Shown here piece after piece: positions 1 to 45,189 of a stretch of DNA of 45,189 nt. The notes beneath the pieces are model-generated. The model was not told the DNA's origin. It saw nothing but the letters and a program-made list of their open reading frames with translations, and searched no databases. The stretch lies in IMG/VR virus record IMGVR_UViG_3300045988_017593, positions 1 through 45,189 of that record, one strand, 5' to 3'. Source of the DNA: a virus. Within the stretch, counting starts at the first letter, position 1. Every line of letters begins with the position of its first letter. Made by a program: the position numbers and the translations under genes.

Positions 1-99
1 ATACACCGACGCAGGCTTCTCCGTTTACTACGAAGGAGGTGACGCATAATGGAAAAGTGGCTTGACCTGAAGGGCCCCATCCTCGCCGACACCGTGTAC
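1..99. repeat. Exact 99-bp duplicate of 45091-45189 (circular-assembly overlap)
   Basis: Read directly: ATACACCGACGCAGGCTTCTCC...GACACCGTGTAC is present at both window ends. The repeat spans the sheath stop and the tube start. Confidence 0.95.
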
Positions 100-558
100 G
101 TCGACGGGAAACTGGTCGCGAAAGACGTGACCGTCACTCTGCCCGGCGTCACTCCCGTGACCGCCGACTTCCGGGCGATGGGCACCATGACCATGCCTAT
201 CCTCGGCCAGATCGAAGCTATGGAGGCAGCGATCACCAAGATCGGCATCGACCTCGGCCTGCGCACCCTCGTGAAGCTCGAGAGCAAAACGATCGAGTTC
301 AGATGGGCGCAGGACGTCAAGACCTCCGACGGCTCCACCAAGACCGAAGGCTGCAAGGCGTTTATCCGCGCCATGCCTAAGACAATCCCCGGCCTGTCCG
401 TGGATCCCGGCGCCGCAAGCGAGAACGAGCTCACCTTCGCAGTGAGCCGCTACCAGCTTTTCGTCGACGGGGCTGAGTTCTGGCTGATCGACCAGCTCAA
501 CCAGATCATGCGCATCGACGGCGTGGACTACTGCAAGACCATTCGCAGCCTGCTTTAA
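49..558 (+). CDS. Major tail tube protein (P2 FII-like)
   Basis: Lies directly after the sheath gene across the circular junction. C-terminus FVDGAEFWLIDQLNQIMRIDGVDY resembles P2 FII-type tube proteins. SD AGGAGGTGA lies upstream of the ATG. Confidence 0.8.
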   Translation: MEKWLDLKGPILADTVYVDGKLVAKDVTVTLPGVTPVTADFRAMGTMTMPILGQIEAMEAAITKIGIDLGLRTLVKLESKTIEFRWAQDVKTSDGSTKTEGCKAFIRAMPKTIPGLSVDPGAASENELTFAVSRYQLFVDGAEFWLIDQLNQIMRIDGVDYCKTIRSLL

Positions 559-565
559 CACTCGA

Positions 566-602
566 GGCGCCGCTCCATCACCGGGGCGGCGCTTCATTTT
601 TT
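566..602 (+). terminator. Rho-independent terminator or attenuator after the tube gene
   Basis: Stem GCGCCGC (567-573) pairs with GCGGCGC (586-592), followed by TTCATTTTTT. Confidence 0.55.
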
Positions 603-619
603 GAAAGGAGACAACACAC

Positions 620-1027
620 ATGGAAAAGCTGAAACTCGGCACCCCTCTCACCGTCAACGGCAAGAAGGTCAAAGAGCTGACCTATGACACCGGCGCGATC
701 ACCGTCGCCATGTTCGCCGAAGCTGAGGCCAGAAAACTGAAGGCCACCACGGGCAAAGCAGGCGGCAGCGCCGGTGCCTTCGAGCTGGACTACACGCTGC
801 ACATCTACCTCGGCATGATGGCAGTCATCGCAGTCAATCCCGAGATCGACATCAATGACCTCGAGCGCCTGACCGGCCCTGACGTCACTGCACTCATGAG
901 GATCGGCCGAAATTTTACTACTTCGAGGTCGGTGGAAACCTCCGAGGAAAGCAGCTCCGACGAGCCCTCCGAGACTACGGGCGAGCCTTCCACACTTCCC
1001 GGAGAGACCTCGAAGGAAAACGCCTGA
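620..1027 (+). CDS. Tail assembly chaperone (gpG/gpE analogue), zero-frame product
   Basis: Conserved position between the tube and tape-measure genes. Acidic Ser/Glu-rich C-terminus. SD AAAGGAGACAACACACATG. Confidence 0.7.
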   Translation: MEKLKLGTPLTVNGKKVKELTYDTGAITVAMFAEAEARKLKATTGKAGGSAGAFELDYTLHIYLGMMAVIAVNPEIDINDLERLTGPDVTALMRIGRNFTTSRSVETSEESSSDEPSETTGEPSTLPGETSKENA

Positions 1028-1143
1028 CCGACTTCCTGACGGAATACGGGGAGGCCGTAGAGGAGGCCAAGGAAGAACAAGCCAAGGCCGCCAAACGGCA
1101 CCAGATCCCCAATTATAAGGGCCGGAAAATCCGAAGGAGGTGA
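620..1143 (+). CDS. Tail assembly chaperone, -1 frameshift fusion product (gpGT / E+E' analogue)
   Basis: The -1 frame after 916 reads KFYYFEVGGNLRGKQLRRALRDYGRAFHTSRRDLEGKRLTDFLTEYGEAVEEAKEEQAKAAKRHQIPNYKGRKIRRR*. The otherwise non-coding gap 1028-1140 is explained by this extension. Confidence 0.5.
910..916 (+). promoter_or_regulatory. Candidate -1 programmed frameshift heptamer A_AAT_TTT
   Basis: Canonical XXXYYYZ sequence in the zero frame of the chaperone gene. The -1 frame is open from here to TGA at 1141-1143, directly abutting the tape-measure start. Confidence 0.55.
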
Positions 1144-1148
1144 CACAC

Positions 1149-3260
1149 ATGGCCGGAAAAAATAAAGTCCTTCAGGCCGTCGTGAGCTTCGCCGGCACCA
1201 TCGACCCCTCACTGGGGAAAGCGATGGAGGACGTCGCCGGACACCTCGAGAAGGTCAACTGGAAGGCCGTGGGCGTCGGTGCAGCGATGGGAGGCGTCGC
1301 CGTGGCGACCGGCAAGGCGGTCGTCGAGGCGGGCAAGTACCTCGCGGAGCTCGGCAACGACTTCAACACCACCATGAACGACCTCTCGGCCTCCACCGGC
1401 GCGACCGGCGCAGAGCTGGAGGCGCTGGGCGACGCTGTCAAGGGCGTCTACGCCAAAGGCCTCGGCGATGACTTCCAAGACGTCGCAGACGGTCTGGCGG
1501 CCACGAAAAAGGCCAGCGATCTGACCGGCGAGGCTCTGGAACAGGCAACCGCAGCCGGCTTCGTGCTGCGTGATACCTTCGACTACGACATCAGTGAGAG
1601 CGCCAGAGCAGCGTCGGCCCTGATGAAAAACTTCAACATCAGCGCCGAGGAAGCCTACGGCCTGATCGCGACCGGCGCACAGAATGGCGCCGACAAAAAC
1701 GGCGACCTGCTGGACACTCTCAATGAGTACAGCGGGCAATATGCCGCCCTCGGCCTAAGTGCCGACCAGTTTATGAGCTCCCTGATAGAAGGCGCCGACG
1801 CTGGCCTGTTCAGCATCGACAAGATCGGCGACGCTGTGAAGGAGTTCAACATCAGAGCCAAAGACGGAAGCGACAGCAGCCGCGAAGCCTTCGCGGGCCT
1901 CGGCCTGAACGCTGACGCCATGTTCGAGGCATTTGCCGCCGGCGGGGACACCGCAGAGGCGGCGTTTTTTGACACCGTGGAGGCGCTCAACGCACTCGAG
2001 GATCCCCTTCAGAGAAATCAGATCGGCGTCGCTCTGTTCGGCACGCAGTTCGAGGATCTGGAGGCCGGCGTGCTGCCGGTACTGGCGAACATCGAGACCG
2101 CAGCCTATGACGGCGCGGCAGCACTCGCACAGATCAACGACGTGAAGTACAACGACCTCGGCAGCGCCTTCGAGCAGATCAAGAGATCCGCAGAGGTGAC
2201 GCTGCTGCCGATGGCGTCCATGATCGCCAACACACTGACCGCACTGGCGCCGATCCTGACCGAGACCTTCGAGTCGATCACGCCGGTCATCACCGACACC
2301 CTCAACGAGTGTATGCCGTTCATTCAGGAGTTCCTACTGGGAATGGGCGACGCGCTGAAAGAGGTGCTCCCGCTGGTGGCAAAACTGGCGACGAGTCTCC
2401 TGCCGATCCTGACGCAGCTCATCAGCTCTCTGCTGCCACCGCTGCTGGATCTGGCGCAGCAACTACTCCCGCCCCTGATGGAGATCGTGCAGGCCATCCT
2501 ACCGCCCGTTGCGAGCATCCTCGCCACGATCCTGCCGATGCTGACGCAGATCATCTCGGCCGTCCTGCCGGTACTGACTCAGCTCATCACCAGCCTGCTG
2601 CCGGTCATCACGCCGCTGCTGGAGCTCGCGCTCCAACTGGTCAACGACGTGGTCATGCCGCTGCTGCCACCGCTGATGTCTATCGTCGAGGCCCTGCTGC
2701 CTCCCCTGATGGCTATCCTTCAGGCGCTCGTGCCGATCCTGACCCCGATCCTCAGCATCCTGCAACCCATCGCAGACGTCCTTGCCACGATCGTCGGCTG
2801 GATCTCCAAGGTGGTCGGATGGGTCGCTGACGGCCTCGGGTGGGTGGTCGGACTGTTCACCGGCGGCGGCTCGGCTCCCGAAGGCTACGCGACCGGCGGC
2901 TTCACAAGCGGCCCCTCTCTGGCCGGCGAGGATCCTCGCTACCCAACAGAGGCGGTCATTAGCTTCAACCCTGCATACCGCAGCGAAAACCTCGCCTACT
3001 GGGCGAGAGCCGGGCAGATGCTCGGCGCATCCAACGAGAGCGACTACGAGCTGCTGAGCGGCGGCTCCGGCACGTCCGTGGTCTACGACCTGAGCGGGCT
3101 GTCCTTCTCCCCGCAGATCAAGATCGAAGGTGACACCGACGAGGACGCCCTGATCCGCAAACTGCGCGAGCTGGAGCCGGAGTTTGTCGACTTCGTCCTC
3201 GAGGCTCTCAACAGAAGGGAGGGCGGCACCTATGTCACAGCAGACAGTCGGCTTTATTGA
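1149..3260 (+). CDS. Tail tape measure protein
   Basis: About 700 aa, Ala/Gly/Leu-rich, helical, at the canonical position after the chaperone. ATG 1149 preferred over GTG 1140 because AGGAGG lies at 1135-1140. Confidence 0.85.
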   Translation: MAGKNKVLQAVVSFAGTIDPSLGKAMEDVAGHLEKVNWKAVGVGAAMGGVAVATGKAVVEAGKYLAELGNDFNTTMNDLSASTGATGAELEALGDAVKGVYAKGLGDDFQDVADGLAATKKASDLTGEALEQATAAGFVLRDTFDYDISESARAASALMKNFNISAEEAYGLIATGAQNGADKNGDLLDTLNEYSGQYAALGLSADQFMSSLIEGADAGLFSIDKIGDAVKEFNIRAKDGSDSSREAFAGLGLNADAMFEAFAAGGDTAEAAFFDTVEALNALEDPLQRNQIGVALFGTQFEDLEAGVLPVLANIETAAYDGAAALAQINDVKYNDLGSAFEQIKRSAEVTLLPMASMIANTLTALAPILTETFESITPVITDTLNECMPFIQEFLLGMGDALKEVLPLVAKLATSLLPILTQLISSLLPPLLDLAQQLLPPLMEIVQAILPPVASILATILPMLTQIISAVLPVLTQLITSLLPVITPLLELALQLVNDVVMPLLPPLMSIVEALLPPLMAILQALVPILTPILSILQPIADVLATIVGWISKVVGWVADGLGWVVGLFTGGGSAPEGYATGGFTSGPSLAGEDPRYPTEAVISFNPAYRSENLAYWARAGQMLGASNESDYELLSGGSGTSVVYDLSGLSFSPQIKIEGDTDEDALIRKLRELEPEFVDFVLEALNRREGGTYVTADSRLY
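2394..2855 (+). repeat. 14 tandem in-frame 33-nt (11-aa) degenerate repeats inside the tape measure gene
   Basis: SLLPILTQLIS / SLLPPLLDLAQ / QLLPPLMEIVQ / AILPPVASILA / TILPMLTQIIS / AVLPVLTQLIT / SLLPVITPLLE ... IVGWISKVVGW / VADGLGWVVGL. Confidence 0.8.
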
Positions 3261-3456
3261 GTACACAGCACAGGGCGGCGACACGTTTGACAGCATCGCG
3301 CTCGCTGCGTACAACGAAGAACGAATGGCGAGCACGATCATCGCCGCCAACCCTGACCTCAGCGATGTCCTGATTTTTGAGGGCGGCGAGCTGGTGCAGA
3401 TCCCCATCGTGGAAGCTGTCACCACACCCGATACGCTGCCTCCGTGGAGGAGGTGA
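3232..3456 (+). CDS. LysM-domain tail protein (P2 gpX / PBSX XkdP-like)
   Basis: YTAQGGDTFDSIALAAYNEERMASTIIAANPDL...GELVQIP is a LysM-like motif. Follows the tape measure gene. Confidence 0.7.
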   Translation: MSQQTVGFIEYTAQGGDTFDSIALAAYNEERMASTIIAANPDLSDVLIFEGGELVQIPIVEAVTTPDTLPPWRR

Positions 3457-3461
3457 GCCCC

Positions 3462-4382
3462 GTGAAGATCCTATACGAAGGCGTCGACATCTACCCGGAG
3501 ATCAGCGTCCACCGCTGCTTCCACGATATGTACGCCGAGAAGCAGAGCGACGAGCTACTGCTGAAACTCAACGACACCCGGCAGCTATGGGACATCTGGA
3601 GCCCGAAGAAGGGAGACATCATAGCCGTCGAGGACGGGGCCGCCAAAACCGGCAAAATGTTCGTGGAGAGCGTCGTGCCCGAGTCCGGCATCGTGACCCT
3701 GCGGGCCTATTCCATGCCACAGTCCGCGAAAGACAAGCGGAGCAAGGCGTGGGAGAAGGTCAAGTTCCTGCAACTGGCGCAGGAGATCGCCGACCGGCAC
3801 GGCCTCACCCTCGAGACCTACGGCGTCACCGACCAGACCTACGACTACGTCGAGCAGAACAACCTCCCCGACTTCGCCTTCTTTCAAAACCGCTGCACCC
3901 TCGAGGGCGCGGCGTTTTTGGTCTATGACGGCAAGCTGGTGGTCTACGACGAGGCATACATGGAAGGACAGACGCCGGCCGACACCATCACCATCACGCC
4001 CGCCAGCAACTTCGAGTACAGAGACGAAGGCGCCAACGCCTACGGATCGGCCGAAGCAGTCAACGGGGGCCTGACCGGCAGCTTCTCGGCACCGGCAGGC
4101 GGCGACAAAAAGCTCCGCAAAGTCCTCCCGCTGCGCATGAGCGATCAGTCAGAGGCCGATCGCTTCGCCAAGGGGATCCTCCGGGACGCCAACAAAGGCG
4201 CCACGGTCGGCACTCTCTGGACGGGGGCGCTGCTGCGCGACTATGCAGCGGGCTCCGTCGTCACTCTGGCGACCGAGGGCGTGAAGTCGTGGGACGGCCC
4301 GGCCTTCATCAGCCGGATCCGGCACGACTACGTCAAGACGCGGAGCAAGCTGTACCTCCGCAAACCACTGGAGGGCTACTGA
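3462..4382 (+). CDS. Late control gpD-like tail/baseplate hub protein
   Basis: About 306 aa. Position and size match P2 gpD / XkdQ. GTG 3462 is preceded by GGAGGAGG. Confidence 0.6.
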   Translation: MKILYEGVDIYPEISVHRCFHDMYAEKQSDELLLKLNDTRQLWDIWSPKKGDIIAVEDGAAKTGKMFVESVVPESGIVTLRAYSMPQSAKDKRSKAWEKVKFLQLAQEIADRHGLTLETYGVTDQTYDYVEQNNLPDFAFFQNRCTLEGAAFLVYDGKLVVYDEAYMEGQTPADTITITPASNFEYRDEGANAYGSAEAVNGGLTGSFSAPAGGDKKLRKVLPLRMSDQSEADRFAKGILRDANKGATVGTLWTGALLRDYAAGSVVTLATEGVKSWDGPAFISRIRHDYVKTRSKLYLRKPLEGY

Positions 4383-4768
4383 TGAACAGCAACAATCAAA
4401 TGATCCAGAAGGGCACGATCTCCTCCGTGGAAGGAAAGACCGACCGAAACGGCGACAAGACCACCGCCAGAGTGCTGCCATGCACAGCTGACGGCATGGT
4501 CACGCGGCCGCTCACGATCCCGTGGTGGCTGCGAGGCAAGATGGGAAACCTGAAGCCCGACGACGAGGTCGCCTACGCCATGTTTGAGGACGGCACCGGC
4601 ATCATCCTCGCCCGCATGGACGGGGAATGGGACGGCACCGTCCCGGGTGACATCGAGGTCATCAAGGGCAGCGTCACCGTCACAGAGGGGGACGTGACTG
4701 CGACCGGCGTGAGCCTCAAGAGCCACACCCACACAGGCGTCCACGGCGAGACCAGTGGCCCGCACTAA
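4382..4768 (+). CDS. Baseplate assembly protein V-like spike
   Basis: 128 aa. Starts KGTISSVEG... and ends SHTHTGVHGETSGPH, typical of gpV-type spike proteins. ATG overlaps the upstream stop. Confidence 0.6.
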   Translation: MNSNNQMIQKGTISSVEGKTDRNGDKTTARVLPCTADGMVTRPLTIPWWLRGKMGNLKPDDEVAYAMFEDGTGIILARMDGEWDGTVPGDIEVIKGSVTVTEGDVTATGVSLKSHTHTGVHGETSGPH

Positions 4769-4780
4769 GGAGGCGAGCAC

Positions 4781-5332
4781 ATGGCCGTCATGGCATCGTG
4801 GGCCGGTAAGACGTGGGAGGTCTCCAGCCGAAAGGTCGCGGCGCTCAATGGCGTCTCGGCCACCGTCGAGCTCGACACCGAGAATACCGACGACAAGGCT
4901 GGCTCTCCTGCCACAAAGACCAAGGCCCTCAAACTTCAGACATTTAACTTCGACTTCGATCTCGCAACGGTCGCCGGCTGCGACCCTCGCAGCGAGTTCG
5001 ACTCGTGGACGGCTCTGGTGGGACAGTATGCGCCGTTCCATCTGGCCGGCAGGCGCTTCGGCCCTGCCAACCTTCAGCTCACCGCCGTCGCCCTGAGTGA
5101 CACAACGCTCGACGACTTCGGCAGGATCCTGAAGGGCAAGATCGCCATCACCCTCACCGAGTACGCAGAGGAGGCAAGCAGCAAGAAGGCAGGATCCGGC
5201 AGCGGATCCGGCAACTCTCCGGCGGGCGTCTCCGGCGGCACCGGCCCGAGGCTGAGCGCGGTCAACGTCGGGGCATCCAGCTCCGACAAAGCGGCGCACA
5301 AACCAAACAACACACAACTGACGGTCAAGTAA
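4781..5332 (+). CDS. Hypothetical baseplate-module protein
   Basis: High-GC3 ORF with an SD, located between the gpV-like and gpW-like genes. GSGSGSG low-complexity tail. Family not recognised. Confidence 0.5.
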   Translation: MAVMASWAGKTWEVSSRKVAALNGVSATVELDTENTDDKAGSPATKTKALKLQTFNFDFDLATVAGCDPRSEFDSWTALVGQYAPFHLAGRRFGPANLQLTAVALSDTTLDDFGRILKGKIAITLTEYAEEASSKKAGSGSGSGNSPAGVSGGTGPRLSAVNVGASSSDKAAHKPNNTQLTVK

Positions 5333-5346
5333 AGCGAGGTGATCCC

Positions 5347-5619
5347 ATGAAAGCAAGCGGCAACGGCAGGCCACAGACCTGCGTGCAAAATCTTCTCAAA
5401 ACCATCCGCGGCGAGGTGCCATACGAGCGCATCAAGGGGATCGACCGCACCCTGATCGACAAACCGAGCGAGCTGGCCGGCCCCGAGCTGGCTGCTGACG
5501 TGGAGTTCGTCGTGGAAACCTACGAGCCCCGCGTGAAGCTCGACAGCGCCGAGCTGGAGGCTCTGGCTGCCAAGGCTGGCAGCTTCGAGCTCGCAACCAG
5601 CATCGAGAACATCACATGA
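5347..5619 (+). CDS. Baseplate protein gpW/gp25-like
   Basis: 90 aa. LLKTIRGEVPYERIKGID... resembles the GPW/gp25 family. Located upstream of the J-like gene. Confidence 0.65.
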   Translation: MKASGNGRPQTCVQNLLKTIRGEVPYERIKGIDRTLIDKPSELAGPELAADVEFVVETYEPRVKLDSAELEALAAKAGSFELATSIENIT

Positions 5620-5633
5620 AGGAGGTGGAAACA

Positions 5634-7022
5634 ATGAGCGACGAGACCAACATCTACGGCGAGGACATCCATCTCACCGAGATCAACGCCTCCACCATCT
5701 ACAACACCATCATCACCATGCTGGAGAAGGGTGCCGGCGAGCCCCTCTATCCGGGCGACGAGCGCCGGATCTACGGCGAGGCCCTCGTGGCTGTGTTCGT
5801 GGCTCTATACAACACGCTCGACGACGTCGGCCGGCAGACCCTCCTCCGCTACGCAAGAGGCGAGGTGCTGGACGCCATCGGCGAGCGCCTCGACGTCAAG
5901 CGTCTGGAAGGCTCCAAGGCGGCCACGATCATGCGCTTCTCTGTGAGCACGCCGAGAGACAGCAACATCATCATCCCAAAATGGACAAAAGTGACGCCGG
6001 ACGGCGAAAACTACTTCGCCACCGACGAGATCGCTGTGCTTCAGGCGGGCAGCTACTCCGTGGAGATCCCAACCTCTGCCGTGAGCAACGGCGTGAAATA
6101 CAACGGGTACGCAGCCGGCACGATCACCACCCTCGTCGACCTGATCCCCTACATCGAAAGCGTCACCAACCTGACCGAGACAGCCGGAGGCGACGACGGC
6201 GAGCCATACACCAAGGACGGCGACGACCGACTCCGCGAGCGCATCCGACTGGCACCCGCCAAGAGATCCACGGCCGGCCCCGAGCTGGCCTATATCTACT
6301 GGGCCCTGACAGCGGACAGCTCCATCACCGACGTCAAGGCGGTCAGCGAGATCGAGGAGGTCGCCAAGACCGTCGCGGTCTATAACGATCACGCCTTCCT
6401 CGCCGGCCCGCTGGACGAGATGACGCTGGTGGTCAGGGCGAGCGAGAACGCCGAGCGGGCACTGCTGCTCACGGACTACACCTACACCTACGAGGACAAC
6501 CTGCTCACCATCGAGCTGATCGGCAACCTCGCGGGATCCGAAAGCATCTACATCGAGGTCGACAAAACCCTCGAGGGCTGCGTCAAGATAGTGCCGCTGC
6601 TGGAAGGCGGCCAGATCCCGGACGAGGCCATGCTGGAGAAGGTGCTGGAGGCAGTCAACGCCAAAGACATCAGGCCGCTCACCGACAAGGTCAGCGCAGT
6701 GGCTCCCGGCGTCGTAGAGTACGACATCGAGCTCGTCTACTACGCCACACCAGACACCGAGGCCGAAGTCATCGCTAATGTGGAAGGATCCGACGGCGCC
6801 ATCGTCCGCTATAACGAGTGGCAGACGGCGGCGCTCGGCCGAGACGTCAACCCCGACCAGCTCCGCAGGCTGATCCTCTCCCCGGCGTGGGCCGAAAACC
6901 TCAGCGGCGCGATCCGCGTCGACATGGTCAAGCCTGAGCACATGGCTGTCACCGACACGGAGGTCGCAAAGTTCAGCGGCAACCTGACAGTGAGCCATCA
7001 GAGAGTCACGGGGGTGGTGTAA
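5634..7022 (+). CDS. Baseplate J-like protein
   Basis: About 460 aa. Order W-J-I is conserved. ATG 5634 follows GAAGGAGG. Confidence 0.7.
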   Translation: MSDETNIYGEDIHLTEINASTIYNTIITMLEKGAGEPLYPGDERRIYGEALVAVFVALYNTLDDVGRQTLLRYARGEVLDAIGERLDVKRLEGSKAATIMRFSVSTPRDSNIIIPKWTKVTPDGENYFATDEIAVLQAGSYSVEIPTSAVSNGVKYNGYAAGTITTLVDLIPYIESVTNLTETAGGDDGEPYTKDGDDRLRERIRLAPAKRSTAGPELAYIYWALTADSSITDVKAVSEIEEVAKTVAVYNDHAFLAGPLDEMTLVVRASENAERALLLTDYTYTYEDNLLTIELIGNLAGSESIYIEVDKTLEGCVKIVPLLEGGQIPDEAMLEKVLEAVNAKDIRPLTDKVSAVAPGVVEYDIELVYYATPDTEAEVIANVEGSDGAIVRYNEWQTAALGRDVNPDQLRRLILSPAWAENLSGAIRVDMVKPEHMAVTDTEVAKFSGNLTVSHQRVTGVV

Positions 7023-7672
7023 TGAGGCTACACGAGGCTGAGATCCTGAAGCTGCTCCCCGCATGGATGCAGGAGGACGACGGCAACAAGGCGCTCGCAG
7101 CCGGCACGGATGAAACCACCAGAGCCATCACTGCACGCCTGAAGCTGCTCAGCAGATGGGACAAGATCGACCAGCTCAGCGAGGCAGAGCTCGACGAGAT
7201 GGCGTGGGAGCTCAATGTCCAGTGGTACGACAGCACCGCCAGCGTCGAAGCGAAGCGGGCCGTCATCCGCAACAGCGACCGCGTCTACTCCAAGCTCGGC
7301 ACCCGCTACGCGGTCGAGCAGATCGTGACCGACTACTTCGGCACCGGCGAGGTGCGCGAGTGGTATGAGTACGGCGGCAAGCCCCATCACTTCAAGGTGC
7401 TCAGCGACAACCCCGAGCTCGTCAACAACAACCTCGACCTGTTCCTGAAGCTGCTCGGCGTCGTAAAGCGCCGCAGCTCGTGGCTCGACGCGATCCTGAT
7501 CTGCCTGACCGGCGAAATGTATCTATTTTCCGGCATGGCCGTCAGGGATCACACCTACGAGGAGCACGTCATGGGCTGTGACGAGATCTATCTCTACCAC
7601 GCCACATTCGTCCACGATAACAACCGCGAGACCGTAACCATCGGCACCGGCGAGATCGTGGCGAGCGAATAA
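7022..7672 (+). CDS. Tail protein I-like (P2 gpI / XkdU-like)
   Basis: N-terminus LLPAWMQEDD...ELDEMAWELNVQWYD...AKR..I is typical of the gpI family. Confidence 0.7.
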   Translation: MRLHEAEILKLLPAWMQEDDGNKALAAGTDETTRAITARLKLLSRWDKIDQLSEAELDEMAWELNVQWYDSTASVEAKRAVIRNSDRVYSKLGTRYAVEQIVTDYFGTGEVREWYEYGGKPHHFKVLSDNPELVNNNLDLFLKLLGVVKRRSSWLDAILICLTGEMYLFSGMAVRDHTYEEHVMGCDEIYLYHATFVHDNNRETVTIGTGEIVASE

Positions 7673-7690
7673 CCAAGAAAGGAGACCCGC

Positions 7691-8440
7691 ATGGCTGCTT
7701 TTATCAACAACGACATCACAGTGGCCGGCCTGATCGTGCTCGCTAAGGGCGCGGCCGGCGAAAGGATCAACTACACCCGCATCGTCCTCGGTGACGGCTA
7801 CCTCGAGGAGGGCCAGACGCCCCGCTCCCTCACCGACGTGGTCAGCCCGAAGGCGTCCATCGACATCACGAAGCTGAAGGTCAACACCGACGGCACCGTG
7901 GCGGTCGGCGGTATTTTTACCAACGACCAGACGAGCGACGGCTTCTACTACCGCGAGCTGGGCCTGTATGCAGAGGATCCCGACCCAAACGTCGGCGAGA
8001 TCCTCTACTGCTACGGCAACTGCGGAGACCTCGCTGAGTGGATCCCACCCACCGGCGGCGCCACCATCGTCGAGAAAACCATCGACATCGTCACTGTGAT
8101 CGGAACGGCCACCAACGTGACCGCATACATCCCCGCGGACGCCTACGCCACCAAGGAGGACTACGAAAACTACAAGAGGATCGCCCTCGCTGCGCAGGAC
8201 ACAGCCAACAGAGCCATCGCCCTCGCCGAGCAGGCAGTCGCAATCGCTCAGGCAGCGCGTCAGGCCGTCACCGACCTGACCAAATCCGTGACGCAGAACA
8301 CCGGCAAGATCGCGACTCTGTGGGACGCTGTATTCAGCGACATCACGACCAACCCCTTCCAGATCACCTTCGTGGATCTGGATGGCATCACGCTGACCTC
8401 TGGCGTCTGGAACGCTTCGCTCCAGCGCCTCGAGTGCTAA
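7691..8440 (+). CDS. Tail fibre protein, N-terminal collar-type domain plus coiled coil
   Basis: ITVAGLIVLAKGAAGERINYTRIVLGDG...YRELGLYAEDPD...EILYCYGN resembles the P2 gpH N-terminal tail-collar domain. Only 249 aa, with no obvious receptor-binding domain. Confidence 0.7.
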   Translation: MAAFINNDITVAGLIVLAKGAAGERINYTRIVLGDGYLEEGQTPRSLTDVVSPKASIDITKLKVNTDGTVAVGGIFTNDQTSDGFYYRELGLYAEDPDPNVGEILYCYGNCGDLAEWIPPTGGATIVEKTIDIVTVIGTATNVTAYIPADAYATKEDYENYKRIALAAQDTANRAIALAEQAVAIAQAARQAVTDLTKSVTQNTGKIATLWDAVFSDITTNPFQITFVDLDGITLTSGVWNASLQRLEC

Positions 8441-8443
8441 GTC

Positions 8444-8698
8444 GTGAACGCCCACGGGTACATCCCGATCCCGCTGGCAGAAGCGTCCTGCATCATCGCG
8501 CACCTGTTTGTCGAGCTGGCCCAGCCCTGCTCCTGCTGCGAGCGGGGTGACGGCCTGATCGTTATTCAGGGCACCGCCTACGACGGCACCGGCGCGAGGA
8601 TCACCATCAAAGGCGAGGAGGTGAGATACTACGGCAAGCAACGGACACTCGAGGTCATACGAGCGGGCAAGTGTAGGCCGCCCGCCCTTCGGCCGTGA
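8444..8698 (+). CDS. Hypothetical small protein
   Basis: GTG-initiated 84-aa ORF with high GC3 but no clear SD. Confidence 0.35.
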   Translation: MNAHGYIPIPLAEASCIIAHLFVELAQPCSCCERGDGLIVIQGTAYDGTGARITIKGEEVRYYGKQRTLEVIRAGKCRPPALRP

Positions 8699-8711
8699 GA
8701 AGCTCCCGGAG

Positions 8712-9101
8712 ATGCAAGTCATCACGGACGCCAAGGATCTCGAGAAACACACCTACATCAAGACCCGCAACGCCAACATCTTCCCGAAGAAGGAGAGGCT
8801 CGGCCTCGCCCAAAGGATGATGAACGAAGCGAGCGATCTGGTCGCCGACCTCATGGAGGCCAACGATCTACTCCTCGCCGACCCGGAGGAGCGGGAGCTG
8901 CGTTTCCGGGCGCAGAGGTCAGCGCTGCGCAACTGCCGCAAGCTGATCCACCACATCGAGCTCGCGCACGAGATCCTCAGCGGGCTCGACGATGACGCCT
9001 TTGCCTACTGGGCGAGGATGGCGGCCGGCGTGAAAAACCAGACCGCCAAATGGTACAAATCAGACAGAGAAAGGGCTGCCAAGATGGTCGGCAAGACCTA
9101 A
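8712..9101 (+). CDS. avd: DGR accessory variability determinant (Avd, four-helix-bundle family)
   Basis: 129 aa, basic and helical. FPKKERLGLAQRMMNEASDLVADLMEAN matches the Avd-type FPK.E...L..Q..RA..S pattern. Lies immediately upstream of TR and RT. Confidence 0.8.
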   Translation: MQVITDAKDLEKHTYIKTRNANIFPKKERLGLAQRMMNEASDLVADLMEANDLLLADPEERELRFRAQRSALRNCRKLIHHIELAHEILSGLDDDAFAYWARMAAGVKNQTAKWYKSDRERAAKMVGKT

Positions 9102-9136
9102 AACCGCAGCCCCGTGGGGTACGCCTTGTTTTTTCG

Positions 9137-9231
9137 TGCCGGGTCGGCCAACAACGCCCGCAACGTCAACACCGATGGCACGCTGAACAGGAACAACGCC
9201 TACAACGGCAACAACGGCCTGCGCCCCGCTT
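9137..9231 (+). other. DGR template repeat (TR)
   Basis: 95 nt aligned by hand to 11211-11305 and, from 9153, to 21346-21424. In the VR reading frame it contains 10 AAC codons and 25 adenines. It ends in GC-rich GGCCTGCGCCCCGCTT. Confidence 0.9.
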
Positions 9232-9254
9232 CGATGGAGAGCTCGACTTATTAA

Positions 9255-9271
9255 CCGCCCGCGGAGGGCGG
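9255..9271 (+). other. Hairpin in the TR-RT spacer (CCGCCC-GCGGA-GGGCGG)
   Basis: Perfect 6-bp GC stem read directly. Confidence 0.5.
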
Positions 9272-9327
9272 CGAACACTATGCACCATCATCCAAGGAAG
9301 GCGTATCCCTCCCGCAGCCTGCGCCGT

Positions 9328-9344
9328 ATGACCGGCGCGGTCAT
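9328..9344 (+). other. Hairpin in the TR-RT spacer (ATGACC-GGCGC-GGTCAT)
   Basis: Perfect 6-bp stem read directly. Confidence 0.5.
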
Positions 9345-9425
9345 GGGTAAACACAGGACTGCTGATGCGGCCGGCGGCGCACGCAAAGCGTGGCCGGAGC
9401 TATCCACGGCAGGGAAAATTTAATC

Positions 9426-10601
9426 ATGGAGAACATCGTCAACAGCTTCACCGCGCTCTATGCCGCCTACAAAAAGACCCGCTGCGGCAAGCGCGACAAC
9501 CCCACGGCCATGCGTTTCCGCATGGAGGCCGTGGAACGCACAGACGACCTCGCCCGGAGGCTTCAGCGACGCGAGTACACCTTCGGCCCGTATTACCCCT
9601 TCAAGGTCTACGAGCCCAAGGAACGCCTCGTGCTCGCCATCGACTTCGAGGGGAAGGTCGTGCAGCACTCCCTATGCGACAACGTCCTCGAGCCTTGCTT
9701 CACCCGGCGCCTGATCCGGGACAACTACGCGGGGCAGATCGGCAAAGGCACCCACGATGGCCTTGACCGTCTCGCCAAAGCTATGCGCCACTACTTCTTC
9801 AGCAGGAAGGCGGCCGACGAAGCGGCCCGCAGGGCTGCCGGCCTGCCATACCGGCCGATGGAGGCGTGGGACTACGCCGACGGCTGGGTGCTCAAGGGAG
9901 ATTTTTCAAAGTTCTTTTACACCCTTCTCCATGCTGTGTGCTACGAGAAGGCGAAGAAGGCCCTCGCAGTCATCGAGGACGACGAGCTGCGCGACTTCGT
10001 CGAGTGGCTCCTGAGTCAGGTCATCGACAGCACGCCGGATCCTGGCATCCCGATCGGCAACCAGAGCAGCCAGCTCCTCGCTCTGCTCTACCTCGACGAC
10101 TTCGACCACTGGCTGCGGGATGACCTCGGCCTCGTCTATGGCAGATACATGGACGACTTCTACATCATCAGCAGCGACAAGCTGCTGCTCCGTCGGATCC
10201 TGAAGGAGATCGAGGAGTACATCAAACCGCTCGGCCTGCGGCTGAACAAAAAGACGCAGATCTTCCCACTGAAGAATGGCATCGACTTCCTCGGCTTCCA
10301 CACCTACCTCACGAGCACCGGCAAGGTGGTCAGGAAGGTGCGAGCCAAGAGTATCGACAACATGAAGCGAAAGATCCGCAAATACCGCGGGCTGGTGGAC
10401 TCCGGCAGGATGACGCTCGAGGGCGTCGTCCAGTCCTATGCGAGCTGGTGCGGCCACATATCACACGGCAACACCTACCACCTGTGGCAGAGCATGGACT
10501 CCTACTTCTTCGGCTACTTCCCGGAGCTGAAACCAAACCCGAAAGGAGACAACACACATGGCCCAAAAACTGAGCAACCTCGCAAACAAAGCGAAGGTTA
10601 A
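9426..10601 (+). CDS. DGR-type reverse transcriptase
   Basis: YMDDFYI catalytic motif and IGNQSSQLLALLYL (the DGR-specific [ILV]G..SQ motif). TR lies about 195 nt upstream. ATG 9426 (MENIVNSF) is preferred over the ORF-track start. Confidence 0.9.
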   Translation: MENIVNSFTALYAAYKKTRCGKRDNPTAMRFRMEAVERTDDLARRLQRREYTFGPYYPFKVYEPKERLVLAIDFEGKVVQHSLCDNVLEPCFTRRLIRDNYAGQIGKGTHDGLDRLAKAMRHYFFSRKAADEAARRAAGLPYRPMEAWDYADGWVLKGDFSKFFYTLLHAVCYEKAKKALAVIEDDELRDFVEWLLSQVIDSTPDPGIPIGNQSSQLLALLYLDDFDHWLRDDLGLVYGRYMDDFYIISSDKLLLRRILKEIEEYIKPLGLRLNKKTQIFPLKNGIDFLGFHTYLTSTGKVVRKVRAKSIDNMKRKIRKYRGLVDSGRMTLEGVVQSYASWCGHISHGNTYHLWQSMDSYFFGYFPELKPNPKGDNTHGPKTEQPRKQSEG

Positions 10602-12267
10602 GTTCGGCAGCCTTCACGGCAAGCCGATCATCTGGATCGTGGCAGACAAAAACCACGCCGGCTACCCCTCGGGCAGCGTCACCCTCGTGACCAATCAGAT
10701 CATCAAGATGCTCTGCTTCGATGCAAAGGAGAGCTCCAACGGAAACAGCGACCGCAAAAGCTACGGCAACAACCGCTACATCCACTCCAACATCCGGCAG
10801 TGGCTCAACAGCTCCGCAGCAGCAGGCGCGTGGTACACTGCGCAGCACTCCGCTGACGCACCTCCCTCCTCTGCGAACGTCTGGAGCAGCACCAACGCCT
10901 ACGACACGATCGCCGGCTTCCTGAACGCCTTCACCGCAAACGAGCGGGCCGCCCTTCTGGACACCACCATCACGGTCGGCAAGAGCTCCACAGATGGTGG
11001 CGGGACTGAGACCTGCACCGACAAGATCTTCCTCCTGTCCTGCACTGAGGTCAACCTCTCCGGCGACCACACCTGCGGCAGCAAGCTGGCGATCTTCAGC
11101 GACAACGCGAGCCGCGTCGCTACCGTGACCGCTGAGTGCGTCGCAAACTCCAACTACTCCAGCAACCCAGCCTCCGGGGCTGCGTGGTACTACTGGCTGC
11201 GCGACGCCTATGCCGGGTCGGCCAACATCGCCCGCGGCGTCTACACCGATGGCACGCTGCACTGGAACCGCGCCTACTACGGCTACTACGGCCTGCGCCC
11301 CGCTTGTAATCTGTCCTCTGATCTCCTGATCTCCGACTCCACCGACTCGGATGGCTGCTACACGGTCATCTACAATCAGGCCCCGACTGCGCCGGCTTCC
11401 ATCACCGTCCCGACTGAGGTGATCGGCGGCGAAAACCTGAGCATCTCGTGGGGCCAGAGCACCGACGCCGACGGCAACCTGAGCGGCTACACCCTCGAGC
11501 GCAAGTATGATAGCGGCACATGGACGCAGATCTACAAAGGCGCCGCCCGCAGCTACTCCGACCCCATCACCTACGGATGGACGAGCGTGCAGTACCGCGT
11601 CAAGGCATACGACACCGCAGGCGCCGAGTCCGCATACACGACCAGCGCGACCCGCAACGTCATCAACAACCGCGCACCCGTCATCAGCGGCAGCGACGGA
11701 GATCTCGGCAGCTACACCGCGGCGCCTCCCGCCTTCGACTATACCGTCACCGACGCCGACGGCCATCAGGTCACAGTCGTCGAGAAACTGGATGGCACGA
11801 AGATCAAGGAGTACACCGTAACGCTCGGCGAGGCCAACAGCTTCGCGATCAGTGCGGAGACGTGGCAGAAGATCCTCAACGGATCCCACACCATCACCAT
11901 CACCGCCACCGACGCGAAGAACGTGAGCGCCGTGAGGGCTATGACCTTCACCAAAGCGGTCAACGCCGTCGAGTTCGAGCAGACCCTCGCCATGGCCGCG
12001 GATGATATGCCGACCAAGGCGCTCGTCAACGTGCAGGGCCACTTCCCGACAGGCTGCACTCTGACGATCTGGATCTGCAACAACGGCAACGACGCAGCGC
12101 CCGCATGGGAGGACATCACCAACAAGGCCCTCAACGGGACGAAGCACTTCTTCACCAACACCGCCAAGACAGCCGATGCGTGGGGCGTGAAGATCAAGGT
12201 CAAGCTCCTGCGCGGATCTGCGACCGAGACCTGCTACATCCAGAGCGTCGGCGGTAACTTCGCATAA
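10558..12267 (+). CDS. DGR target protein 1: N-terminal C-type-lectin-fold variable domain, then FN3/Ig-like domains (probable receptor-binding tail fibre component)
   Basis: VR encodes residues about 218-250, ending in GLRPAC. Downstream, PTAPASITVP...LSISWGQSTDADGNLSGYTLERKYDSGTWTQIY...YRVKAYD is FN3-like. SD AAAGGAGACAACACACATG. The start overlaps the RT 3' end by 44 nt. Confidence 0.85.
   Translation: MAQKLSNLANKAKVKFGSLHGKPIIWIVADKNHAGYPSGSVTLVTNQIIKMLCFDAKESSNGNSDRKSYGNNRYIHSNIRQWLNSSAAAGAWYTAQHSADAPPSSANVWSSTNAYDTIAGFLNAFTANERAALLDTTITVGKSSTDGGGTETCTDKIFLLSCTEVNLSGDHTCGSKLAIFSDNASRVATVTAECVANSNYSSNPASGAAWYYWLRDAYAGSANIARGVYTDGTLHWNRAYYGYYGLRPACNLSSDLLISDSTDSDGCYTVIYNQAPTAPASITVPTEVIGGENLSISWGQSTDADGNLSGYTLERKYDSGTWTQIYKGAARSYSDPITYGWTSVQYRVKAYDTAGAESAYTTSATRNVINNRAPVISGSDGDLGSYTAAPPAFDYTVTDADGHQVTVVEKLDGTKIKEYTVTLGEANSFAISAETWQKILNGSHTITITATDAKNVSAVRAMTFTKAVNAVEFEQTLAMAADDMPTKALVNVQGHFPTGCTLTIWICNNGNDAAPAWEDITNKALNGTKHFFTNTAKTADAWGVKIKVKLLRGSATETCYIQSVGGNFA
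11211..11305 (+). repeat. DGR variable repeat 1 (VR1)
   Basis: 95-nt hand alignment to TR gives 11 mismatches, every one at a TR adenine (e.g. AAC to ATC, GGC, TAC, CAC, CGC; AGG to TGG). In frame with the target ORF. Confidence 0.9.
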
Positions 12268-12284
12268 ACGAAAGGAGGAGCACC

Positions 12285-12443
12285 GTGATCTACTTCAAAG
12301 AGCACAGCATCAAAGAGATCCACGAGAAGGAGCAGGCCGCTCAGGGCGGCGGCACTTCTGCCGAGGACAAGCAGCGCATCACCGACCTCGAGGAGGAGAT
12401 GACTGAGCTGACCAACGCCATCGAAAGGGGGCTGACGGAATGA
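12285..12443 (+). CDS. Small coiled-coil protein (52 aa), absent from the supplied ORF track
   Basis: GTG 12285 lies 6 nt after AAAGGAGGAG. Reads VIYFKEHSIKEIHEKEQAAQGGGTSAEDKQRITDLEEEMTELTNAIERGLTE*. The stop overlaps the next ATG (ATGA). Confidence 0.55.
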   Translation: MIYFKEHSIKEIHEKEQAAQGGGTSAEDKQRITDLEEEMTELTNAIERGLTE

Positions 12444-12913
12444 GCACCAAGTACAGCGGCCTCGAAGCCGCCATCCGCAGCGCTCGCATGAGCACTGTCA
12501 ACGAGATCACAGCCGGCGAGCGCACCGGCACCGACGTCATCGCCTGCGAGGAGCTTCTGCCCGCGTGGACGAAGGCGGGCCCCAAGGGAGACGGCAGCCA
12601 CGAAGTCGGCGAGCCCTGCACCCACGCCGGGCAGGCGTGGAGATGCTGTCAGGCTCACAACTGCAACAACAACCCCGACATCGAGCCCGGCAAAAACCCC
12701 GCACAGTGGGCCCCCTACCACACCAAGGATCCCAAAAAGGCCAAGCCCTTCATCCAGCCCACCGGCGCCCACGATACCTACCAGACCGGCGAGTGCTGCG
12801 TCTGGACTGACGGCAGCGTGAAGCGCTCCAAGGCGGACAACAACGCATACAGCCCGGCTGACTATGCGCAGGGATGGGAGGACGTGCCTGCCGAGGAAGG
12901 GGGCACCGTATGA
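12440..12913 (+). CDS. Hypothetical Cys/Trp-rich protein, possibly carbohydrate-binding
   Basis: AWTKAGPKGDGSHEVGEPCTHAGQAWRCCQAHN...NPAQWAPY and ...YQTGECCVWTDGSVKRSKADNNAYSPADYAQGWE loosely resemble CBM5/12-type repeats. Translationally coupled on both sides. Confidence 0.45.
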   Translation: MSTKYSGLEAAIRSARMSTVNEITAGERTGTDVIACEELLPAWTKAGPKGDGSHEVGEPCTHAGQAWRCCQAHNCNNNPDIEPGKNPAQWAPYHTKDPKKAKPFIQPTGAHDTYQTGECCVWTDGSVKRSKADNNAYSPADYAQGWEDVPAEEGGTV

Positions 12914-13275
12914 TCGAGATCAATATCACCGAGCTGGTGGTGCTGATGGGGATCCCTTCGGCGATCACCGGCTTCTGCTTCTGGCTGCTTGAGCGCAGGA
13001 TCCAGCGCCGCGAGAAAGAACGCGACCGCATCGATGAGGAGCGCCGCAAGAAGGCAGAGGCCAGAGAAAAAGCCCGCGAGGAGCTGGAGCTCATGATCGT
13101 GCAGAGCAACGGGGCGGCCATCGCCCTCTCCGAAGCCACGGCCAGAGCTGTGCAGCGCATCCCAGACGCCCACTGCAACGGGGAAATGCACGCGGCTCTC
13201 GACTATGCTGCCAAGGTCAAACACGCGCAGAAGGACTTCCTCACGCGGCAGGGGATCCAAGCGATCCTCGAGTGA
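12910..13275 (+). CDS. Membrane-anchored coiled-coil protein (lysis cassette; holin or antiholin candidate)
   Basis: N-terminal TM segment LVVLMGIPSAITGFCFWLL followed by a charged helix. Confidence 0.5.
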   Translation: MIEINITELVVLMGIPSAITGFCFWLLERRIQRREKERDRIDEERRKKAEAREKAREELELMIVQSNGAAIALSEATARAVQRIPDAHCNGEMHAALDYAAKVKHAQKDFLTRQGIQAILE

Positions 13276-13289
13276 CGGAGGTGGTCGGC

Positions 13290-13655
13290 ATGGCAGCGCA
13301 AACACACACCGACGCCGACCAGCAGGAATACATCGACCAGCTAATAGCTGAAAACAGAGAGCTCCGGCTTCAGATCCGACGCCTCAAGGCCCGGAACAAG
13401 AAAAAGAAGCCGGAGTTCTCCAAAATCATATTTACCGGGACGAGCATCGTGACCATCGCGGTCACGATCTTTTCCTGCTGGATGATCGTCACCACAATGG
13501 ACACGACCCCGCTCTGCTATCTGATCCCGGCGATCTTCGCCGAGATGGCGAGCGCGACGGCCTTCTACTACACGAAGGCGAAGGCCGAGAACAAGATCAA
13601 GCTCATGAAGGCCAACAAGGTGCAGCCAGAGGCCGGGAGCTTCGACGTCTACTAA
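13290..13655 (+). CDS. Putative holin (two TM segments)
   Basis: IIFTGTSIVTIAVTIFSCWMIV and LCYLIPAIFAEMASATAFYY, then a basic tail. Lies immediately upstream of the endolysin. Confidence 0.55.
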   Translation: MAAQTHTDADQQEYIDQLIAENRELRLQIRRLKARNKKKKPEFSKIIFTGTSIVTIAVTIFSCWMIVTTMDTTPLCYLIPAIFAEMASATAFYYTKAKAENKIKLMKANKVQPEAGSFDVY

Positions 13656-13668
13656 GGAGGCGTAACAC

Positions 13669-15153
13669 ATGGCACTACAAGGAAAAACCAACGAGGAGCG
13701 GATCTGGTACTTCCTCCGCTCCAAGGGGCTCAGCGACTACGGCGTGGCCGGTCTGATGGGTAATCTCTACGCAGAGAGCGCCCTGCGCCCCGAAAATCTT
13801 CAGAACACCTACGAGAAAAAGCTCGGCATGACTGACGCCGAGTACACCGCGGCCGTCGACTCCGGCGCCTATGCCGGCTTCGTCCGCGACTCCGCAGGCT
13901 ACGGTCTGGCGCAGTGGACATACTGGTCGCGCAAGGAGGGTCTGCTGGCCTTCGCGAAGGCTGCCGGCAAGTCCATCGGCGACCTCGAGATGCAGCTCGG
14001 CTTCCTCTGGAAAGAGCTGAGCGAGGGCTACAAGGGCGTCCTCAACGTCCTGAAGGCGGCCACCAGCGTCAGACAGGCATCCGACAAGGTGCTGACAGAC
14101 TTCGAGAGACCGGCCGACCAGAGCGAGACCGCCAAGGTGCGCCGGGCGTCCTACGGACAGAAATACCTCGACAAATACGCAGCGAAACCCTCGCAGAACG
14201 GAGGCACGACCATGAAATGCACCGCGCCCAACCTGATCGCCATCGCCGTCGCTGAGATCGGATACATGGAGAAGGAAACCAACGCGCAGCTCGACAACAA
14301 GACCGCCAACGCCGGCGACGAGGACTACACCAAATACTCCCGAGACCTGCGGGCTGCCGGCTACTACAACGGCAACAAGCAGGGCTTCGCGTGGTGCGAC
14401 GTTTTCGTCGACTGGTGTTTCTTCCAGCTCTGCGGAGGCGACGCCAAGAAGGCGCAGGAGGTCGAGTGTCAGACCGGCGACTGCGGCGCCGGCTGCAAGT
14501 TCTCGATGCAGTATTATCAGCAGGCCGGCCGTCTGTTTGACGACCCCGAGCCCGGCGATCAGATATTCTTCACCCGCAACGGATCCATCACCCACACAGG
14601 CATCGTGGAGACCGTGAGCAGCACCAAGATCACCACCATCGAGGGCAACACCAGCAACGTCGTCGCCCGCCGCACCTATAACCGCAGCGACCCCTACATC
14701 AAGGCATACGGCCGCCCGAGATATGACGGCAGCGCCGCGACCGTGAAGCCATCCACCGGCACGCCTGAGCCTGCTCAGCCTACCGGCGAGCAGGTCTACA
14801 CTGTCGTCAGAGGCGACACCCTGAGCGGGATCGCGGCCAAGTTCGGCACCACCTACCAGAAGCTCGCCACCTACAACGGCATCACCAACGTCAACATGAT
14901 CCGCGTGGGTCAGAAGATCAAGATCCCCGGCACTGCCGGCGGTGAGATCAAGGTCGGCGACGTGGTGCAGTTCGCCGGCGGGCCTCACTACACCAGCGCA
15001 AACGCCGCCACCGCCAAGACATCACCGAAGGCGGGCCCCGCCAAGGTGACGGCCATCAGCAAGAGCGGTAAGCACCCCTATCACATCATCCACACCACCA
15101 GCGCCTCCACCGTCTACGGATGGGTCGACGCTGACAAAATCACGAAGGTCTAA
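13669..15153 (+). CDS. Multidomain endolysin (lysozyme-like N-terminus, CHAP, LysM, SH3-like)
   Basis: GLMGNLYAESALRPENLQ...GYGLAQWT (phage lysozyme-like); GFAWCDVFVDW...ITHTGIVE (CHAP Cys/His); YTVVRGDTLSGIAAKFGTTYQKLATYNGI (LysM); C-terminal SH3-like segment. Confidence 0.85.
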   Translation: MALQGKTNEERIWYFLRSKGLSDYGVAGLMGNLYAESALRPENLQNTYEKKLGMTDAEYTAAVDSGAYAGFVRDSAGYGLAQWTYWSRKEGLLAFAKAAGKSIGDLEMQLGFLWKELSEGYKGVLNVLKAATSVRQASDKVLTDFERPADQSETAKVRRASYGQKYLDKYAAKPSQNGGTTMKCTAPNLIAIAVAEIGYMEKETNAQLDNKTANAGDEDYTKYSRDLRAAGYYNGNKQGFAWCDVFVDWCFFQLCGGDAKKAQEVECQTGDCGAGCKFSMQYYQQAGRLFDDPEPGDQIFFTRNGSITHTGIVETVSSTKITTIEGNTSNVVARRTYNRSDPYIKAYGRPRYDGSAATVKPSTGTPEPAQPTGEQVYTVVRGDTLSGIAAKFGTTYQKLATYNGITNVNMIRVGQKIKIPGTAGGEIKVGDVVQFAGGPHYTSANAATAKTSPKAGPAKVTAISKSGKHPYHIIHTTSASTVYGWVDADKITKV

Positions 15154-15156
15154 GCG

Positions 15157-15318
15157 ATGCTCGCGGGCATCCTCGGGCTGGCGCTCATGATCCTCATGGG
15201 CGCCATCCTCGTGATATGGATCCGGGCACTCGTGGAGTCGGACGGCTCCTGTCCCTGCGACGAAAGCGAGTGCGAGACCTGCCCCTTCCCCTGCGAAGGG
15301 CACAACAAAAGGAGGTAA
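15157..15318 (+). CDS. Small Cys-rich membrane protein (53 aa), absent from the ORF track
   Basis: [53 protein letters not shown]. Architecture resembles the small TM plus Cys-cluster proteins often annotated as FeoB-associated Cys-rich membrane proteins. Confidence 0.5.
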
Positions 15319-15321
15319 CAC

Positions 15322-15816
15322 ATGGACATCACCATCATCAAGCTCGGCGCCGGGCTCCTGCTCCTGATCGTCGCAAACATCATCCTCGGCTCCGTCGGGG
15401 CCGCGATCAGCAAGACGTGGGACTGGACGAAGTTCTGGAACGGCATCACCAAGGGAATTGCCGTCACGGCCGCCCTCGTGGCCGTCTACTATGCCGGCTA
15501 TCTCAACCCCGACCTGCTCGTCATCGAGACGGGCGGCCAGACCGTCAACCTGATGACGGCCATCTACATCACCCTGATGGCTGCCTTCACCGTCTACGCT
15601 GTGGACGTGGTGAAAAAGCTGAGGGATATGCTCACCAGCGCGACCCCCGGCTCTGCCGATATTGAAACCGAAGGCGGCACCGAGTTCGAGGATCCTGAGC
15701 TGAGCGAGTGGCTGCCCGAAACTGAGGGCAACGACCAGACCTACGACGCAGAGGACGACGAGCTCCCTGAGCCGGTCGACGTCGTTGACGCCGAGCAGCA
15801 GGATCAGAAAGAATAA
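15322..15816 (+). CDS. Multi-TM membrane protein with acidic C-terminal tail (holin-like)
   Basis: Three to four hydrophobic segments, a WDWTKFWNGITKG motif and a highly acidic tail. Last gene of the lysis cassette. Confidence 0.55.
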   Translation: MDITIIKLGAGLLLLIVANIILGSVGAAISKTWDWTKFWNGITKGIAVTAALVAVYYAGYLNPDLLVIETGGQTVNLMTAIYITLMAAFTVYAVDVVKKLRDMLTSATPGSADIETEGGTEFEDPELSEWLPETEGNDQTYDAEDDELPEPVDVVDAEQQDQKE

Positions 15817-15824
15817 CAGACACA

Positions 15825-15860
15825 GAAAAACCCGCCCGGGATCCCCGGGCGGGCTTTTTT
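15825..15860. terminator. Bidirectional rho-independent terminator
   Basis: GAAAAA-CCCGCCCGGG-ATC-CCCGGGCGGG-CTTTTTT lies between convergent genes ending at 15816 (+) and 15865 (-). Confidence 0.85.
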
Positions 15861-15864
15861 ACGT

Positions 15865-16647
15865 TTATAGGACTTTTTGTTGCTTCAGGAAGTCAGCGGC
15901 GGCTTTATAGACCTTCGTGCCTCTGTTCGGCCCTCTGAAGTCATCGACCTCACGGCCTTCCAGCGACTTCAGCAGCGCAGGATCCGCGGCCAGACACTCG
16001 CCGCAGGCCGTCAGCCGGTCGTACACCGGCAGCAGGCGGGGATCCGTCATGCGGCCGCCATTTTCCTGAAGATAGACCGCGTAGGCATACAGCTCACCGA
16101 TCTGCGGCCCCTTCATCTGGCTGACCATATAACCGAGCAGGGCCTCGGCTCCGACAAAGCGGGAAAACTTCACGCCGGCGGCGTGCGCATACCGAGAGAG
16201 GCCGGGATCTGGCGCAGCTTCGTCCTCATCGACGATCCGGCTGATGATGGCACTGAGGTCATCCTTGCAGGCTCCCTCGGGGATCATGGCCTCAAGCTCC
16301 AGCGCGTAGTCCATTTGGCGCTCGGTCGGCTCCACCTGCTGCTCGATCTCAACGGTCAGAGGCTCGACCAGCCCGTCAGCCACAGCCGCAGCTCTGGCAG
16401 CGGCCTCGTCCTGCATCTCGTATCGCTTCGTATTTTTTCGGCCGGTACTGCCGTTCACGCCGGACACACGAAAGCGACCGAAGTTCACAAAGCCGCCCGA
16501 GGGGCTCACATACCCGCCGACGTCGGCCAGCGGCATCTCGCCGGGCGTGCGCTGCTTCACCTCCACCTCGACAACCTTCAGCTCGCTACGCACCGTGATC
16601 GGCGCCGGAGCGGGCTCTTTTTTCTTAAACAGGTCAAAAATGCCCAT
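15865..16647 (-). CDS. Hypothetical protein, the only credible minus-strand gene (lysogeny-expressed moron candidate)
   Basis: ATG at 16647 (MGIFDLFKKK...) follows GGAGGATAAC on the minus strand. 260 aa. Internal PTERQMDYALELEAMIPEG...LSAIISRI motif. No family recognised. Confidence 0.7.
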   Translation of the reverse strand: MGIFDLFKKKEPAPAPITVRSELKVVEVEVKQRTPGEMPLADVGGYVSPSGGFVNFGRFRVSGVNGSTGRKNTKRYEMQDEAAARAAAVADGLVEPLTVEIEQQVEPTERQMDYALELEAMIPEGACKDDLSAIISRIVDEDEAAPDPGLSRYAHAAGVKFSRFVGAEALLGYMVSQMKGPQIGELYAYAVYLQENGGRMTDPRLLPVYDRLTACGECLAADPALLKSLEGREVDDFRGPNRGTKVYKAAADFLKQQKVL

Positions 16648-16692
16648 GTTATCCTCCTTCCAGATGACCACCTCACGTTTTTCGTCTTTAGT

Positions 16693-16760
16693 CATCTTTG
16701 GGATAATTTTATCACGAAAATGGCAGTATAGTCAATGTGGTCTACCCATCTTTGGGATAA
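16693..16760. promoter_or_regulatory. Divergent control region: two 14-bp direct repeats CATCTTTGGGATAA plus palindrome GATAATTTTATC
   Basis: Exact repeats at 16693-16706 and 16747-16760. Palindrome at 16702-16713. The region is an AT-rich island in a GC-rich genome. Confidence 0.55.
16706..16735 (-). promoter_or_regulatory. Candidate leftward promoter (TTGACT - 18 nt - TAAAAT on the minus strand)
   Basis: The -35 complement AGTCAA is at 16730-16735 and the -10 complement ATTTTA at 16706-16711. The -10 overlaps the first direct repeat. Confidence 0.4.
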
Positions 16761-16777
16761 AGGGAGGAGGCGAAGCT

Positions 16778-17023
16778 GTGAAAATACACCGGCCGGGCGG
16801 CCGCTGCAATATAGCAGGCACGCGGGTCAGAACAGCCCGAGAGCGTGCAGGGCTATCTCAGGAGCAGCTCGCCGCAAAGATCCAGCTCGCGGGGCTGGAC
16901 ATCACACAGAAACAGGTCAGCCGGATCGAGACCGGCGACAGAGTCGTCGCAGACTATGAGCTCAGGTATCTGGCCGACGCCCTCGGCGTCACCGTCCACC
17001 ACCTGCTCAGGATCGACGAATAA
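16778..17023 (+). CDS. XRE-family HTH transcriptional regulator
   Basis: RTARERAGLSQEQLAAKIQLAGLDITQKQVSRIETGDR is a classic XRE HTH. GTG lies 7 nt after GGGAGGAGG. Confidence 0.75.
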   Translation: MKIHRPGGRCNIAGTRVRTARERAGLSQEQLAAKIQLAGLDITQKQVSRIETGDRVVADYELRYLADALGVTVHHLLRIDE

Positions 17024-17057
17024 AGGCAGCGGGGCCACGGCCCTGCTATTTTTATAC

Positions 17058-17087
17058 TTGACATTATAGAGCATTTGCTCTATAATA
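17058..17087 (+). promoter_or_regulatory. Consensus sigma-A/sigma-70 promoter (TTGACA - 17 nt - TATAAT) overlapped by a perfect 25-bp palindrome
   Basis: TTGACA at 17058-17063 and TATAAT at 17081-17086. Palindrome ATTATAGAGCA-TTT-TGCTCTATAAT at 17063-17087. Confidence 0.75.
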
Positions 17088-17131
17088 AGAGGCAGAAAGA
17101 CGCCACAGGACACCAAGAGGGAGGGATCCAG

Positions 17132-17377
17132 ATGGACAACCAGAAAAGCAACCTGCAAGGGCTCAGAAAAAAGGCCGGACTCTCGCAGTCGAAACTCGCC
17201 GCCGCTGCCGGCATCAACGTCCAAGTCCTTCAGCAGTATGAGCGAGGGGCTCGAGATCTGAACGGCGCGAAGCTGCTGACACTCCTGAAGATCTGCAACG
17301 CTCTGGAGTGCAGGCTGGTCGACATCATCACGGACAACGACACACTCGACCAGCTCGGGAGCTACGGCGAAAGGTAA
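17132..17377 (+). CDS. XRE-family HTH transcriptional regulator (Cro-like position)
   Basis: LRKKAGLSQSKLAAAAGINVQVLQQYERGARD is an XRE HTH. ATG follows GAGGGAGGG. Confidence 0.75.
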   Translation: MDNQKSNLQGLRKKAGLSQSKLAAAAGINVQVLQQYERGARDLNGAKLLTLLKICNALECRLVDIITDNDTLDQLGSYGER

Positions 17378-17385
17378 ACAGCGAA

Positions 17386-17414
17386 GGGACGGCCAACGTG
17401 GCCGTCCCTTTTTT
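17386..17414 (+). terminator. Rho-independent terminator
   Basis: GGGACGGCC-AACGT-GGCCGTCCC followed by TTTTTT. Confidence 0.8.
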
Positions 17415-17444
17415 CTATTCTATGCGGCAAGGAGGATCTTCGCC

Positions 17445-18503
17445 ATGAAAAAAGCAAAAACAGAGCCAAAATTCAAGCACATGAGCTTCACCGATCGCAT
17501 CCGACTGGAGGAGAAAATCAAGGCCGGCAAAACCAAGCAGCAGGCGGCCGACGAGCTCGGCTTCCACGTCAGCACCATCTACCGGGAGCTGAAGCGCGGC
17601 ACCTATGAGCACCTGAACAGTGACTACACCACCGAGATCAGGTACAGCCCGGACATCGCCGACGCCAACTACCGGCAAAACCTGAAGGCCAAGGGCGCCC
17701 CGATCAAGCTCGGGAACGACTACGCCCTCGCGGAATACATCGAGACGAAGATCGCCGACGAGAAGTACAGCCCCGGCGCCGTCCTCGGAGAGATCAAGCG
17801 CCTCGGCCTCGAGTTCTCTGTCACGATCAGCAAGCCGACCCTCTACCGCTACATCGAGCTCGGAGTGTTCGGCCGGATCACCAACGCAGACCTCCCGGAG
17901 AAGTCCAAGAAGAAGCAGACCAAGCGCAAGGTCAGAGTCTCCCGGCCGCCCGCGGGCGAGAGCATCGAAAACCGTCCGGCCGAAGTCGACGATCGCAACA
18001 CCTTCGGTCACTGGGAGATGGACACCGTCGTCAGTGCCGGCCACGCAAAAGAGACGCTGCTGGTGCTGACCGAGCGCCTCACCCGCCACGAGTTCATGAT
18101 CCTCATGCCAGATCGGACGGCGGCCAGCGTCGTGAAGGCACTCAACCGCATCGAGTGGAAGTTCGGCAAGCACTTCCCGGAGATCTTCAAGACCATCACC
18201 TGCGACAACGGCGTCGAGTTCTCTGACTGCTATGGTCTCGAGAAGAAGCGCCGCGGCAAAGGCAAGCGCACCAAGATCTACTACTGCCACCCTTACAGCT
18301 CCTACGAGCGAGGAAGCAACGAGAAACAAAACAGAATGATCCGGCGATGGCTGCCGAAGGGCACCAGCTTCGCCAGCGTCGACGCGAAGGAGGTCGCCCG
18401 GATCGAGGCGTGGCTCAACAACTACCCCCGCGAGATCTTCGGCTTCGAGACCTCTGCCGCTCTTTTTGAGCGGCATCTGGAGGTCATTTTAAGGGCTGCA
18501 TAA
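17445..18503 (+). CDS. IS30-family DDE transposase
   Basis: N-terminal HTH (AADELGFHVSTIYRELKRG) and a catalytic core with FGHWEMDTV..., TITCDNGVEF and YSSYERGSNEKQNRMIRRWLPKG, typical of IS30 transposases. GC3 usage is like the rest of the phage. Confidence 0.85.
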   Translation: MKKAKTEPKFKHMSFTDRIRLEEKIKAGKTKQQAADELGFHVSTIYRELKRGTYEHLNSDYTTEIRYSPDIADANYRQNLKAKGAPIKLGNDYALAEYIETKIADEKYSPGAVLGEIKRLGLEFSVTISKPTLYRYIELGVFGRITNADLPEKSKKKQTKRKVRVSRPPAGESIENRPAEVDDRNTFGHWEMDTVVSAGHAKETLLVLTERLTRHEFMILMPDRTAASVVKALNRIEWKFGKHFPEIFKTITCDNGVEFSDCYGLEKKRRGKGKRTKIYYCHPYSSYERGSNEKQNRMIRRWLPKGTSFASVDAKEVARIEAWLNNYPREIFGFETSAALFERHLEVILRAA

Positions 18504-18520
18504 AATATTTTTGCGTTTTT

Positions 18521-18571
18521 TCGCGATAACTACTTGACAAGTCGAGTGTCCAGTAATATAATTATCGCGAG
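18521..18571 (+). promoter_or_regulatory. Consensus promoter (TTGACA - 17 nt - TATAAT) bracketed by inverted repeats TCGCGATAA / TTATCGCGA
   Basis: TTGACA at 18534-18539 and TATAAT at 18557-18562. Inverted repeat arms at 18521-18529 and 18563-18571. A further TCGCGAT copy at 18602-18608. Confidence 0.7.
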
Positions 18572-18654
18572 ATAAGTCGAAAGCCCTCGGGCCGACCGTT
18601 CTCGCGATTTTTTTATCGTTTATCAAGGGCACACCCCGGAAAGGAGGCGAGAAA

Positions 18655-18933
18655 GTGAAAGCCTACAAATACCTGAGCCTGCAAGACCGCCAGCAGTTCG
18701 AGCGAGACTACGCAGCCGGCGCCAGAGTCGCCGACATCGCAGAAAGCCTCGGGATCCACACAGCCACAGCCTATGCGGAGCTGGCCCGCGGCACAGTCCT
18801 CGACGAGTATGGCGAGCCCGCCCTCGACCAGAACGGTCGGCAGGCATACAGCGCGGACGTCGCGCAGCTAAAAGTACAGGAGGGGCTCAGACGCAGGGGC
18901 AAGCGCCACACAGCGGCCGCGGCCCACTCATAA
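18655..18933 (+). CDS. Stand-alone HTH protein resembling the N-terminal DNA-binding region of the adjacent IS30 transposase
   Basis: LSLQDRQQFERDYAAGARVADIAESLGIHTATAYAELARGT...YSADVAQLK parallels the transposase residues FTDRIRLEEKIKAGKTKQQAADELGFHVSTIYRELKRGT...YSPDIADAN. GTG follows GGAAAGGAGG. Confidence 0.65.
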   Translation: MKAYKYLSLQDRQQFERDYAAGARVADIAESLGIHTATAYAELARGTVLDEYGEPALDQNGRQAYSADVAQLKVQEGLRRRGKRHTAAAAHS

Positions 18934-18994
18934 CCCATACGAAAAAGCCAAGATCCCCGGCTCCCTGCCGGGCCAAGATGAAAGGAGCACACAC

Positions 18995-19840
18995 ATGACT
19001 CAGAACGATCTCAGAGAAAAGGTTATCAAGGCAGAGGCCAAGGTCGCCAAGCGCACCGCAGTTCTCCAGAAGCACAGAGAGCAGCTCGCCAAGCTGATCC
19101 AGAAGGGCGCCGACCAGTTCGACATCCGCATCAAAAAGAGCGACATCGAGAGCGCTGAGGACAAGCTCGAGGAGGCCAAGAAGATCCTCGCCAACTGGAA
19201 GGAGAAGCTCGACGAGCGCATCACCTCCGACGACTACCTCGAGGCCAACGCCCCGGAGATCCTGAAGGAGTTCCTCGAAAACTGGAAGCAGCACGCGATC
19301 GACTACTACCGTCAGAAGCGGATCCGCTTCATCGAGTACCGCAAGGAGCTGAGAGCTGCGGAGCGGGCCGCCAGACTGGAAGCCCTTCAGACGCTCCCCT
19401 CCCTCGAAAGATCCCGCAAGCTCTACGAAGGCCGCGAGCCGTCCGACTGTGATCTCGCAAACCTCTGGCCCCGCAAGGATGTCGACGAGTTCCTGCACGA
19501 GCGCGGTCTGGACTACTACCAGATCCAGAAGAAGCTCCAAGCAAAAGGCGACGGCATCATCTTCAGGATGCTGGAGATCTCCAATGAGCAGGAGCGCGAG
19601 GAGTGGCTCGAGCGGACAATGGAAGAAGAAAAGCGGGCCAAGCTGCTCGACCTGATCGGCCGCATCATGAGCACCGTCGGCACAATCACCGACGCCTCCG
19701 CTCTTTACATAGGCCTCGAGGGTGACATCAACGGCTACATCGTCGGGACTGAAGGCAAGGCCAAGATCCAGACCATCGGCGCCGGTGGCTACAACATCCA
19801 GTGCTTCCACTTCAGGACGCTGATCCACGAGTACAAGTAA
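18995..19840 (+). CDS. Hypothetical early protein (coiled-coil rich)
   Basis: 281-aa ORF with SD AAAGGAGCACACACATG. No family recognised. Confidence 0.6.
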   Translation: MTQNDLREKVIKAEAKVAKRTAVLQKHREQLAKLIQKGADQFDIRIKKSDIESAEDKLEEAKKILANWKEKLDERITSDDYLEANAPEILKEFLENWKQHAIDYYRQKRIRFIEYRKELRAAERAARLEALQTLPSLERSRKLYEGREPSDCDLANLWPRKDVDEFLHERGLDYYQIQKKLQAKGDGIIFRMLEISNEQEREEWLERTMEEEKRAKLLDLIGRIMSTVGTITDASALYIGLEGDINGYIVGTEGKAKIQTIGAGGYNIQCFHFRTLIHEYK

Positions 19841-19850
19841 GGAGGACACC

Positions 19851-20090
19851 ATGAGAAACTACACAGAAGTCGCGGCCATGACCTGCCCGCGCATCAAAGC
19901 GGAGCGCGAGCGCCTCGGCGTCGAGAAGAAGGAGCTCGCCGCCTCGCTCGGCTACGGCCTCAGCAACTACTCCGCATACGAGACCAAGACCCTGCCCTCT
20001 CTCGAGAGGCTGGTCGAGCTGGCTGACTATTTCGGGTGCAGCGTCGACTACCTCCTCGGCCGCAGCGACGTCCGGGAGGTGCAGGCATGA
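19851..20090 (+). CDS. XRE-family HTH protein
   Basis: IKAERERLGVEKKELAASLGYGLSNYSAYETKTLPSLERLVELADYFGCSVDYLLGR. Confidence 0.7.
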   Translation: MRNYTEVAAMTCPRIKAERERLGVEKKELAASLGYGLSNYSAYETKTLPSLERLVELADYFGCSVDYLLGRSDVREVQA

Positions 20091-20434
20091 GCAAGATCAA
20101 CGACATCACCGCCATCACGAGCCGCACGCTCGACAGATACCGCAACTCGATCCCCCGCAAAGCCTTCATCGAAGCGATGGAGGCTGTCGCAGCCGAGGTC
20201 GTCGGACAGTCCGAAACGGCCCCGGCCAACACTGCGCCCGGGATCCAGATCATCAAGCAGCCGGACATCACCGCCGGCGAGCTGGCCGATCTGCTCTCTG
20301 GCTGCTGCCCTCCCTTCTGTGGAGAGGACAGCGCCGTCCACTGCGACGACCAGAGCTGCCGGGCCTGCTGGCTCGCATGGCTGACCACCGGCCGCCCGCC
20401 GAAGCCCCGGGAGGAGGTGCCTCGACGTGAGTGA
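20087..20434 (+). CDS. Hypothetical Cys-rich early protein
   Basis: ATG overlaps the upstream stop (ATGA). C-terminal Cys cluster CCPPFCGEDSAVHCDDQSCRAC. Confidence 0.5.
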   Translation: MSKINDITAITSRTLDRYRNSIPRKAFIEAMEAVAAEVVGQSETAPANTAPGIQIIKQPDITAGELADLLSGCCPPFCGEDSAVHCDDQSCRACWLAWLTTGRPPKPREEVPRRE

Positions 20435-20750
20435 GATCACAATGCAGCAGAGCGATCTCGGCCTACATATCGACCCCGATGTCATGCAGGAGATCCTCGA
20501 CGCCTTCCACCAGATCGGCGAGAAGCTGAAGGAGATGGCCGAGGCCATCATCAAAGCAGTGAGGGCCGCCGCGGAGTGGGCGGCTAAAACCGCCCGCCGC
20601 TTCATCGAGAGCATCGCCGCCGGCGTCGTGCCCGGGAAATGGCTGCACCTCGCGAAACACGCCAAGAAGCTCAGGACGCGCAAGAAGTACCGCCGCCGGA
20701 TCTGGAGGGCTCTGATCGCAGCCCTCGCCGAAGGAGGTGGCAGCTCATGA
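20427..20750 (+). CDS. Hypothetical helical, basic early protein
   Basis: GTG lies 9 nt after GAGGAGG. 107 aa. Confidence 0.5.
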   Translation: MSEITMQQSDLGLHIDPDVMQEILDAFHQIGEKLKEMAEAIIKAVRAAAEWAAKTARRFIESIAAGVVPGKWLHLAKHAKKLRTRKKYRRRIWRALIAALAEGGGSS

Positions 20751-20926
20751 CCGCGAAGTGCGTCGGCTGCGGCCTCGACTGGAATGTCAGCATATACCAG
20801 AAGATCCCGGCCACCGGCTACATCTGCCCGCACTGCGAGAGCAAGCTGAGAGCCGGCGCCACCCTGAAGCAGATCCAAGCCGAGCCGAGAGGCCGGCGCC
20901 CATATACGAAAGGAGCAAAACCATGA
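20747..20926 (+). CDS. Small zinc-ribbon protein
   Basis: CVGCG...17 residues...CPHC. ATG overlaps the upstream stop. Confidence 0.5.
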   Translation: MTAKCVGCGLDWNVSIYQKIPATGYICPHCESKLRAGATLKQIQAEPRGRRPYTKGAKP

Positions 20927-21618
20927 AGAAAGCACTCAAGAGCAGCCCCCGCGGCGCGGCCTTCACCTTCGCAGGCCAGCGCTGGATCGTGCTGGAACAT
21001 GACCCCGCAGGCCGTACCCTCTGCCTGACCGAGAACATCGTCGAGGAGAAAGCCTTCGACGTCGACAACTGCAACAACTTCGCCAAGGCCAGCAGCAACG
21101 CCTACCTGAACGGCCCCTTCCTCGACAACCTGCACGAAGCAGCCGGCGGCAACGCCGGGGCCTTCCTCCGCAGCGAGCTCGATCTGACCGCCGATGACGG
21201 CCTGAAGCACTACGGCACCTGCAACGTCACCATCTTCCTCCTGACCGTCGACCAGTACCGCCGCAACCGCGACGTGATCCCCAACGCAGACGACTGGTGG
21301 TGGCTCTCCACTGCGGTCAGCACTGCCGAGAATGGGTACGAGCATAGCGCCCGCCGCGTCTACGCCGATGGCGCGCTGGGCGGGGACGGCGCCTACTACG
21401 GCGGCCTCGGCCTGCGCCCCGCTTGTTATCTGGACTCCGATCTCCTGATCTCCCTCGACGAGGAGGACGTCGCTGCCGATCAGGCGGGTGAGATCGTCAA
21501 GGAGCTGGCTGAGGAGCTGGGCGGCACATTTGCCACCGCGGATCAGCTCAAGGCGGCCGCTGCCTTCATGTTCGGCACCCTGAGAGCAGCCCGCGATCAG
21601 GAGGTGGCCCATGAGTAA
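20923..21618 (+). CDS. DGR target protein 2 (231 aa), a paralogue of the target 1 N-terminal variable domain, located in the early operon
   Basis: Shares with target 1: RWIVLEH / IIWIVADK, NAYLNG / RQWLNS, TIFLLT / KIFLLS, WWWL / WYYWL and GLRPAC.L.SDLLIS. Carries VR2. No signal peptide or TM seen. Start and stop both overlap neighbouring genes. Confidence 0.85.
   Translation: MKKALKSSPRGAAFTFAGQRWIVLEHDPAGRTLCLTENIVEEKAFDVDNCNNFAKASSNAYLNGPFLDNLHEAAGGNAGAFLRSELDLTADDGLKHYGTCNVTIFLLTVDQYRRNRDVIPNADDWWWLSTAVSTAENGYEHSARRVYADGALGGDGAYYGGLGLRPACYLDSDLLISLDEEDVAADQAGEIVKELAEELGGTFATADQLKAAAAFMFGTLRAARDQEVAHE
21346..21424 (+). repeat. DGR variable repeat 2 (VR2)
   Basis: 79-nt hand alignment to TR 9153-9231 gives 17 mismatches, all at TR adenines. 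Same reading frame relative to TR as VR1. The identical GC-rich 3' end GGCCTGCGCCCCGCTT is present. Confidence 0.88.
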
Positions 21619-22321
21619 CCTGAGCAGCCTGCTGGACAAGTACAAGGCCCTCGTCATCTTCGACACAGAGACCAGTGGCCTCGAGCCGGACAAGCACCAG
21701 ATCATCGAGCTGGCCGCCCTCAGAGTGGAGCGCACCGCCTCCGGGGCCCTGCGCATCGCCGGCAAGATGGACAGCTTCATCAAGCTGCCGGAGGGCGAGA
21801 AACTGGACGAGAACATCACCGCCCTCACCGGCATCACCGACCGCACCCTTCAGACTGAGGGCGTACAGCCGGCGAAGGCAGCCGGACAGATCGCGAAGCT
21901 GATGCAGCCCGGCCCTGTCCTGATGGTAGCCCATAATGCACAGTTCGACGCCTGCTTCCTGCGTGGCCTGCTGCGTGGCGTGAAGATCGGCCGGATCGAC
22001 TGGCTCGACAGTCTGACTGTCTACAAAGACCGCCGGCCATACCCGCACAAGCTCGCCAACGCGATCCTCGCCTACGAGCTCGAGGACAAGGTGCAGAACA
22101 GCCACCGGGCCATCGACGACGTGCTGGCGCTGTTCGAGGTGCTGAAGGCGATGGACGAGGAGCGCAGCGATCTCGCTGCCTACGTCAACCTGTTCGGCTA
22201 CAACCCGAAGTACGGCGTCAGCGGCCGCCGGATCACCGGCGTCAGATACGAGCCGCAGAGCTTCATCAAAACCATGACCCGGCCTGAGCAAACACTCCCG
22301 GCCAAGATCGCCCGGAGGTGA
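21611..22321 (+). CDS. DEDDh 3'-5' exonuclease (DnaQ / Pol III epsilon-like)
   Basis: VIFDTETSGL (Exo I), MVAHNAQFDACFL (Exo II) and HRAIDDV (Exo III). Confidence 0.85.
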   Translation: MSNLSSLLDKYKALVIFDTETSGLEPDKHQIIELAALRVERTASGALRIAGKMDSFIKLPEGEKLDENITALTGITDRTLQTEGVQPAKAAGQIAKLMQPGPVLMVAHNAQFDACFLRGLLRGVKIGRIDWLDSLTVYKDRRPYPHKLANAILAYELEDKVQNSHRAIDDVLALFEVLKAMDEERSDLAAYVNLFGYNPKYGVSGRRITGVRYEPQSFIKTMTRPEQTLPAKIARR

Positions 22322-22325
22322 CACC

Positions 22326-22601
22326 ATGAGCAAAAGCGCACCCATCACCATCTCAAGCGCTGCGCTGCGGGAGCGCGTCGAGGATCACCTCGACAGAATG
22401 ATCCCCGACCACACATGGGAGCGCAGCGAGTTATACGCAAGGAGAAAGCTCGACTACTACCGGGGGCACTACCCGGACGTCGACTACTTCGACAACGAGT
22501 ACCTCGTGCTGCTGACCGCCGACACCGTCAACGAGACGGAGTTCAGCGACTACACAATGGCCGACTGCGCCGCGAAGATGGCAGCCCGGGCGTCAGATTG
22601 A
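22326..22601 (+). CDS. Hypothetical protein
   Basis: 91-aa ORF with SD GGAGGTGACACCATG. Confidence 0.5.
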   Translation: MSKSAPITISSAALRERVEDHLDRMIPDHTWERSELYARRKLDYYRGHYPDVDYFDNEYLVLLTADTVNETEFSDYTMADCAAKMAARASD

Positions 22602-22613
22602 AAGGAGCCAACC

Positions 22614-23315
22614 ATGGAAGCCATGACACAAAAAAGAGGCTACCCGCTGCAACAGGTAGCCCCCGCGAGAATACCATCAAGCCAGCCAGCTCACGGATCC
22701 CGCACCCGAAGTATAGCACAAAAAAAGCGCCGCGCCAAGTACCGCCGCCGCAGGATCATCGCGCTGCTGATCCTGATCGCCGTCCTGATCGCCCTCGTGT
22801 GGGGCGTGGCATCTCTTGTGAGGATCATCTGGAACGCAGCAGCAGCCGAGATCCCGGACGTCAGCACCAGCACCCCGATCGTGGTGGAACGGCCGATCAT
22901 CAGCACCACCAGCGCTCCGGCCGCCACGGCGACACCAGCCGCACGCTACACTCTGACCGCCGAGGAACGTGACACGGTCGAGCGCGTAGTCATGGCAGAA
23001 GCCGGCGGCGAGTCCTTCGAGGGCAAGATGCTGGTCGCCCAGTGCATACTCACAGCAACCGAAAAGACCGGCCTCCAGCCGTCGGAGGTCGTCGTCAAAT
23101 ACAAATACACCGCCAGTCGCCCGGAGCCCTCTCAGAGCGTGAAGGACGCCGTCGCCGCAGTGTTTGACCGTGGCGAGCTCGTCGTGGACGAGCCTGTCAT
23201 GTATTTCTATAACCCCGCCATCGTCGAGAGCGAGTGGCACGAGAGCCAGATCTTCGTCATCGAAGTCGGCGGCCACCGCTTCTTCGCAGAAAGGAGCCAA
23301 AACAATGAGCGATAA
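22614..23315 (+). CDS. Membrane-anchored cell-wall hydrolase (SleB / Hydrolase_2-like)
   Basis: TM segment IIALLILIAVLIALVWGV, then ERVVMAEAGGESFEGKMLVAQCILT...VMYFYNP...W, typical of the SleB-type family. Confidence 0.7.
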   Translation: MEAMTQKRGYPLQQVAPARIPSSQPAHGSRTRSIAQKKRRAKYRRRRIIALLILIAVLIALVWGVASLVRIIWNAAAAEIPDVSTSTPIVVERPIISTTSAPAATATPAARYTLTAEERDTVERVVMAEAGGESFEGKMLVAQCILTATEKTGLQPSEVVVKYKYTASRPEPSQSVKDAVAAVFDRGELVVDEPVMYFYNPAIVESEWHESQIFVIEVGGHRFFAERSQNNER

Positions 23316-23943
23316 AACCACCGCGGCGATCGCCGCAGAACAGGCCGCAGCAGCCGAGGAAGTCTCGGGAGCTCAAGAGGCCACCCCGCTGCCGTCCGTT
23401 ACCCTCGAGGAGCTGGAACAGTTCGACATCGGCTCCATCGAGCCGGAGGAGCGCCCGCCCTTCAGGATCACCGACGACCGCTGCGCTGACTGGGCCGTCC
23501 GCAAGATCAACGAGGAGCGCAGCGAGTACGAGCGCCTGAAGGAGCTCGGCGAGCAGCAGATCGCGGCCATACAGGACAAGCTCGCCGCAGCAGAGCGGCG
23601 CTACAACAACGGCACCGCCTTCCTGACATCTTGCCTCGCCGACTTCTTCCAGACTGTTCCCCACAAGAAAACCAAGACGACCGAGAAGTACCGCCTCCTC
23701 TCTGGCACCCTCACCCTGAAAAAGGGAGCCCCGAAGGCTACCGTCGACGACGAGAAGCTGGTGCCGTGGCTGAGGGCCAACGGCTTCGGGGACTTCGTCA
23801 AGACCACTGAGTCGGCCAAGTGGGGCGAGCTGAAGAAGAAGGTCATGCTCGTCGGATCCGTCGCCACCATCGAGGAGACCGGCGAGATCATCGAAGGCAT
23901 CACCGTCACAGAGACCCCGGACACCTTCAGGGTCGAAGCATAA
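23305..23943 (+). CDS. Host-nuclease inhibitor Gam-like protein (Mu Gam family)
   Basis: ITDDRCADWAVRKINEERSEYERLKELGEQQIAAIQDKL...YRLLSGTLTLKK...KLVPWL pattern. Located upstream of Erf and SSB. Confidence 0.6.
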   Translation: MSDKTTAAIAAEQAAAAEEVSGAQEATPLPSVTLEELEQFDIGSIEPEERPPFRITDDRCADWAVRKINEERSEYERLKELGEQQIAAIQDKLAAAERRYNNGTAFLTSCLADFFQTVPHKKTKTTEKYRLLSGTLTLKKGAPKATVDDEKLVPWLRANGFGDFVKTTESAKWGELKKKVMLVGSVATIEETGEIIEGITVTETPDTFRVEA

Positions 23944-23955
23944 AGGAGGCACAGC

Positions 23956-24777
23956 ATGGCAGAGAACACAAAGAAACCCGCCGGCGAACAGCCGGCCGCT
24001 GCCGCCGATCAGGCTGAGCCCGTTGCGAGCTGTCTGTCCCTTCGGCAGAAGCTCGTTGAAATGCGGAAAGCCTGCCCGGAGATCGTGAAGAAGCAGCACA
24101 GCGACGGCGTCAGCTACAAGTACGCCAAGATCTACGACGTGTGGGAGAAGATCACCCCGATCATGAACGCTCTCGGCGTCGACTTCGATGTCATCCGCGA
24201 GGAGGCCACGAAGCACAGCGACAACGGCGACCCGCTCTACTGGATCACCATGCAGACCAAGACGAGGAACGGCGACAAGCTCATGTTCCTCTATGAGGCC
24301 GACCTGACGATCCGCTGGACAAATCTCAATAACGAGGACGAGACCATCGAGGCCACGATCCACGCCCTCGGCTGGAACGATGACCCGGCCAAGGCCAAAG
24401 GCGCGGCCCACACCTACGCCCTGAAATACTACCTTTTCGAGAAGTTCACCGTCGACCAAGGCGAGGACGATCCTGACAACAGTGACTTCAGCGCACAGGG
24501 CAAAGGATCCAGCGGATCCGGCAGCCAGCAGCAGCGGAGCCAGCAAGGTCAGCAACGTCAGGGCACCGGCAAGCTCAGCGACGCTCAACTCGGCCGGCTC
24601 TATAAGAAGGCCGAAGCCGCCGGTATGACCAAGGAGCGCACCGACGCCCGCATCCTCGAGAAATACAAGAAGCAGGATCCCGCCACCCTGAGCCGTCAGG
24701 AGTACGACGAGATCTGCGCATCCCTCGACGCTGCGGCAGCACAGCACAACCAGCAAGGAGGTCAGCAGAATGTATAA
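23956..24777 (+). CDS. ERF-family single-strand annealing protein
   Basis: VSYKYAKIYDVWEKITPIMNALGV...AKGAAHTYALKYYLFEKF is typical of the ERF superfamily. Confidence 0.75.
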   Translation: MAENTKKPAGEQPAAAADQAEPVASCLSLRQKLVEMRKACPEIVKKQHSDGVSYKYAKIYDVWEKITPIMNALGVDFDVIREEATKHSDNGDPLYWITMQTKTRNGDKLMFLYEADLTIRWTNLNNEDETIEATIHALGWNDDPAKAKGAAHTYALKYYLFEKFTVDQGEDDPDNSDFSAQGKGSSGSGSQQQRSQQGQQRQGTGKLSDAQLGRLYKKAEAAGMTKERTDARILEKYKKQDPATLSRQEYDEICASLDAAAAQHNQQGGQQNV

Positions 24778-25189
24778 CCATGTAGGACTTCAGGGCCGGC
24801 TCACGGCCGACCCTGAGCTCAGATATACCGCGCAGGGCACAGCGATCACCAGCTTCACCCTCGCGAGCGATACCGGCCGAAAAACGGCCAACGGGGACAG
24901 GATCACCCACTTCATCGACTGCGTGGCGTGGCGCCAGCAGGCCGAGTTTGTCAGCAAGTACCTCAGCAAGGGCCGCCTCGTGATCGTCGAGGGCGAGCTC
25001 GGCAGTCGCAGCTATGAGGACAAGGACGGAAACCGCCGCAAGGCCGTCGAGATCACCGTCAGGAGCATCCACTTCAGCGACAGCAAGAAGGACGGCCAGA
25101 GCGCCGGTCAGCAGGGCCAGAGCGACGACTTCGCCTGCCCGGATGGCTTCACGGAGGTGCCGCTCAATGACGACGACCTTCCCTTCTAA
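24770..25189 (+). CDS. ssb: Single-stranded DNA-binding protein
   Basis: OB-fold N-terminus MYNHVGLQGRLTADPELRYT and an acidic tip DDDLPF. Confidence 0.9.
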   Translation: MYNHVGLQGRLTADPELRYTAQGTAITSFTLASDTGRKTANGDRITHFIDCVAWRQQAEFVSKYLSKGRLVIVEGELGSRSYEDKDGNRRKAVEITVRSIHFSDSKKDGQSAGQQGQSDDFACPDGFTEVPLNDDDLPF

Positions 25190-25264
25190 CCAAACCGCCG
25201 GACAACCGGCGGCTGACCAAATAGCAGCCACGACAATGCGACCACACGAAAGGAGGTGACGACC

Positions 25265-26113
25265 GTGGCATGGATCCAAGTGCATCAGACCCTAAAAGAT
25301 CACCGCAAGCTCTACGACGCAGCCGACGAGCTCGAGGTAACCCCGCCTCACATGATGGGGCTGCTGATCTCCTTCTGGCTGTGGGCCCTCGACAACGCCC
25401 CCACGGGGCAGCTCACCGGCATCACGCCGCGCATGATCGCTCGGGCCGCTCAGTATGATGGCCCGGCCGAAAAGCTGGCCGGAGCGCTGATCCGGGCCGG
25501 CTGGCTGGATGAAAAAGAGGACGGAGACCTCGAGATCCACGACTGGTACGAGTACGCCGGCAAGCTGATCGACCAGAGGCAGGCCGAAAAAGAGCGCTCA
25601 CAGCGCCGCCGCGCTGCTGCCTCCGCGGCCGCCCGCGAAACTCCCGACGACCACCAAACGCCCGGCGGTCGTCCGAAGGGGGGCCGAAAGAAAACCGCAG
25701 GCAGAGTAGACCAGACCAGAGAAGATAACACCAGAGAAGGTAAAGACCCCCCTTCCCCCTCTGGCGAGGGGGCTGACGGCGACAAGCCGACGGCCATCGA
25801 AGTCAGATTTGCCGAGTTCTGGAAGGAATATCCGAAGAAGGTCGCCAAGGCGACAGCCCTGAAGGCATGGAAACGCCTGAAGCCGACCGCCGAGCTGCAT
25901 GACGCCATCATGCACGCTCTGGACGAGCAAAAGCGGACGGAGCAGTGGCGCCGGGAGAACGGTCGCTTCATTCCAAACCCGGCCACATGGCTCAACGGCG
26001 GCTACTGGGAGAACGAGGTCGAGGAGGTGACAGTGGATGAAGCAGATCGGAGAGATCCTGAAGGCGACGACGCCGGCCGAAACTGGACGAAGGGCTTCAA
26101 GTCTGACGACTGA
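25265..26113 (+). CDS. Replication initiation / replisome organiser-like protein
   Basis: Lies upstream of the DnaC-like loader. C-terminal FAEFWKEYPKKVAKATALKAWKRL...NPATWLNGGYWENE motif is common in phage replication proteins. GTG 25265 lies 9 nt after AGGAGG. Confidence 0.55.
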   Translation: MAWIQVHQTLKDHRKLYDAADELEVTPPHMMGLLISFWLWALDNAPTGQLTGITPRMIARAAQYDGPAEKLAGALIRAGWLDEKEDGDLEIHDWYEYAGKLIDQRQAEKERSQRRRAAASAAARETPDDHQTPGGRPKGGRKKTAGRVDQTREDNTREGKDPPSPSGEGADGDKPTAIEVRFAEFWKEYPKKVAKATALKAWKRLKPTAELHDAIMHALDEQKRTEQWRRENGRFIPNPATWLNGGYWENEVEEVTVDEADRRDPEGDDAGRNWTKGFKSDD

Positions 26114-27011
26114 GCCGGACGATGACACGAGCATCAACTTCAACGTCAGAAGCGACTCCCCTGAGTATGCCGGCAAGCCCGGCACCCCCGACCCGGTCGC
26201 CTGCGAGTTCTGCGGGGCCCCTCGATACCACAAGGGGATCAAGTTCTGCGGGCGGGTAACGTGGATGCCATACGGCGCCGAGCGCTGCACCTGTCCCGAG
26301 GCTGTGGCTGCCTACGAGAAAGTGGAAGCAGAACGCCGAGCCCGGGAAGAAGCCGAGCGAAAGGCTGAAGAAGATCGCCGGCTGCGCGAGAAGATCCAGA
26401 AGATCATCGGCGAGTCGGGCATGGGTGAGCGCTTCCTGCGCCGCACCTTCGACAGCTTCCAGATCACCGAGAACAACCGAAAGGCAGCCGCGACAGCCAA
26501 GAGATACGCCGACGCCTTCGACGATCTGCTGCCGAAACGTGGAGGGCCGGAGCCCGGCCGCAACGGTCTGTTTATCGCAGGGCCACCCGGCACCGGCAAG
26601 ACTCACCTCGCCGCTGCCATCGCCAATCACCTGATCCGGCAGGGCCGCCCGGTCGTCTGCATGACCATGATCGACCTACTGGAGCGCATCAGGCGCACAT
26701 ACTCCCGCAGCGACGTCGACGAGGGCAGCGTGCTGAAGCTCTACAAGAGCGTCCCGCTCCTCGTGATCGACGACATCGGGAAGGAGCCGCCGACAGAGTG
26801 GGCGATCTCGACCATTTACAGCATCATCAACGGCCGCTACGAGGCATACCTGCCGACCATAGTGACCACCAACTACGACACCGAGACCCTGATCCGACGC
26901 ATGACACCGAAGGACACCGGGGACAACACCACGGCGCGGGCCACCATCGACCGGCTGATGGAAATGTGCAGAGCCATCGCCCTCACCGGCGAGAGCTGGC
27001 GCCAGAAATAG
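26037..27011 (+). CDS. DnaC/IstB-like AAA+ helicase loader
   Basis: Walker A GPPGTGKTHL, Walker B LLVIDDIG and TTNY. Confidence 0.85.
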   Translation: MKQIGEILKATTPAETGRRASSLTTEPDDDTSINFNVRSDSPEYAGKPGTPDPVACEFCGAPRYHKGIKFCGRVTWMPYGAERCTCPEAVAAYEKVEAERRAREEAERKAEEDRRLREKIQKIIGESGMGERFLRRTFDSFQITENNRKAAATAKRYADAFDDLLPKRGGPEPGRNGLFIAGPPGTGKTHLAAAIANHLIRQGRPVVCMTMIDLLERIRRTYSRSDVDEGSVLKLYKSVPLLVIDDIGKEPPTEWAISTIYSIINGRYEAYLPTIVTTNYDTETLIRRMTPKDTGDNTTARATIDRLMEMCRAIALTGESWRQK

Positions 27012-27020
27012 GAGGACAGC

Positions 27021-27539
27021 ATGAAAAAAGTCTATATTTGCTCCCCCTGCCGCGGGGACTACGAGAACAACATCCAGAGAGCCAAGGAATACAGCCGCGC
27101 CGCAGCGATGCAGGGCTGCATCCCCATCACCCCTCACATATTCCTGACGCAGTTCATGGACGACACCATCCCGGCCGAGCGTGAGCTGGCGCTGAGCATG
27201 GGCCGCGAGCTGGTGCTCATGTGCTCCGAGCTGTGGGCCTTCGGGCTCGACCACCCCTCTGCCGGCATGGCTGTTGAGATCGAGCTTGCCAAGGAGCGCG
27301 GGATCCCCGTCCTCAACGGCTTCGAGGCCATCAGCAAGATCGGAGATCCTGAGCCTGAAGCTGAGGAGCTGCCTGAGATCGGCGGCGTGACCATCCACCT
27401 GCCGACGCCGCCCGGCTTCGGGCCCGGATCTGTCAGCGTGGAGCTCGACGGCAACATCATCCTCGACATCGCCGACCGCCTGCGAATGGATCCCGGGACT
27501 CACTTCGAGATCGGCCCGGGAGGTGACAGTTGTGACTAA
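27021..27539 (+). CDS. DUF4406 / nucleoside 2-deoxyribosyltransferase-like protein
   Basis: MKKVYICSPCRGD...IPITPHIF...CSELWAFG...SAGMAVEIELAKERGIPV pattern. Confidence 0.55.
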   Translation: MKKVYICSPCRGDYENNIQRAKEYSRAAAMQGCIPITPHIFLTQFMDDTIPAERELALSMGRELVLMCSELWAFGLDHPSAGMAVEIELAKERGIPVLNGFEAISKIGDPEPEAEELPEIGGVTIHLPTPPGFGPGSVSVELDGNIILDIADRLRMDPGTHFEIGPGGDSCD

Positions 27540-28131
27540 CCGCTACGACCCACGCAAAAACGCCGAAGGCTATCGCGACCCGACGCCCTACGAGGCCGAG
27601 AAGAACATCCGGCGCCAGATCACCGGGCAGCGCTCAAGAGTCGCCGGGGAGCACTTCGAGAACATGATCTCAGCCTCCTGCGACTACTACCTCGAGCGCG
27701 GGATCGCCAAGATCGAAAAGACGCCGGAGCCGATGAAGCCGCTCGGCGCCAAAAACCGCAAGGGGCAGTTCATGGCCTGCTACACCAAGCAGGCGCAGCC
27801 TGACTACGGCGGCACCCTGAAGGGCGGTCGGAGCATCTACTTCGAGGCGAAGCACACGGACGACGACCGCATCGAGCAGCGCCGACTCACCCAAGAGCAG
27901 CAGGATGACCTCGAGGCCCACCACCGCCTCGGCGCTCTCTCCTTCGTGCTGGTCAGCTTCGGCCTCTGCGACTTCTACCGCGTCCCGTGGCCGGTATGGA
28001 GGGACATGGCCGAAACATACGGCCGCAAGTACATCAAGCAGGCCGAGCTCGAGCGCTATGAGGTGCCGGCCGTGGCCGGGTACATCAAACTGCTGGACGG
28101 CATCGAGATCCCCGGGGAGGTGACGCCATGA
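27532..28131 (+). CDS. recU: RecU-type Holliday junction resolvase
   Basis: GEHFENMISASCDYYLERGIAKIEKTPEP...DYGGTLKGGRSIYFEAKHT matches RecU signatures. Confidence 0.75.
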   Translation: MTNRYDPRKNAEGYRDPTPYEAEKNIRRQITGQRSRVAGEHFENMISASCDYYLERGIAKIEKTPEPMKPLGAKNRKGQFMACYTKQAQPDYGGTLKGGRSIYFEAKHTDDDRIEQRRLTQEQQDDLEAHHRLGALSFVLVSFGLCDFYRVPWPVWRDMAETYGRKYIKQAELERYEVPAVAGYIKLLDGIEIPGEVTP

Positions 28132-28319
28132 AGGACACGGTCGAGGCCAGGGCTCTGAAGATCGCCGCCCGGGTCATGCAAGCCGCCGGCTGCTGCCGCT
28201 ACGAGGACGTCAGCCAGTGCCGGAGGATCCACGTCGACGAGGCCACCTGCGACAAGTGTATCAGGGATTGGCTGATCTCCAAGGCAAAGCGAGAGCTCAA
28301 AAAGGAGGCGGCGCGATGA
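28128..28319 (+). CDS. Small Cys-containing hypothetical protein
   Basis: 63-aa ORF, translationally coupled on both sides. Confidence 0.45.
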   Translation: MKDTVEARALKIAARVMQAAGCCRYEDVSQCRRIHVDEATCDKCIRDWLISKAKRELKKEAAR

Positions 28320-28672
28320 TAAGGATCGGCAGCTACTACCACCTCGCGGCCGGAGAGATCGAGGCGATCACGCAGGATCAGACGGCCGGCGAGTACCCGC
28401 ACCGCCTGAAGATCACGACGAGGGCCGGCCACGAATACAGCATCACCTACCAAAACAAGACACAGCGAGACCGAGAGGCTGCAAGGATCGCCGCAGAGAT
28501 CGACCGCGAAACCAGAGAGCAGACCATCACCATCGACGTCGTCCGCTACATCGTGGCAGCCGAGATCGACAAGCTGCGCCCGTACCTTCGCCGCATCGAG
28601 AAGGCAACGAAACCCGGAAAGGAGGCCAATGATGAACACCACCACAAGAGAGACTCGGCGTCAGAGCTATGA
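28316..28672 (+). CDS. Hypothetical protein
   Basis: ATG overlaps the upstream stop. 118 aa. Confidence 0.45.
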   Translation: MIRIGSYYHLAAGEIEAITQDQTAGEYPHRLKITTRAGHEYSITYQNKTQRDREAARIAAEIDRETREQTITIDVVRYIVAAEIDKLRPYLRRIEKATKPGKEANDEHHHKRDSASEL

Positions 28673-28916
28673 CGCCATCATCCCGAAGCGCGGGAAGCGC
28701 TGCCGCCTGATCCTTGAGACCCTCGGCAGCCGCCAGATGACGGCAAGCGAGATCACCGAGGAGCTCGTCACCGCCGGCAAGATCCCGTACTTCAACCGCA
28801 ACTACGTCGCCCCGAGGCTCACCGAGCTGAAGGAGATGGGAGTCCTCGAGACGGTCGGCCGCAGGAAGGCCACCAGATCGGAAGCGACCGAGGCCGTATG
28901 GGCCAGAAAGGAGTAA
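28629..28916 (+). CDS. Winged-helix DNA-binding protein
   Basis: ILETLGSRQMTASEITEELV...YVAPRLTELKEMGVLE is a MarR/wHTH-like pattern. Confidence 0.55.
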   Translation: MMNTTTRETRRQSYDAIIPKRGKRCRLILETLGSRQMTASEITEELVTAGKIPYFNRNYVAPRLTELKEMGVLETVGRRKATRSEATEAVWARKE

Positions 28917-28920
28917 ACCC

Positions 28921-29286
28921 ATGAACGAAACCCGCAACAGCATCCTCCAGATGGCAAAGGGCGCCTTCGAGGAGCGCGTCGACTACGAGATGACCCGCGT
29001 GATCGACAACATTCTCGACCGTAACACCAAAGCCACCGCAAAGCGCAAGATCACCCTCACCATCGAGCTGACACCCGACGACGAGCGCCGCCAGATCCAA
29101 GTCGCCGTGACGGCCAAGTCTACCCTCGCAGCCACCAACCCCGTCGCGACGTCCCTCTGCATCACCAGCGACGGCAACGGCGAAATGGTCGTGGCCGAAA
29201 TGGTGCCGCAGATCCCCGGCCAGCTCAACATCGACGGGACTCAGCAGGAACACCCGAAGATCCTGAAACTGCTCGCATCGAGCTAA
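28921..29286 (+). CDS. Hypothetical protein
   Basis: 121-aa ORF with high GC3. Confidence 0.5.
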   Translation: MNETRNSILQMAKGAFEERVDYEMTRVIDNILDRNTKATAKRKITLTIELTPDDERRQIQVAVTAKSTLAATNPVATSLCITSDGNGEMVVAEMVPQIPGQLNIDGTQQEHPKILKLLASS

Positions 29287-29308
29287 CACATAGAAGGAGG
29301 ACAACACA

Positions 29309-30022
29309 ATGCTCGCAAAAATGATAGATAAGATCGTAAGCCTGAAGGAGACCAAGACCTTCGAGATCGGCGGCCAGACCTATGCCGACAGCAACCTGAC
29401 CCGCATCCCTCCCCATGTGGATCGCCCTGACTGCATCAGCGTCAGCGGTCTGGACGGGATCTGCAAGCTGATCCGCACCGAGCTCGAGAAGGTCGGCACC
29501 GTCATCATGGTGCAGGCCAAGGCTCACAACGAGGTCGAGGTCATGACCACATACCTCGGCGACTTCTCCCGCAATATGCTCTACAAGGCCAAAGCAGACG
29601 CGCCCGGCCTGCGCACGGGCTTCAGAGGCCGCGAAGTGGCCCTGATCGAGCTGCGCAGTCTGTTCATCCCCAACGAGGGCACCGCGTACCTGCTCGACCT
29701 GCTCTCCAGAATGACCGACGAGAACAGCGTCACAACCCGGGACAACGGAGTCACGCAGCAGGTGGAAGCCAAGCAGGGCGTCAGCCTCAATATGCTGGTC
29801 GACATCAAGCCTCGCGTCCAGCTCCAGCCCTTCCGCACATTCCTTGAGATCGCACAGCCTGAGAGTGAGTTCCTGATCCGCGTGGATCCGCAGGAGGGGA
29901 TCGGCTTCTTCGAGGCTGACGGCGGCATCTGGAAGCTCGAGGCCAAGAAGAACATCGCCGACTACTTCAACACGCACCTCGCCGATCTGATCGAGGCCGG
30001 CAAGGTCGTCGTCATGCAGTAA
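29309..30022 (+). CDS. Hypothetical protein
   Basis: 237-aa ORF with SD GAAGGAGGACAACACAATG. Confidence 0.55.
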   Translation: MLAKMIDKIVSLKETKTFEIGGQTYADSNLTRIPPHVDRPDCISVSGLDGICKLIRTELEKVGTVIMVQAKAHNEVEVMTTYLGDFSRNMLYKAKADAPGLRTGFRGREVALIELRSLFIPNEGTAYLLDLLSRMTDENSVTTRDNGVTQQVEAKQGVSLNMLVDIKPRVQLQPFRTFLEIAQPESEFLIRVDPQEGIGFFEADGGIWKLEAKKNIADYFNTHLADLIEAGKVVVMQ

Positions 30023-30075
30023 GGATCCGGCCGGGCGGGCTGCGGCCCGCTCGGCTTCACTGAAAGGAGCACACC

Positions 30076-30861
30076 ATGAGCGAATACAAACCCCTGACAC
30101 GCAAGAAGGTCAACGCAGAGCCCGGCGCTCTCGACCGCTTCACAAAGGAGACACATCTCATTCAGGACTGGAGTGACAAGATGCTCGACCTGATGCTGAA
30201 CGGCCCCACGCTCAACGCCATCAACAAGGACGAGCTCAGGGCCATGCTGCGGCAGCTCTACACCGCCCTGAAGGGCTACGAGAAGATCGGATCGATGGCC
30301 TCACCCTTCATGAATGACCCATGCGCCATCGTGGCGCTCGCCTTCGACGAGCTCTACCCCGGCATCGAATACTACGCGCAGCTCGTCCCCGGTCTGACTG
30401 ACGACGACCAGCGGCCGGCTTACGGCGTGACCATATTCCCGGACGACGGCAGCACGCCCGTCGTCTGCATCTCGGCAGAGGCGCCGATCAGCGCAGCGCC
30501 CGAGCTCCTGTCTCACGAGCTGGCCCACGTCGCAGTCGGCGAGGAAGCCGGCCACGGCCCCGAGTGGGAAGCTGCTGAGGCTGCCATCTTCGAGAAATAC
30601 AACCAGATCCTCGACGCCATGATCCCCGACAAGCCTGAAGGCTTCACCATCACGCCACACCAGATCGGCGACGGCGGGATCCTCACGCTGCCTATGAAGG
30701 CAAACATCCCCGACCCCGGCCGCGAGGACTGGAAGCTCGTCACCTGCCCGATCTGTGGGAGCGAATGTTGGGAGAGCGATCTCGCCCGGCAGGCCCTCGC
30801 AGCCGAGCCCGACCTGCGGGCCGCTTGTACGGCCTGCGCCCTGAAAGGAGGCAAATCATGA
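30076..30861 (+). CDS. SprT-like zinc metallopeptidase with C-terminal zinc ribbon
   Basis: HELAHVAVGEEAGHGPEW (HExxH...GHG..W) and CPICGSEC...CTAC. Confidence 0.55.
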   Translation: MSEYKPLTRKKVNAEPGALDRFTKETHLIQDWSDKMLDLMLNGPTLNAINKDELRAMLRQLYTALKGYEKIGSMASPFMNDPCAIVALAFDELYPGIEYYAQLVPGLTDDDQRPAYGVTIFPDDGSTPVVCISAEAPISAAPELLSHELAHVAVGEEAGHGPEWEAAEAAIFEKYNQILDAMIPDKPEGFTITPHQIGDGGILTLPMKANIPDPGREDWKLVTCPICGSECWESDLARQALAAEPDLRAACTACALKGGKS

Positions 30862-31220
30862 AAGACAACAAAACCAGCGCGACCGGCGGCGGGATCTTCC
30901 TGAGCCTGCTGGCCGTCGCCTTCATCGTCCTGAAGCTCACCGGCTTCATCGACTGGAGCTGGCTGTGGGTGCTGGCTCCGCTCTGGATCCCCACCGCCAT
31001 CGCCATCGTCATCATCCTGATCGTCCTCGTGGTCGCCGTCGTGAAGGTCACGGCGCAGCAGGTGGAGGAAAACCAGAGAGCCGACGCCGCTGCGGCCTCC
31101 GTGGACGCCGATGCTGCCAAGTACGGCCTCGAGCGCCAGCCCGGAGAGTCAAACGTCGAGCTCAAGCGCCGGATCGCCTACTTCAAGCAGGCAGAACGGA
31201 GGGCCCGCCATGACCGCTGA
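30858..31220 (+). CDS. Integral membrane protein
   Basis: Three hydrophobic segments (GIFLSLLAVAFIVL, WLWVLAPLWIP, AIAIVIILIVLVVAVV). Confidence 0.55.
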   Translation: MKDNKTSATGGGIFLSLLAVAFIVLKLTGFIDWSWLWVLAPLWIPTAIAIVIILIVLVVAVVKVTAQQVEENQRADAAAASVDADAAKYGLERQPGESNVELKRRIAYFKQAERRARHDR

Positions 31221-31509
31221 GGAACGCAGCACGCTCCTGAAGCGTGCGATCACCACCTACGGCACCCGGGCACAAGCCGACATGGCCGTCGAGGAGATGG
31301 CTGAGCTGACGAAGGCCATCTGCAAGACCAGACGAGCGCAGCCCGGCCCCGAGCTGGCCGCCGCGGTCGAGAACGTCGTCGAGGAGATCGCAGACGTCAG
31401 GATCATGCTCGACCAGCTCTGCATCATCTACGGCGTCGACACCAGTGAGGTCGAGGAGGCCAAGCTGCACCGGCTCGCCGGGCGTCTCGAGGAGGTGCCC
31501 CATGACTAA
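31210..31509 (+). CDS. MazG-like nucleotide pyrophosphohydrolase
   Basis: MAVEEMAELTKAI...VVEEIADVRIMLDQL is the EExxE...ExxD helix pattern of small phage MazG proteins. Confidence 0.65.
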   Translation: MTAEERSTLLKRAITTYGTRAQADMAVEEMAELTKAICKTRRAQPGPELAAAVENVVEEIADVRIMLDQLCIIYGVDTSEVEEAKLHRLAGRLEEVPHD

Positions 31510-31771
31510 GTCAACCTGCCGAGGCTGCGGCGCTCCGATCCTCTGGATCAAGACCCCGGGCGGGAAGTCCATGCCCTGCGATCCGGCGCCGGTCTATTAT
31601 AGGATTGCGCCCGGAGGCAAGGACAAGGTCGTCACCAACCGCGGCGAGGTAGTGAGCTGCGAGATCGTCAGCGGGGCCGACGCAACCGACGCAGGGTACC
31701 GGCCACACTGGGCCACCTGCCCGCAGGCCGGCAACTTCAAGAGAGGAGGCTCTGCCAATGGCAAACGATAA
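31502..31771 (+). CDS. Small zinc-ribbon protein
   Basis: CRGCGAPILW...MPCD...HWATCP. Confidence 0.5.
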   Translation: MTKSTCRGCGAPILWIKTPGGKSMPCDPAPVYYRIAPGGKDKVVTNRGEVVSCEIVSGADATDAGYRPHWATCPQAGNFKRGGSANGKR

Positions 31772-33146
31772 ACACCAAGCACCGCAGGGCCCGGAGATCT
31801 ACGAGTACCAGACAACAGCGGAGCCGAAGGCGCAGGCCGACGGCGTCCCTGTGTTTTGCGCCCATGACGCCATCGTCGACGTCAAGGAGCTCCAGCCCAA
31901 CCCGAAAAACCCCAACCAGCACCCGCCGGAGCAGATCAAAGCCCTCGGCGCCATCATCCGGGCAACCGGCTGGCGCGGCCCGATCACTGTCAGCACACGC
32001 TCCGGCCTGATCGTCAAGGGCCACGGCCGTCTCATGGCCGCCGAGCTCGAAGGTCTGAAGCAGGTGCCGGTCGACTACCAAAACTACGCGAGCGAGGCCG
32101 AGGAGCTGGCTGATCTGACGGCCGACAACCGCATCGCCGAGCTCGCCACCACCGACAACAGGATGCTCGCCGAGGTATTTGCGGACATAGACACCGGCGA
32201 GATCCCGTTCATGCTGTCCGGCTACACTGAGGAGGACTACGGAAATATCGTGACCGCGCTCTCTGAGGCCATCCACGAGAAGGAGCTGAAGGGCGACCCC
32301 GACGAGGAGATCCCGCTGCCCGCTGCGCCGGTCACTCAGTACGGCGACCTCTGGATCCTCGGCCAGCACCGCGTCCTCTGCGGCGACTGCACACGGCCGG
32401 AGGATCGAGCGCTGCTTCTGGACGGAGCGACGCCGGAGATCCTGCTGACCGACCCGCCCTACTGTTCAGGCGGCTCCAAGGAGTCGCAGAAGTCCACCGG
32501 CAGCATCGGCACCATGCGAAAAGATGGCAAGGCGCCGAAGATCGCCAACGACATCCTCAGCACCCGCGGCTACCAAAACCTGATCCGCGGAGCGCTGACC
32601 GACATCCCCTGCCTCTACGCCTACATCTTCACCGACTGGCGAATGTGGGTGTACCTGTTCGATCTGGTCGAGGCCGCCGGCTTCGGCGTCAAATCCGAGA
32701 TCGTATGGGACAAGGGCACGCCGGGCATGGGCGTCGGCTGGAGATCGCAGCATGAGCTCATACTGTTCGGAGCCAGAGCCGCCACGCACTTCGACGGCCA
32801 CAAAGGCTACGGCAACGTCCTGAGCGTCTCCCGCTCCGGGAATGAGCTGCACCCAACACAGAAACCCGTCGAGCTGCTGGAGAAGCTGGTCGACAACACG
32901 GACTTCGCCGCGGGCGTCTATGACCCCTTCGGAGGATCCGGCACAACAATGGCCGCCTGCGAGGCACACGGGCAGCCCTCGTACCTGATGGAGCTGACGC
33001 CAGCCTTCACCGATGTGATCGTGAAGCGCTACATCCGCATCACAGGCAATAACAACGTCCGCTGCGTCCGTCAAGGCAAGGAGCTCCCACGGGAAGCCAT
33101 CGCCGAGATCTTCGAGCCCGACGACGAAGGAGGTGAGCAGGAGTGA
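31758..33146 (+). CDS. ParB-like nuclease domain fused to a beta-class amino-DNA methyltransferase (N6A or N4C)
   Basis: ELQPNPKNPNQHP...GHGRLMAA (ParB N-terminal domain). DPPY motif (LLTDPPYC) precedes FGGSGTT. Confidence 0.8.
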   Translation: MANDKHQAPQGPEIYEYQTTAEPKAQADGVPVFCAHDAIVDVKELQPNPKNPNQHPPEQIKALGAIIRATGWRGPITVSTRSGLIVKGHGRLMAAELEGLKQVPVDYQNYASEAEELADLTADNRIAELATTDNRMLAEVFADIDTGEIPFMLSGYTEEDYGNIVTALSEAIHEKELKGDPDEEIPLPAAPVTQYGDLWILGQHRVLCGDCTRPEDRALLLDGATPEILLTDPPYCSGGSKESQKSTGSIGTMRKDGKAPKIANDILSTRGYQNLIRGALTDIPCLYAYIFTDWRMWVYLFDLVEAAGFGVKSEIVWDKGTPGMGVGWRSQHELILFGARAATHFDGHKGYGNVLSVSRSGNELHPTQKPVELLEKLVDNTDFAAGVYDPFGGSGTTMAACEAHGQPSYLMELTPAFTDVIVKRYIRITGNNNVRCVRQGKELPREAIAEIFEPDDEGGEQE

Positions 33147-33158
33147 CGCCCTGAAAAT

Positions 33159-33686
33159 ATGAACGAGCAACCGAAAACCAAGAGGATCAAAGACAGGCTC
33201 GCCGCGTACCTGAAGCTGCTGCGCGAGATCGACAACGAGGTCGAGCGCCTCGATCGCCTGCTCCTGACCTACGGCAGCCCACCCGGGCCAGATCTGTCAG
33301 GTATGCCACGGCCGAAGGGCGGCGTCTCCAACCGCGTCGCCGTAGAGGCAGCCAAGAAGATCGAGCTCGAGGATCACATCAAAGAGCTCAACGCCGAGGA
33401 GCGCGAAGAAAACCGGGCCATCGAGGCCATGCTGCGCCAGATCGACGACCCCGACAAGCGTGCCGTCATCCGGCTGCGCTACTTCGACCGGGCAGACTGG
33501 AACGACGTCGCCTTCGCTCTGTTCGGAACCGAGCCCGGCTACCTGACCCGTTCCGAGTCCTACCTGCGCCGCACCTATAAGATCCACGGCCGGGCCCTTC
33601 TGGATCTGGCTGACATACTGGAGCGAGAGGATCCCGGGGAAGTAAAAGGCAGTCAGGAGGTAGTAAAGGGGAACAAAAGGCATTGA
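33159..33686 (+). CDS. Sigma-70 region 4-like late transcriptional activator (RinA/ArpU/DUF1492-like)
   Basis: KRAVIRLRYFDRADWNDVAFALF...SYLRRTYKIHGRALLDLA. Position immediately upstream of the packaging and structural genes. Confidence 0.6.
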   Translation: MNEQPKTKRIKDRLAAYLKLLREIDNEVERLDRLLLTYGSPPGPDLSGMPRPKGGVSNRVAVEAAKKIELEDHIKELNAEEREENRAIEAMLRQIDDPDKRAVIRLRYFDRADWNDVAFALFGTEPGYLTRSESYLRRTYKIHGRALLDLADILEREDPGEVKGSQEVVKGNKRH

Positions 33687-33837
33687 AAGGCACCCAGAGC
33701 CCGTGTTATCCTATACAATGCAAAAGACCGCCGGACGGAGGCCCTGCGCAGGGGAGACGACCGAAAGGCGGCCACATTAAAACCAGAGACAGACCCAAGC
33801 CGTCGAGCTACATCAAGCCCGGCGGCTTTTCTTATGC

Positions 33838-33924
33838 GCAGGCGTGGTGGAATAGGCAGACACGCGAGCCTCAGAAGCTCGTGACCCCGACGTCGTGGGA
33901 GTTCAAGTCTCCCCGCCTGCACCA
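33838..33924 (+). tRNA. tRNA-Leu (anticodon CAG), type II with a long variable arm and encoded CCA
   Basis: Folded by hand. Acceptor GCAGGCG/CGCCTGC. Anticodon stem CGAGC/GCTCG with loop CT-CAG-AA (anticodon at 33872-33874). T arm GGGAG-TTCAAGT-CTCCC. Discriminator A plus CCA. Confidence 0.8.
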
Positions 33925-33935
33925 GTAAACCAAGA

Positions 33936-33966
33936 CCGCCAAAGGCCCGGCCCTCTGGCGGCTTTT
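33936..33966 (+). terminator. Hairpin plus short T-run after the tRNA
   Basis: CCGCCA-A-AGG...CCT-C-TGGCGG followed by CTTTT. Confidence 0.45.
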
Positions 33967-33993
33967 CCATATCCAGAGAAAGGAGGCGAGATC

Positions 33994-34653
33994 GTGCCCC
34001 GCAGCACCATCACCACGCAGGTCGAAAACTTCCAGCAGCTCCTCACGGACATCAAGGCCATCGAGGACAGCGGGAAGAAGGCCATCAGCAACACCCTGAA
34101 GGACGTCAAGGCCAGAGCCCCGGGCTGGATCGCCAGCGAGGTCGTGCAGGTCTACAACATTAAGAAAGGCGAGATCACCCCCTCCAGCGGCAAGGGAGCC
34201 AAGCCGAAGAAGATGGCCGGCACTTTGAGGATCACCGGCGAGACCTTCGAGGAGCTGGCTTTCACCTATGAGGGCAGGCTGCTCACTCCTGTCCACTTCG
34301 GCATGACGCCAAAGGCTCCACCCAAGGGCAAGAGCTACACGCTGAAGATGCAGGTCATCAAGGGCAAGAAGCAGGTCATCGGCCGATATAAGAATACCCG
34401 TACCCCGGGCGGCCCCTTCTCGCAGCGCTCTCACAATATTCTGATGGGCACCGGCAACGCCAAAGCAGACGGCACCAACTGGATCCCATTCCAGCGAATG
34501 AGCCCCACCCGCACCAACATCGAGAAATTCACCACCATCTCAGTCCCTCAAATGGTGACGAGTGAGCGCACACACGAGGCCATCATGACCAAGCTCACCG
34601 AGGAGACGTCCAAGCGCCTCGACCACCACCTCAGTCGAGCCCTCGGCAAGTGA
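33994..34653 (+). CDS. Hypothetical virion-associated protein (weak resemblance to lambda gpZ-type tail completion proteins)
   Basis: GTG follows GAAAGGAGGCGAGATC. 219 aa. Overall layout and the C-terminal helical end resemble gpZ. Low certainty. Confidence 0.4.
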   Translation: MPRSTITTQVENFQQLLTDIKAIEDSGKKAISNTLKDVKARAPGWIASEVVQVYNIKKGEITPSSGKGAKPKKMAGTLRITGETFEELAFTYEGRLLTPVHFGMTPKAPPKGKSYTLKMQVIKGKKQVIGRYKNTRTPGGPFSQRSHNILMGTGNAKADGTNWIPFQRMSPTRTNIEKFTTISVPQMVTSERTHEAIMTKLTEETSKRLDHHLSRALGK

Positions 34654-34910
34654 CCGCACCAGAGCCACGAGGACACCCCTCAGACGGCCCGGGCCGTCCA
34701 CCCGAGCGCCAACACCAGCCGGGCAGAAAACGCGCCGCAGACGCGACGACAGCCGCTCCACGGGGCCACTGCGCCGCCGAAGGTACTGTGGCGCACCCCT
34801 AACGCCTGCGGTGCTGGCGAGCCCAAAAAACGCACAGACTCAGAGAAAAATTTTCGGGCCGTTTCGTTTCGCCAACGGCCACCGGCAGCACTTCAGAAAG
34901 GAGGGAGGCC
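34654..34910. promoter_or_regulatory. Non-coding region upstream of the small terminase gene; candidate cos / terminase-binding region
   Basis: 257 nt with no credible ORF. 16-bp perfect palindrome GACGGCCCGGGCCGTC at 34683-34698. Hairpin GGCCGTT...AACGGCC near 34857-34880. Confidence 0.4.
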
Positions 34911-35492
34911 ATGCCGAACAACAACAGCACCCCCGGCGCCAAGCTCGTCGACAGCAAGACCATCGCAGCCCTGTTCGGCGTCACTACCCGCCGAGTGCAG
35001 CAGCTCACGCAGGAGGGCATCATCAGCGCCACGAAGCAGGGCAACGCCAACCGCTACGACCTGCTCGCGACGATCCAGAAGTACATCAGATACCTGACCG
35101 AGAAGGCCAACGGCCGGGAGCCCACAAAGAAGGACGCCGAGACCGAAGGCCGCAAGCTGGAGGCCGAGGCAGATCTGAAGCGAAGCAAAGCTGACATGGC
35201 AGCCCTCCAGCTCAAGGAGCTCGAGGGGAAAATGCACCGCAGCGAGGACGTCGAGGCGGTCATGACCGACCTCGTCTACACGATCCGCTCGATGCTGATG
35301 GCCCTGCCGGGCCGTCTGGCCGTCGACGTAGTGGCCGTCAAGACTCCAGCAGAAGCGTCCGAGGTCATCCGCGCCGAGGTCTACAAAGTCCTCGAGGAGC
35401 TGGCTGCCTATAAATACGATCCCGAAGAATATGCGCGGCGGGTAAGGGATCGGGAAGGCTGGAGCGAGATCTCCGATGGCGAGGACGACTAA
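34911..35492 (+). CDS. Terminase small subunit (Nu1-like, N-terminal HTH)
   Basis: KTIAALFGVTTRRVQQLTQEGII...GNANRYDL, then a coiled coil. Overlaps the large-subunit start. Confidence 0.75.
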   Translation: MPNNNSTPGAKLVDSKTIAALFGVTTRRVQQLTQEGIISATKQGNANRYDLLATIQKYIRYLTEKANGREPTKKDAETEGRKLEAEADLKRSKADMAALQLKELEGKMHRSEDVEAVMTDLVYTIRSMLMALPGRLAVDVVAVKTPAEASEVIRAEVYKVLEELAAYKYDPEEYARRVRDREGWSEISDGEDD

Positions 35493-37401
35493 GGCAGCCG
35501 CCGCCAAGATCAATGCAGCGATCTCGGGAGCCCTGAAAAACTTCAGGCCGCCCGAGAGCCTGACCGTGGACGAGTGGGCCGACAGACACCGCCGCCTCTC
35601 GCCTGAAAGCTCGGCCGAGGCTGGCCCGTGGCGTACCAAGCGCACCCCATACCTCGAGGAGCCGATGAAAGCCTTCACGGATCCGAAGGTGCGCAAGATC
35701 GTCATGGTCGCAGCATCGCAGGTCGGCAAGTCTGAGCTCGAGCTCAACATCATCGGCTACATCATCGACCAAGACCCGGGCAGCATCCTCTACGTCCACC
35801 CGACCATCGAGGACGCCAGAAAGTTCAGCCGCCTGCGCGTCGCTCCGATGATCCGCGACAGCAAACGCCTGAAGGCTAAAGTCCACGACGTCAAGGCGAA
35901 GGACAGCGGCAACACGATCCTCCAGAAATCCTTCCCCGGCGGTATGCTGACCCTGACGGGCTCCAACAGCGCCTCCGCGCTTGCATCTACACCGGCCCGC
36001 TACATCATAGGCGACGAGCGTGACCGATGGGCCACGAGCGCCGGTACCGAGGGCGACCCGTGGGCGCTGGCCGAGGCCAGACAGGCTACCTACTACAACG
36101 CCAAAGCGGTCGAGGTCTCCACCCCGACCATCAAAGGCAACAGCAACATCGAGACCAGCTTCTACTCCGGCACCCAAGAGCGCTGGTGCCATCTCTGCCC
36201 TGAGTGCGGCGAGTATCACGAGATCGACTTCGACAACATCCGCTTCGAGCCGGAGGTGACGAGGATCCGCGGGAAAAAGTCGTGGAAGCTCAAGGGCGAA
36301 GTCTCGTGGATCTGCCCGGGCTGCGGCTGCGTGATCTCTGAGGAGACAATGCGCCGGCAGCCTGCCGAGTGGATCGCGGACAACCCTGACGCCTACGCCA
36401 AAGGCGTGAGATCCTTCTGGCTCAACGCCTTCTCGAGCCCGTGGACGCCGTGGAGCAAGATCGTCCTCAAGTTCCTCGAGGCCAAGGATGACCCGCAGCG
36501 CCTCAAGGTAGTCTACAACACGCTGCTCGGCAAGCTGTGGGAGGATCGCGGCGACCTCGCCGACGAGGACACCATGCTCGCCCGGCGCGAGGACTACGGC
36601 ACACGCCAAGATGGCGCCCCTGTGGAGCTGCCCGATGGCGTGCTGGTGCTCACCTGCGGCGTCGACACGCAGGACAACCGCCTCGAGTACGAGGTAGTCG
36701 GTCACGGCCACTATGGTGAGACGTGGGGCATAGTCAAGGGCGTCATCATGGGCCGACCAGACACCCCGGAGGTCTGGCAACGGCTCGACGACGTCGTCGA
36801 TCACGTTTACACCTTCAAGAGCGGCCGCGGGCTGAAGATCTCCATCACCTGCGTCGACTCCGGCGGCCACTTCACGCAAGAGGTCTATGAAGCCTGCCGA
36901 GCCCGCCAAGGCAAGCGAGTGTTTGCTATCAAGGGCAAGGGCGGCGACGGGATCCCATACGTCAGCCCGCCCACAAGGGTCGCGATCCGCGACAATAAGA
37001 AGATCACCTGCTGGCTCTACACCATCGGCGTCGACGCCGGCAAGGCTGCCATCATGAGCAACATCAAAGTGCAGGAGCCCGGGCCGCGCTATTGCCATTT
37101 CAACCGGCACCCGGACGCCGGCTATGATCTCAACTTCTTCAACGGTCTGCTCTCCGAGAAGCTGGAGCTCACGCGCACCAAGCGCGGCGACCAGTGGGCG
37201 TGGGTCAAGCTGCCGGGGCACGCTCGCAACGAGCCCCTCGACTGCCGCGACTACGCGATGGCCGGCCTGAAGATCATCAACCCCGACATGGACGCGGTCG
37301 AGCGCCGGCTGAAAGGGCTCGCAGAGCCAGAGCCGCAGCGGCCGCAGCCAAGACAGCGCACAAAACGCAGCAAGGCGTCCAGCGCCTTCGACGACTGGTA
37401 A
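35476..37401 (+). CDS. Terminase large subunit (lambda gpA family)
   Basis: WADRHRRLS...GPWRTKRTPYLEEPMKAF...VMVAASQVGKSE (Walker A-like), a zinc-ribbon CPECG...CPGCG, and 641 aa. Confidence 0.85.
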   Translation: MARTTKAAAAKINAAISGALKNFRPPESLTVDEWADRHRRLSPESSAEAGPWRTKRTPYLEEPMKAFTDPKVRKIVMVAASQVGKSELELNIIGYIIDQDPGSILYVHPTIEDARKFSRLRVAPMIRDSKRLKAKVHDVKAKDSGNTILQKSFPGGMLTLTGSNSASALASTPARYIIGDERDRWATSAGTEGDPWALAEARQATYYNAKAVEVSTPTIKGNSNIETSFYSGTQERWCHLCPECGEYHEIDFDNIRFEPEVTRIRGKKSWKLKGEVSWICPGCGCVISEETMRRQPAEWIADNPDAYAKGVRSFWLNAFSSPWTPWSKIVLKFLEAKDDPQRLKVVYNTLLGKLWEDRGDLADEDTMLARREDYGTRQDGAPVELPDGVLVLTCGVDTQDNRLEYEVVGHGHYGETWGIVKGVIMGRPDTPEVWQRLDDVVDHVYTFKSGRGLKISITCVDSGGHFTQEVYEACRARQGKRVFAIKGKGGDGIPYVSPPTRVAIRDNKKITCWLYTIGVDAGKAAIMSNIKVQEPGPRYCHFNRHPDAGYDLNFFNGLLSEKLELTRTKRGDQWAWVKLPGHARNEPLDCRDYAMAGLKIINPDMDAVERRLKGLAEPEPQRPQPRQRTKRSKASSAFDDW

Positions 37402-37413
37402 GGAGGACACAGC

Positions 37414-37677
37414 ATGAAAACACGCAAGACCATCGAGATCGAGCTCACCGCAAAGCGGGAGCGCCTCGCACTCTATATCAAGCGGGAGGCCGAGATGCTG
37501 GACGGAGGCGTCCAGAGCTACGGCATCGGATCCCGCAATCTGGCACGGTACAACACAGACCTCAGCACGATCCGGGCCGCCATCAAAGAGCTCGAGGACG
37601 AGATCGCAGCACTCGAGGGAGCGCTGAATGGACAGCGGCCCCGCAAGGCGATCGGCGTCGTCCCTCGGGACTGGTAA
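37414..37677 (+). CDS. Head-tail joining protein gpW-like
   Basis: 87 aa between terminase and portal, as in lambda. YGIGSRNLARYN...L..I motif. Confidence 0.6.
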   Translation: MKTRKTIEIELTAKRERLALYIKREAEMLDGGVQSYGIGSRNLARYNTDLSTIRAAIKELEDEIAALEGALNGQRPRKAIGVVPRDW

Positions 37678-37686
37678 ACACGGAAA

Positions 37687-37707
37687 GAAGCCCTTCGGGG
37701 CTTTTTT
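37687..37707 (+). terminator. Intra-operon terminator-like hairpin
   Basis: AAGCCC-TTCG-GGGCTT followed by TTTT. Confidence 0.55.
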
Positions 37708-37775
37708 CATAGGCAGAGCTACCGGGAGTTTTCGCTCCTTTACTCTCGGCAGCCCTGTCATCTCTCTGAAAGGAG

Positions 37776-39443
37776 GTGAGCACCATCAGCAAAAAGAAAA
37801 AGAGAAGCCGCCCCCAAGGTGGACAGCCGCCTCGTGATCTGAGTGGCCGCCCCCCTCGCCTTGTGAATAAGGGCTATGGCGACGCCGGCGCGAGCTGGCA
37901 CAAGAAATCGACCAAAGGCTTCAACGCCATGAGCGGCAGCCCGAAGGAGGACATCGACGCCCACAACGGGACGCTGCGCCAGAGGGCGAGGATGCTCTAC
38001 ATGGCCGCGCCCATCGCCACGTCGGCCATCAAGACCAACCGCACCAACGTCATCGGCGTCGGCCTGAAGCTCCAGAGCCGCATCGACCGCGTGACGCTCG
38101 GCATGGATCAGGCTGCGGCTGACGAGTGGCAGGCCAAGACAGAGCGGGAGTTCTCCATGTGGGCCAGCCGGAAGGCTGCCTGCGACGCCACCGGCGTCAA
38201 CAACTTCTACTCTATGCAGCAGCTCGCGCTCGCTTCGTGGCTGGTGAGCGGCGATGTGTTCGCAGTCGTCAAGCAGTACGACCCGACCGACCTCATGCCG
38301 TACTCTCTGCGCATCCATCTCGTCGAAGCCGACCGCGTGGCAACGCCGACAGACTCCGGCGTCATCACCCCGCTGCTGACGACAACCGGCAAGGCTGCCA
38401 ACGGCAACACCATCTACGACGGCGTCGAAGTGAATGGCAGCGGCATGATCGAGGCATACCACATCCGCAGCACCTACCCCCTCGAGCTCGGCACAGCGTC
38501 GACCAAGTGGGCCCGGGTGAAAGCATACGGAGACCGCACCGGCCTTCCGAACATCCTGCACATCATGGACAGCGAGCGCCCGGATCAGTACCGCGGCGTC
38601 AGCTATCTGGCGCAGGCCATCGAGCCGCTGCTTCAGCTCAGACGCTACACCGAGAGCGAGCTGACTGCTGCCATCGTCGAGTCGTTCTTCACCGCCTTCA
38701 TCAAAACCGAAGCCGGCTCGAGCGACAACCCATTCAACGAGGTGGGGAGCTCGCTGCCGGAGGTCAGCCGCGATCCCAATGAGTACGAAATGGGCCCCGG
38801 CCAGATCAACATCATGGAGCCCGGCGAGGACGTAACCTTCGCGGATCCCAAGCGTCCAGCCAGCGGCTTCAACGCCTTCCTGCGTGCGATCTGCGAGCAG
38901 GTGGGCGCAGCCCTCGAGATCCCGGCCGACCTGCTGCTGAAAGCCTTCAACAGCTCGTACAGCGCGAGCCGCGCAGCGATGCTGGAGGCGTGGAAAGCCT
39001 TCAAAATGCGCCGCGAGTGGTTTGTCAACGACTTCTGCGCTCCGATCTATGAGATCTGGATGGCCGAGGCCGTAGCGCGCGGCCGCATCATCGCCCCGGG
39101 CTTTTTCAGCGACCCCGCGATCCGCGCCGCATACCTCGGCGCCGAATGGATCGGCCCGTCTCAGGGACAGCTCGATCCGACAAAGGAGATCACGGCCGAG
39201 ATCCTCGCGATCGGCGAAGGCATCACGACCAGAGAACAGGCGACCATCAGGCTCAACGGCGGCCAGTGGGACGCCAACGTCGAGCAGATCGCCCGAGAAA
39301 ACGAAAAACTCAGGGAGGCGCAGGGCCAGACGGGCGACGGCACTGCCTCCGGCACGACCCTCTCGGCAGAGATCCGCGCCGCGGTCATCGCTGAGGCGGT
39401 CAGATCTATCACCAAGGAAGGAGAACAACATGAGACCAAATAG
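37776..39443 (+). CDS. Portal protein (lambda gpB family)
   Basis: 555 aa. N-terminal KGYGDAGASWHKKSTKGF motif typical of lambda-family portals. The start codon is uncertain because GTG overlaps the AGGAGG. Confidence 0.8.
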   Translation: MSTISKKKKRSRPQGGQPPRDLSGRPPRLVNKGYGDAGASWHKKSTKGFNAMSGSPKEDIDAHNGTLRQRARMLYMAAPIATSAIKTNRTNVIGVGLKLQSRIDRVTLGMDQAAADEWQAKTEREFSMWASRKAACDATGVNNFYSMQQLALASWLVSGDVFAVVKQYDPTDLMPYSLRIHLVEADRVATPTDSGVITPLLTTTGKAANGNTIYDGVEVNGSGMIEAYHIRSTYPLELGTASTKWARVKAYGDRTGLPNILHIMDSERPDQYRGVSYLAQAIEPLLQLRRYTESELTAAIVESFFTAFIKTEAGSSDNPFNEVGSSLPEVSRDPNEYEMGPGQINIMEPGEDVTFADPKRPASGFNAFLRAICEQVGAALEIPADLLLKAFNSSYSASRAAMLEAWKAFKMRREWFVNDFCAPIYEIWMAEAVARGRIIAPGFFSDPAIRAAYLGAEWIGPSQGQLDPTKEITAEILAIGEGITTREQATIRLNGGQWDANVEQIARENEKLREAQGQTGDGTASGTTLSAEIRAAVIAEAVRSITKEGEQHETK

Positions 39444-40659
39444 CACACCCCGGCTCTATGCCGGGCCTGCTCCCGCCTCTCCTGCCGGAGCCAAGGTCAC
39501 GAAGTTCTGGAACATCGCCAGCACCGGCGACGACACCGGCGAGATCGTGCTCTATGGCGACGTCATGAGCCGCCAGCCTACTGACTGGTGGACGGGCGAG
39601 CCTGTGGCCGGTCTGTTCATCACCCCCGAGGGCTTCCTCGAGGATCTGGAAGCGGTCAAGGGCAAGAGCAACATCACCATCAAGATCAATAGCTGCGGCG
39701 GCGACCTCTACACCGGCATCGCGATCCACAACGCGATCAAGGGCCTCGAAGGCACCAAGACCGTCATCGTGGAGGGCATCGCGGCATCGGCCGCCAGCGT
39801 CATCATGTGCGCCGGCGACGACGTGCAGGTCTACCCCGGCAGCATGGTCATGATCCACGGCGTCAGCGGTATGCTGTACGACTACTACACCCTCGCAGAC
39901 CTGAAGAAGCTCCAGAAGGACTTCGACGCCAGCGAGAGAGCCATCGCTGAGATCTACCACGCCAAAACCGGCATCGCGGTCGAGCAGCTCCGCAGCATGA
40001 TGACCCGCGAGACGTGGATGGTGGGTCAGGAGGCCGTCGACAACGGCTTCGCCAACACCCTGCTCGAGGATGACGGCCCTGCCGCCACCGTGAGCGCAGA
40101 CAAGAAGGTGCTCCTCGTCGCAGGCATCCGTCACGACGTCGGCGCCTTCAGAAACATCCCCGGGGCGATCCCGGTCAACAACAGCATCCACGCCGCCTCC
40201 GCGGCTGGAAATAAAAAGGGCCAGCCCAAAGCGGCGGCCACAAAGAAGGAGGAAAACAAAACCATGACCCTCGAAGAAATGAGAGCGCAGCATCCCGACC
40301 TCGTGGCTCAGATCGAGCAGCAGGCCGCCGAGACTGCCAGAACGGAGGCGATCGCAGCAGAACGCGCCCGCCTTCAGGCCATCGAGAGCATCGAGGCCAG
40401 CGTGGGCGACGCTCAGCTCGTCCACGACGCCAAGTATGGCGAAACTCCCTGCACTGCCGAGCAGCTCGCGCTGAAGGCCATGCAGAAGCAGGCCGCACTC
40501 GGCACCAAGCATCTCGCAGACGTCAAGGCTGACGCCAAGGACTCTGGCGCTGCCGGCGTGGGCGCTGCCCCTAACGGCGGCGAAGAAGGCAGCGAGAGCG
40601 ACGACAAGGCCAAGGTGGACGCTATCGTCAACGCATACAAGGCCACCAAAACCAACTAA
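39430..40659 (+). CDS. ClpP/S49-type prohead protease fused to a scaffold-like C-terminal region (gpC-like)
   Basis: INSCGGDLYTGIAIHNAI...IAASAASVIMCAGD...MVMIHG, then an Ala/Glu/Gln-rich coiled coil. Confidence 0.8.
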   Translation: MRPNSTPRLYAGPAPASPAGAKVTKFWNIASTGDDTGEIVLYGDVMSRQPTDWWTGEPVAGLFITPEGFLEDLEAVKGKSNITIKINSCGGDLYTGIAIHNAIKGLEGTKTVIVEGIAASAASVIMCAGDDVQVYPGSMVMIHGVSGMLYDYYTLADLKKLQKDFDASERAIAEIYHAKTGIAVEQLRSMMTRETWMVGQEAVDNGFANTLLEDDGPAATVSADKKVLLVAGIRHDVGAFRNIPGAIPVNNSIHAASAAGNKKGQPKAAATKKEENKTMTLEEMRAQHPDLVAQIEQQAAETARTEAIAAERARLQAIESIEASVGDAQLVHDAKYGETPCTAEQLALKAMQKQAALGTKHLADVKADAKDSGAAGVGAAPNGGEEGSESDDKAKVDAIVNAYKATKTN

Positions 40660-40673
40660 GGAGGTAAACACAC

Positions 40674-41042
40674 ATGAGCAAGAGACTCAACGAGAACATC
40701 GGGGCCGTGGAATATGACGGCCTGATCGCTTCCAATGTGCCCGTCGCTGACGTCGTCACCGTGAAGCTGGCTGCCGGCACCGGCATCCTGAAGCGCGGCA
40801 CCGTCATCACCGGCACCGCCGGCGAAGCGCTGGCCCCTGTGGCCGCCGCTCTGGCATCCGGCAAGACCACTTTCATCCTGTGCGATGACACCGACATCAC
40901 TGCGGAGACTACCGCCACCGCGTACCGCTGCGGCCACTTCGCACGCAACAAGCTGCTGACCGGCGGCTACACTCTGACCGACGCCGACGAGGAGATCCTG
41001 CGCAACGCTGGCATCCTGCTCTCCGACGCAGTCGAATACTAA
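40674..41042 (+). CDS. Head decoration protein (gpD-like)
   Basis: 122 aa between the protease and the major capsid gene. Ends AYRCGHFARNKL. Confidence 0.65.
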   Translation: MSKRLNENIGAVEYDGLIASNVPVADVVTVKLAAGTGILKRGTVITGTAGEALAPVAAALASGKTTFILCDDTDITAETTATAYRCGHFARNKLLTGGYTLTDADEEILRNAGILLSDAVEY

Positions 41043-41060
41043 GAGAAGGAGGACAAAATA

Positions 41061-42131
41061 ATGCCTTTCAACTTTTTTGACACCCACACGCTGCTGATGG
41101 CAGTGCAGCAGCTCACCCCTCCCACCACTTTCCTGCGCGATCGTTATTTTCCTACCAACGACGCGACCGACATCTTCCTCAGTGAGGATGTGCTGGTGGA
41201 ATACCGTGACGGCAGCAAGAAGCTGGCACCCTTCGTCGCTCCTCGCAAGGGCGGCGTTTCCGTACTGCGCAAGGGCTACCACATGGAGCGCTTCACTCCT
41301 CCTTTCGTGGCTCCCAAGCGTATGCTCACCATCGACGACCTGAAGAAGCGCGGCTTCGCCGAGGCTCTGTACTCTCAGCTCACTCCTGAGCAGCGTCAGC
41401 AGACCCTCACCCTGAAGGACGCCGACGAGCTGGGCGAAATGATCACCAGACGTGAGGAGGCCATGGCCGCAGAGACCATGCTGACCAACGGCTGCATTAT
41501 GAAGCACATCGCCGACGACATCGAAGAAGGTGACGAGAACGACATCCGCTTCTATGAGGGCGAGACCAACCCCGCCATCTATACTCCTACTACTGCGTGG
41601 GACGAAGCGGACGCCAACATCCTCGCCGATCTCGGCGCGATGATCCGTATGCTGACCAGCAAGGGCCTCCGCGCCTCCGAGCTGGTATGCTCTCCTGACG
41701 TCGCCGACGCGATCATCAACAACGCCGCCATCAAGGAGATGCTCGACAACCGCCGCTTCAACATCGGCGAAGTCGCTCCCCTGATGCTGCCTGCCGGCGC
41801 GGCTGAGATGGCTCGCCTGAACGTCGGCGGCCGTGTCATCAGCGTGATCTCCTACGACGAGACCTACACCGACGACGATGGCAGCGACAAGCTCTACATC
41901 CCTTCTGGCAAGTGCGTCCTGACTGCTCCCGCTGCCGGCCGCACCCTGTACGGCGCAGTATCTCAGGTTGAGCAGGCTGACGGCGACGTCCACACCTATG
42001 CAGGCCGCCGCGTGCCTAAGTATGTGTCCAGCGCTGAGGGCAACACTCGCAGCCTGACGATCTCCAGCCGCCCCCTGCTGATCCCCAACAACAAAAACGC
42101 ATTTATCGCCGCGGACGTCCTGACGGTCTAA
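41061..42131 (+). CDS. Major capsid protein (lambda gpE family)
   Basis: Starts MPFNFFDTHTLLMAVQQLTPPTTFLRDRYFP, as gpE-like capsid proteins do. 356 aa. Confidence 0.85.
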   Translation: MPFNFFDTHTLLMAVQQLTPPTTFLRDRYFPTNDATDIFLSEDVLVEYRDGSKKLAPFVAPRKGGVSVLRKGYHMERFTPPFVAPKRMLTIDDLKKRGFAEALYSQLTPEQRQQTLTLKDADELGEMITRREEAMAAETMLTNGCIMKHIADDIEEGDENDIRFYEGETNPAIYTPTTAWDEADANILADLGAMIRMLTSKGLRASELVCSPDVADAIINNAAIKEMLDNRRFNIGEVAPLMLPAGAAEMARLNVGGRVISVISYDETYTDDDGSDKLYIPSGKCVLTAPAAGRTLYGAVSQVEQADGDVHTYAGRRVPKYVSSAEGNTRSLTISSRPLLIPNNKNAFIAADVLTV

Positions 42132-42153
42132 GCGCGGCAGAAAGGAGCACAGC

Positions 42154-42612
42154 ATGATCCAGATCATCGCGGGCACCTTCGGCTACTATAACGGCCGCAA
42201 GGTGATCCCCATCACCGAAGCTGACGGCCCTCAGAAACTCGACCCCGAGCTGGAGGCCCGTCTGGTCAAGAAGGGCGTCGCCAAGTTCGTCGACCCCGAC
42301 ACCGTCGAAGATCCTGAGAGCACCGACCCGGCCGGCGCACCTGCGCCGCAGGATCCCGACAACCCTGACAGCGCTGCCGCGGGAGATCCCGAGACTCCTG
42401 ACGGCGAGGATCCCGAAGATCCTGCCGATGCTGCTGAGTACAGCGAGGACATGAAGCTCGACGAGCTGAAAGAGATCGCCGCCTCCTACGGCGTCGACAC
42501 TTCTGCTATGCGCAAGAAGGCCGACGTCATCGCTGCCATCGAGGCCGCGAAGAAGGCGGCTGGCGCTGATGACGAGGAGCCCCCTCAGATCGGCGCCGCG
42601 GATCCCGTTTAA
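42154..42612 (+). CDS. Hypothetical head-module protein with acidic/Pro linker and C-terminal SAP/Rho-N-like motif
   Basis: MKLDELKEIAASYGVDTSAMRKKADVIAAIEAA. Confidence 0.5.
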   Translation: MIQIIAGTFGYYNGRKVIPITEADGPQKLDPELEARLVKKGVAKFVDPDTVEDPESTDPAGAPAPQDPDNPDSAAAGDPETPDGEDPEDPADAAEYSEDMKLDELKEIAASYGVDTSAMRKKADVIAAIEAAKKAAGADDEEPPQIGAADPV

Positions 42613-42935
42613 TGGGCTTCAGCTTCAAGGAGATGGTTGCCAAAGACGTGCGCAGCACCTTCCTCAACCTCGAGGAGTTCGGTGAGGAGCACAGAGTCGA
42701 AGGTAAGACCATCACGGCAGTCATCGACGAGAACGCCCTGAAGGAGCGCCAAGGGGGGCAAGAGCTGAGCGTCGCAGAGTCCTCACTGCTGCTCTATGCA
42801 GCAGTCGAGGATCTGCCTGCTCGGCGCCCGGCGGGTGAAGGGCTCAACGTCGACGGCCGCGAGTATATCGTCAACGACTGGAGCGAGGACATGGGGATCG
42901 CAACCGTGGCTCTCGGCCAGACTGTGACCATGTAG
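42612..42935 (+). CDS. Head-tail connector/adaptor protein
   Basis: 107 aa. Position and translational coupling (TAATG). Confidence 0.5.
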   Translation: MGFSFKEMVAKDVRSTFLNLEEFGEEHRVEGKTITAVIDENALKERQGGQELSVAESSLLLYAAVEDLPARRPAGEGLNVDGREYIVNDWSEDMGIATVALGQTVTM

Positions 42936-42946
42936 GAGGTGCTATT

Positions 42947-43564
42947 GTGTCCATAGTGAACAGCATCGAAAGCGTCAGGGAGTGGCTGACCGAAAACGTC
43001 TGCCCGCTGGTGAAGCTGAAACTCCCGGACGACAACGCCAACGACGCCTCCTACCCCTACAAACTGGTCAACCCGGCCGCCTTTTCCCTGTTCGTCCCTT
43101 CAAAGGACAGGACGCCCCCTCAGATCGCCGCGCCGATCCCGTCGGTCTGCGTGCAGATCGTCAAGGGTGAGGACGACATGATCGCGCACTCCCGTGGCAT
43201 CAGGATCCGGCTGTGCTTCTCTGCGTGGGATCCCGGGTATCACGGGCCCGACATCTTCAGACCTCGGGGCGATGGCAGCGGCACCTACATCCAGCAGTAC
43301 AATGAGGAGACGAGTGCCTACTTCGAGAAGAACGGAGAAGGCTGGCGCGACGCATGGAGCTTCGTGGACACAACCCTCAGAGAGATCGAAAACGCCGAAT
43401 ACATGAACGGCCTCCGAGTTATCAAGGAGGAGGGCATCACCTTCGGCCCCGTCACTGAGCAGGACGCTGTCCCGGACTTCTACCCGTACTGGTTTGCGTG
43501 GGCCGAGCTGACCATCGAGGAGACGCTCACGCGCAACCCGAAAACCTACAATCAATTCCTTTAA
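42947..43564 (+). CDS. Hypothetical head-tail joining / tail completion protein
   Basis: GTG follows AGGAGG. 205 aa. Located upstream of the sheath gene. Confidence 0.45.
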   Translation: MSIVNSIESVREWLTENVCPLVKLKLPDDNANDASYPYKLVNPAAFSLFVPSKDRTPPQIAAPIPSVCVQIVKGEDDMIAHSRGIRIRLCFSAWDPGYHGPDIFRPRGDGSGTYIQQYNEETSAYFEKNGEGWRDAWSFVDTTLREIENAEYMNGLRVIKEEGITFGPVTEQDAVPDFYPYWFAWAELTIEETLTRNPKTYNQFL

Positions 43565-43618
43565 GGGCGACCGGCAAAACTGGCCGCCCTAATTTATTCC
43601 AAGAAGGAGGATAAGCAC

Positions 43619-45139
43619 ATGGCAAACGAGTACCTCTACGGCGCATACGGCCACATCGGTGAAACCGTGGCACAGAGCGCCGTACAGGCAGGCACCACGC
43701 CGGTCTATATCGGCACCGCGCCTGTCAATCTCGTGCGCGGCTTCGGCGAGGCCGGCATCATCAATGAGCCGATCAAGCTGACCAATATGATCGACGCGCA
43801 GAAGAAGCTCGGCTACGCTGCCGACTGGGGCACCTTTACCCTCTGCGAAGTCATGACCGCGCACTTCAACAACACCCTCGGCAACATTGGCCCGATCTAC
43901 GTCATCAACGTGCTGGATCCGGCTGAAGGTAAGCACCGCAAGGAAGTCGAGACGACCAAGTCTCTGAGCTTCGCCGGCGGCCGCGCCGAGTTCGTGAGCT
44001 CCACCATCATCCTCGACACCCTGACTATCGCAAAGGCTGGCGACGACGCCGGCAACTACGAGGAGGGCGTCGACTATGCTGTGGACTACAACTTCACCAA
44101 GGGCAGCGTCATCATCACCAGCCTGATCGAGGACGCACCTCTGGCCGGCACCCTGACCGCCAGCTACTTCGACGTCGACGACTCCGTGCTGGAGGACGCT
44201 GACATCATCGGCGGCGTGACTGCCTCCGGCGAATACAGCGGCCTGAGCTCCATCGCTCTGCTGTACCCCGAGCAGTTTGCAGTCTGCAACCTGATCGCAG
44301 CGCCCGGCTGGAGCCACAGCCCTGCCGTCTACAATGCTATGATCGCGGCCAGCCGCAAGATCAACGGCCACTGGGACGCCTTCGTCGTCGCCGACCTGCC
44401 TCTGGTGGATCCCACCAACGCCGCAGCCGTCGACACCATCGAGAAGGCGATCGCGTGGAAGCAGAACAACGCCTTCAACAATGAACGCTCTAAGGTCTAC
44501 TGGCCGCAGGCCGTCGACAATCTCGGCAACGTCTACCACCTGAGCACGCTGGCGACCGTCGAGCTCATGAGAGCCGACTTCAGCCACAACAGCGTCCCGA
44601 TGGAAACCTGCGGCAACAAGGCCGTCCCGGTCATCAAGCAGTATTTCGGAGCCAACGCCACAAACCGCGGCTTCGATCAGCAGACCGGCAAGGAGCTGAC
44701 TCAGAAGGGCATCTGCACCGTCGTCGCGTGGGCCGGCGAGTGGGTATTGTGGGGCGACCACACCGCTGCCTATACCTACGGCGCCGAGGTGGATCCTCGC
44801 GCCATCTTCGACGTCTCCATGCGTATGCTGATGCACATCACCAACAGCTTCCAGCGCGAGTGGAGCCCCGAGATCGACGAGCCCATGACCCGCGCTCTGA
44901 AGGATCGCATCATCAACCGCGAGCAGGAGAAGCTCGACGGTTATGTCAGCATGGGCGCCCTGATCGGCGACCCCGTGATCCTGTTCCTCGAGTCCGAGAA
45001 CAGCACCACCGACATCATGAACGGCGACTTCAGATGGGACATCGCAGTCACTCCTACGCCTCCCCTCAAGAGCGCCAGCGTCTACGTCGCATACACCGAC
45101 GCAGGCTTCTCCGTTTACTACGAAGGAGGTGACGCATAA
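43619..45139 (+). CDS. Contractile tail sheath protein
   Basis: 506 aa, starts MANEYLYGAYGHIG..., and is followed by the tube gene across the circular junction. Confidence 0.85.
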   Translation: MANEYLYGAYGHIGETVAQSAVQAGTTPVYIGTAPVNLVRGFGEAGIINEPIKLTNMIDAQKKLGYAADWGTFTLCEVMTAHFNNTLGNIGPIYVINVLDPAEGKHRKEVETTKSLSFAGGRAEFVSSTIILDTLTIAKAGDDAGNYEEGVDYAVDYNFTKGSVIITSLIEDAPLAGTLTASYFDVDDSVLEDADIIGGVTASGEYSGLSSIALLYPEQFAVCNLIAAPGWSHSPAVYNAMIAASRKINGHWDAFVVADLPLVDPTNAAAVDTIEKAIAWKQNNAFNNERSKVYWPQAVDNLGNVYHLSTLATVELMRADFSHNSVPMETCGNKAVPVIKQYFGANATNRGFDQQTGKELTQKGICTVVAWAGEWVLWGDHTAAYTYGAEVDPRAIFDVSMRMLMHITNSFQREWSPEIDEPMTRALKDRIINREQEKLDGYVSMGALIGDPVILFLESENSTTDIMNGDFRWDIAVTPTPPLKSASVYVAYTDAGFSVYYEGGDA

Positions 45140-45189
45140 TGGAAAAGTGGCTTGACCTGAAGGGCCCCATCCTCGCCGACACCGTGTAC
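45091..45189. repeat. Second copy of the 99-bp end overlap (includes the first 51 nt of the tube gene)
   Basis: Identical to 1-99. Confidence 0.95.

Follow-up and report, generated by a model that had tools for sequence, protein, structure and literature searches.

A diversity-generating retroelement with two targets in the genome of a gut myovirus related to phage nd4

The window analyzed here, a viral stretch of 45,189 nucleotides (IMG/VR record IMGVR_UViG_3300045988_017593), carries a genuine diversity-generating retroelement (DGR) with all core parts present and intact. It acts on two targets instead of the single one noted at first. The evidence makes it very probable that this is an active DGR of a temperate-type gut myovirus of about 45 kb that belongs to the nd4-like group, and that both of its variable repeats (VRs) are rewritten by adenine-specific retrohoming. 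The hosts of this phage group are Oscillospiraceae and related Clostridia. A two-target DGR of this kind, with the targets "tentaclin" and target2, was already published in 2023 for phage nd4 (OR777945; Baykov et al. 2023, Int J Mol Sci 24:17324, PMC10743442), and the window is a good but ordinary example. The features are as follows.

8712..9101, + strand: putative avd (accessory variability determinant), 129 aa, predicted to be helical
9116..9127, + strand: 5' arm (GGGGTACGCCTT) of a predicted 12-bp long-range RNA helix bracketing the TR (RNAalifold)
9137..9231, + strand: TR (template repeat), 95 nt with 25 adenines, between avd and the reverse transcriptase (RT) gene
9232..9425, + strand: TR-RT spacer, 194 nt, non-coding, presumed 3' part of the DGR RNA
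within the spacer, + strand: predicted 3' arm of the bracketing helix (9298-9309), hairpin (9255-9271) and helices (9311-9347, 9359-9412)
9426..10601, + strand: DGR reverse transcriptase, 391 aa from ATG 9426; the frame is open from GTG 9390
10558..12267, + strand: target 1, tentaclin, 569 aa, with an N-terminal DUF6273 domain that holds VR1, then Ig/FN3-like domains
11211..11305, + strand: VR1, the variable repeat in target 1, aa 219-249 of 569
11290..11338, + strand: candidate IMH of VR1, the adenine-free GC-rich GGCCTGCGCCCCGCTT, which the TR also has, followed by a 33-nt block that the TR lacks
20923..21618, + strand: target 2, a small DUF6273 protein, 231 aa from ATG 20923, RBS AAAGGAG
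21348..21424, + strand: VR2, 77 nt, matching TR 9155-9231
21409..21457, + strand: candidate IMH of VR2, the identical GC-rich segment and the conserved 33-nt block

Repeat search and direct comparison align the TR and VR1 over 95 nt each, without gaps and at 88% identity, and the homology ends abruptly at both flanks. The original prediction, made by hand alignment, was that the two repeats differ at 11 positions, all of them TR adenines. Careful alignment gives the same result: mismatches are found at TR positions 9154, 9162, 9163, 9168, 9186, 9189, 9195, 9196, 9204, 9210 and 9213, and none of the 11 is at a non-adenine position (hypergeometric P = 5.7e-8, for 25 adenines in a 95-nt TR). VR1 lies within ORF 10558-12267 and is internal to the protein. 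VR2 is found in a gene about 10 kb downstream of the cassette, beyond the region covered earlier (8712-12267). Its span includes 21 TR adenines, and its 16 mismatches to the TR are likewise all at TR adenines (P = 1.5e-12). The TR itself is non-coding and is set apart from the VRs, near the RT gene. It is the best-conserved segment relative to phage nd4, at 97.9% identity, versus 82-86% for the neighboring genes. Read in the VR frame, the TR contains the 10 AAC codons and 25 adenines that had been counted, and by enumeration its A-to-N changes can yield 1.1e15 different DNA sequences and 4.4e14 different peptides, in agreement with the earlier estimate of about 10^14 peptides. AAC had been said to be unable to give rise to a stop codon, and when all TR codons were enumerated none could become a stop by A-to-N change.

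The RT and Avd genes complete the cassette. The start codon of the RT gene is kept in relatives. The protein matches Pfam RVT_1 at 1e-13 and phrog_1423 at 5e-117, and its best solved relative is bRT, the RT of Bordetella phage BPP-1 (8ub7_A, E = 2.5e-35); group II intron RTs match at 1.6e-11. The motifs IGNQSSQ and YMDD, recognized previously in the translation of ORF 9390-10601, align with IGSLTSQ and YMDD of bRT. By these matches the RT belongs to the DGR clade. The putative Avd identity relies on one PHROG profile, phrog_3206 "Avd protein of DGR" (E = 1.8e-26, residues 1-127). The match to NCBIfam DivGenRetAVD is weak (17.8 bits, under the cut-off of 80), and the protein has no match in Pfam and none by sequence in the PDB. 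A single-sequence AF2 model with a pLDDT of 66 has helices at residues 26-54, 61-89 and 94-127, and a Foldseek comparison of this model with the PDB returned nothing specific. The profile matches and the repeat comparison thus bear out the claim of a complete DGR in which avd, the TR and the RT gene are contiguous; target 1 is contiguous with them as well. The local order is fibre - small ORF - avd - TR - RT - target, and the cassette does separate the fibre gene from the target.

Evidence of recent diversification is provided by more than 100 related contigs, in which the TR is nearly invariant and VR1 and VR2 vary at TR-adenine positions and little elsewhere. The TR has only 9 distinct sequences among 38 instances, VR1 is distinct in 42 of 44 instances, and VR2 is distinct in all 51. 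Across the 44 VR1 instances the entropy is 1.54 bits at TR-adenine positions and 0.11 elsewhere; for VR1 and VR2 together the values in relatives are 1.4-1.5 bits and about 0.1. Twenty-seven cognate TR-VR1 pairs from relatives have 399 mismatches at adenines and 20 elsewhere. Non-adenine polymorphisms of the TR (GGGTC/GGCTC and ACGCTG/ACTCTG) are echoed in the cognate VRs, which fits repeated copying from TR to VR. Contig L118, which is 99% identical to the window and has an identical TR, differs from it at 16 positions in the tentaclin gene. VR1 accounts for 14 of these, each at a TR-adenine position. Contig L107 shares 99.2% identity with the window over 5969 nt and has 47 differences, and the 16 that fall in VR2 are also all at TR-adenine positions. 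Since such near-identical contigs differ from the window mainly in VR1 or VR2, and there only at TR-adenine positions, diversification has occurred within the last ~1% of lineage divergence. These differences between assemblies show that both VRs diversified recently and indicate that the element is active.

The data for the relatives also weigh on two other readings of the repeats. One is that the TR is a piece of some DUF6273 gene and that the repeats are ordinary paralogous sequence, homogenized through recombination or gene conversion with no reverse transcription involved. The DUF6273 domain is indeed common to both targets, and in both a conserved peptide and DNA block lies beside the repeat. 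However, gene conversion gives no adenine-limited differences, and the mismatches are so limited in the window and, by a wide excess, in the cognate pairs; both VRs are hypervariable, in contrast to a nearly invariant TR, and the TR is flanked by a DGR-clade RT gene and an avd gene. Homogenized paralogy is therefore barely credible. The other reading is that the TR/VR pattern records past activity and that diversification of the targets has ceased in this genome. Activity in this genome is read from assembly comparison rather than by direct measurement, and the TR of the close relative L013 has acquired changes at 4 positions, whereas its VR1 still corresponds to the earlier version, which leaves 3 non-adenine mismatches. 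Homing is therefore not continuous. Against loss of function, the reading frames of the RT, Avd and both VR-bearing genes and the TR are intact, and the VR differences in L118 and L107 are confined to TR-adenine positions at 99% identity. A DGR fossil is very unlikely.

The preferred reading, adenine-specific retrohoming into two genes, would proceed as follows. A non-coding RNA would be transcribed across the avd-TR gap, the TR and the spacer. The RT and Avd would copy the TR into cDNA, with misincorporation opposite template adenines, and the cDNA would replace the homologous stretch in two genes, at VR1 of the adjacent tentaclin gene and at VR2 of the gene for the 231-aa protein. At the 3' side the transfer would be limited by GGCCTGCGCCCCGCTT, and at the 5' side by the end of homology, after 95 nt in VR1 and after 77 nt in VR2. 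The block common to both VRs and absent from the TR probably marks the recipients. The outcome would be a lectin-like domain whose surface beta-hairpin can take up to ~4e14 forms, and these variants presumably retune ligand binding of virion-displayed adhesins. In this scheme the RNA boundaries and structure, the display on the virion and the nature of the ligand are what we infer.

The cis elements that such a mechanism would use are in part predicted. RNAalifold, run on 12 and on 33 relatives, predicted the TR-bracketing helix in both cases. The helix is 100% paired in 33 distinct sequences, an alignment of little power with one compensatory pair (U-A in 18, C-G in 15), and the models point to a helix of this kind in the RNA. 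The spacer is 85.6% identical to that of nd4 and is as conserved as the flanking genes though it is non-coding. Among the 33 relatives, four of its base pairs have compensatory changes, and 97.9% of cells are paired versus ~40% with partners slid. It has no match in Rfam, and its single-sequence fold is no better than those of shuffles.

The TR, VR1 and VR2 have one and the same adenine-free GC-rich 16-mer. The 33-nt stretches that follow VR1 and VR2 agree with each other at 26 of 33 positions, versus only 9/33 and 8/33 for the TR flank, and no IMH*-like resemblance between the TR and the VRs was found beyond the common GC-rich segment. This distribution suggests an IMH role for the 33-nt block. 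The block also encodes the peptide ACxLxSDLLIS, common to both targets, and protein constraint could account for its conservation. Some DGRs have identical IMH and IMH* that are distinguished further downstream (Wu et al. 2018, PMC5758913), and the repeats in the window fit this case, with the peptide-coding block as a caveat. The search for an inverted repeat 3' of VR1 and VR2 gave DNA folds no stabler than shuffles (z -0.45 to +0.67; 91 nt from each VR end, in the window and nd4). An imperfect 17-nt inverted repeat with 76% complementarity does follow VR2 (21444-21460 / 21468-21484), and its fold is no better than shuffles. A GC-rich inverted repeat 3' of the IMH is present in BPP-1 and Legionella and in only 34% of DGRs, so it is not strictly defining.

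Compared with the prototype DGR of BPP-1 (mtd-avd-TR-brt), the window has a homologous RT with aligned motifs, an Avd-type accessory protein, a non-coding AAC-rich TR, adenine-specific mutagenesis and a repeat that ends in an adenine-free GC-rich segment. It differs in that a target lies downstream of the RT gene, that there are two targets, that the VRs are internal rather than at the extreme C-terminus, and that the target has DUF6273 and Ig-like domains and not the Mtd architecture. Past the GC-rich segment it lacks an imperfect repeat of the IMH* type, no significant inverted repeat follows the VRs, and its hosts are Gram-positive gut anaerobes. The avd-TR-RT-target order thus departs from that of BPP-1, as first noted, but it is one of 48 catalogued DGR architectures (PMC5758913) and has been published for nd4 (PMC10743442). 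The internal VR and the non-adjacent target are also within the catalogued variation.

Target 1, described earlier as a putative receptor-binding protein, does carry a VR, and its identity can now be refined to a tentaclin with an internal VR. Tentaclins are defined by an N-terminal DUF6273/C-lec domain that holds the VR, followed by one to four Ig/FN3-like domains (Baykov et al. 2023, PMC10743442). The protein fits this class by its domain matches. It matches Pfam DUF6273 at 1e-40 over aa 40-253, with VR1 at the C-terminal end of the domain; direct matches to the Ig/FN3-like domains are weak (Big_13 at 0.0089 in Pfam, FN3con at 0.027 in a profile search). It is 78% identical in amino acids to nd4_tgt1, without gaps. 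The C-terminal 100 aa closely resemble those of nd4_tgt1, and for this reason the seven-residue consensus of the C-terminal anchoring Ig-like domain is probably present. In PDB sequence and profile searches the DUF6273 domain matched only 9qa6_A, the N-terminal DUF6273 domain of an IgA protease, at 2.3e-15. An AF2 model of aa 1-290, built from a shallow alignment, has a pLDDT of 36.7 and is unusable. A C-lec fold has been reported for nd4_tgt1 and nd4_tgt2 (PMC10743442) and for the targets of Toutatisvirus (bioRxiv 10.1101/2024.10.15.618418), and by analogy with these published orthologues both targets in the window may have a lectin fold.

Phage nd4 has the same gene order (fibre, avd, TR, RT, tentaclin), a TR that also has 25 adenines, VR1 near the 5' part of the gene for a 569-aa DUF6273 and Ig-like protein, a shorter VR2 with 21 adenines in a DUF6273-only protein of ~232 aa, and the same overall myovirus genome plan. 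The window represents another lineage, with ~83% DNA identity over the cassette, and its TR differs at 2 non-adenine positions, both echoed in its own VRs. The nd4 paper has no analysis of cis elements, spacer RNA or the genomic position of target2 (PMC10743442). The 33-nt block after both VRs, the TR-bracketing helix and the conserved place of the small target beside an exonuclease gene are minor additions made here. Two-target DUF6273 DGRs are also present in the Faecalibacterium prophages Lelie and CP11 (PMC11792537) and in Toutatisvirus (bioRxiv 10.1101/2024.10.15.618418). In these, as in the window, a single TR supplies both a large "Hoc-like" target next to the RT gene and a small DUF6273 target elsewhere, with the VR at the C-terminal end of the DUF6273 domain. 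They are other phage lineages with low sequence similarity, and in Toutatisvirus the second target is located 17.5 kb upstream of the TR, as opposed to ~10 kb downstream in the window.

Target 2 matches Pfam DUF6273 at 2.3e-8 and phrog_9958 at 2.1e-63, and VR2 is at the C-terminal end of the domain. Its start codon was chosen by comparison with nd4_tgt2. The stop codon overlaps the start of an exonuclease gene (21611-22321), which directly follows the small target in 68 of 69 related loci. The neighborhood consists of early and recombination genes, with Gam and Erf nearby, and not of tail genes, and this location weakens the case for the small target as a virion receptor-binding protein.

The roles of the two products could differ from those expected of tail adhesins. 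Under such a view the DGR is the same, tentaclin is a Hoc-like decoration anchored to the capsid, with mucus, epithelial or immune ligands in place of the bacterial receptor, and the small target is a non-virion binder expressed early. Tentaclin aligns from end to end with phrog_10993 "Hoc-like head decoration" (2.4e-246), and its variable lectin-like domain is N-terminal and its Ig-like domains C-terminal, the reverse of the usual tail fibre. The small target keeps its place at the exonuclease start, beside Gam and Erf, in those 68 of 69 relatives and has no evident signal peptide, and non-bacterial ligands are among the hypotheses of Baykov et al. (PMC10743442). On the other hand, the phrog_10993 label is an annotation, and the tentaclin gene lies directly 3' of the baseplate and tail-fibre genes and upstream of the lysis genes, the usual site of host-recognition genes. 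This combination of roles is unlikely, although it deserves some weight, and tentaclin may bind the bacterial receptor or another ligand.

Taken by itself, it is doubtful, though conceivable, that target 2 is an early-expressed, non-virion, lectin-like binder with a hypervariable surface and not a tail receptor-binding protein. It could then bind some host factor that varies, for example a component of defence or of the surface. A single phage DGR would in that case diversify two kinds of product at once, a virion adhesin and a non-structural protein. The basis offered for a non-virion product is translational coupling to the exonuclease gene, which is of the DnaQ type, in a recombination and replication module with the same arrangement in 68 of 69 relatives.

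The only strong direct repeat recovered in a repeat search of 8000-14000 consists of the template repeat (TR) of the diversity-generating retroelement (DGR) and a first variable repeat, VR1. The two copies are 95 nt long, ungapped and 88% identical, and outside these 95 nt their similarity drops at once on both flanks. A base-by-base comparison places 11 of 11 mismatches at adenines of the upstream copy, in which 25 of the 95 nt are adenines (hypergeometric P = 5.7e-8). The original prediction that the repeats differ at TR adenines only is thus confirmed, with no non-adenine mismatches on careful alignment. Its repertoire figures are reproduced as well: the TR contains 10 AAC codons in the VR1 reading frame, and enumeration of A-to-N changes at the 25 adenines gives 1.1e15 DNA variants and 4.4e14 peptide variants, in agreement with the predicted 10^14 or so peptides, with no reachable stop codons. 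The proposed reading as a complete DGR is supported, and it now takes in a second target and recent activity. Its components are as follows.

8712-9101, avd, 129 aa; PHROG 3206 'Avd protein of DGR' over the whole length (E = 1.8e-26)
9137-9231, TR, 95 nt
9390-10601, reverse transcriptase (RT) ORF; Pfam RVT_1 (1e-13), phrog_1423 (5e-117)
10558-12267, target 1 (tentaclin), 569 aa; DUF6273 at aa 40-253 (1e-40)
11211-11305, VR1, 95 nt
20923-21618, target 2 (small target), 231 aa; DUF6273 (2.3e-8), phrog_9958 (2.1e-63)
21348-21424, VR2, 77 nt

A scan of the whole window for matches to the TR at non-adenine positions revealed a third copy at about 21330, outside the coordinates of the original prediction. 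This copy, VR2, aligns with TR 9155-9231, a segment with 21 adenines; 16 of 16 mismatches fall on adenines (P = 1.5e-12), and similarity breaks down upstream of TR 9155. The start codon of the gene that contains it, ATG 20923, was set from the ribosome-binding site and from the orthologue in the gut phage nd4 (OR777945). Tentaclin and the small target resemble one another around the VR only. The end of the small-target gene, with its stop codon, shares 8 nt (ATGAGTAA) with the beginning of a DnaQ/RNase T-type exonuclease gene (21611-22321), and Gam and Erf genes come next. The small target adjoins the exonuclease gene in 68 of 69 related loci and the genes upstream of it vary; the relatives recovered by alignment search of IMG/VR come from nd4-like loci only, with at least 62% amino acid identity, so that this conservation of context is a within-group measure. 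Past VR2 the small target has a well conserved tail of about 55 residues (aa 178-231; …GGTFATxDQL…FMLGTLRAxRExEAxHE) that is acidic and helical-looking, and may be an attachment or oligomerisation module.

The closest solved relative of the RT is the enzyme of the prototype DGR of Bordetella phage BPP-1, bRT (8ub7_A, E = 2.5e-35), with group II intron RTs far behind (1.6e-11). The predicted IGNQSSQ and YMDD motifs are present and align with IGSLTSQ and YMDD of bRT. Alignment with relatives indicates that translation likely starts at ATG 9426. Avd has no Pfam match, matches the NCBIfam Avd model weakly and under the cut-off, and has no sequence match in the PDB. Its single-sequence AlphaFold2 model is helical (pLDDT 66), and a Foldseek search of the PDB with this model returned generic helical bundles alone (E > 0.2) and no specific structural match. 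Tentaclin aligns end to end with phrog_10993 ('Hoc-like head decoration', 2.4e-246). VR1 encodes its residues 219-249, the C-terminal edge of the DUF6273 domain, and weak Ig/FN3-like matches follow. The remaining genes of the window make up a small, complete myovirus genome and encode tape measure, baseplate J and I, tail fibre, endolysin, a transposase-like protein, exonuclease, Gam, Erf, a DnaC-like loader, methyltransferase, terminase, portal, protease, major capsid and sheath.

By analogy with BPP-1, the paradigm of which is summarised by Wu et al. 2018 (PMC5758913), RT and Avd would reverse-transcribe the TR RNA with misincorporation opposite adenines, and the cDNA would then replace the VR. 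At its 3' end the repeat has a GC-rich 16-mer free of adenine (GGCCTGCGCCCCGCTT), the same in TR, VR1 and VR2. Over the 33 nt past this 16-mer, VR1 and VR2 match at 26 positions, whereas the TR matches the two VRs at 9 and 8; otherwise the two target genes have little in common. The block is a plausible candidate for the recipient-marking part of the IMH, the 3' boundary segment of the VR. We infer this role with reserve, because the block also encodes a shared peptide, ACxLxSDLLIS, and some of its synonymous sites vary in relatives. VR1 and VR2 lack a significant inverted repeat on their 3' side, and a hairpin or cruciform there is not supported; downstream inverted repeats are present in only 34% of DGRs (Wu et al. 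2018, PMC5758913). The 5' boundaries are unequal (95 nt for VR1, 77 nt for VR2), a known behaviour where the end of homology sets the limit (Wu et al. 2018, PMC5758913).

TR and RT are separated by a non-coding spacer of 194 nt, which is 85.6% identical to that of nd4 and thereby as conserved as the neighbouring genes; the TR is 97.9% identical. The TR is bracketed by a predicted 12-bp helix (RNAalifold, on 12 and on 33 relatives), with one arm just upstream of the TR (9116-9127) and the other in the spacer (9298-9309); a hairpin at 9255-9271 and two more helices are predicted as well. In the predicted structure 97.9% of cells are paired, against about 40% with slid partners, and compensatory changes occur at four pairs, one of them in the TR-bracketing helix. 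The sequences are close kin and most pairs are invariant, so the structure is suggestive only. Folded as a single sequence, 9090-9430 is no more stable than its shuffles (z = 0.19), and the comparative analysis is the sole source of support for the structure. An Rfam scan of 8000-12500 with E up to 1 gave no match, and a promoter and terminator scan of 8300-10700 found none on the + strand.

The 3' end portion of the TR, with N in place of A, served as the search pattern for relatives and recovered at least 119 IMG/VR loci and 40 in bacterial genome assemblies. One of these contigs, L118, shows 99% identity with the window across the cassette, and the two TRs are the same. Of the 16 differences between the two in the 1.7-kb tentaclin gene, 14 lie in VR1, all at TR-adenine positions. 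A second contig, L107, has 99.2% identity with the window across 5969 nt around the small target; 16 of the 47 differences fall in VR2, again all at TR-adenine positions. The wider set of relatives contains the following repeats.

Distinct repeat sequences among relatives
TR, 38 instances, 9 distinct sequences
VR1, 44 instances, 42 distinct sequences
VR2, 51 instances, 51 distinct sequences

In the relatives, TR-adenine positions show an entropy of 1.4-1.5 bits and all others one of about 0.1, in a set where the search pattern constrains the last 32 nt of the repeat and leaves the upstream 63 nt free. Among 27 cognate TR-VR1 pairs there are 399 mismatches at adenines and 20 others. Non-adenine TR changes between lineages recur in each lineage's own VRs, as expected if the TR repeatedly overwrites them. 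About 40% of TR-adenine positions are still A in the VRs; G and T are common and C is rare, above all at the second A of AAC, the same bias as reported by Baykov et al. (PMC10743442). The differences at TR-adenine positions, in near-identical and in wider relatives alike, indicate that both VRs are being diversified in nature. Judging from differences between assemblies, this diversification falls within the last 1% of lineage divergence.

One close relative, L013 (IMGVR_UViG_3300018494_001016), has four TR changes, at the equivalents of window positions 9173, 9176, 9190 and 9191, which include an AGG to AAC change that creates an eleventh AAC codon. Its VR1 keeps the older TR state at the changed sites, with three non-adenine mismatches as a result; the TR itself evolves, and this VR1 has not been overwritten since the TR changes. 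A further related contig, L074 (IMGVR_UViG_3300014955_000038, 1920-8051), has three TR-family copies in 6 kb: the TR, a normal tentaclin-type VR with 14 adenine mismatches and one other, and another copy, also tentaclin-type, in which 9 mismatches fall on adenines and 8 elsewhere. This last copy may be a decaying or duplicated target.

A megablast search of GenBank phages with the cassette found nd4 and one unannotated human-gut contig, each 83.4% identical over 97% of the query. The nd4 DGR has two targets (Baykov et al. 2023, PMC10743442). Its target 1, named tentaclin, has 569 aa, an N-terminal DUF6273/C-type-lectin domain that contains the VR, and three Ig-like domains, and its target 2 is a small protein with DUF6273 only; the TR has 25 adenines and the shorter VR2 has 21, and VR variation was surveyed across 54 nd4-related genomes (PMC10743442). 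The nd4 paper describes the very system present in the window, where tentaclin is 78% identical to its nd4 counterpart. Pairs of large and small DUF6273 targets are also reported in the Faecalibacterium prophages Lelie and CP11 (PMC11792537) and in Toutatisvirus (bioRxiv 2024.10.15.618418). As the original prediction pointed out, BPP-1 has another gene order, yet such variety was already known: Wu et al. 2018 (PMC5758913) described 48 cassette architectures, internal VRs that are rare but known, and non-adjacent targets in the same prophage. The window DGR leaves existing knowledge unchanged: system, targets and repertoire had been published in 2023 for nd4, with similar phages following later. 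What is new is modest: the candidate recipient-marking block of both VRs, the predicted TR-bracketing RNA helix, and the conserved place of the small target beside the exonuclease gene. These three points could guide experiments on the recognition of internal and distant VRs and on the role of the second target. The locus is a clean, fully intact phage DGR in which one template would rewrite two different proteins, and the comparative evidence for continued diversification of both in human-gut populations is clear.

The tentaclin gene follows the baseplate and fibre genes and precedes lysis, the usual place for host recognition. Against this stand the N-terminal position of the variable domain and the 'Hoc-like' label of the family. 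The tentaclin homologue family comprises at least 7718 clusters at 90% identity, and some single clusters hold 16,000-18,000 distinct members (P0035, P0070 and others: 16,518 and 17,914), which probably reflects VR hypervariability across public metagenomes. An AlphaFold2 model of residues 1-290, built from a shallow alignment of 22 sequences with at least 71% identity, was unusable (pLDDT 36.7) and did not reproduce the C-type-lectin fold. Among solved structures, residues 13-303 (10558-11427) resemble just one in sequence, a gut-bacterial M64 IgA protease, in its N-terminal DUF6273 domain (9qa6_A; E = 1.6e-11 in the sequence search and 2.3e-15 in the profile search). Published work on ThomasA, an IgA protease of the same domain architecture, assigns this domain no function. 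IgA binding by DUF6273 was considered and rejected, the domain having been found without significant effect on catalysis. The small target has been guessed in print to be an Mtd-like receptor-binding protein. Its position outside the structural module and its near-constant exonuclease adjacency weaken that guess, though it may still hold.

Host evidence was limited to isolate genomes. The TR family is present in long contigs of Butyricicoccus pullicaecorum DSM 23266, Flavonifractor sp. AGMB03687, Oscillospiraceae bacterium 44-34 and Lachnoclostridium sp. An14, and also in Oscillospiraceae and Clostridiales MAGs. The sole nd4-like prophage reported by Baykov et al. is from Flavonifractor plautii (PMC10743442), so the isolates named here add a little to the choice of material for experiments. 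Prophages in cultured isolates open the family to experiment, and, studied in a lysogen, the system would make a good model. Bins labelled Collinsella, Alistipes, Lentisphaeraceae and others also contain this TR or VR (L123, L124, L129, L132, L134-L136, L153, L154, L157, L158 and L161). These labels conflict with the prophage-carrying Clostridia isolates and likely result from mis-binned phage contigs. Collinsella and Alistipes were rejected as hosts, since the hits are short contigs from metagenomic bins and probably mis-binned.

Elsewhere in the window, the transposase-like ORF (17445-18503, 352 aa; phrog_4646 'transposase', 3.6e-136) has a DNA-binding region at its N-terminus and lies between the lysis and early genes, where an integrase is expected. 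The Gam gene, at 23164-23943, is Mu Gam-like. The 750 nt at 12500-13250 have 112 differences (about 15%) from L013 and L118, which are about 99% identical elsewhere. This segment spans ORF 12440-12913, with a weak CBM_5_12 match, and ORF 12874-13275 (phrog_9428), and looks like a recombination mosaic adjoining the lysis genes and unrelated to the TR.

Follow-up and report, generated by a model that had tools for sequence, protein, structure and literature searches.

A temperate phage genome enclosed by IS30-type ends and very likely integrated by a domesticated IS30-family transposase

Temperate gut phages in which an IS30 transposase replaces the conventional integrase have already been described (Lagaffe, 2018; IScream, 2025). 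The IScream phages (Wirbel, Hickey et al., Nature 2025; PMC12823448) are temperate phages of gut Clostridia without a conventional integrase. At one end of the prophage a full-length IS30 transposase faces outward, at the other a catalytically dead, truncated IS30 copy faces inward, and the phages insert into varied hosts and sites (PMC12823448). A B. hansenii IScream phage circularises and yields DNase-protected particles (PMC12823448). FP_Lagaffe, a Faecalibacterium phage (Lagaffevirus; Cornuault et al. 2018; PMC5883640), produces virions. Its genome carries a cos site and an IS30-type integrase, and its prophage is flanked by direct repeats in the host (PMC5883640). The length of those repeats is not stated in the text or supplements of PMC5883640 that we searched, and the prophage coordinates, which exceed the phage record by 50 bp, give just a hint of it. 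The IS30 element itself forms circles in which the inverted repeats (IRs) abut at a 2-bp spacing, and a promoter, Pjunc, lies at the IR-IR junction (PMC9333248). Its transposase can also replace lambda integrase, according to the citation of Kiss 2003 in PMC12823448.

The window, by which we mean the whole stretch of DNA analysed here (45,189 nt), has a 99-bp terminal overlap. It is therefore a circular assembly of 45,090 unique bases, and the earlier note on this DNA was right to read it as a complete circular genome. Packaging, head, contractile-tail, lysis, replication and recombination modules are all present with intact ORFs, and the phage has its own replication-initiator and DnaC-like genes. 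We found a RecU, a lambda-type gpA terminase, a lambda-family portal and an E-type capsid, so the description of a cos-packaging phage with a lambda head holds. The repressor-like HTH genes and divergent region described before were also found, as HTH_3 genes just upstream of the transposase and a divergent promoter region. More than 12 samples yielded full-length, near-identical genomes as ~45-kb circles. A megablast search with 15–21 kb of the window against GenBank phages gave no nucleotide-level relative.

A tyrosine or serine recombinase was not detected in the precomputed Pfam calls for about 7.4–32.3 kb, in Pfam scans of the remaining ORFs of at least 150 aa, or in a PHROGs scan of eight of the Pfam-negative proteins. 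The IS30-family transposase is the only rve-type protein in the genome. It had been called the sole recombinase besides RecU, which stands for tyrosine and serine integrases (Pfam, PHROGs), but ERF and Gam are encoded too; these are recombination proteins, not integrases. In our view, the window very likely shows a temperate cos-packaging myovirus in its circular form. The phage would be of the Lagaffe/'IScream' type, come from gut Clostridia, and have its integrase function provided by a domesticated IS30-family transposase.

Once circular permutation is considered, the layout of the window is identical to that of the IScream phages, with an outward transposase, an inward truncated copy and no other annotated integrase. 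Lagaffe shares the order of lysis genes, small regulators, IS30 transposase, small HTH ORF and early genes (exonuclease, Gam, ERF), and is likewise a cos-type myovirus with a DGR reverse transcriptase. Its transposase, annotated as 'integrase, IS30 transposase family', is 57% identical to the one in the window. Lagaffe nevertheless belongs to a different genus-level lineage with no megablast nucleotide similarity, and its IR core reads AAATGCGAAA where ours reads TTATCGCGA. The earlier note took an IS30-type integration enzyme in such a phage to be unusual, a sound sense of the matter, but the arrangement had already been published (PMC5883640, PMC12823448).

Table 1. Features of the transposase region and the circle junction, in window coordinates.
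Feature	Position	Strand	Remarks
Perfect promoter with palindromic spacer	17058–17086	+	upstream module
HTH_3 gene	17132–17377	+	Pfam
Strong terminator	17383–17411	+	ends 33 nt ahead of the transposase start codon
Full-length IS30-family DDE transposase, 352 aa	17445–18503	+	ATG start; Pfam, NCBIfam, PHROGs
Right end (IRR-equivalent), tip 18544	18504–18544	+	sequences diverge beyond 18544
IR core TCGCGATAA in right end	18521–18529	+	
Sigma-70 consensus promoter, TTGACA-17 nt-TATAAT, 12/12	18534–18562	+	spans the junction
-35 hexamer TTGACA	18534–18539	+	in right end
Junction spacer, 2 nt, AG in the window	18545–18546	.	between abutted ends
Left end (IRL-equivalent), tip 18547	18547–18572	+	identity with integrated copies begins here
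-10 hexamer TATAAT	18557–18562	+	in left end
IR core TTATCGCGA in left end	18562–18570	+	
Terminator-like hairpin	18564–18614	+	inverted repeat in left end
92-aa HTH_38-only paralogue of the transposase N-terminus	18655–18933	+	Pfam, PHROGs

The identification of the gene as a full-length IS30-type transposase is confirmed. The equivalog model NF033563 (transpos_IS30, NCBIfam) matches at 235 bits, against a cutoff of 80, over model positions 1–266 of 267. Pfam finds HTH_38 plus rve, with HTH_38 at residues 9–52 of the N-terminus (36.3 bits, cutoff 27), and in PHROGs the protein matches phrog_4646, annotated 'transposase, integration and excision', with 455 bits. The catalytic triad is intact: D193 (HWEMDT), D254 (TCDNG) and E288 (SYERG) are separated by 60 and 33 residues, which is DD(33)E, and the same motifs are kept in Lagaffe and Saumur. 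The best hits are to phage proteins at 44–57% (Lagaffe, nd4/nd12, Saumur), while the passenger elements of the IS30 family that are annotated in phages of Staphylococcus and Lactococcus reach about 30% identity or less. The transposases of IScream phages form a single phage-specific IS30 sub-clade, to which this protein may belong. A PDB sequence search gave no match. Selection on the gene is purifying (dN/dS of 0.16 in a comparison with the relative L127), and its GC3 of 0.85 falls within the 0.72–0.88 of the other + strand genes, so its codon usage is indeed like that of its neighbours. The same gene occupies the same position in relatives as distant as 48% identity, Lagaffe and Saumur among them.

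Mapping prophage junctions in host DNA, as the earlier note had proposed, located one tip at 18544 and the other at 18547. Eight aligned sequences are identical through 18544 and diverge afterwards. Beyond this right tip, public contigs encoding the identical protein continue into 7 distinct, unrelated host flanks (the PALP, obg, HGD-D, MS-channel and GerA neighbourhoods, one further contig, L012, and a deletion remnant of the phage); the identical 352-aa protein also occurs on contigs that continue as phage into the 92-aa ORF. The left tip is preceded by 7 distinct, unrelated host flanks. In lysogens, then, each of the two tips meets host DNA, and does so at many different sites. In the integrated state the transposase occupies the right end of the phage and faces outward, its stop codon 41 bp from the right tip. 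In the prophage-form record of Saumur it sits at the extreme end, and many IMG/VR contigs stop 40–80 nt past it.

In the circular genomes, the two invariant tips are separated by one of ten spacers (AG, GC, TG, CC, CT, AA, AAA, CCG, CA and GA), drawn from independent circular assemblies of more than 12 samples. The Lagaffe lineage also has a variable spacer, AA in one case and CGG in another. This variable 2–3-nt spacer between the tips is an IS30-type circle junction. The IR core occurs just twice in the window, flanking the junction; the symmetry is limited to this inner 9-nt core of the IRs, and the left-end 25-mer is unique within the window. As in IS30 elements, the abutted IRs are separated by about 2 bp in the circular form. 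IRs that directly flank the transposase gene on both sides, as an IS30 element would have, are not present here. The right end has its inverted partner 2 bp further on, and what the IRs enclose is therefore the whole 45-kb genome.

The earlier note left two possibilities, and the first, by analogy with IS30, is the one we favour: that the transposase is the phage's own enzyme for integration and excision. It is supported by a phage/host boundary 41 bp past the stop codon and the other boundary 2 bp on, by the lack of any other integrase in our screen, and by the conservation of the gene and its position in relatives. The second possibility was a compact IS30-family IS of ~1.1 kb (roughly 17415–18508), a passenger in the regulatory intergenic region of a phage that integrates otherwise or never. 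The gene is a bona fide IS30-family transposase, such passengers occur in phages (e.g. phiPV83, bIL311), and a 13-nt imperfect inverted repeat brackets the ORF (17448–17460 with 18508–18520). However, the left arm of that repeat falls within the coding sequence, neither the mapped ends nor the IR core has a copy upstream of the gene, and integrated copies all break at 18544, not at 18508–18520. The matching inverted end is the one 2 bp downstream, which encloses the whole genome. A passenger is also hard to square with a GC3 equal to that of the host phage genes, with the failure to find an alternative integrase, and with a gene at the same place in every relative recovered, close or distant; the segment is missing from none of the close relatives recovered. 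With end sequences that have no second copy and an IR-bounded element of 45 kb, we regard the compact IS as refuted and give it next to no chance. The weak candidate ends suggested around the gene (17415–18508) are replaced by the true ends, which abut at 18544/18547.

The mobile unit is the entire 45-kb genome, from the left tip round to the right tip. If the phage enzyme works as IS30 does, the transposase would bind the inverted-repeat cores (TTATCGCGA) and join the ends into a circle, gaining 2–3 flanking host bases. It would later cut both junction tips and insert the genome into a new, weakly specified target.

The transposase might instead act as a site-specific recombinase on a defined attB (hot-spot or IR targeting, as in a lambda-IS30 chimera). 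PMC12823448 cites Kiss 2003 for site-specific recombination mediated by the IS30 transposase, and some sites do recur in our data: the obg-terminator site in two samples (L005, L049) and a BipA site in two others (L029, L034), with the right end at the obg site abutting a hairpin with a perfect 13-bp stem. Shared sites may, however, reflect common ancestry of the lysogens, and a convincing hairpin was present at 1 of the 7 sites tested. At least 7 right flanks and at least 7 left flanks are distinct and have no core sequence in common. Since the circular junction consists of the variable 2–3-nt spacer only, the phage carries no att core. We find the site-specific mode quite unlikely and prefer low-specificity transposition. 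Targeting of hairpins or terminators as such was rejected, the obg site alone being significant among the seven tested.

The one target duplication that we could measure is 15 bp long (CGTTAAGAGTTTTCA), and not the 2–3 bp of IS30 elements. It comes from a single event, the deletion remnant of this phage, which has the sole paired flanks. There is a precedent for both the 15-bp duplication and the obg-terminator insertion in IS1630, an IS30-type element of Mycoplasma fermentans for which PMC3317919, summarising Calcutt 1999, gives duplications of 16–26 bp and reported inverted-repeat targeting. IS1630 is a simple IS in a mollicute, though, whereas here the hairpin is seen at 1 of 7 sites and the duplication is one measurement.

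Exact-protein look-ups, a metagenome scan and an IMG/VR scan with the right-end motif did not give both junctions of one full-length prophage, the metagenome scan for paired flanks returned only the deletion remnant, and the IMG/VR scan gave no hit. Two contigs are likely to include both junctions: L034 (75.8 kb) and L176 (45.9 kb). The obg region of L004 was rejected as the empty counterpart of the L005 insertion, since it comes from another host (77% identity). Among 113 related loci there was nothing convincing in the way of other short two-ended derivatives. Agreement between spacers and flanking dinucleotides was no better than chance: 5 of the 8 2-nt spacers match some flank, where about 4.5 would be expected by chance, and a link between a spacer and a particular flank comes down to a single anecdotal match (L011 with L007).

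The remnant is 5.1 kb long, has a frameshifted transposase, and is far commoner than the full phage. Such decayed derivatives, together with a published model that calls the layout composite-transposon-like (PMC12823448), could point to a cryptic prophage, in which IS30 ends move a defective remnant and the circles are transposition intermediates of no viable virus. That the window is of this kind seems to us highly improbable. Its modules are complete and their ORFs intact, near-identical circles of ~45 kb recur in more than 12 samples, and relatives form virions (PMC12823448, PMC5883640). The gene complement is complete here, and particles have been shown for the relatives.

The HTH_3 gene and the transposase make up a module that is still present in the deletion remnant. 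We found no recognisable promoter belonging to the transposase itself. On the other side of the junction lies a truncated IS30 paralogue (18655–18933) that the earlier note overlooked. This 92-aa ORF begins 108 nt inside the left tip, is directed inward and lacks the catalytic domain. It matches phrog_11420 at 91 bits as well as the N-terminal 82 positions of phrog_4646, it is 35% identical to transposase residues 1–85 over the alignment, and it has counterparts in Lagaffe and Saumur. While the truncated copy of the IScream phages was viewed as decaying (PMC12823448), the ORF here is under purifying selection (dN/dS 0.165). It is probably a maintained gene, either a regulator or an end-binding factor, and not debris.

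The -35 hexamer of the junction promoter is in the right end and the -10 hexamer in the left end, so that it takes joined ends to complete the promoter. Its direction is towards the small HTH ORF and the early operon, and it is one of two perfect sigma-70 sites in 45 kb, where 0.00 would be expected. The -35 scores are 6/6 in 10 circular junctions versus 2–4/6 in 7 integrated left junctions. Among the circular-form relatives, 11 of 13 keep the split arrangement, which is significant by shuffling in 6 lineages; in Lagaffe (9/12) and two distant lineages the match is weaker, at 8–9/12, and on its own not significant. Judged from the sequence, this promoter would be active in the joined state only and would be dismantled by integration.

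The left end also holds a terminator-like hairpin, whose stem (18564–18572 with 18600–18608) reuses the IR core with its complement; a T7 run comes next, at 18608–18614. As RNA the hairpin folds at -25.7 kcal/mol (z = -3.8). It is kept in 9 lineages together with a T6–8 tail, and 9 of 12 pairs show compensatory changes. The hairpin is directly downstream of the junction promoter, and the output of the promoter into the early genes is therefore uncertain. We considered whether junction transcripts evade the hairpin by starting in its 5' arm and rejected this, as the stem still folds from the predicted start. It is possible, though on balance we lean against it, that integration splits the only strong sigma-70-type promoter facing the ~15-kb early operon, which would tie transcription to genome topology and make it a lysis-lysogeny switch.

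Circularisation alters transcription across the joined ends in Tn916-type conjugative transposons as well, coupling expression to the excised state. Tn916 uses a tyrosine recombinase, and there an existing promoter reads across the joint, whereas the promoter of this phage is itself built from two halves. IS30 of E. coli has the same DD(33)E and N-terminal HTH and a likewise loose choice of target. Its Pjunc is a strong promoter with the -35 in the right end, as in the predicted junction promoter of the phage. The differences are in the size of the unit (1.2 kb in IS30, 45 kb here), in the duplication (2 bp, versus the 15 bp of our one event), and in what the junction promoter faces, which is the transposase in IS30 but the HTH-only paralogue and the early operon in the phage. 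The phage transposase, unlike that of IS30, is placed behind a terminator at the far (right) end of the unit. Integration by a DDE transposase, and not by a tyrosine or serine recombinase, is also known from Mu and Mu-like phages (e.g. Mushu). Mu, however, replicates by transposition, packages by the headful with host DNA attached, and has a MuA-type transposase, whereas this phage has a lambda-type gpA terminase and portal, junctions with just 2–3 nt, and an IS30 transposase. Mu-like phages are further marked by variable host DNA at the genome ends and by MuA/MuB-type transposition proteins, and the window shows neither trait: its one rve-type protein is of the IS30 family.

The published accounts that we searched do not describe the mapped ends, the junction-split promoter, the left-end hairpin or the 15-bp duplication, and they do not cover the variable 2–3-nt spacer or the maintained HTH paralogue. 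PMC12823448 is silent on inverted repeats, target duplications, spacers, promoters and minicircles.

Sequence data by themselves confirm here that the complete genome of a tailed phage can act as a single giant IS30-type transposon. The phage falls into a class whose members are abundant in the human gut and integrate in several species of host. Its anatomy, resolved to the base, provides handles for experiments on integration, excision and the lysis-lysogeny decision. There is a consequence for annotation too: where a pipeline requires a tyrosine or serine integrase, such phages will be labelled 'virulent' or 'incomplete' and their prophage borders mis-set. If the proposed switch is real, early and lytic transcription would be on in the incoming or excised circle and off in the lysogen, where the left-end hairpin would shield the prophage from host read-through and the 92-aa HTH paralogue would serve as an end-binding regulator. 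The committing step of induction would then be excision and not loss of a repressor, and the Pjunc circuit of IS30 would have been repurposed as a lysis-lysogeny switch, in this phage and in most of its relatives.

The earlier note had read an IS30 transposase between the regulator genes and the early genes, and we find it at the same coordinates and on the same strand, with a score of 235 bits against the NCBIfam IS30 transposase equivalog model (cutoff 80). Pfam places HTH_38 at its N-terminus together with an rve-type core, and in PHROGs it matches phrog_4646 (455 bits), which is phage-specific and belongs to the category 'integration and excision'. D193, D254 and E288 form the catalytic triad, and since their spacings are 60 and 33 residues the enzyme is of the DD(33)E type, a spacing that is a hallmark of the IS30 family. 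The gene also has the GC3-rich codon usage that had been described, with a GC3 of 0.85 that equals that of the surrounding phage genes.

Features of the transposase region and of its deletion derivative (window coordinates unless a locus is named)
Feature	Position	Strand	Remarks
Terminator, strong	17383-17411		upstream of transposase
Transposase ORF	17445-18503	+	352 aa
Junction spacer	18545-18546		AG in the window; variable between invariant tips
Left-end hairpin	18564-18572 with 18600-18608, then a T7 run through 18614		IR core pairing with its complement, just after the -10
HTH_38-only protein (Pfam)	18655-18933	+	92 aa; next gene after transposase
Remnant	L014 9894-15032		also in L015-L023, L042, L043

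The window starts and ends with a 99-bp exact direct repeat (1-99 and 45091-45189). This overlap arises when a circular or concatemeric molecule is assembled and is not a biological repeat, so the assembly is circular with 45,090 unique bases. One public contig, ERZ27260773 k119_241201, is 92,084 bp long, or about twice the genome length.

We looked for another integrase in precomputed Pfam annotations of collinear contigs (approximately 7.4-32.3 kb of the window), in a Pfam scan of the ORFs of at least 150 aa outside that range, and in a PHROGs scan of eight Pfam-negative proteins, and found no tyrosine or serine recombinase among them. The claim that the transposase is the only recombinase besides RecU thus stands as far as integrases go, but ERF and Gam are also encoded; these are recombination proteins, not integrases. 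Further DNA-metabolism genes are those for RecU, an RNase_T exonuclease, SSB, a replication initiator, a DnaC-like ATPase and methylases. Pfam and PHROGs also identify a lambda-type gpA terminase, a lambda-family portal, a ClpP-type protease, an E-type capsid, and tail tube, baseplate and tape-measure genes, and the genome has an endolysin and three HTH_3 regulators. In a DGR-like module (9390-12267), an RVT_1 reverse transcriptase overlaps a DUF6273 protein of 569 aa, the likely variable target. There is a second, smaller DUF6273 protein in the early region (20923-21618), and DGRs are present too in the related phage Lagaffe and in the 2026 'prophage02'. The sole convincing minus-strand gene, 15865-16695, encodes 276 aa with no Pfam match and belongs to phrog_20233, a family of unknown function. 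With a promoter-like site of its own (16735-16706), and with the lysis genes on one side and the regulators on the other, it is placed where a gene expressed in lysogeny would be, for example one for superinfection exclusion or defence.

Public contigs that encode exactly this transposase protein fall into two groups: in one the phage sequence runs on into the 92-aa ORF, and in the other unrelated bacterial genes start right behind the transposase. When aligned, the contigs are identical through 18544 (…CGCGATAACTACTTGACAAGTCG) and diverge after it, and we collected seven different host flanks 3' of this tip. For the left end, look-ups with the 92-aa and other early proteins and a motif scan of IMG/VR gave seven different host flanks that stop one base before 18547 (TGTCCAGTAATATAATTATCGCGAG…). 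From these flanks, the integrated element is the entire genome, from 18547 round to 18544. With the prophage junctions mapped, as the earlier note had proposed, and no other integrase found, it is strongly supported that the transposase is the integration enzyme of the phage.

The other reading, that a compact passenger IS had landed between genes and that its transposase is not the integration enzyme, is refuted. A 13-nt A/T-rich inverted repeat (17448-17460 with 18508-18520, 92% complementary) does bracket the ORF, and it is probably the pair of weak IS ends reported near 17415-18508. However, one arm is within the coding sequence, in codons 2-5, and no integrated copy breaks at either arm; the copies end at 18544 and 18547. 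Nothing upstream of the transposase gene resembles an end. Even with 3 mismatches allowed, the 25-nt left end has no second copy in the window, and the 9-nt IR core TTATCGCGA has exactly two copies there, inverted and 15 nt from each tip.

In independent circular assemblies the spacer was AG, GC, TG, CC, CT, AA, AAA, CCG, CA or GA, while the tips were invariant, and in the Lagaffe lineage it varies likewise (AA versus CGG). Such a short variable spacer does not resemble a site-specific att core. The junction looks like that of IS30 circles, where invariant ends abut across a short variable spacer, with the ends 2 bp apart (PMC9333248).

The 92-aa protein is on 210 public contigs, versus 34 for the transposase. 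It occurs most often in an element of 5,139 bp that is fixed at a single site, between FGGY-kinase and OTCase genes. This remnant is an internal-deletion derivative of the window phage, with retained parts that are 97-99% identical, a frameshifted transposase (260 aa) at the right end, the 92-aa ORF at the left end, and approximately 1.9 kb (DUF6061, His_Phos_1) that is absent from the window. It is about 6 times commoner than the intact phage in public contigs. The remnant has kept the original phage ends, and a 15-bp direct duplication, CGTTAAGAGTTTTCA, lies on either side of it, a length that comes from this single event. Flanking duplications of 2-3 bp had been named as the mark of a simple IS insertion; at the one measurable event the duplication is far longer than these and than the 2 bp of IS30. 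IS1630, an IS30-type element, has duplications of 16-26 bp (PMC3317919).

IS1630 was also reported to target inverted repeats, and the insertion at the obg site is reminiscent of this, but nothing of the kind is seen at the other sites. At the obg site (L005 11101-11130 and the right flank of L049, two loci with the transposase), the right tip adjoins the first base of a perfect hairpin with a 13-bp stem, AAAAAGACTTGGC-TTTG-GCCAAGTCTTTTT (z = -6.3), which is probably the obg terminator. Because a clear hairpin is found at only one of the seven integration sites, we do not claim structural targeting.

Directly downstream of the transposase is an IS30 paralogue, phrog_11420 in PHROGs and a small family of its own, which the earlier note overlooked when it reported the transposase. 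The protein covers the first 82 positions of phrog_4646 and is 35% identical to transposase residues 1-85. At the equivalent position, Lagaffe encodes a counterpart of 82 aa and Saumur, another related phage, one of 60 aa. In a comparison of the window with a relative of 89% identity, the 92-aa ORF has a dN/dS of 0.165 and the transposase one of 0.161, so the truncated copy is, judging by this ratio, a maintained gene and not debris. Most plausibly, the protein is an end-binding regulator.

A TTGACA lies in the right end, 5 nt short of the tip, and a TATAAT lies 10 nt inside the left tip; when the ends are joined via the spacer, the two read TTGACA-17-TATAAT. Only one other perfect sigma-70 consensus site occurs genome-wide (0.00 expected), and the joined sequence is the only plus-strand site of at least 10/12 upstream of the 15-kb early operon. 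The -35 matches at 6/6 in ten circular junctions, compared with a host-supplied 2-4/6 in seven integrated left junctions. Despite diverged IR cores, the split arrangement recurs in 11 of 13 relatives in circular form (transposase identity 48-100%), with shuffling P ≤ 0.005 in six lineages and no significance in Lagaffe and two distant lineages. In IS30, a strong Pjunc at the IR-IR junction drives the transposase, whereas here the site points towards the HTH-only paralogue and the early genes. The transposase gene has no recognisable promoter of its own and has the terminator ahead of it.

Nine lineages keep the left-end hairpin, which is terminator-like, and 9 of its 12 pairs show compensatory changes. 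Transcription coming in from host DNA or the transposase gene would be halted there, and the hairpin could be an insulator of that kind, the place where the transposase mRNA ends (3') in the circle, or a second protein-binding site. RNA folding predicts that it still forms in a transcript from the predicted start site, so the junction promoter's output may not all reach the early genes. The second perfect sigma-70 consensus is at 17058-17086, where the 17-nt spacer and -10 hold a palindrome, TATAGAGCA-TTT-GCTCTATA. It resembles an operator that overlaps the promoter of an HTH_3 gene (17132-17377). Almost all variants have that gene in identical form, and the remnant retains it.

Among GenBank phages, tblastn found transposases of 44-57% identity in temperate phages of gut Clostridia (Faecalibacterium phage Lagaffe, nd4, nd12, Clostridium phage Saumur, Dulem virus 34 and several human-faecal 'Bacteriophage sp.' contigs). 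Lagaffe has the same gene order around the gene, which is annotated 'integrase, IS30 transposase family', and has been described as a cos phage with flanking direct repeats and an atypical IS30-family integrase (Cornuault et al. 2018, PMC5883640). In the Saumur record, a prophage form, the gene is at the extreme end and directed outward. Wirbel, Hickey et al. 2025 (PMC12823448) defined 'IScream phages' by an outward full-length IS30 gene and a truncated inward copy at the opposite prophage end, with approximately 1,780 candidates in one gut virus catalogue and with circularisation and particles shown experimentally for a Blautia hansenii phage; a 2026 preprint reused the label. As prophage ends are adjacent once circular, the arrangement at 17445-18933 exactly matches this layout.

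Relatives of the transposase are in 73 representative genomes, nearly all Clostridia (Oscillospiraceae, Anaeromassilibacillus (89%), Christensenellales, Lachnospiraceae, Flavonifractor), and on 40 contigs in IMG/VR, a large share of them stopping 40-80 nt past the gene. Four loci (L069, L078, L085, L094) in Akkermansia, Acidiphilium, Muribaculaceae or Bacteroidaceae bins, far from Clostridia, are most likely mis-binned phage contigs. The identical transposase lies beside host DNA of 42-62% GC (flanks of L004, L005/L049, L008, L014, L040, L041 and L176), and the obg genes of the L004 and L005/L049 hosts are only 77% identical. These sequence differences suggest that one phage lineage lysogenises several species.

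This kind of system is already published, and the window phage adds a member to that class. The end anatomy, variable spacer, split promoter, hairpin, 15-bp duplication and selection on the 92-aa ORF are absent from the published papers we searched, and these details are the testable residue of novelty.

Follow-up and report, generated by a model that had tools for sequence, protein, structure and literature searches.

Two-target DGRs in gut phages and the locus under study

Phage DGR biology has so far been framed almost wholly around receptor-binding proteins and host range. A DGR with two targets was described for phage nd4 (GenBank OR777945), in which a 569-aa tentaclin, tgt1, is accompanied by a small DUF6273 protein, tgt2 (Baykov et al. 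2023; PMC10743442). In that work, tgt2 is counted in the "cassette" as an Mtd-like receptor binder, and its early-operon position is not discussed. Pairs of a large and a small DUF6273 target were also reported for Toutatis-like, Lelie and CP11 Faecalibacterium phages (PMC11792537; bioRxiv 10.1101/2024.10.15.618418). The protein was modelled as C-lec-like, and a receptor-binding role similar to that of Mtd was proposed for it (PMC10743442; 10.1101/2024.10.15.618418). The two-VR case of Roseburia phage Shimadzu was considered as a parallel and rejected, as its targets are Mtd-like and belong to another family.

Mtd of BPP-1 is a 381-aa trimeric tail-fibre tip composed of a beta-prism and a beta-sandwich (PMC10743442), and its gene is located in the cassette beside the tail genes. 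Cellular DGRs are known to diversify intracellular proteins, such as the STAND-NTPase-linked putative antigen sensors of multicellular bacteria (PMC10907252), which provide a precedent for variable domains acting on intracellular ligands. Compared by description, these are chromosomal multi-domain conflict proteins, whereas the small phage targets are single-domain products of ~200-230 aa encoded in early operons. A literature search for early-gene or anti-defence DGR targets in phages returned nothing relevant.

The DNA analysed here, referred to as the window, is the 45,189-nt IMG/VR record IMGVR_UViG_3300045988_017593 and belongs to an nd4-like gut phage. In both nd4 and the window, the order Avd-TR-RT-tentaclin is found (with a tentaclin of 569 aa in each), and the small target gene lies ~10 kb downstream, directly before a gene for a DnaQ-like exonuclease. 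The two are separate species whose VR sequences differ; over a 24-kb stretch, 54% can be aligned, with a nucleotide identity of 81%. The first-pass annotation had implied that the second target was novel, which does not hold, since the same two-target DGR is already published for nd4 (PMC10743442). The new element is the consistent early-operon position of the small target. Toutatisviruses resemble the window in using one TR for two VRs and in carrying the small target in the core genome, remote from the RT. In FP_Toutatis, it is found 17.5 kb from the RT between regulators and the replication initiator, and the VR of this protein (gp24, 101 nt) has 13 mismatches, all at adenines. The Toutatis small target differs from that of the window in sequence (~30% identity), in having one C-terminal helix instead of two, and in its neighbours.

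Template use and natural diversity of the second variable repeat

All features described below are on the plus strand. The Avd accessory gene (8712-9101; phrog_3206 'Avd protein of DGR', 1.8e-26) and the reverse transcriptase gene (9390-10601; RVT_1, 1e-13; phrog_1423, 5e-117) enclose the template repeat at 9137-9231. Target 1 (10558-12267; 569 aa; DUF6273, 1e-40; phrog_10993, 2e-246) is a tentaclin/Hoc-like protein in which Ig-like domains come after a DUF6273 domain at the N-terminus. The phrog_10993 match spans its full length, in agreement with the definition of tentaclins. VR1, located inside this gene at 11211-11305, draws on the whole TR and differs from it at 11 positions, exclusively adenines.

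The gene at 20923-21618 (target 2) had been proposed as a second, remote DGR target, and the alignment bears this out. VR2 (21346-21424) aligns with TR 9153-9231 over 79 nt without gaps, and all 17 mismatches fall on the 23 TR adenines of this stretch, with 0 of its 56 non-adenine positions changed. The probability that 17 random mismatches would all land on adenines is 1.3e-12. Non-adenine mismatches, which would have spoken against the claim, are absent within this span; immediately 5' of TR 9153 the homology breaks, with 5 non-adenine mismatches in 12 nt. Every one of the 23 adenines occupies codon position 1 or 2, and nine AAC codons are present. The annotated identity of codon phase between VR1 and VR2 was also confirmed, both beginning in phase 0. 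Target 2 is a genuine second target of the phage's single DGR, 12.2 kb from the TR.

The rewritten part of VR2 extends from 21355 to 21407 and is followed at 21408-21424 by the GC-rich 3' end GGCCTGCGCCCCGCTT, which is invariant and common to TR, VR1 and VR2, as the annotation had stated. VR2 corresponds to only the 3' two-thirds of the TR (from 9153 or 9162 to 9231), so that the rewritten stretch begins after the GCCCGC block. Downstream, ~29 nt at 21425-21453 resemble the VR1 flank at 11306-11334 and are unlike the TR; in the TR/VR1/VR2 alignment, this flank contains a 15-nt block, GATCTCCTGATCTCC, that is identical between the two VRs. By analogy with the IMH of BPP-1, this VR-specific flank may serve in homing. 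A downstream hairpin or cruciform of the BPP-1 type is not known to be universal among DGRs. The search for a stable structure of this kind 3' of the VRs yielded only an imperfect inverted repeat at 21444-21484 with 76% complementarity, and the folding energy in these regions did not differ from that of shuffled sequences (z = -0.67 for VR2 and -0.45 for VR1).

VR2 was found to be diversified at present and independently of VR1, as had been suggested: 82 natural variants contain 78 distinct VR2 sequences. Entropy among them reaches 1.50 bits in the columns of TR adenines, against 0.07 in the remaining columns of the VR and 0.29 beyond it, which contradicts an invariant relic. A relative with 95% identity differs by 18 nt, 16 of which are within VR2, all of these at adenine sites. 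The first codon of the annotated VR2 (21346-21348) is biallelic and lineage-linked, not hypervariable. Residues at the variable positions are skewed, with 18.5% Tyr and no Pro or Ala, and this usage is consistent with selection on function.

The small target protein and its early-gene surroundings

The product of target 2, 231 aa in length, is a small stand-alone DUF6273 protein, putatively C-lec-like and orthologous to nd4 tgt2 (66% identity), with profile matches to Pfam DUF6273 (1e-8) and phrog_9958 (2e-63). Its AF2 model (pLDDT 76.5) has one globular domain and C-terminal helices at residues 185-198 and 206-227, corresponding to the DUF6273 domain with flanking helices described for nd4 tgt2 (PMC10743442). 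Full-length homology, a length in the ~200-300 aa range, the single DUF6273 domain, the flanking helices and a VR derived from the tentaclin's TR place the protein in the nd4-type tgt2 class. The Ig-like domain required of tentaclins was absent from both the profile search and the model, and the model has no beta-prism, trimerisation or other virion-anchoring domain. The annotation had called the protein a paralogue of the target 1 variable domain; the similarity is real and essentially restricted to the region of the VR, where it amounts to 53% across 53 aa.

The best PDB match of the model is the N-terminal DUF6273 domain of the T. ramosa IgA peptidase (9qa6, E 2.4e-5), to which the IgA-peptidase paper assigns no function. 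Beyond this domain, the Foldseek search of the PDB gave only noise, and neither Mtd nor TvpA was matched. The viral-library fold search returned only other, unreliably named DUF6273 proteins and thus no functional lead, and PADLOC defence models did not match target 2 or its neighbours of no assigned function. Mtd and target 2 are alike in being varied by a DGR near the C-terminus, in the AAC-rich TR codons and in the GC-rich/IMH-type 3' boundary. Unlike Mtd, target 2 is encoded outside the tail module, and it has neither the Mtd domains nor an N-terminal part for trimerisation and tail attachment.

Signal peptide and TM segments are absent from target 2 (maximum 19-residue hydropathy 0.82), as annotated. 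The label "apparently cytoplasmic" cannot be derived from this, because target 1 likewise lacks a signal peptide and the feature does not separate cytoplasmic from virion proteins.

A perfect sigma-70 consensus (12/12, by consensus scan only) at 18534-18562 is the predicted promoter heading the target 2 operon. The translational coupling noted earlier was confirmed: the target 2 gene overlaps the upstream stop via ATGA and the downstream start by 8 nt. The upstream gene (20639-20926) encodes a small zinc-ribbon-like protein of 95 aa (phrog_6107, 1.5e-17), for which the annotated zinc-binding character comes down to a sub-threshold treble-clef zinc-finger match (zf_Tbcl). The downstream DnaQ-like 3'-5' exonuclease (21611-22321; RNase_T, 3.6e-21; phrog_192) was identified correctly. 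The rest of the early module (22614-28131) comprises a SleB-like Hydrolase_2, whose gene is the second one 3' of target 2, Gam, Erf, SSB, a replication initiator, a DnaC-like loader, the nucleoside-deoxyribosyltransferase-like DUF7768 protein (27021-27539; 5.7e-37) and RusA. Target 2 thus lies within an early recombination-replication operon, and every virion gene maps elsewhere in the window, as the annotation had held. The consensus scan revealed no terminator-like site on the plus strand between the promoter and 25500. The early/late boundary was not located, there being no convincing plus-strand terminator from 18.5 to 38 kb. Early and late genes run in the same direction on a single strand, and no strong terminator separates them, so that late read-through expression of target 2 is possible.

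The survey of related phages suggested by the first-pass annotation found the small target within the early operon throughout the lineages covered, at least six in number: nd4-like, nd12-like, Toutatisvirus, Brigitvirus, a Roseburia prophage and a class of Clostridia prophages. The early position together with an adenine-only VR was verified in nd4, nd12, FP_Toutatis (gp24) and FP_Brigit (gp06). The neighbours throughout are regulators, nucleases and replication genes, and among related nd4-like IMG/VR loci the DnaQ-like exonuclease gene directly follows the target in 64 of 76. An early or integration marker was present within 8 kb in 40 of the 58 Clostridia genome loci and a core structural marker in none, while a core structural marker flanked the target in 1 of 80 IMG/VR loci; the BLAST markers came from four phages only, and divergent structural genes may therefore escape these counts. 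A BLAST comparison of the early proteins of the window with the nd12 and Toutatis neighbourhoods found no conserved partner gene. The only matches were the target itself and an IS30-like transposase/HTH pair.

Tandem pairs of small targets occur in ~30 loci, and Avd/RT genes are located within 8 kb in 27 of the 58 Clostridia loci. In L123, the locus for which a detailed annotation was made, the DGR cassette and tandem small targets directly follow the CI/Cro switch and precede Sak and YqaJ. The gene between target and Avd in cassettes of this type was considered as a possible new partner; it proved to be another DUF6273 paralogue of the small type, itself a target. Some cassettes are adjoined by small targets alone. 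In each of the five phages examined, VR2 matched the TR over a shorter stretch than VR1 did. The small-target family forms 1080 clusters at 50% identity, single 90% clusters hold >20,000 natural variants, and the C-terminal amphipathic helix is conserved across four lineages.

The N-terminal fusion partners found in the family are DUF3310, DUF7768 and DUF4406, two of the three fusion types being known from one cluster representative each. Such partners are typical of early cytoplasmic phage proteins and are never Ig or tail modules. The DUF3310 fusion is the nd12 tgt2, with clusters of >10,000 members. DUF3310 occurs in SaV of a lactococcal phage, in T7 gp1.7 and in early cytotoxic mycobacteriophage genes, and the cited papers characterise the members of this family as cytoplasmic proteins that are expressed early and often harm the host through toxicity. 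The target 2 of the window has no DUF3310 itself, the link being a fusion in the sister lineage only. An upstream gene in 212-aa nd12-like variants without DUF3310 was considered as a split-off DUF3310 and rejected, having a weak MazG-like match only. In the Roseburia prophage, a DUF7768 homologue is N-terminal to the small DUF6273 target on 5 contigs. The DUF7768 protein of the window shares 37% identity over 98 aa (E 1e-19) with the N-terminus of this type of fusion (P0347), and its pairwise BLAST comparison with the DUF4406 partner was not significant.

Possible role of the small target

The gene context and the domain fusions favour an intracellular, non-virion target 2, which is the best-supported hypothesis for its role. 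The cassette bears the hallmark of cDNA that is copied from the TR, mutagenised at adenines and substituted for ~55-70 nt in both the tentaclin gene and the target 2 gene. The early promoter would drive target 2 along with the genes for the exonuclease, Gam, Erf, SSB and replication, and the product would stay out of the virion and act, as a single-domain protein, by binding a ligand inside the infected cell. This ligand would vary from one host strain to another, and DGR variation and selection would tune the variable loop of target 2 (residues ~145-162) to it; candidates would be a host factor, a competitor's protein or a defence protein. Taken as a whole, this proposal of a second, trans-acting, early-expressed and non-virion DGR target serving as an intracellular single-domain binder is regarded as somewhat probable. 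The binding of host intracellular or defence factors, which the first-pass annotation had put forward, is speculation.

The published hypothesis treats target 2 as a virion-associated receptor-binding or adhesion protein like BPP-1 Mtd, and is favoured by the authors of PMC10743442 and 10.1101/2024.10.15.618418. The protein would then be encoded outside the structural module, attached by its C-terminal helices and widen host or mucosal binding beside the tentaclin. The fold family and the TR are common to target 2 and the virion-type tentaclin, and one TR with a virion adhesin suits a common extracellular task. The Tyr-rich variable positions recall other binding sites, the helix conserved in four lineages could dock onto a virion protein, and no strong terminator splits early and late genes. 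Against this, core structural markers flank the gene in none of the 58 genome loci and in a single one of 80 IMG/VR loci, and regulators, nucleases and replication genes are constant neighbours in at least six lineages. The model has no trimerisation or anchoring domain and Foldseek no match to Mtd or TvpA; the fusions are only to cytoplasmic early domains, none to Ig or tail modules. Moreover, 98.8% of Toutatisviruses retain the gene, whereas only 68% possess the DGR (10.1101/2024.10.15.618418). A virion role is considered unlikely, while still deserving attention.

A soluble non-virion lectin for cell-wall or surface glycopolymers, binding precursors inside the cell or polymers after lysis, appears improbable. 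It might act with cell-wall hydrolases of the same operon, for example by masking receptors on debris or aiding release. The SleB-like hydrolase two genes downstream in the window, found also in nd12-like contigs, and the SLT transglycosylase in the early operon of the Roseburia prophage would agree with such a function. The hydrolase, however, is missing from the Toutatis, Brigit and L123-type contexts, target 2 lacks signal peptide, lipobox and TM segment, and fusions to nucleotide-metabolism-like domains do not suit a lectin. It is even harder to regard VR2 as a passive by-product mutagenised without benefit through retained homing signals, or as a decaying relic, and this explanation has very little probability. 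The match of VR2 to the TR, less extended than the VR1 match in each of the five phages, would be in line with it. The lack of any non-adenine difference to the TR at 56 positions, the very high population diversity restricted to adenine sites and the strongly non-random amino-acid use argue against it, as do the conservation of gene and VR across distant lineages and the cassettes adjoined by small targets only.

If small DUF6273 targets do act intracellularly, phages could acquire novel specificities inside the cell in only a few generations; their targets could lie in host defence or takeover, and the system would represent a phage-side counterpart of adaptive immunity. Should target 2 be located on the virion instead, a structural adhesin would be stably encoded in early operons, which is a less far-reaching outcome. 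A broader version of the intracellular proposal can be offered only tentatively and is open to some doubt. According to it, temperate phages of gut Clostridia would diversify a cytoplasmic early single-domain binder by DGR for host takeover or counter-defence, and one widespread prophage class, in which the whole DGR and two tandem small targets head the early operon, would be seemingly dedicated to this. The small-target family is frequent among Clostridia of the human and animal gut, and its cultured carriers include Butyricicoccus pullicaecorum DSM 23266, Petralouisia muris, Hominicoprocola fusiformis and Neglectibacter caecimuris, as well as Flavonifractor plautii VE303-08 (PMC10743442). 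As several carriers are cultured strains, the role of the small target is directly testable.

Diversification of target 2 in trans

Ungapped alignment of TR 9153-9231 with VR2 of target 2 (21346-21424) gives 17 mismatches; each falls on a TR adenine and the 56 non-adenine positions all match, as the first-pass annotation had claimed; the chance of such confinement is 1.3e-12. VR1 of target 1 (11211-11305) has 11 mismatches over 95 nt against TR, likewise adenine-only. The codon phase and 3' end proposed to be common to both repeats are indeed shared: VR1 and VR2 are in phase 0, the TR adenines all fall at codon positions 1 or 2 with nine AAC codons, and GGCCTGCGCCCCGCTT is present in TR, VR1 and VR2. 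Downstream of GGCCTGCGCCCCGCTT, VR1 and VR2 continue alike (GT[A/T]ATCTG...GATCTCCTGATCTCC) while TR diverges, as expected of an IMH/IMH* pair. VR2 homology stops 5' of TR 9153. It covers the 79 nt originally delimited, but active rewriting is limited to 21355-21407, the first codon of the claimed repeat being a two-state, lineage-linked difference. Target 2 had also been described as a paralogue of the target 1 variable domain; the VR regions are alike, but protein similarity is essentially restricted to them.

Variation in natural populations was assessed with an IMG/VR scan, which yielded 80 loci of target 2 relatives. Three relatives with 95% protein identity differ from the window gene at 18 nt, 16 of them within VR2 and all 16 at TR-adenine positions. 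Among 82 sequences, 78 distinct VR2 versions were present. Mean entropy per column was 1.50 bits at the 23 TR-adenine positions of the VR, against 0.07 at its 56 remaining positions and 0.29 beyond it. VR2 is thus variable across populations, and its interpretation as a decayed relic was rejected on this adenine-confined diversity. A protein-database search at E <= 1e-3 gave 963 relatives, and individual 90%-identity clusters exceed 1,000 members. Target 2 is firmly established as a real DGR target diversified in trans.

Its membership in the published tgt2 family is equally firm: it falls in phrog_9958 (2e-63) and is 66% identical to the phage nd4 protein. The gut phages nd4 and nd12 carry a two-target DGR, with a 569/579-aa 'tentaclin' (N-terminal DUF6273/C-lec domain plus Ig domains) and a small 'tgt2' of 234/294 aa containing DUF6273 alone between short helices (Baykov et al. 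2023, PMC10743442). Since the element has already been published, the earlier claim of a novel kind of element does not hold. The window and nd4 share the same synteny, with tgt2 immediately 5' of the DnaQ-like exonuclease, and 81% nucleotide identity where aligned (54% of a 24-kb stretch). DUF6273 targets termed 'large' and 'small' are known in Lelie and CP11, two phages of Faecalibacterium (Gulyaeva et al. 2024, PMC11792537) and in Toutatisviruses, where the small target is a core gene 17.5 kb from TR (2024 preprint, 10.1101/2024.10.15.618418). A role in binding receptors or the environment is suggested in all three papers, none of which discusses the module that houses the small-target gene.

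An early-operon site across lineages

The window is a circularly permuted genome of ~45 kb (62% GC) of a small myovirus-like temperate phage. The late genes begin with TerS (34911), TerL, portal, protease, major head protein and sheath, and resume past the window ends with tape measure (1140), baseplate (5616) and tail fibre (7691). These are followed by Avd (8712-9101), TR, RT (9390-10601), the 569-aa Hoc-like/tentaclin protein (10558-12267) and the endolysin (13669-15153). TR lies inside a short ORF (9114-9254) with gene-like GC3; in FP_Toutatis the corresponding stretch (gp80, 49048-49200 of locus L083) was given a CDS named 'DUF6273 domain-containing protein'. Since TR resembles the end of its targets, this is most likely an artefact of annotation. 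A strong plus-strand terminator (15831-15853) is followed by the sole clear minus-strand gene of the window (15865-16695, 276 aa, phrog_20233) and then by the early region. This gene points away from the early promoters and is preceded by a 10/12 promoter (16735-16706), in the place where a repressor is expected; neither a Pfam match nor a recognisable HTH was found in its product.

The early region contains HTH regulators (17075 and 19851), an IS30-like DDE transposase with HTH_38 and rve domains (17445-18503; phrog_4646, 3.6e-136), a 92-aa HTH_38 paralogue of its N-terminal HTH (18655-18933) and small unknown proteins preceding target 2. Downstream of target 2 are the DnaQ-like exonuclease, SleB-like hydrolase, Mu Gam, Erf, SSB and replication initiator, then a DnaC-like loader, a DUF7768 protein and RusA. 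A consensus scan placed a perfect sigma-70 promoter (12/12) at 18534-18562, and no plus-strand terminator-like site was found from there up to 25.5 kb. Target 2 has its own ribosome-binding site (AAAGGAG) and overlaps both neighbouring genes. Its location in an early-type operon, as first annotated, is firmly shown by gene content and consensus signals, while early timing of expression is inferred from them.

The transposase and its HTH paralogue each follow a 12/12 sigma-70 promoter (17058-17086 and 18534-18562), and nd12 retains both (59% identity). Since no tyrosine or serine integrase was found among the window genes scanned, the transposase may be the integration enzyme of the phage. The early operon also encodes a cell-wall hydrolase domain (22614-23315) distinct from the endolysin, as do three compared loci (L086 1038-1769, L087 2746-3477 and L148 5396-6136).

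The attention given to this context proved valuable. Early placement recurs across lineages. In nd4-like IMG/VR loci the exonuclease lies directly 3' of the target in 64/76, and a core structural marker occurs in the flank of only one of 80 loci. The nd12 tgt2 (78-nt VR, 15 adenine-only mismatches to TR) is at the end of the early region; FP_Toutatis gp24 (101 nt, 13 such mismatches) is between regulators, methyltransferases and the replication initiator; FP_Brigit gp06 (75 nt, 9 such mismatches) is the third gene after a cro-like regulator, with two exonucleases and RecT downstream. When one genome of each prokaryotic species was scanned, 58 small-target loci emerged, all in Clostridia, and the genes around them were classified by BLAST with annotated markers of four phages. 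With these markers, early or integration genes were found within 8 kb at 40 loci, Avd/RT at 27, and TerL, portal, major head, sheath, tape measure, baseplate or fibre at none. Early-operon placement is firmly shown to be a family-wide rule.

FP_Brigit (NC_047909) gp06 is annotated as hypothetical; its VR (L084 4371-4445) matches the TR (L089 32410-32484) with no non-adenine mismatches. This TR lies between Avd gp58 and RT gp59, and another VR is in the Hoc-like gp60, so the gp06 VR is the second. In the phages where both VRs were compared (window, nd12, Brigit), the small-target VR is shorter at its 5' side, corresponding to the 3' part of TR (about 70-78 nt, versus 95-127 nt in tentaclins), which implies that cDNA integrates at a different 5' point in each of the two targets.

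Fusion partners and an early-operon DGR class

Exhaustive searching across 1.84 billion cluster representatives found 1080 small-family clusters; of the 150 top-ranking ones, almost all measure 170-310 aa. N-terminally extended members include fusions to DUF7768, DUF4406 or DUF3310 (P0347, P0364 and P0378), and none of the members examined is fused to an Ig-like or tail domain, the architecture that defines late-operon tentaclins. The nd12 tgt2 has a complete N-terminal DUF3310 domain (2.5e-16). This architecture dominates its lineage, and two 90%-identity clusters (P0122 and P0123) of 10,131 and 23,439 distinct members indicate standing variation of the DUF3310-DUF6273 target in public metagenomes. 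Lactococcal SaV, whose domain is DUF3310, is an early and toxic protein tied to AbiV sensitivity; the domain is also tied to T7 gp1.7 and marks cytotoxic early genes of mycobacteriophages. The DUF7768 fusion (P0347, L148 8001-8897) was assembled on five contigs, and in a Roseburia prophage it lies between a CI-like repressor and the terminase, adjoining VRR_NUC and HNH genes.

The loci with Avd/RT nearby form a prophage class, the L123 type, in which the whole retroelement is at the head of the early operon. Locus L123, from an Oscillospiraceae MAG, has the order integrase (-), CI-like repressor (-), cro-like HTH (+), two tandem small DUF6273 genes (A and B), Avd, TR, RT, Sak recombinase and YqaJ exonuclease; the cassette (7905-10693) thus follows the CI/Cro switch and precedes the Sak/YqaJ/SSB genes. 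The VRs of genes A and B have 16 and 14 adenine-only mismatches and no others. The tandem pair occurs in about 30 loci among L109-L145, with TR-VR pairs confirmed in ten. No description of this arrangement was found in the literature searched, from which the consistent early-operon site and the fusion evidence are also absent.

Candidate functions of target 2

Target 2 is inferred to be expressed early and outside the virion and to act in the cytoplasm. This intracellular reading is somewhat favoured because of the early position across many lineages, the adjacency of early-operon DGR cassettes to small targets, the contrast between the fusion partners and those of tentaclins, and the absence of an anchoring domain in the structural model. 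In that AlphaFold2 model (51 homologues, mean pLDDT 76.5) there is a single globular alpha/beta domain together with two C-terminal helices, and confidence is lower in the VR loop region. Four lineages conserve a short amphipathic helix that comes after an acidic linker; L123-type proteins end immediately after the VR. Counted against the intracellular reading are the colinearity of early and late genes without a clear terminator, the possibly dockable C-terminal helix and the TR shared with a virion adhesin; a virion receptor-binder is a less probable but serious alternative. A wall or glycan lectin acting outside the virion is unlikely.

It is very improbable that VR2 is a neutral by-product. 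Residue use at AAC-templated codons is strongly biased: Tyr is over-represented at 18.5% and there is almost no Pro, Ala or Thr, a pattern that fits selection for a functional binding surface. At these codons within 21355-21407, A-to-C is frequent at position 1 (12-31 of the 82 sequences per site) and nearly absent at position 2 (0-1 of 82), which accounts for the missing Pro, Ala and Thr and the excess of Tyr. This pattern could be due to selection or to sequence-context bias of the RT.

Taken together, the early location, the early-operon DGR class and the fusions turn intracellular action of a phage DGR target into a concrete hypothesis that can be tested with cultured hosts. The anti-defence idea is speculative; it is compatible with the neighbourhood (Gam, methyltransferases and nucleotide-metabolism-like domains), and a PADLOC search found nothing for target 2 or its unknown neighbours. 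The separate DUF7768 protein in the target 2 operon (27021-27539) is annotated in PHROGs as nucleoside 2-deoxyribosyltransferase. The DUF7768 fusion partner matches it with 37% identity over 98 aa (E 1e-19), and a functional link between this gene and target 2 is possible.
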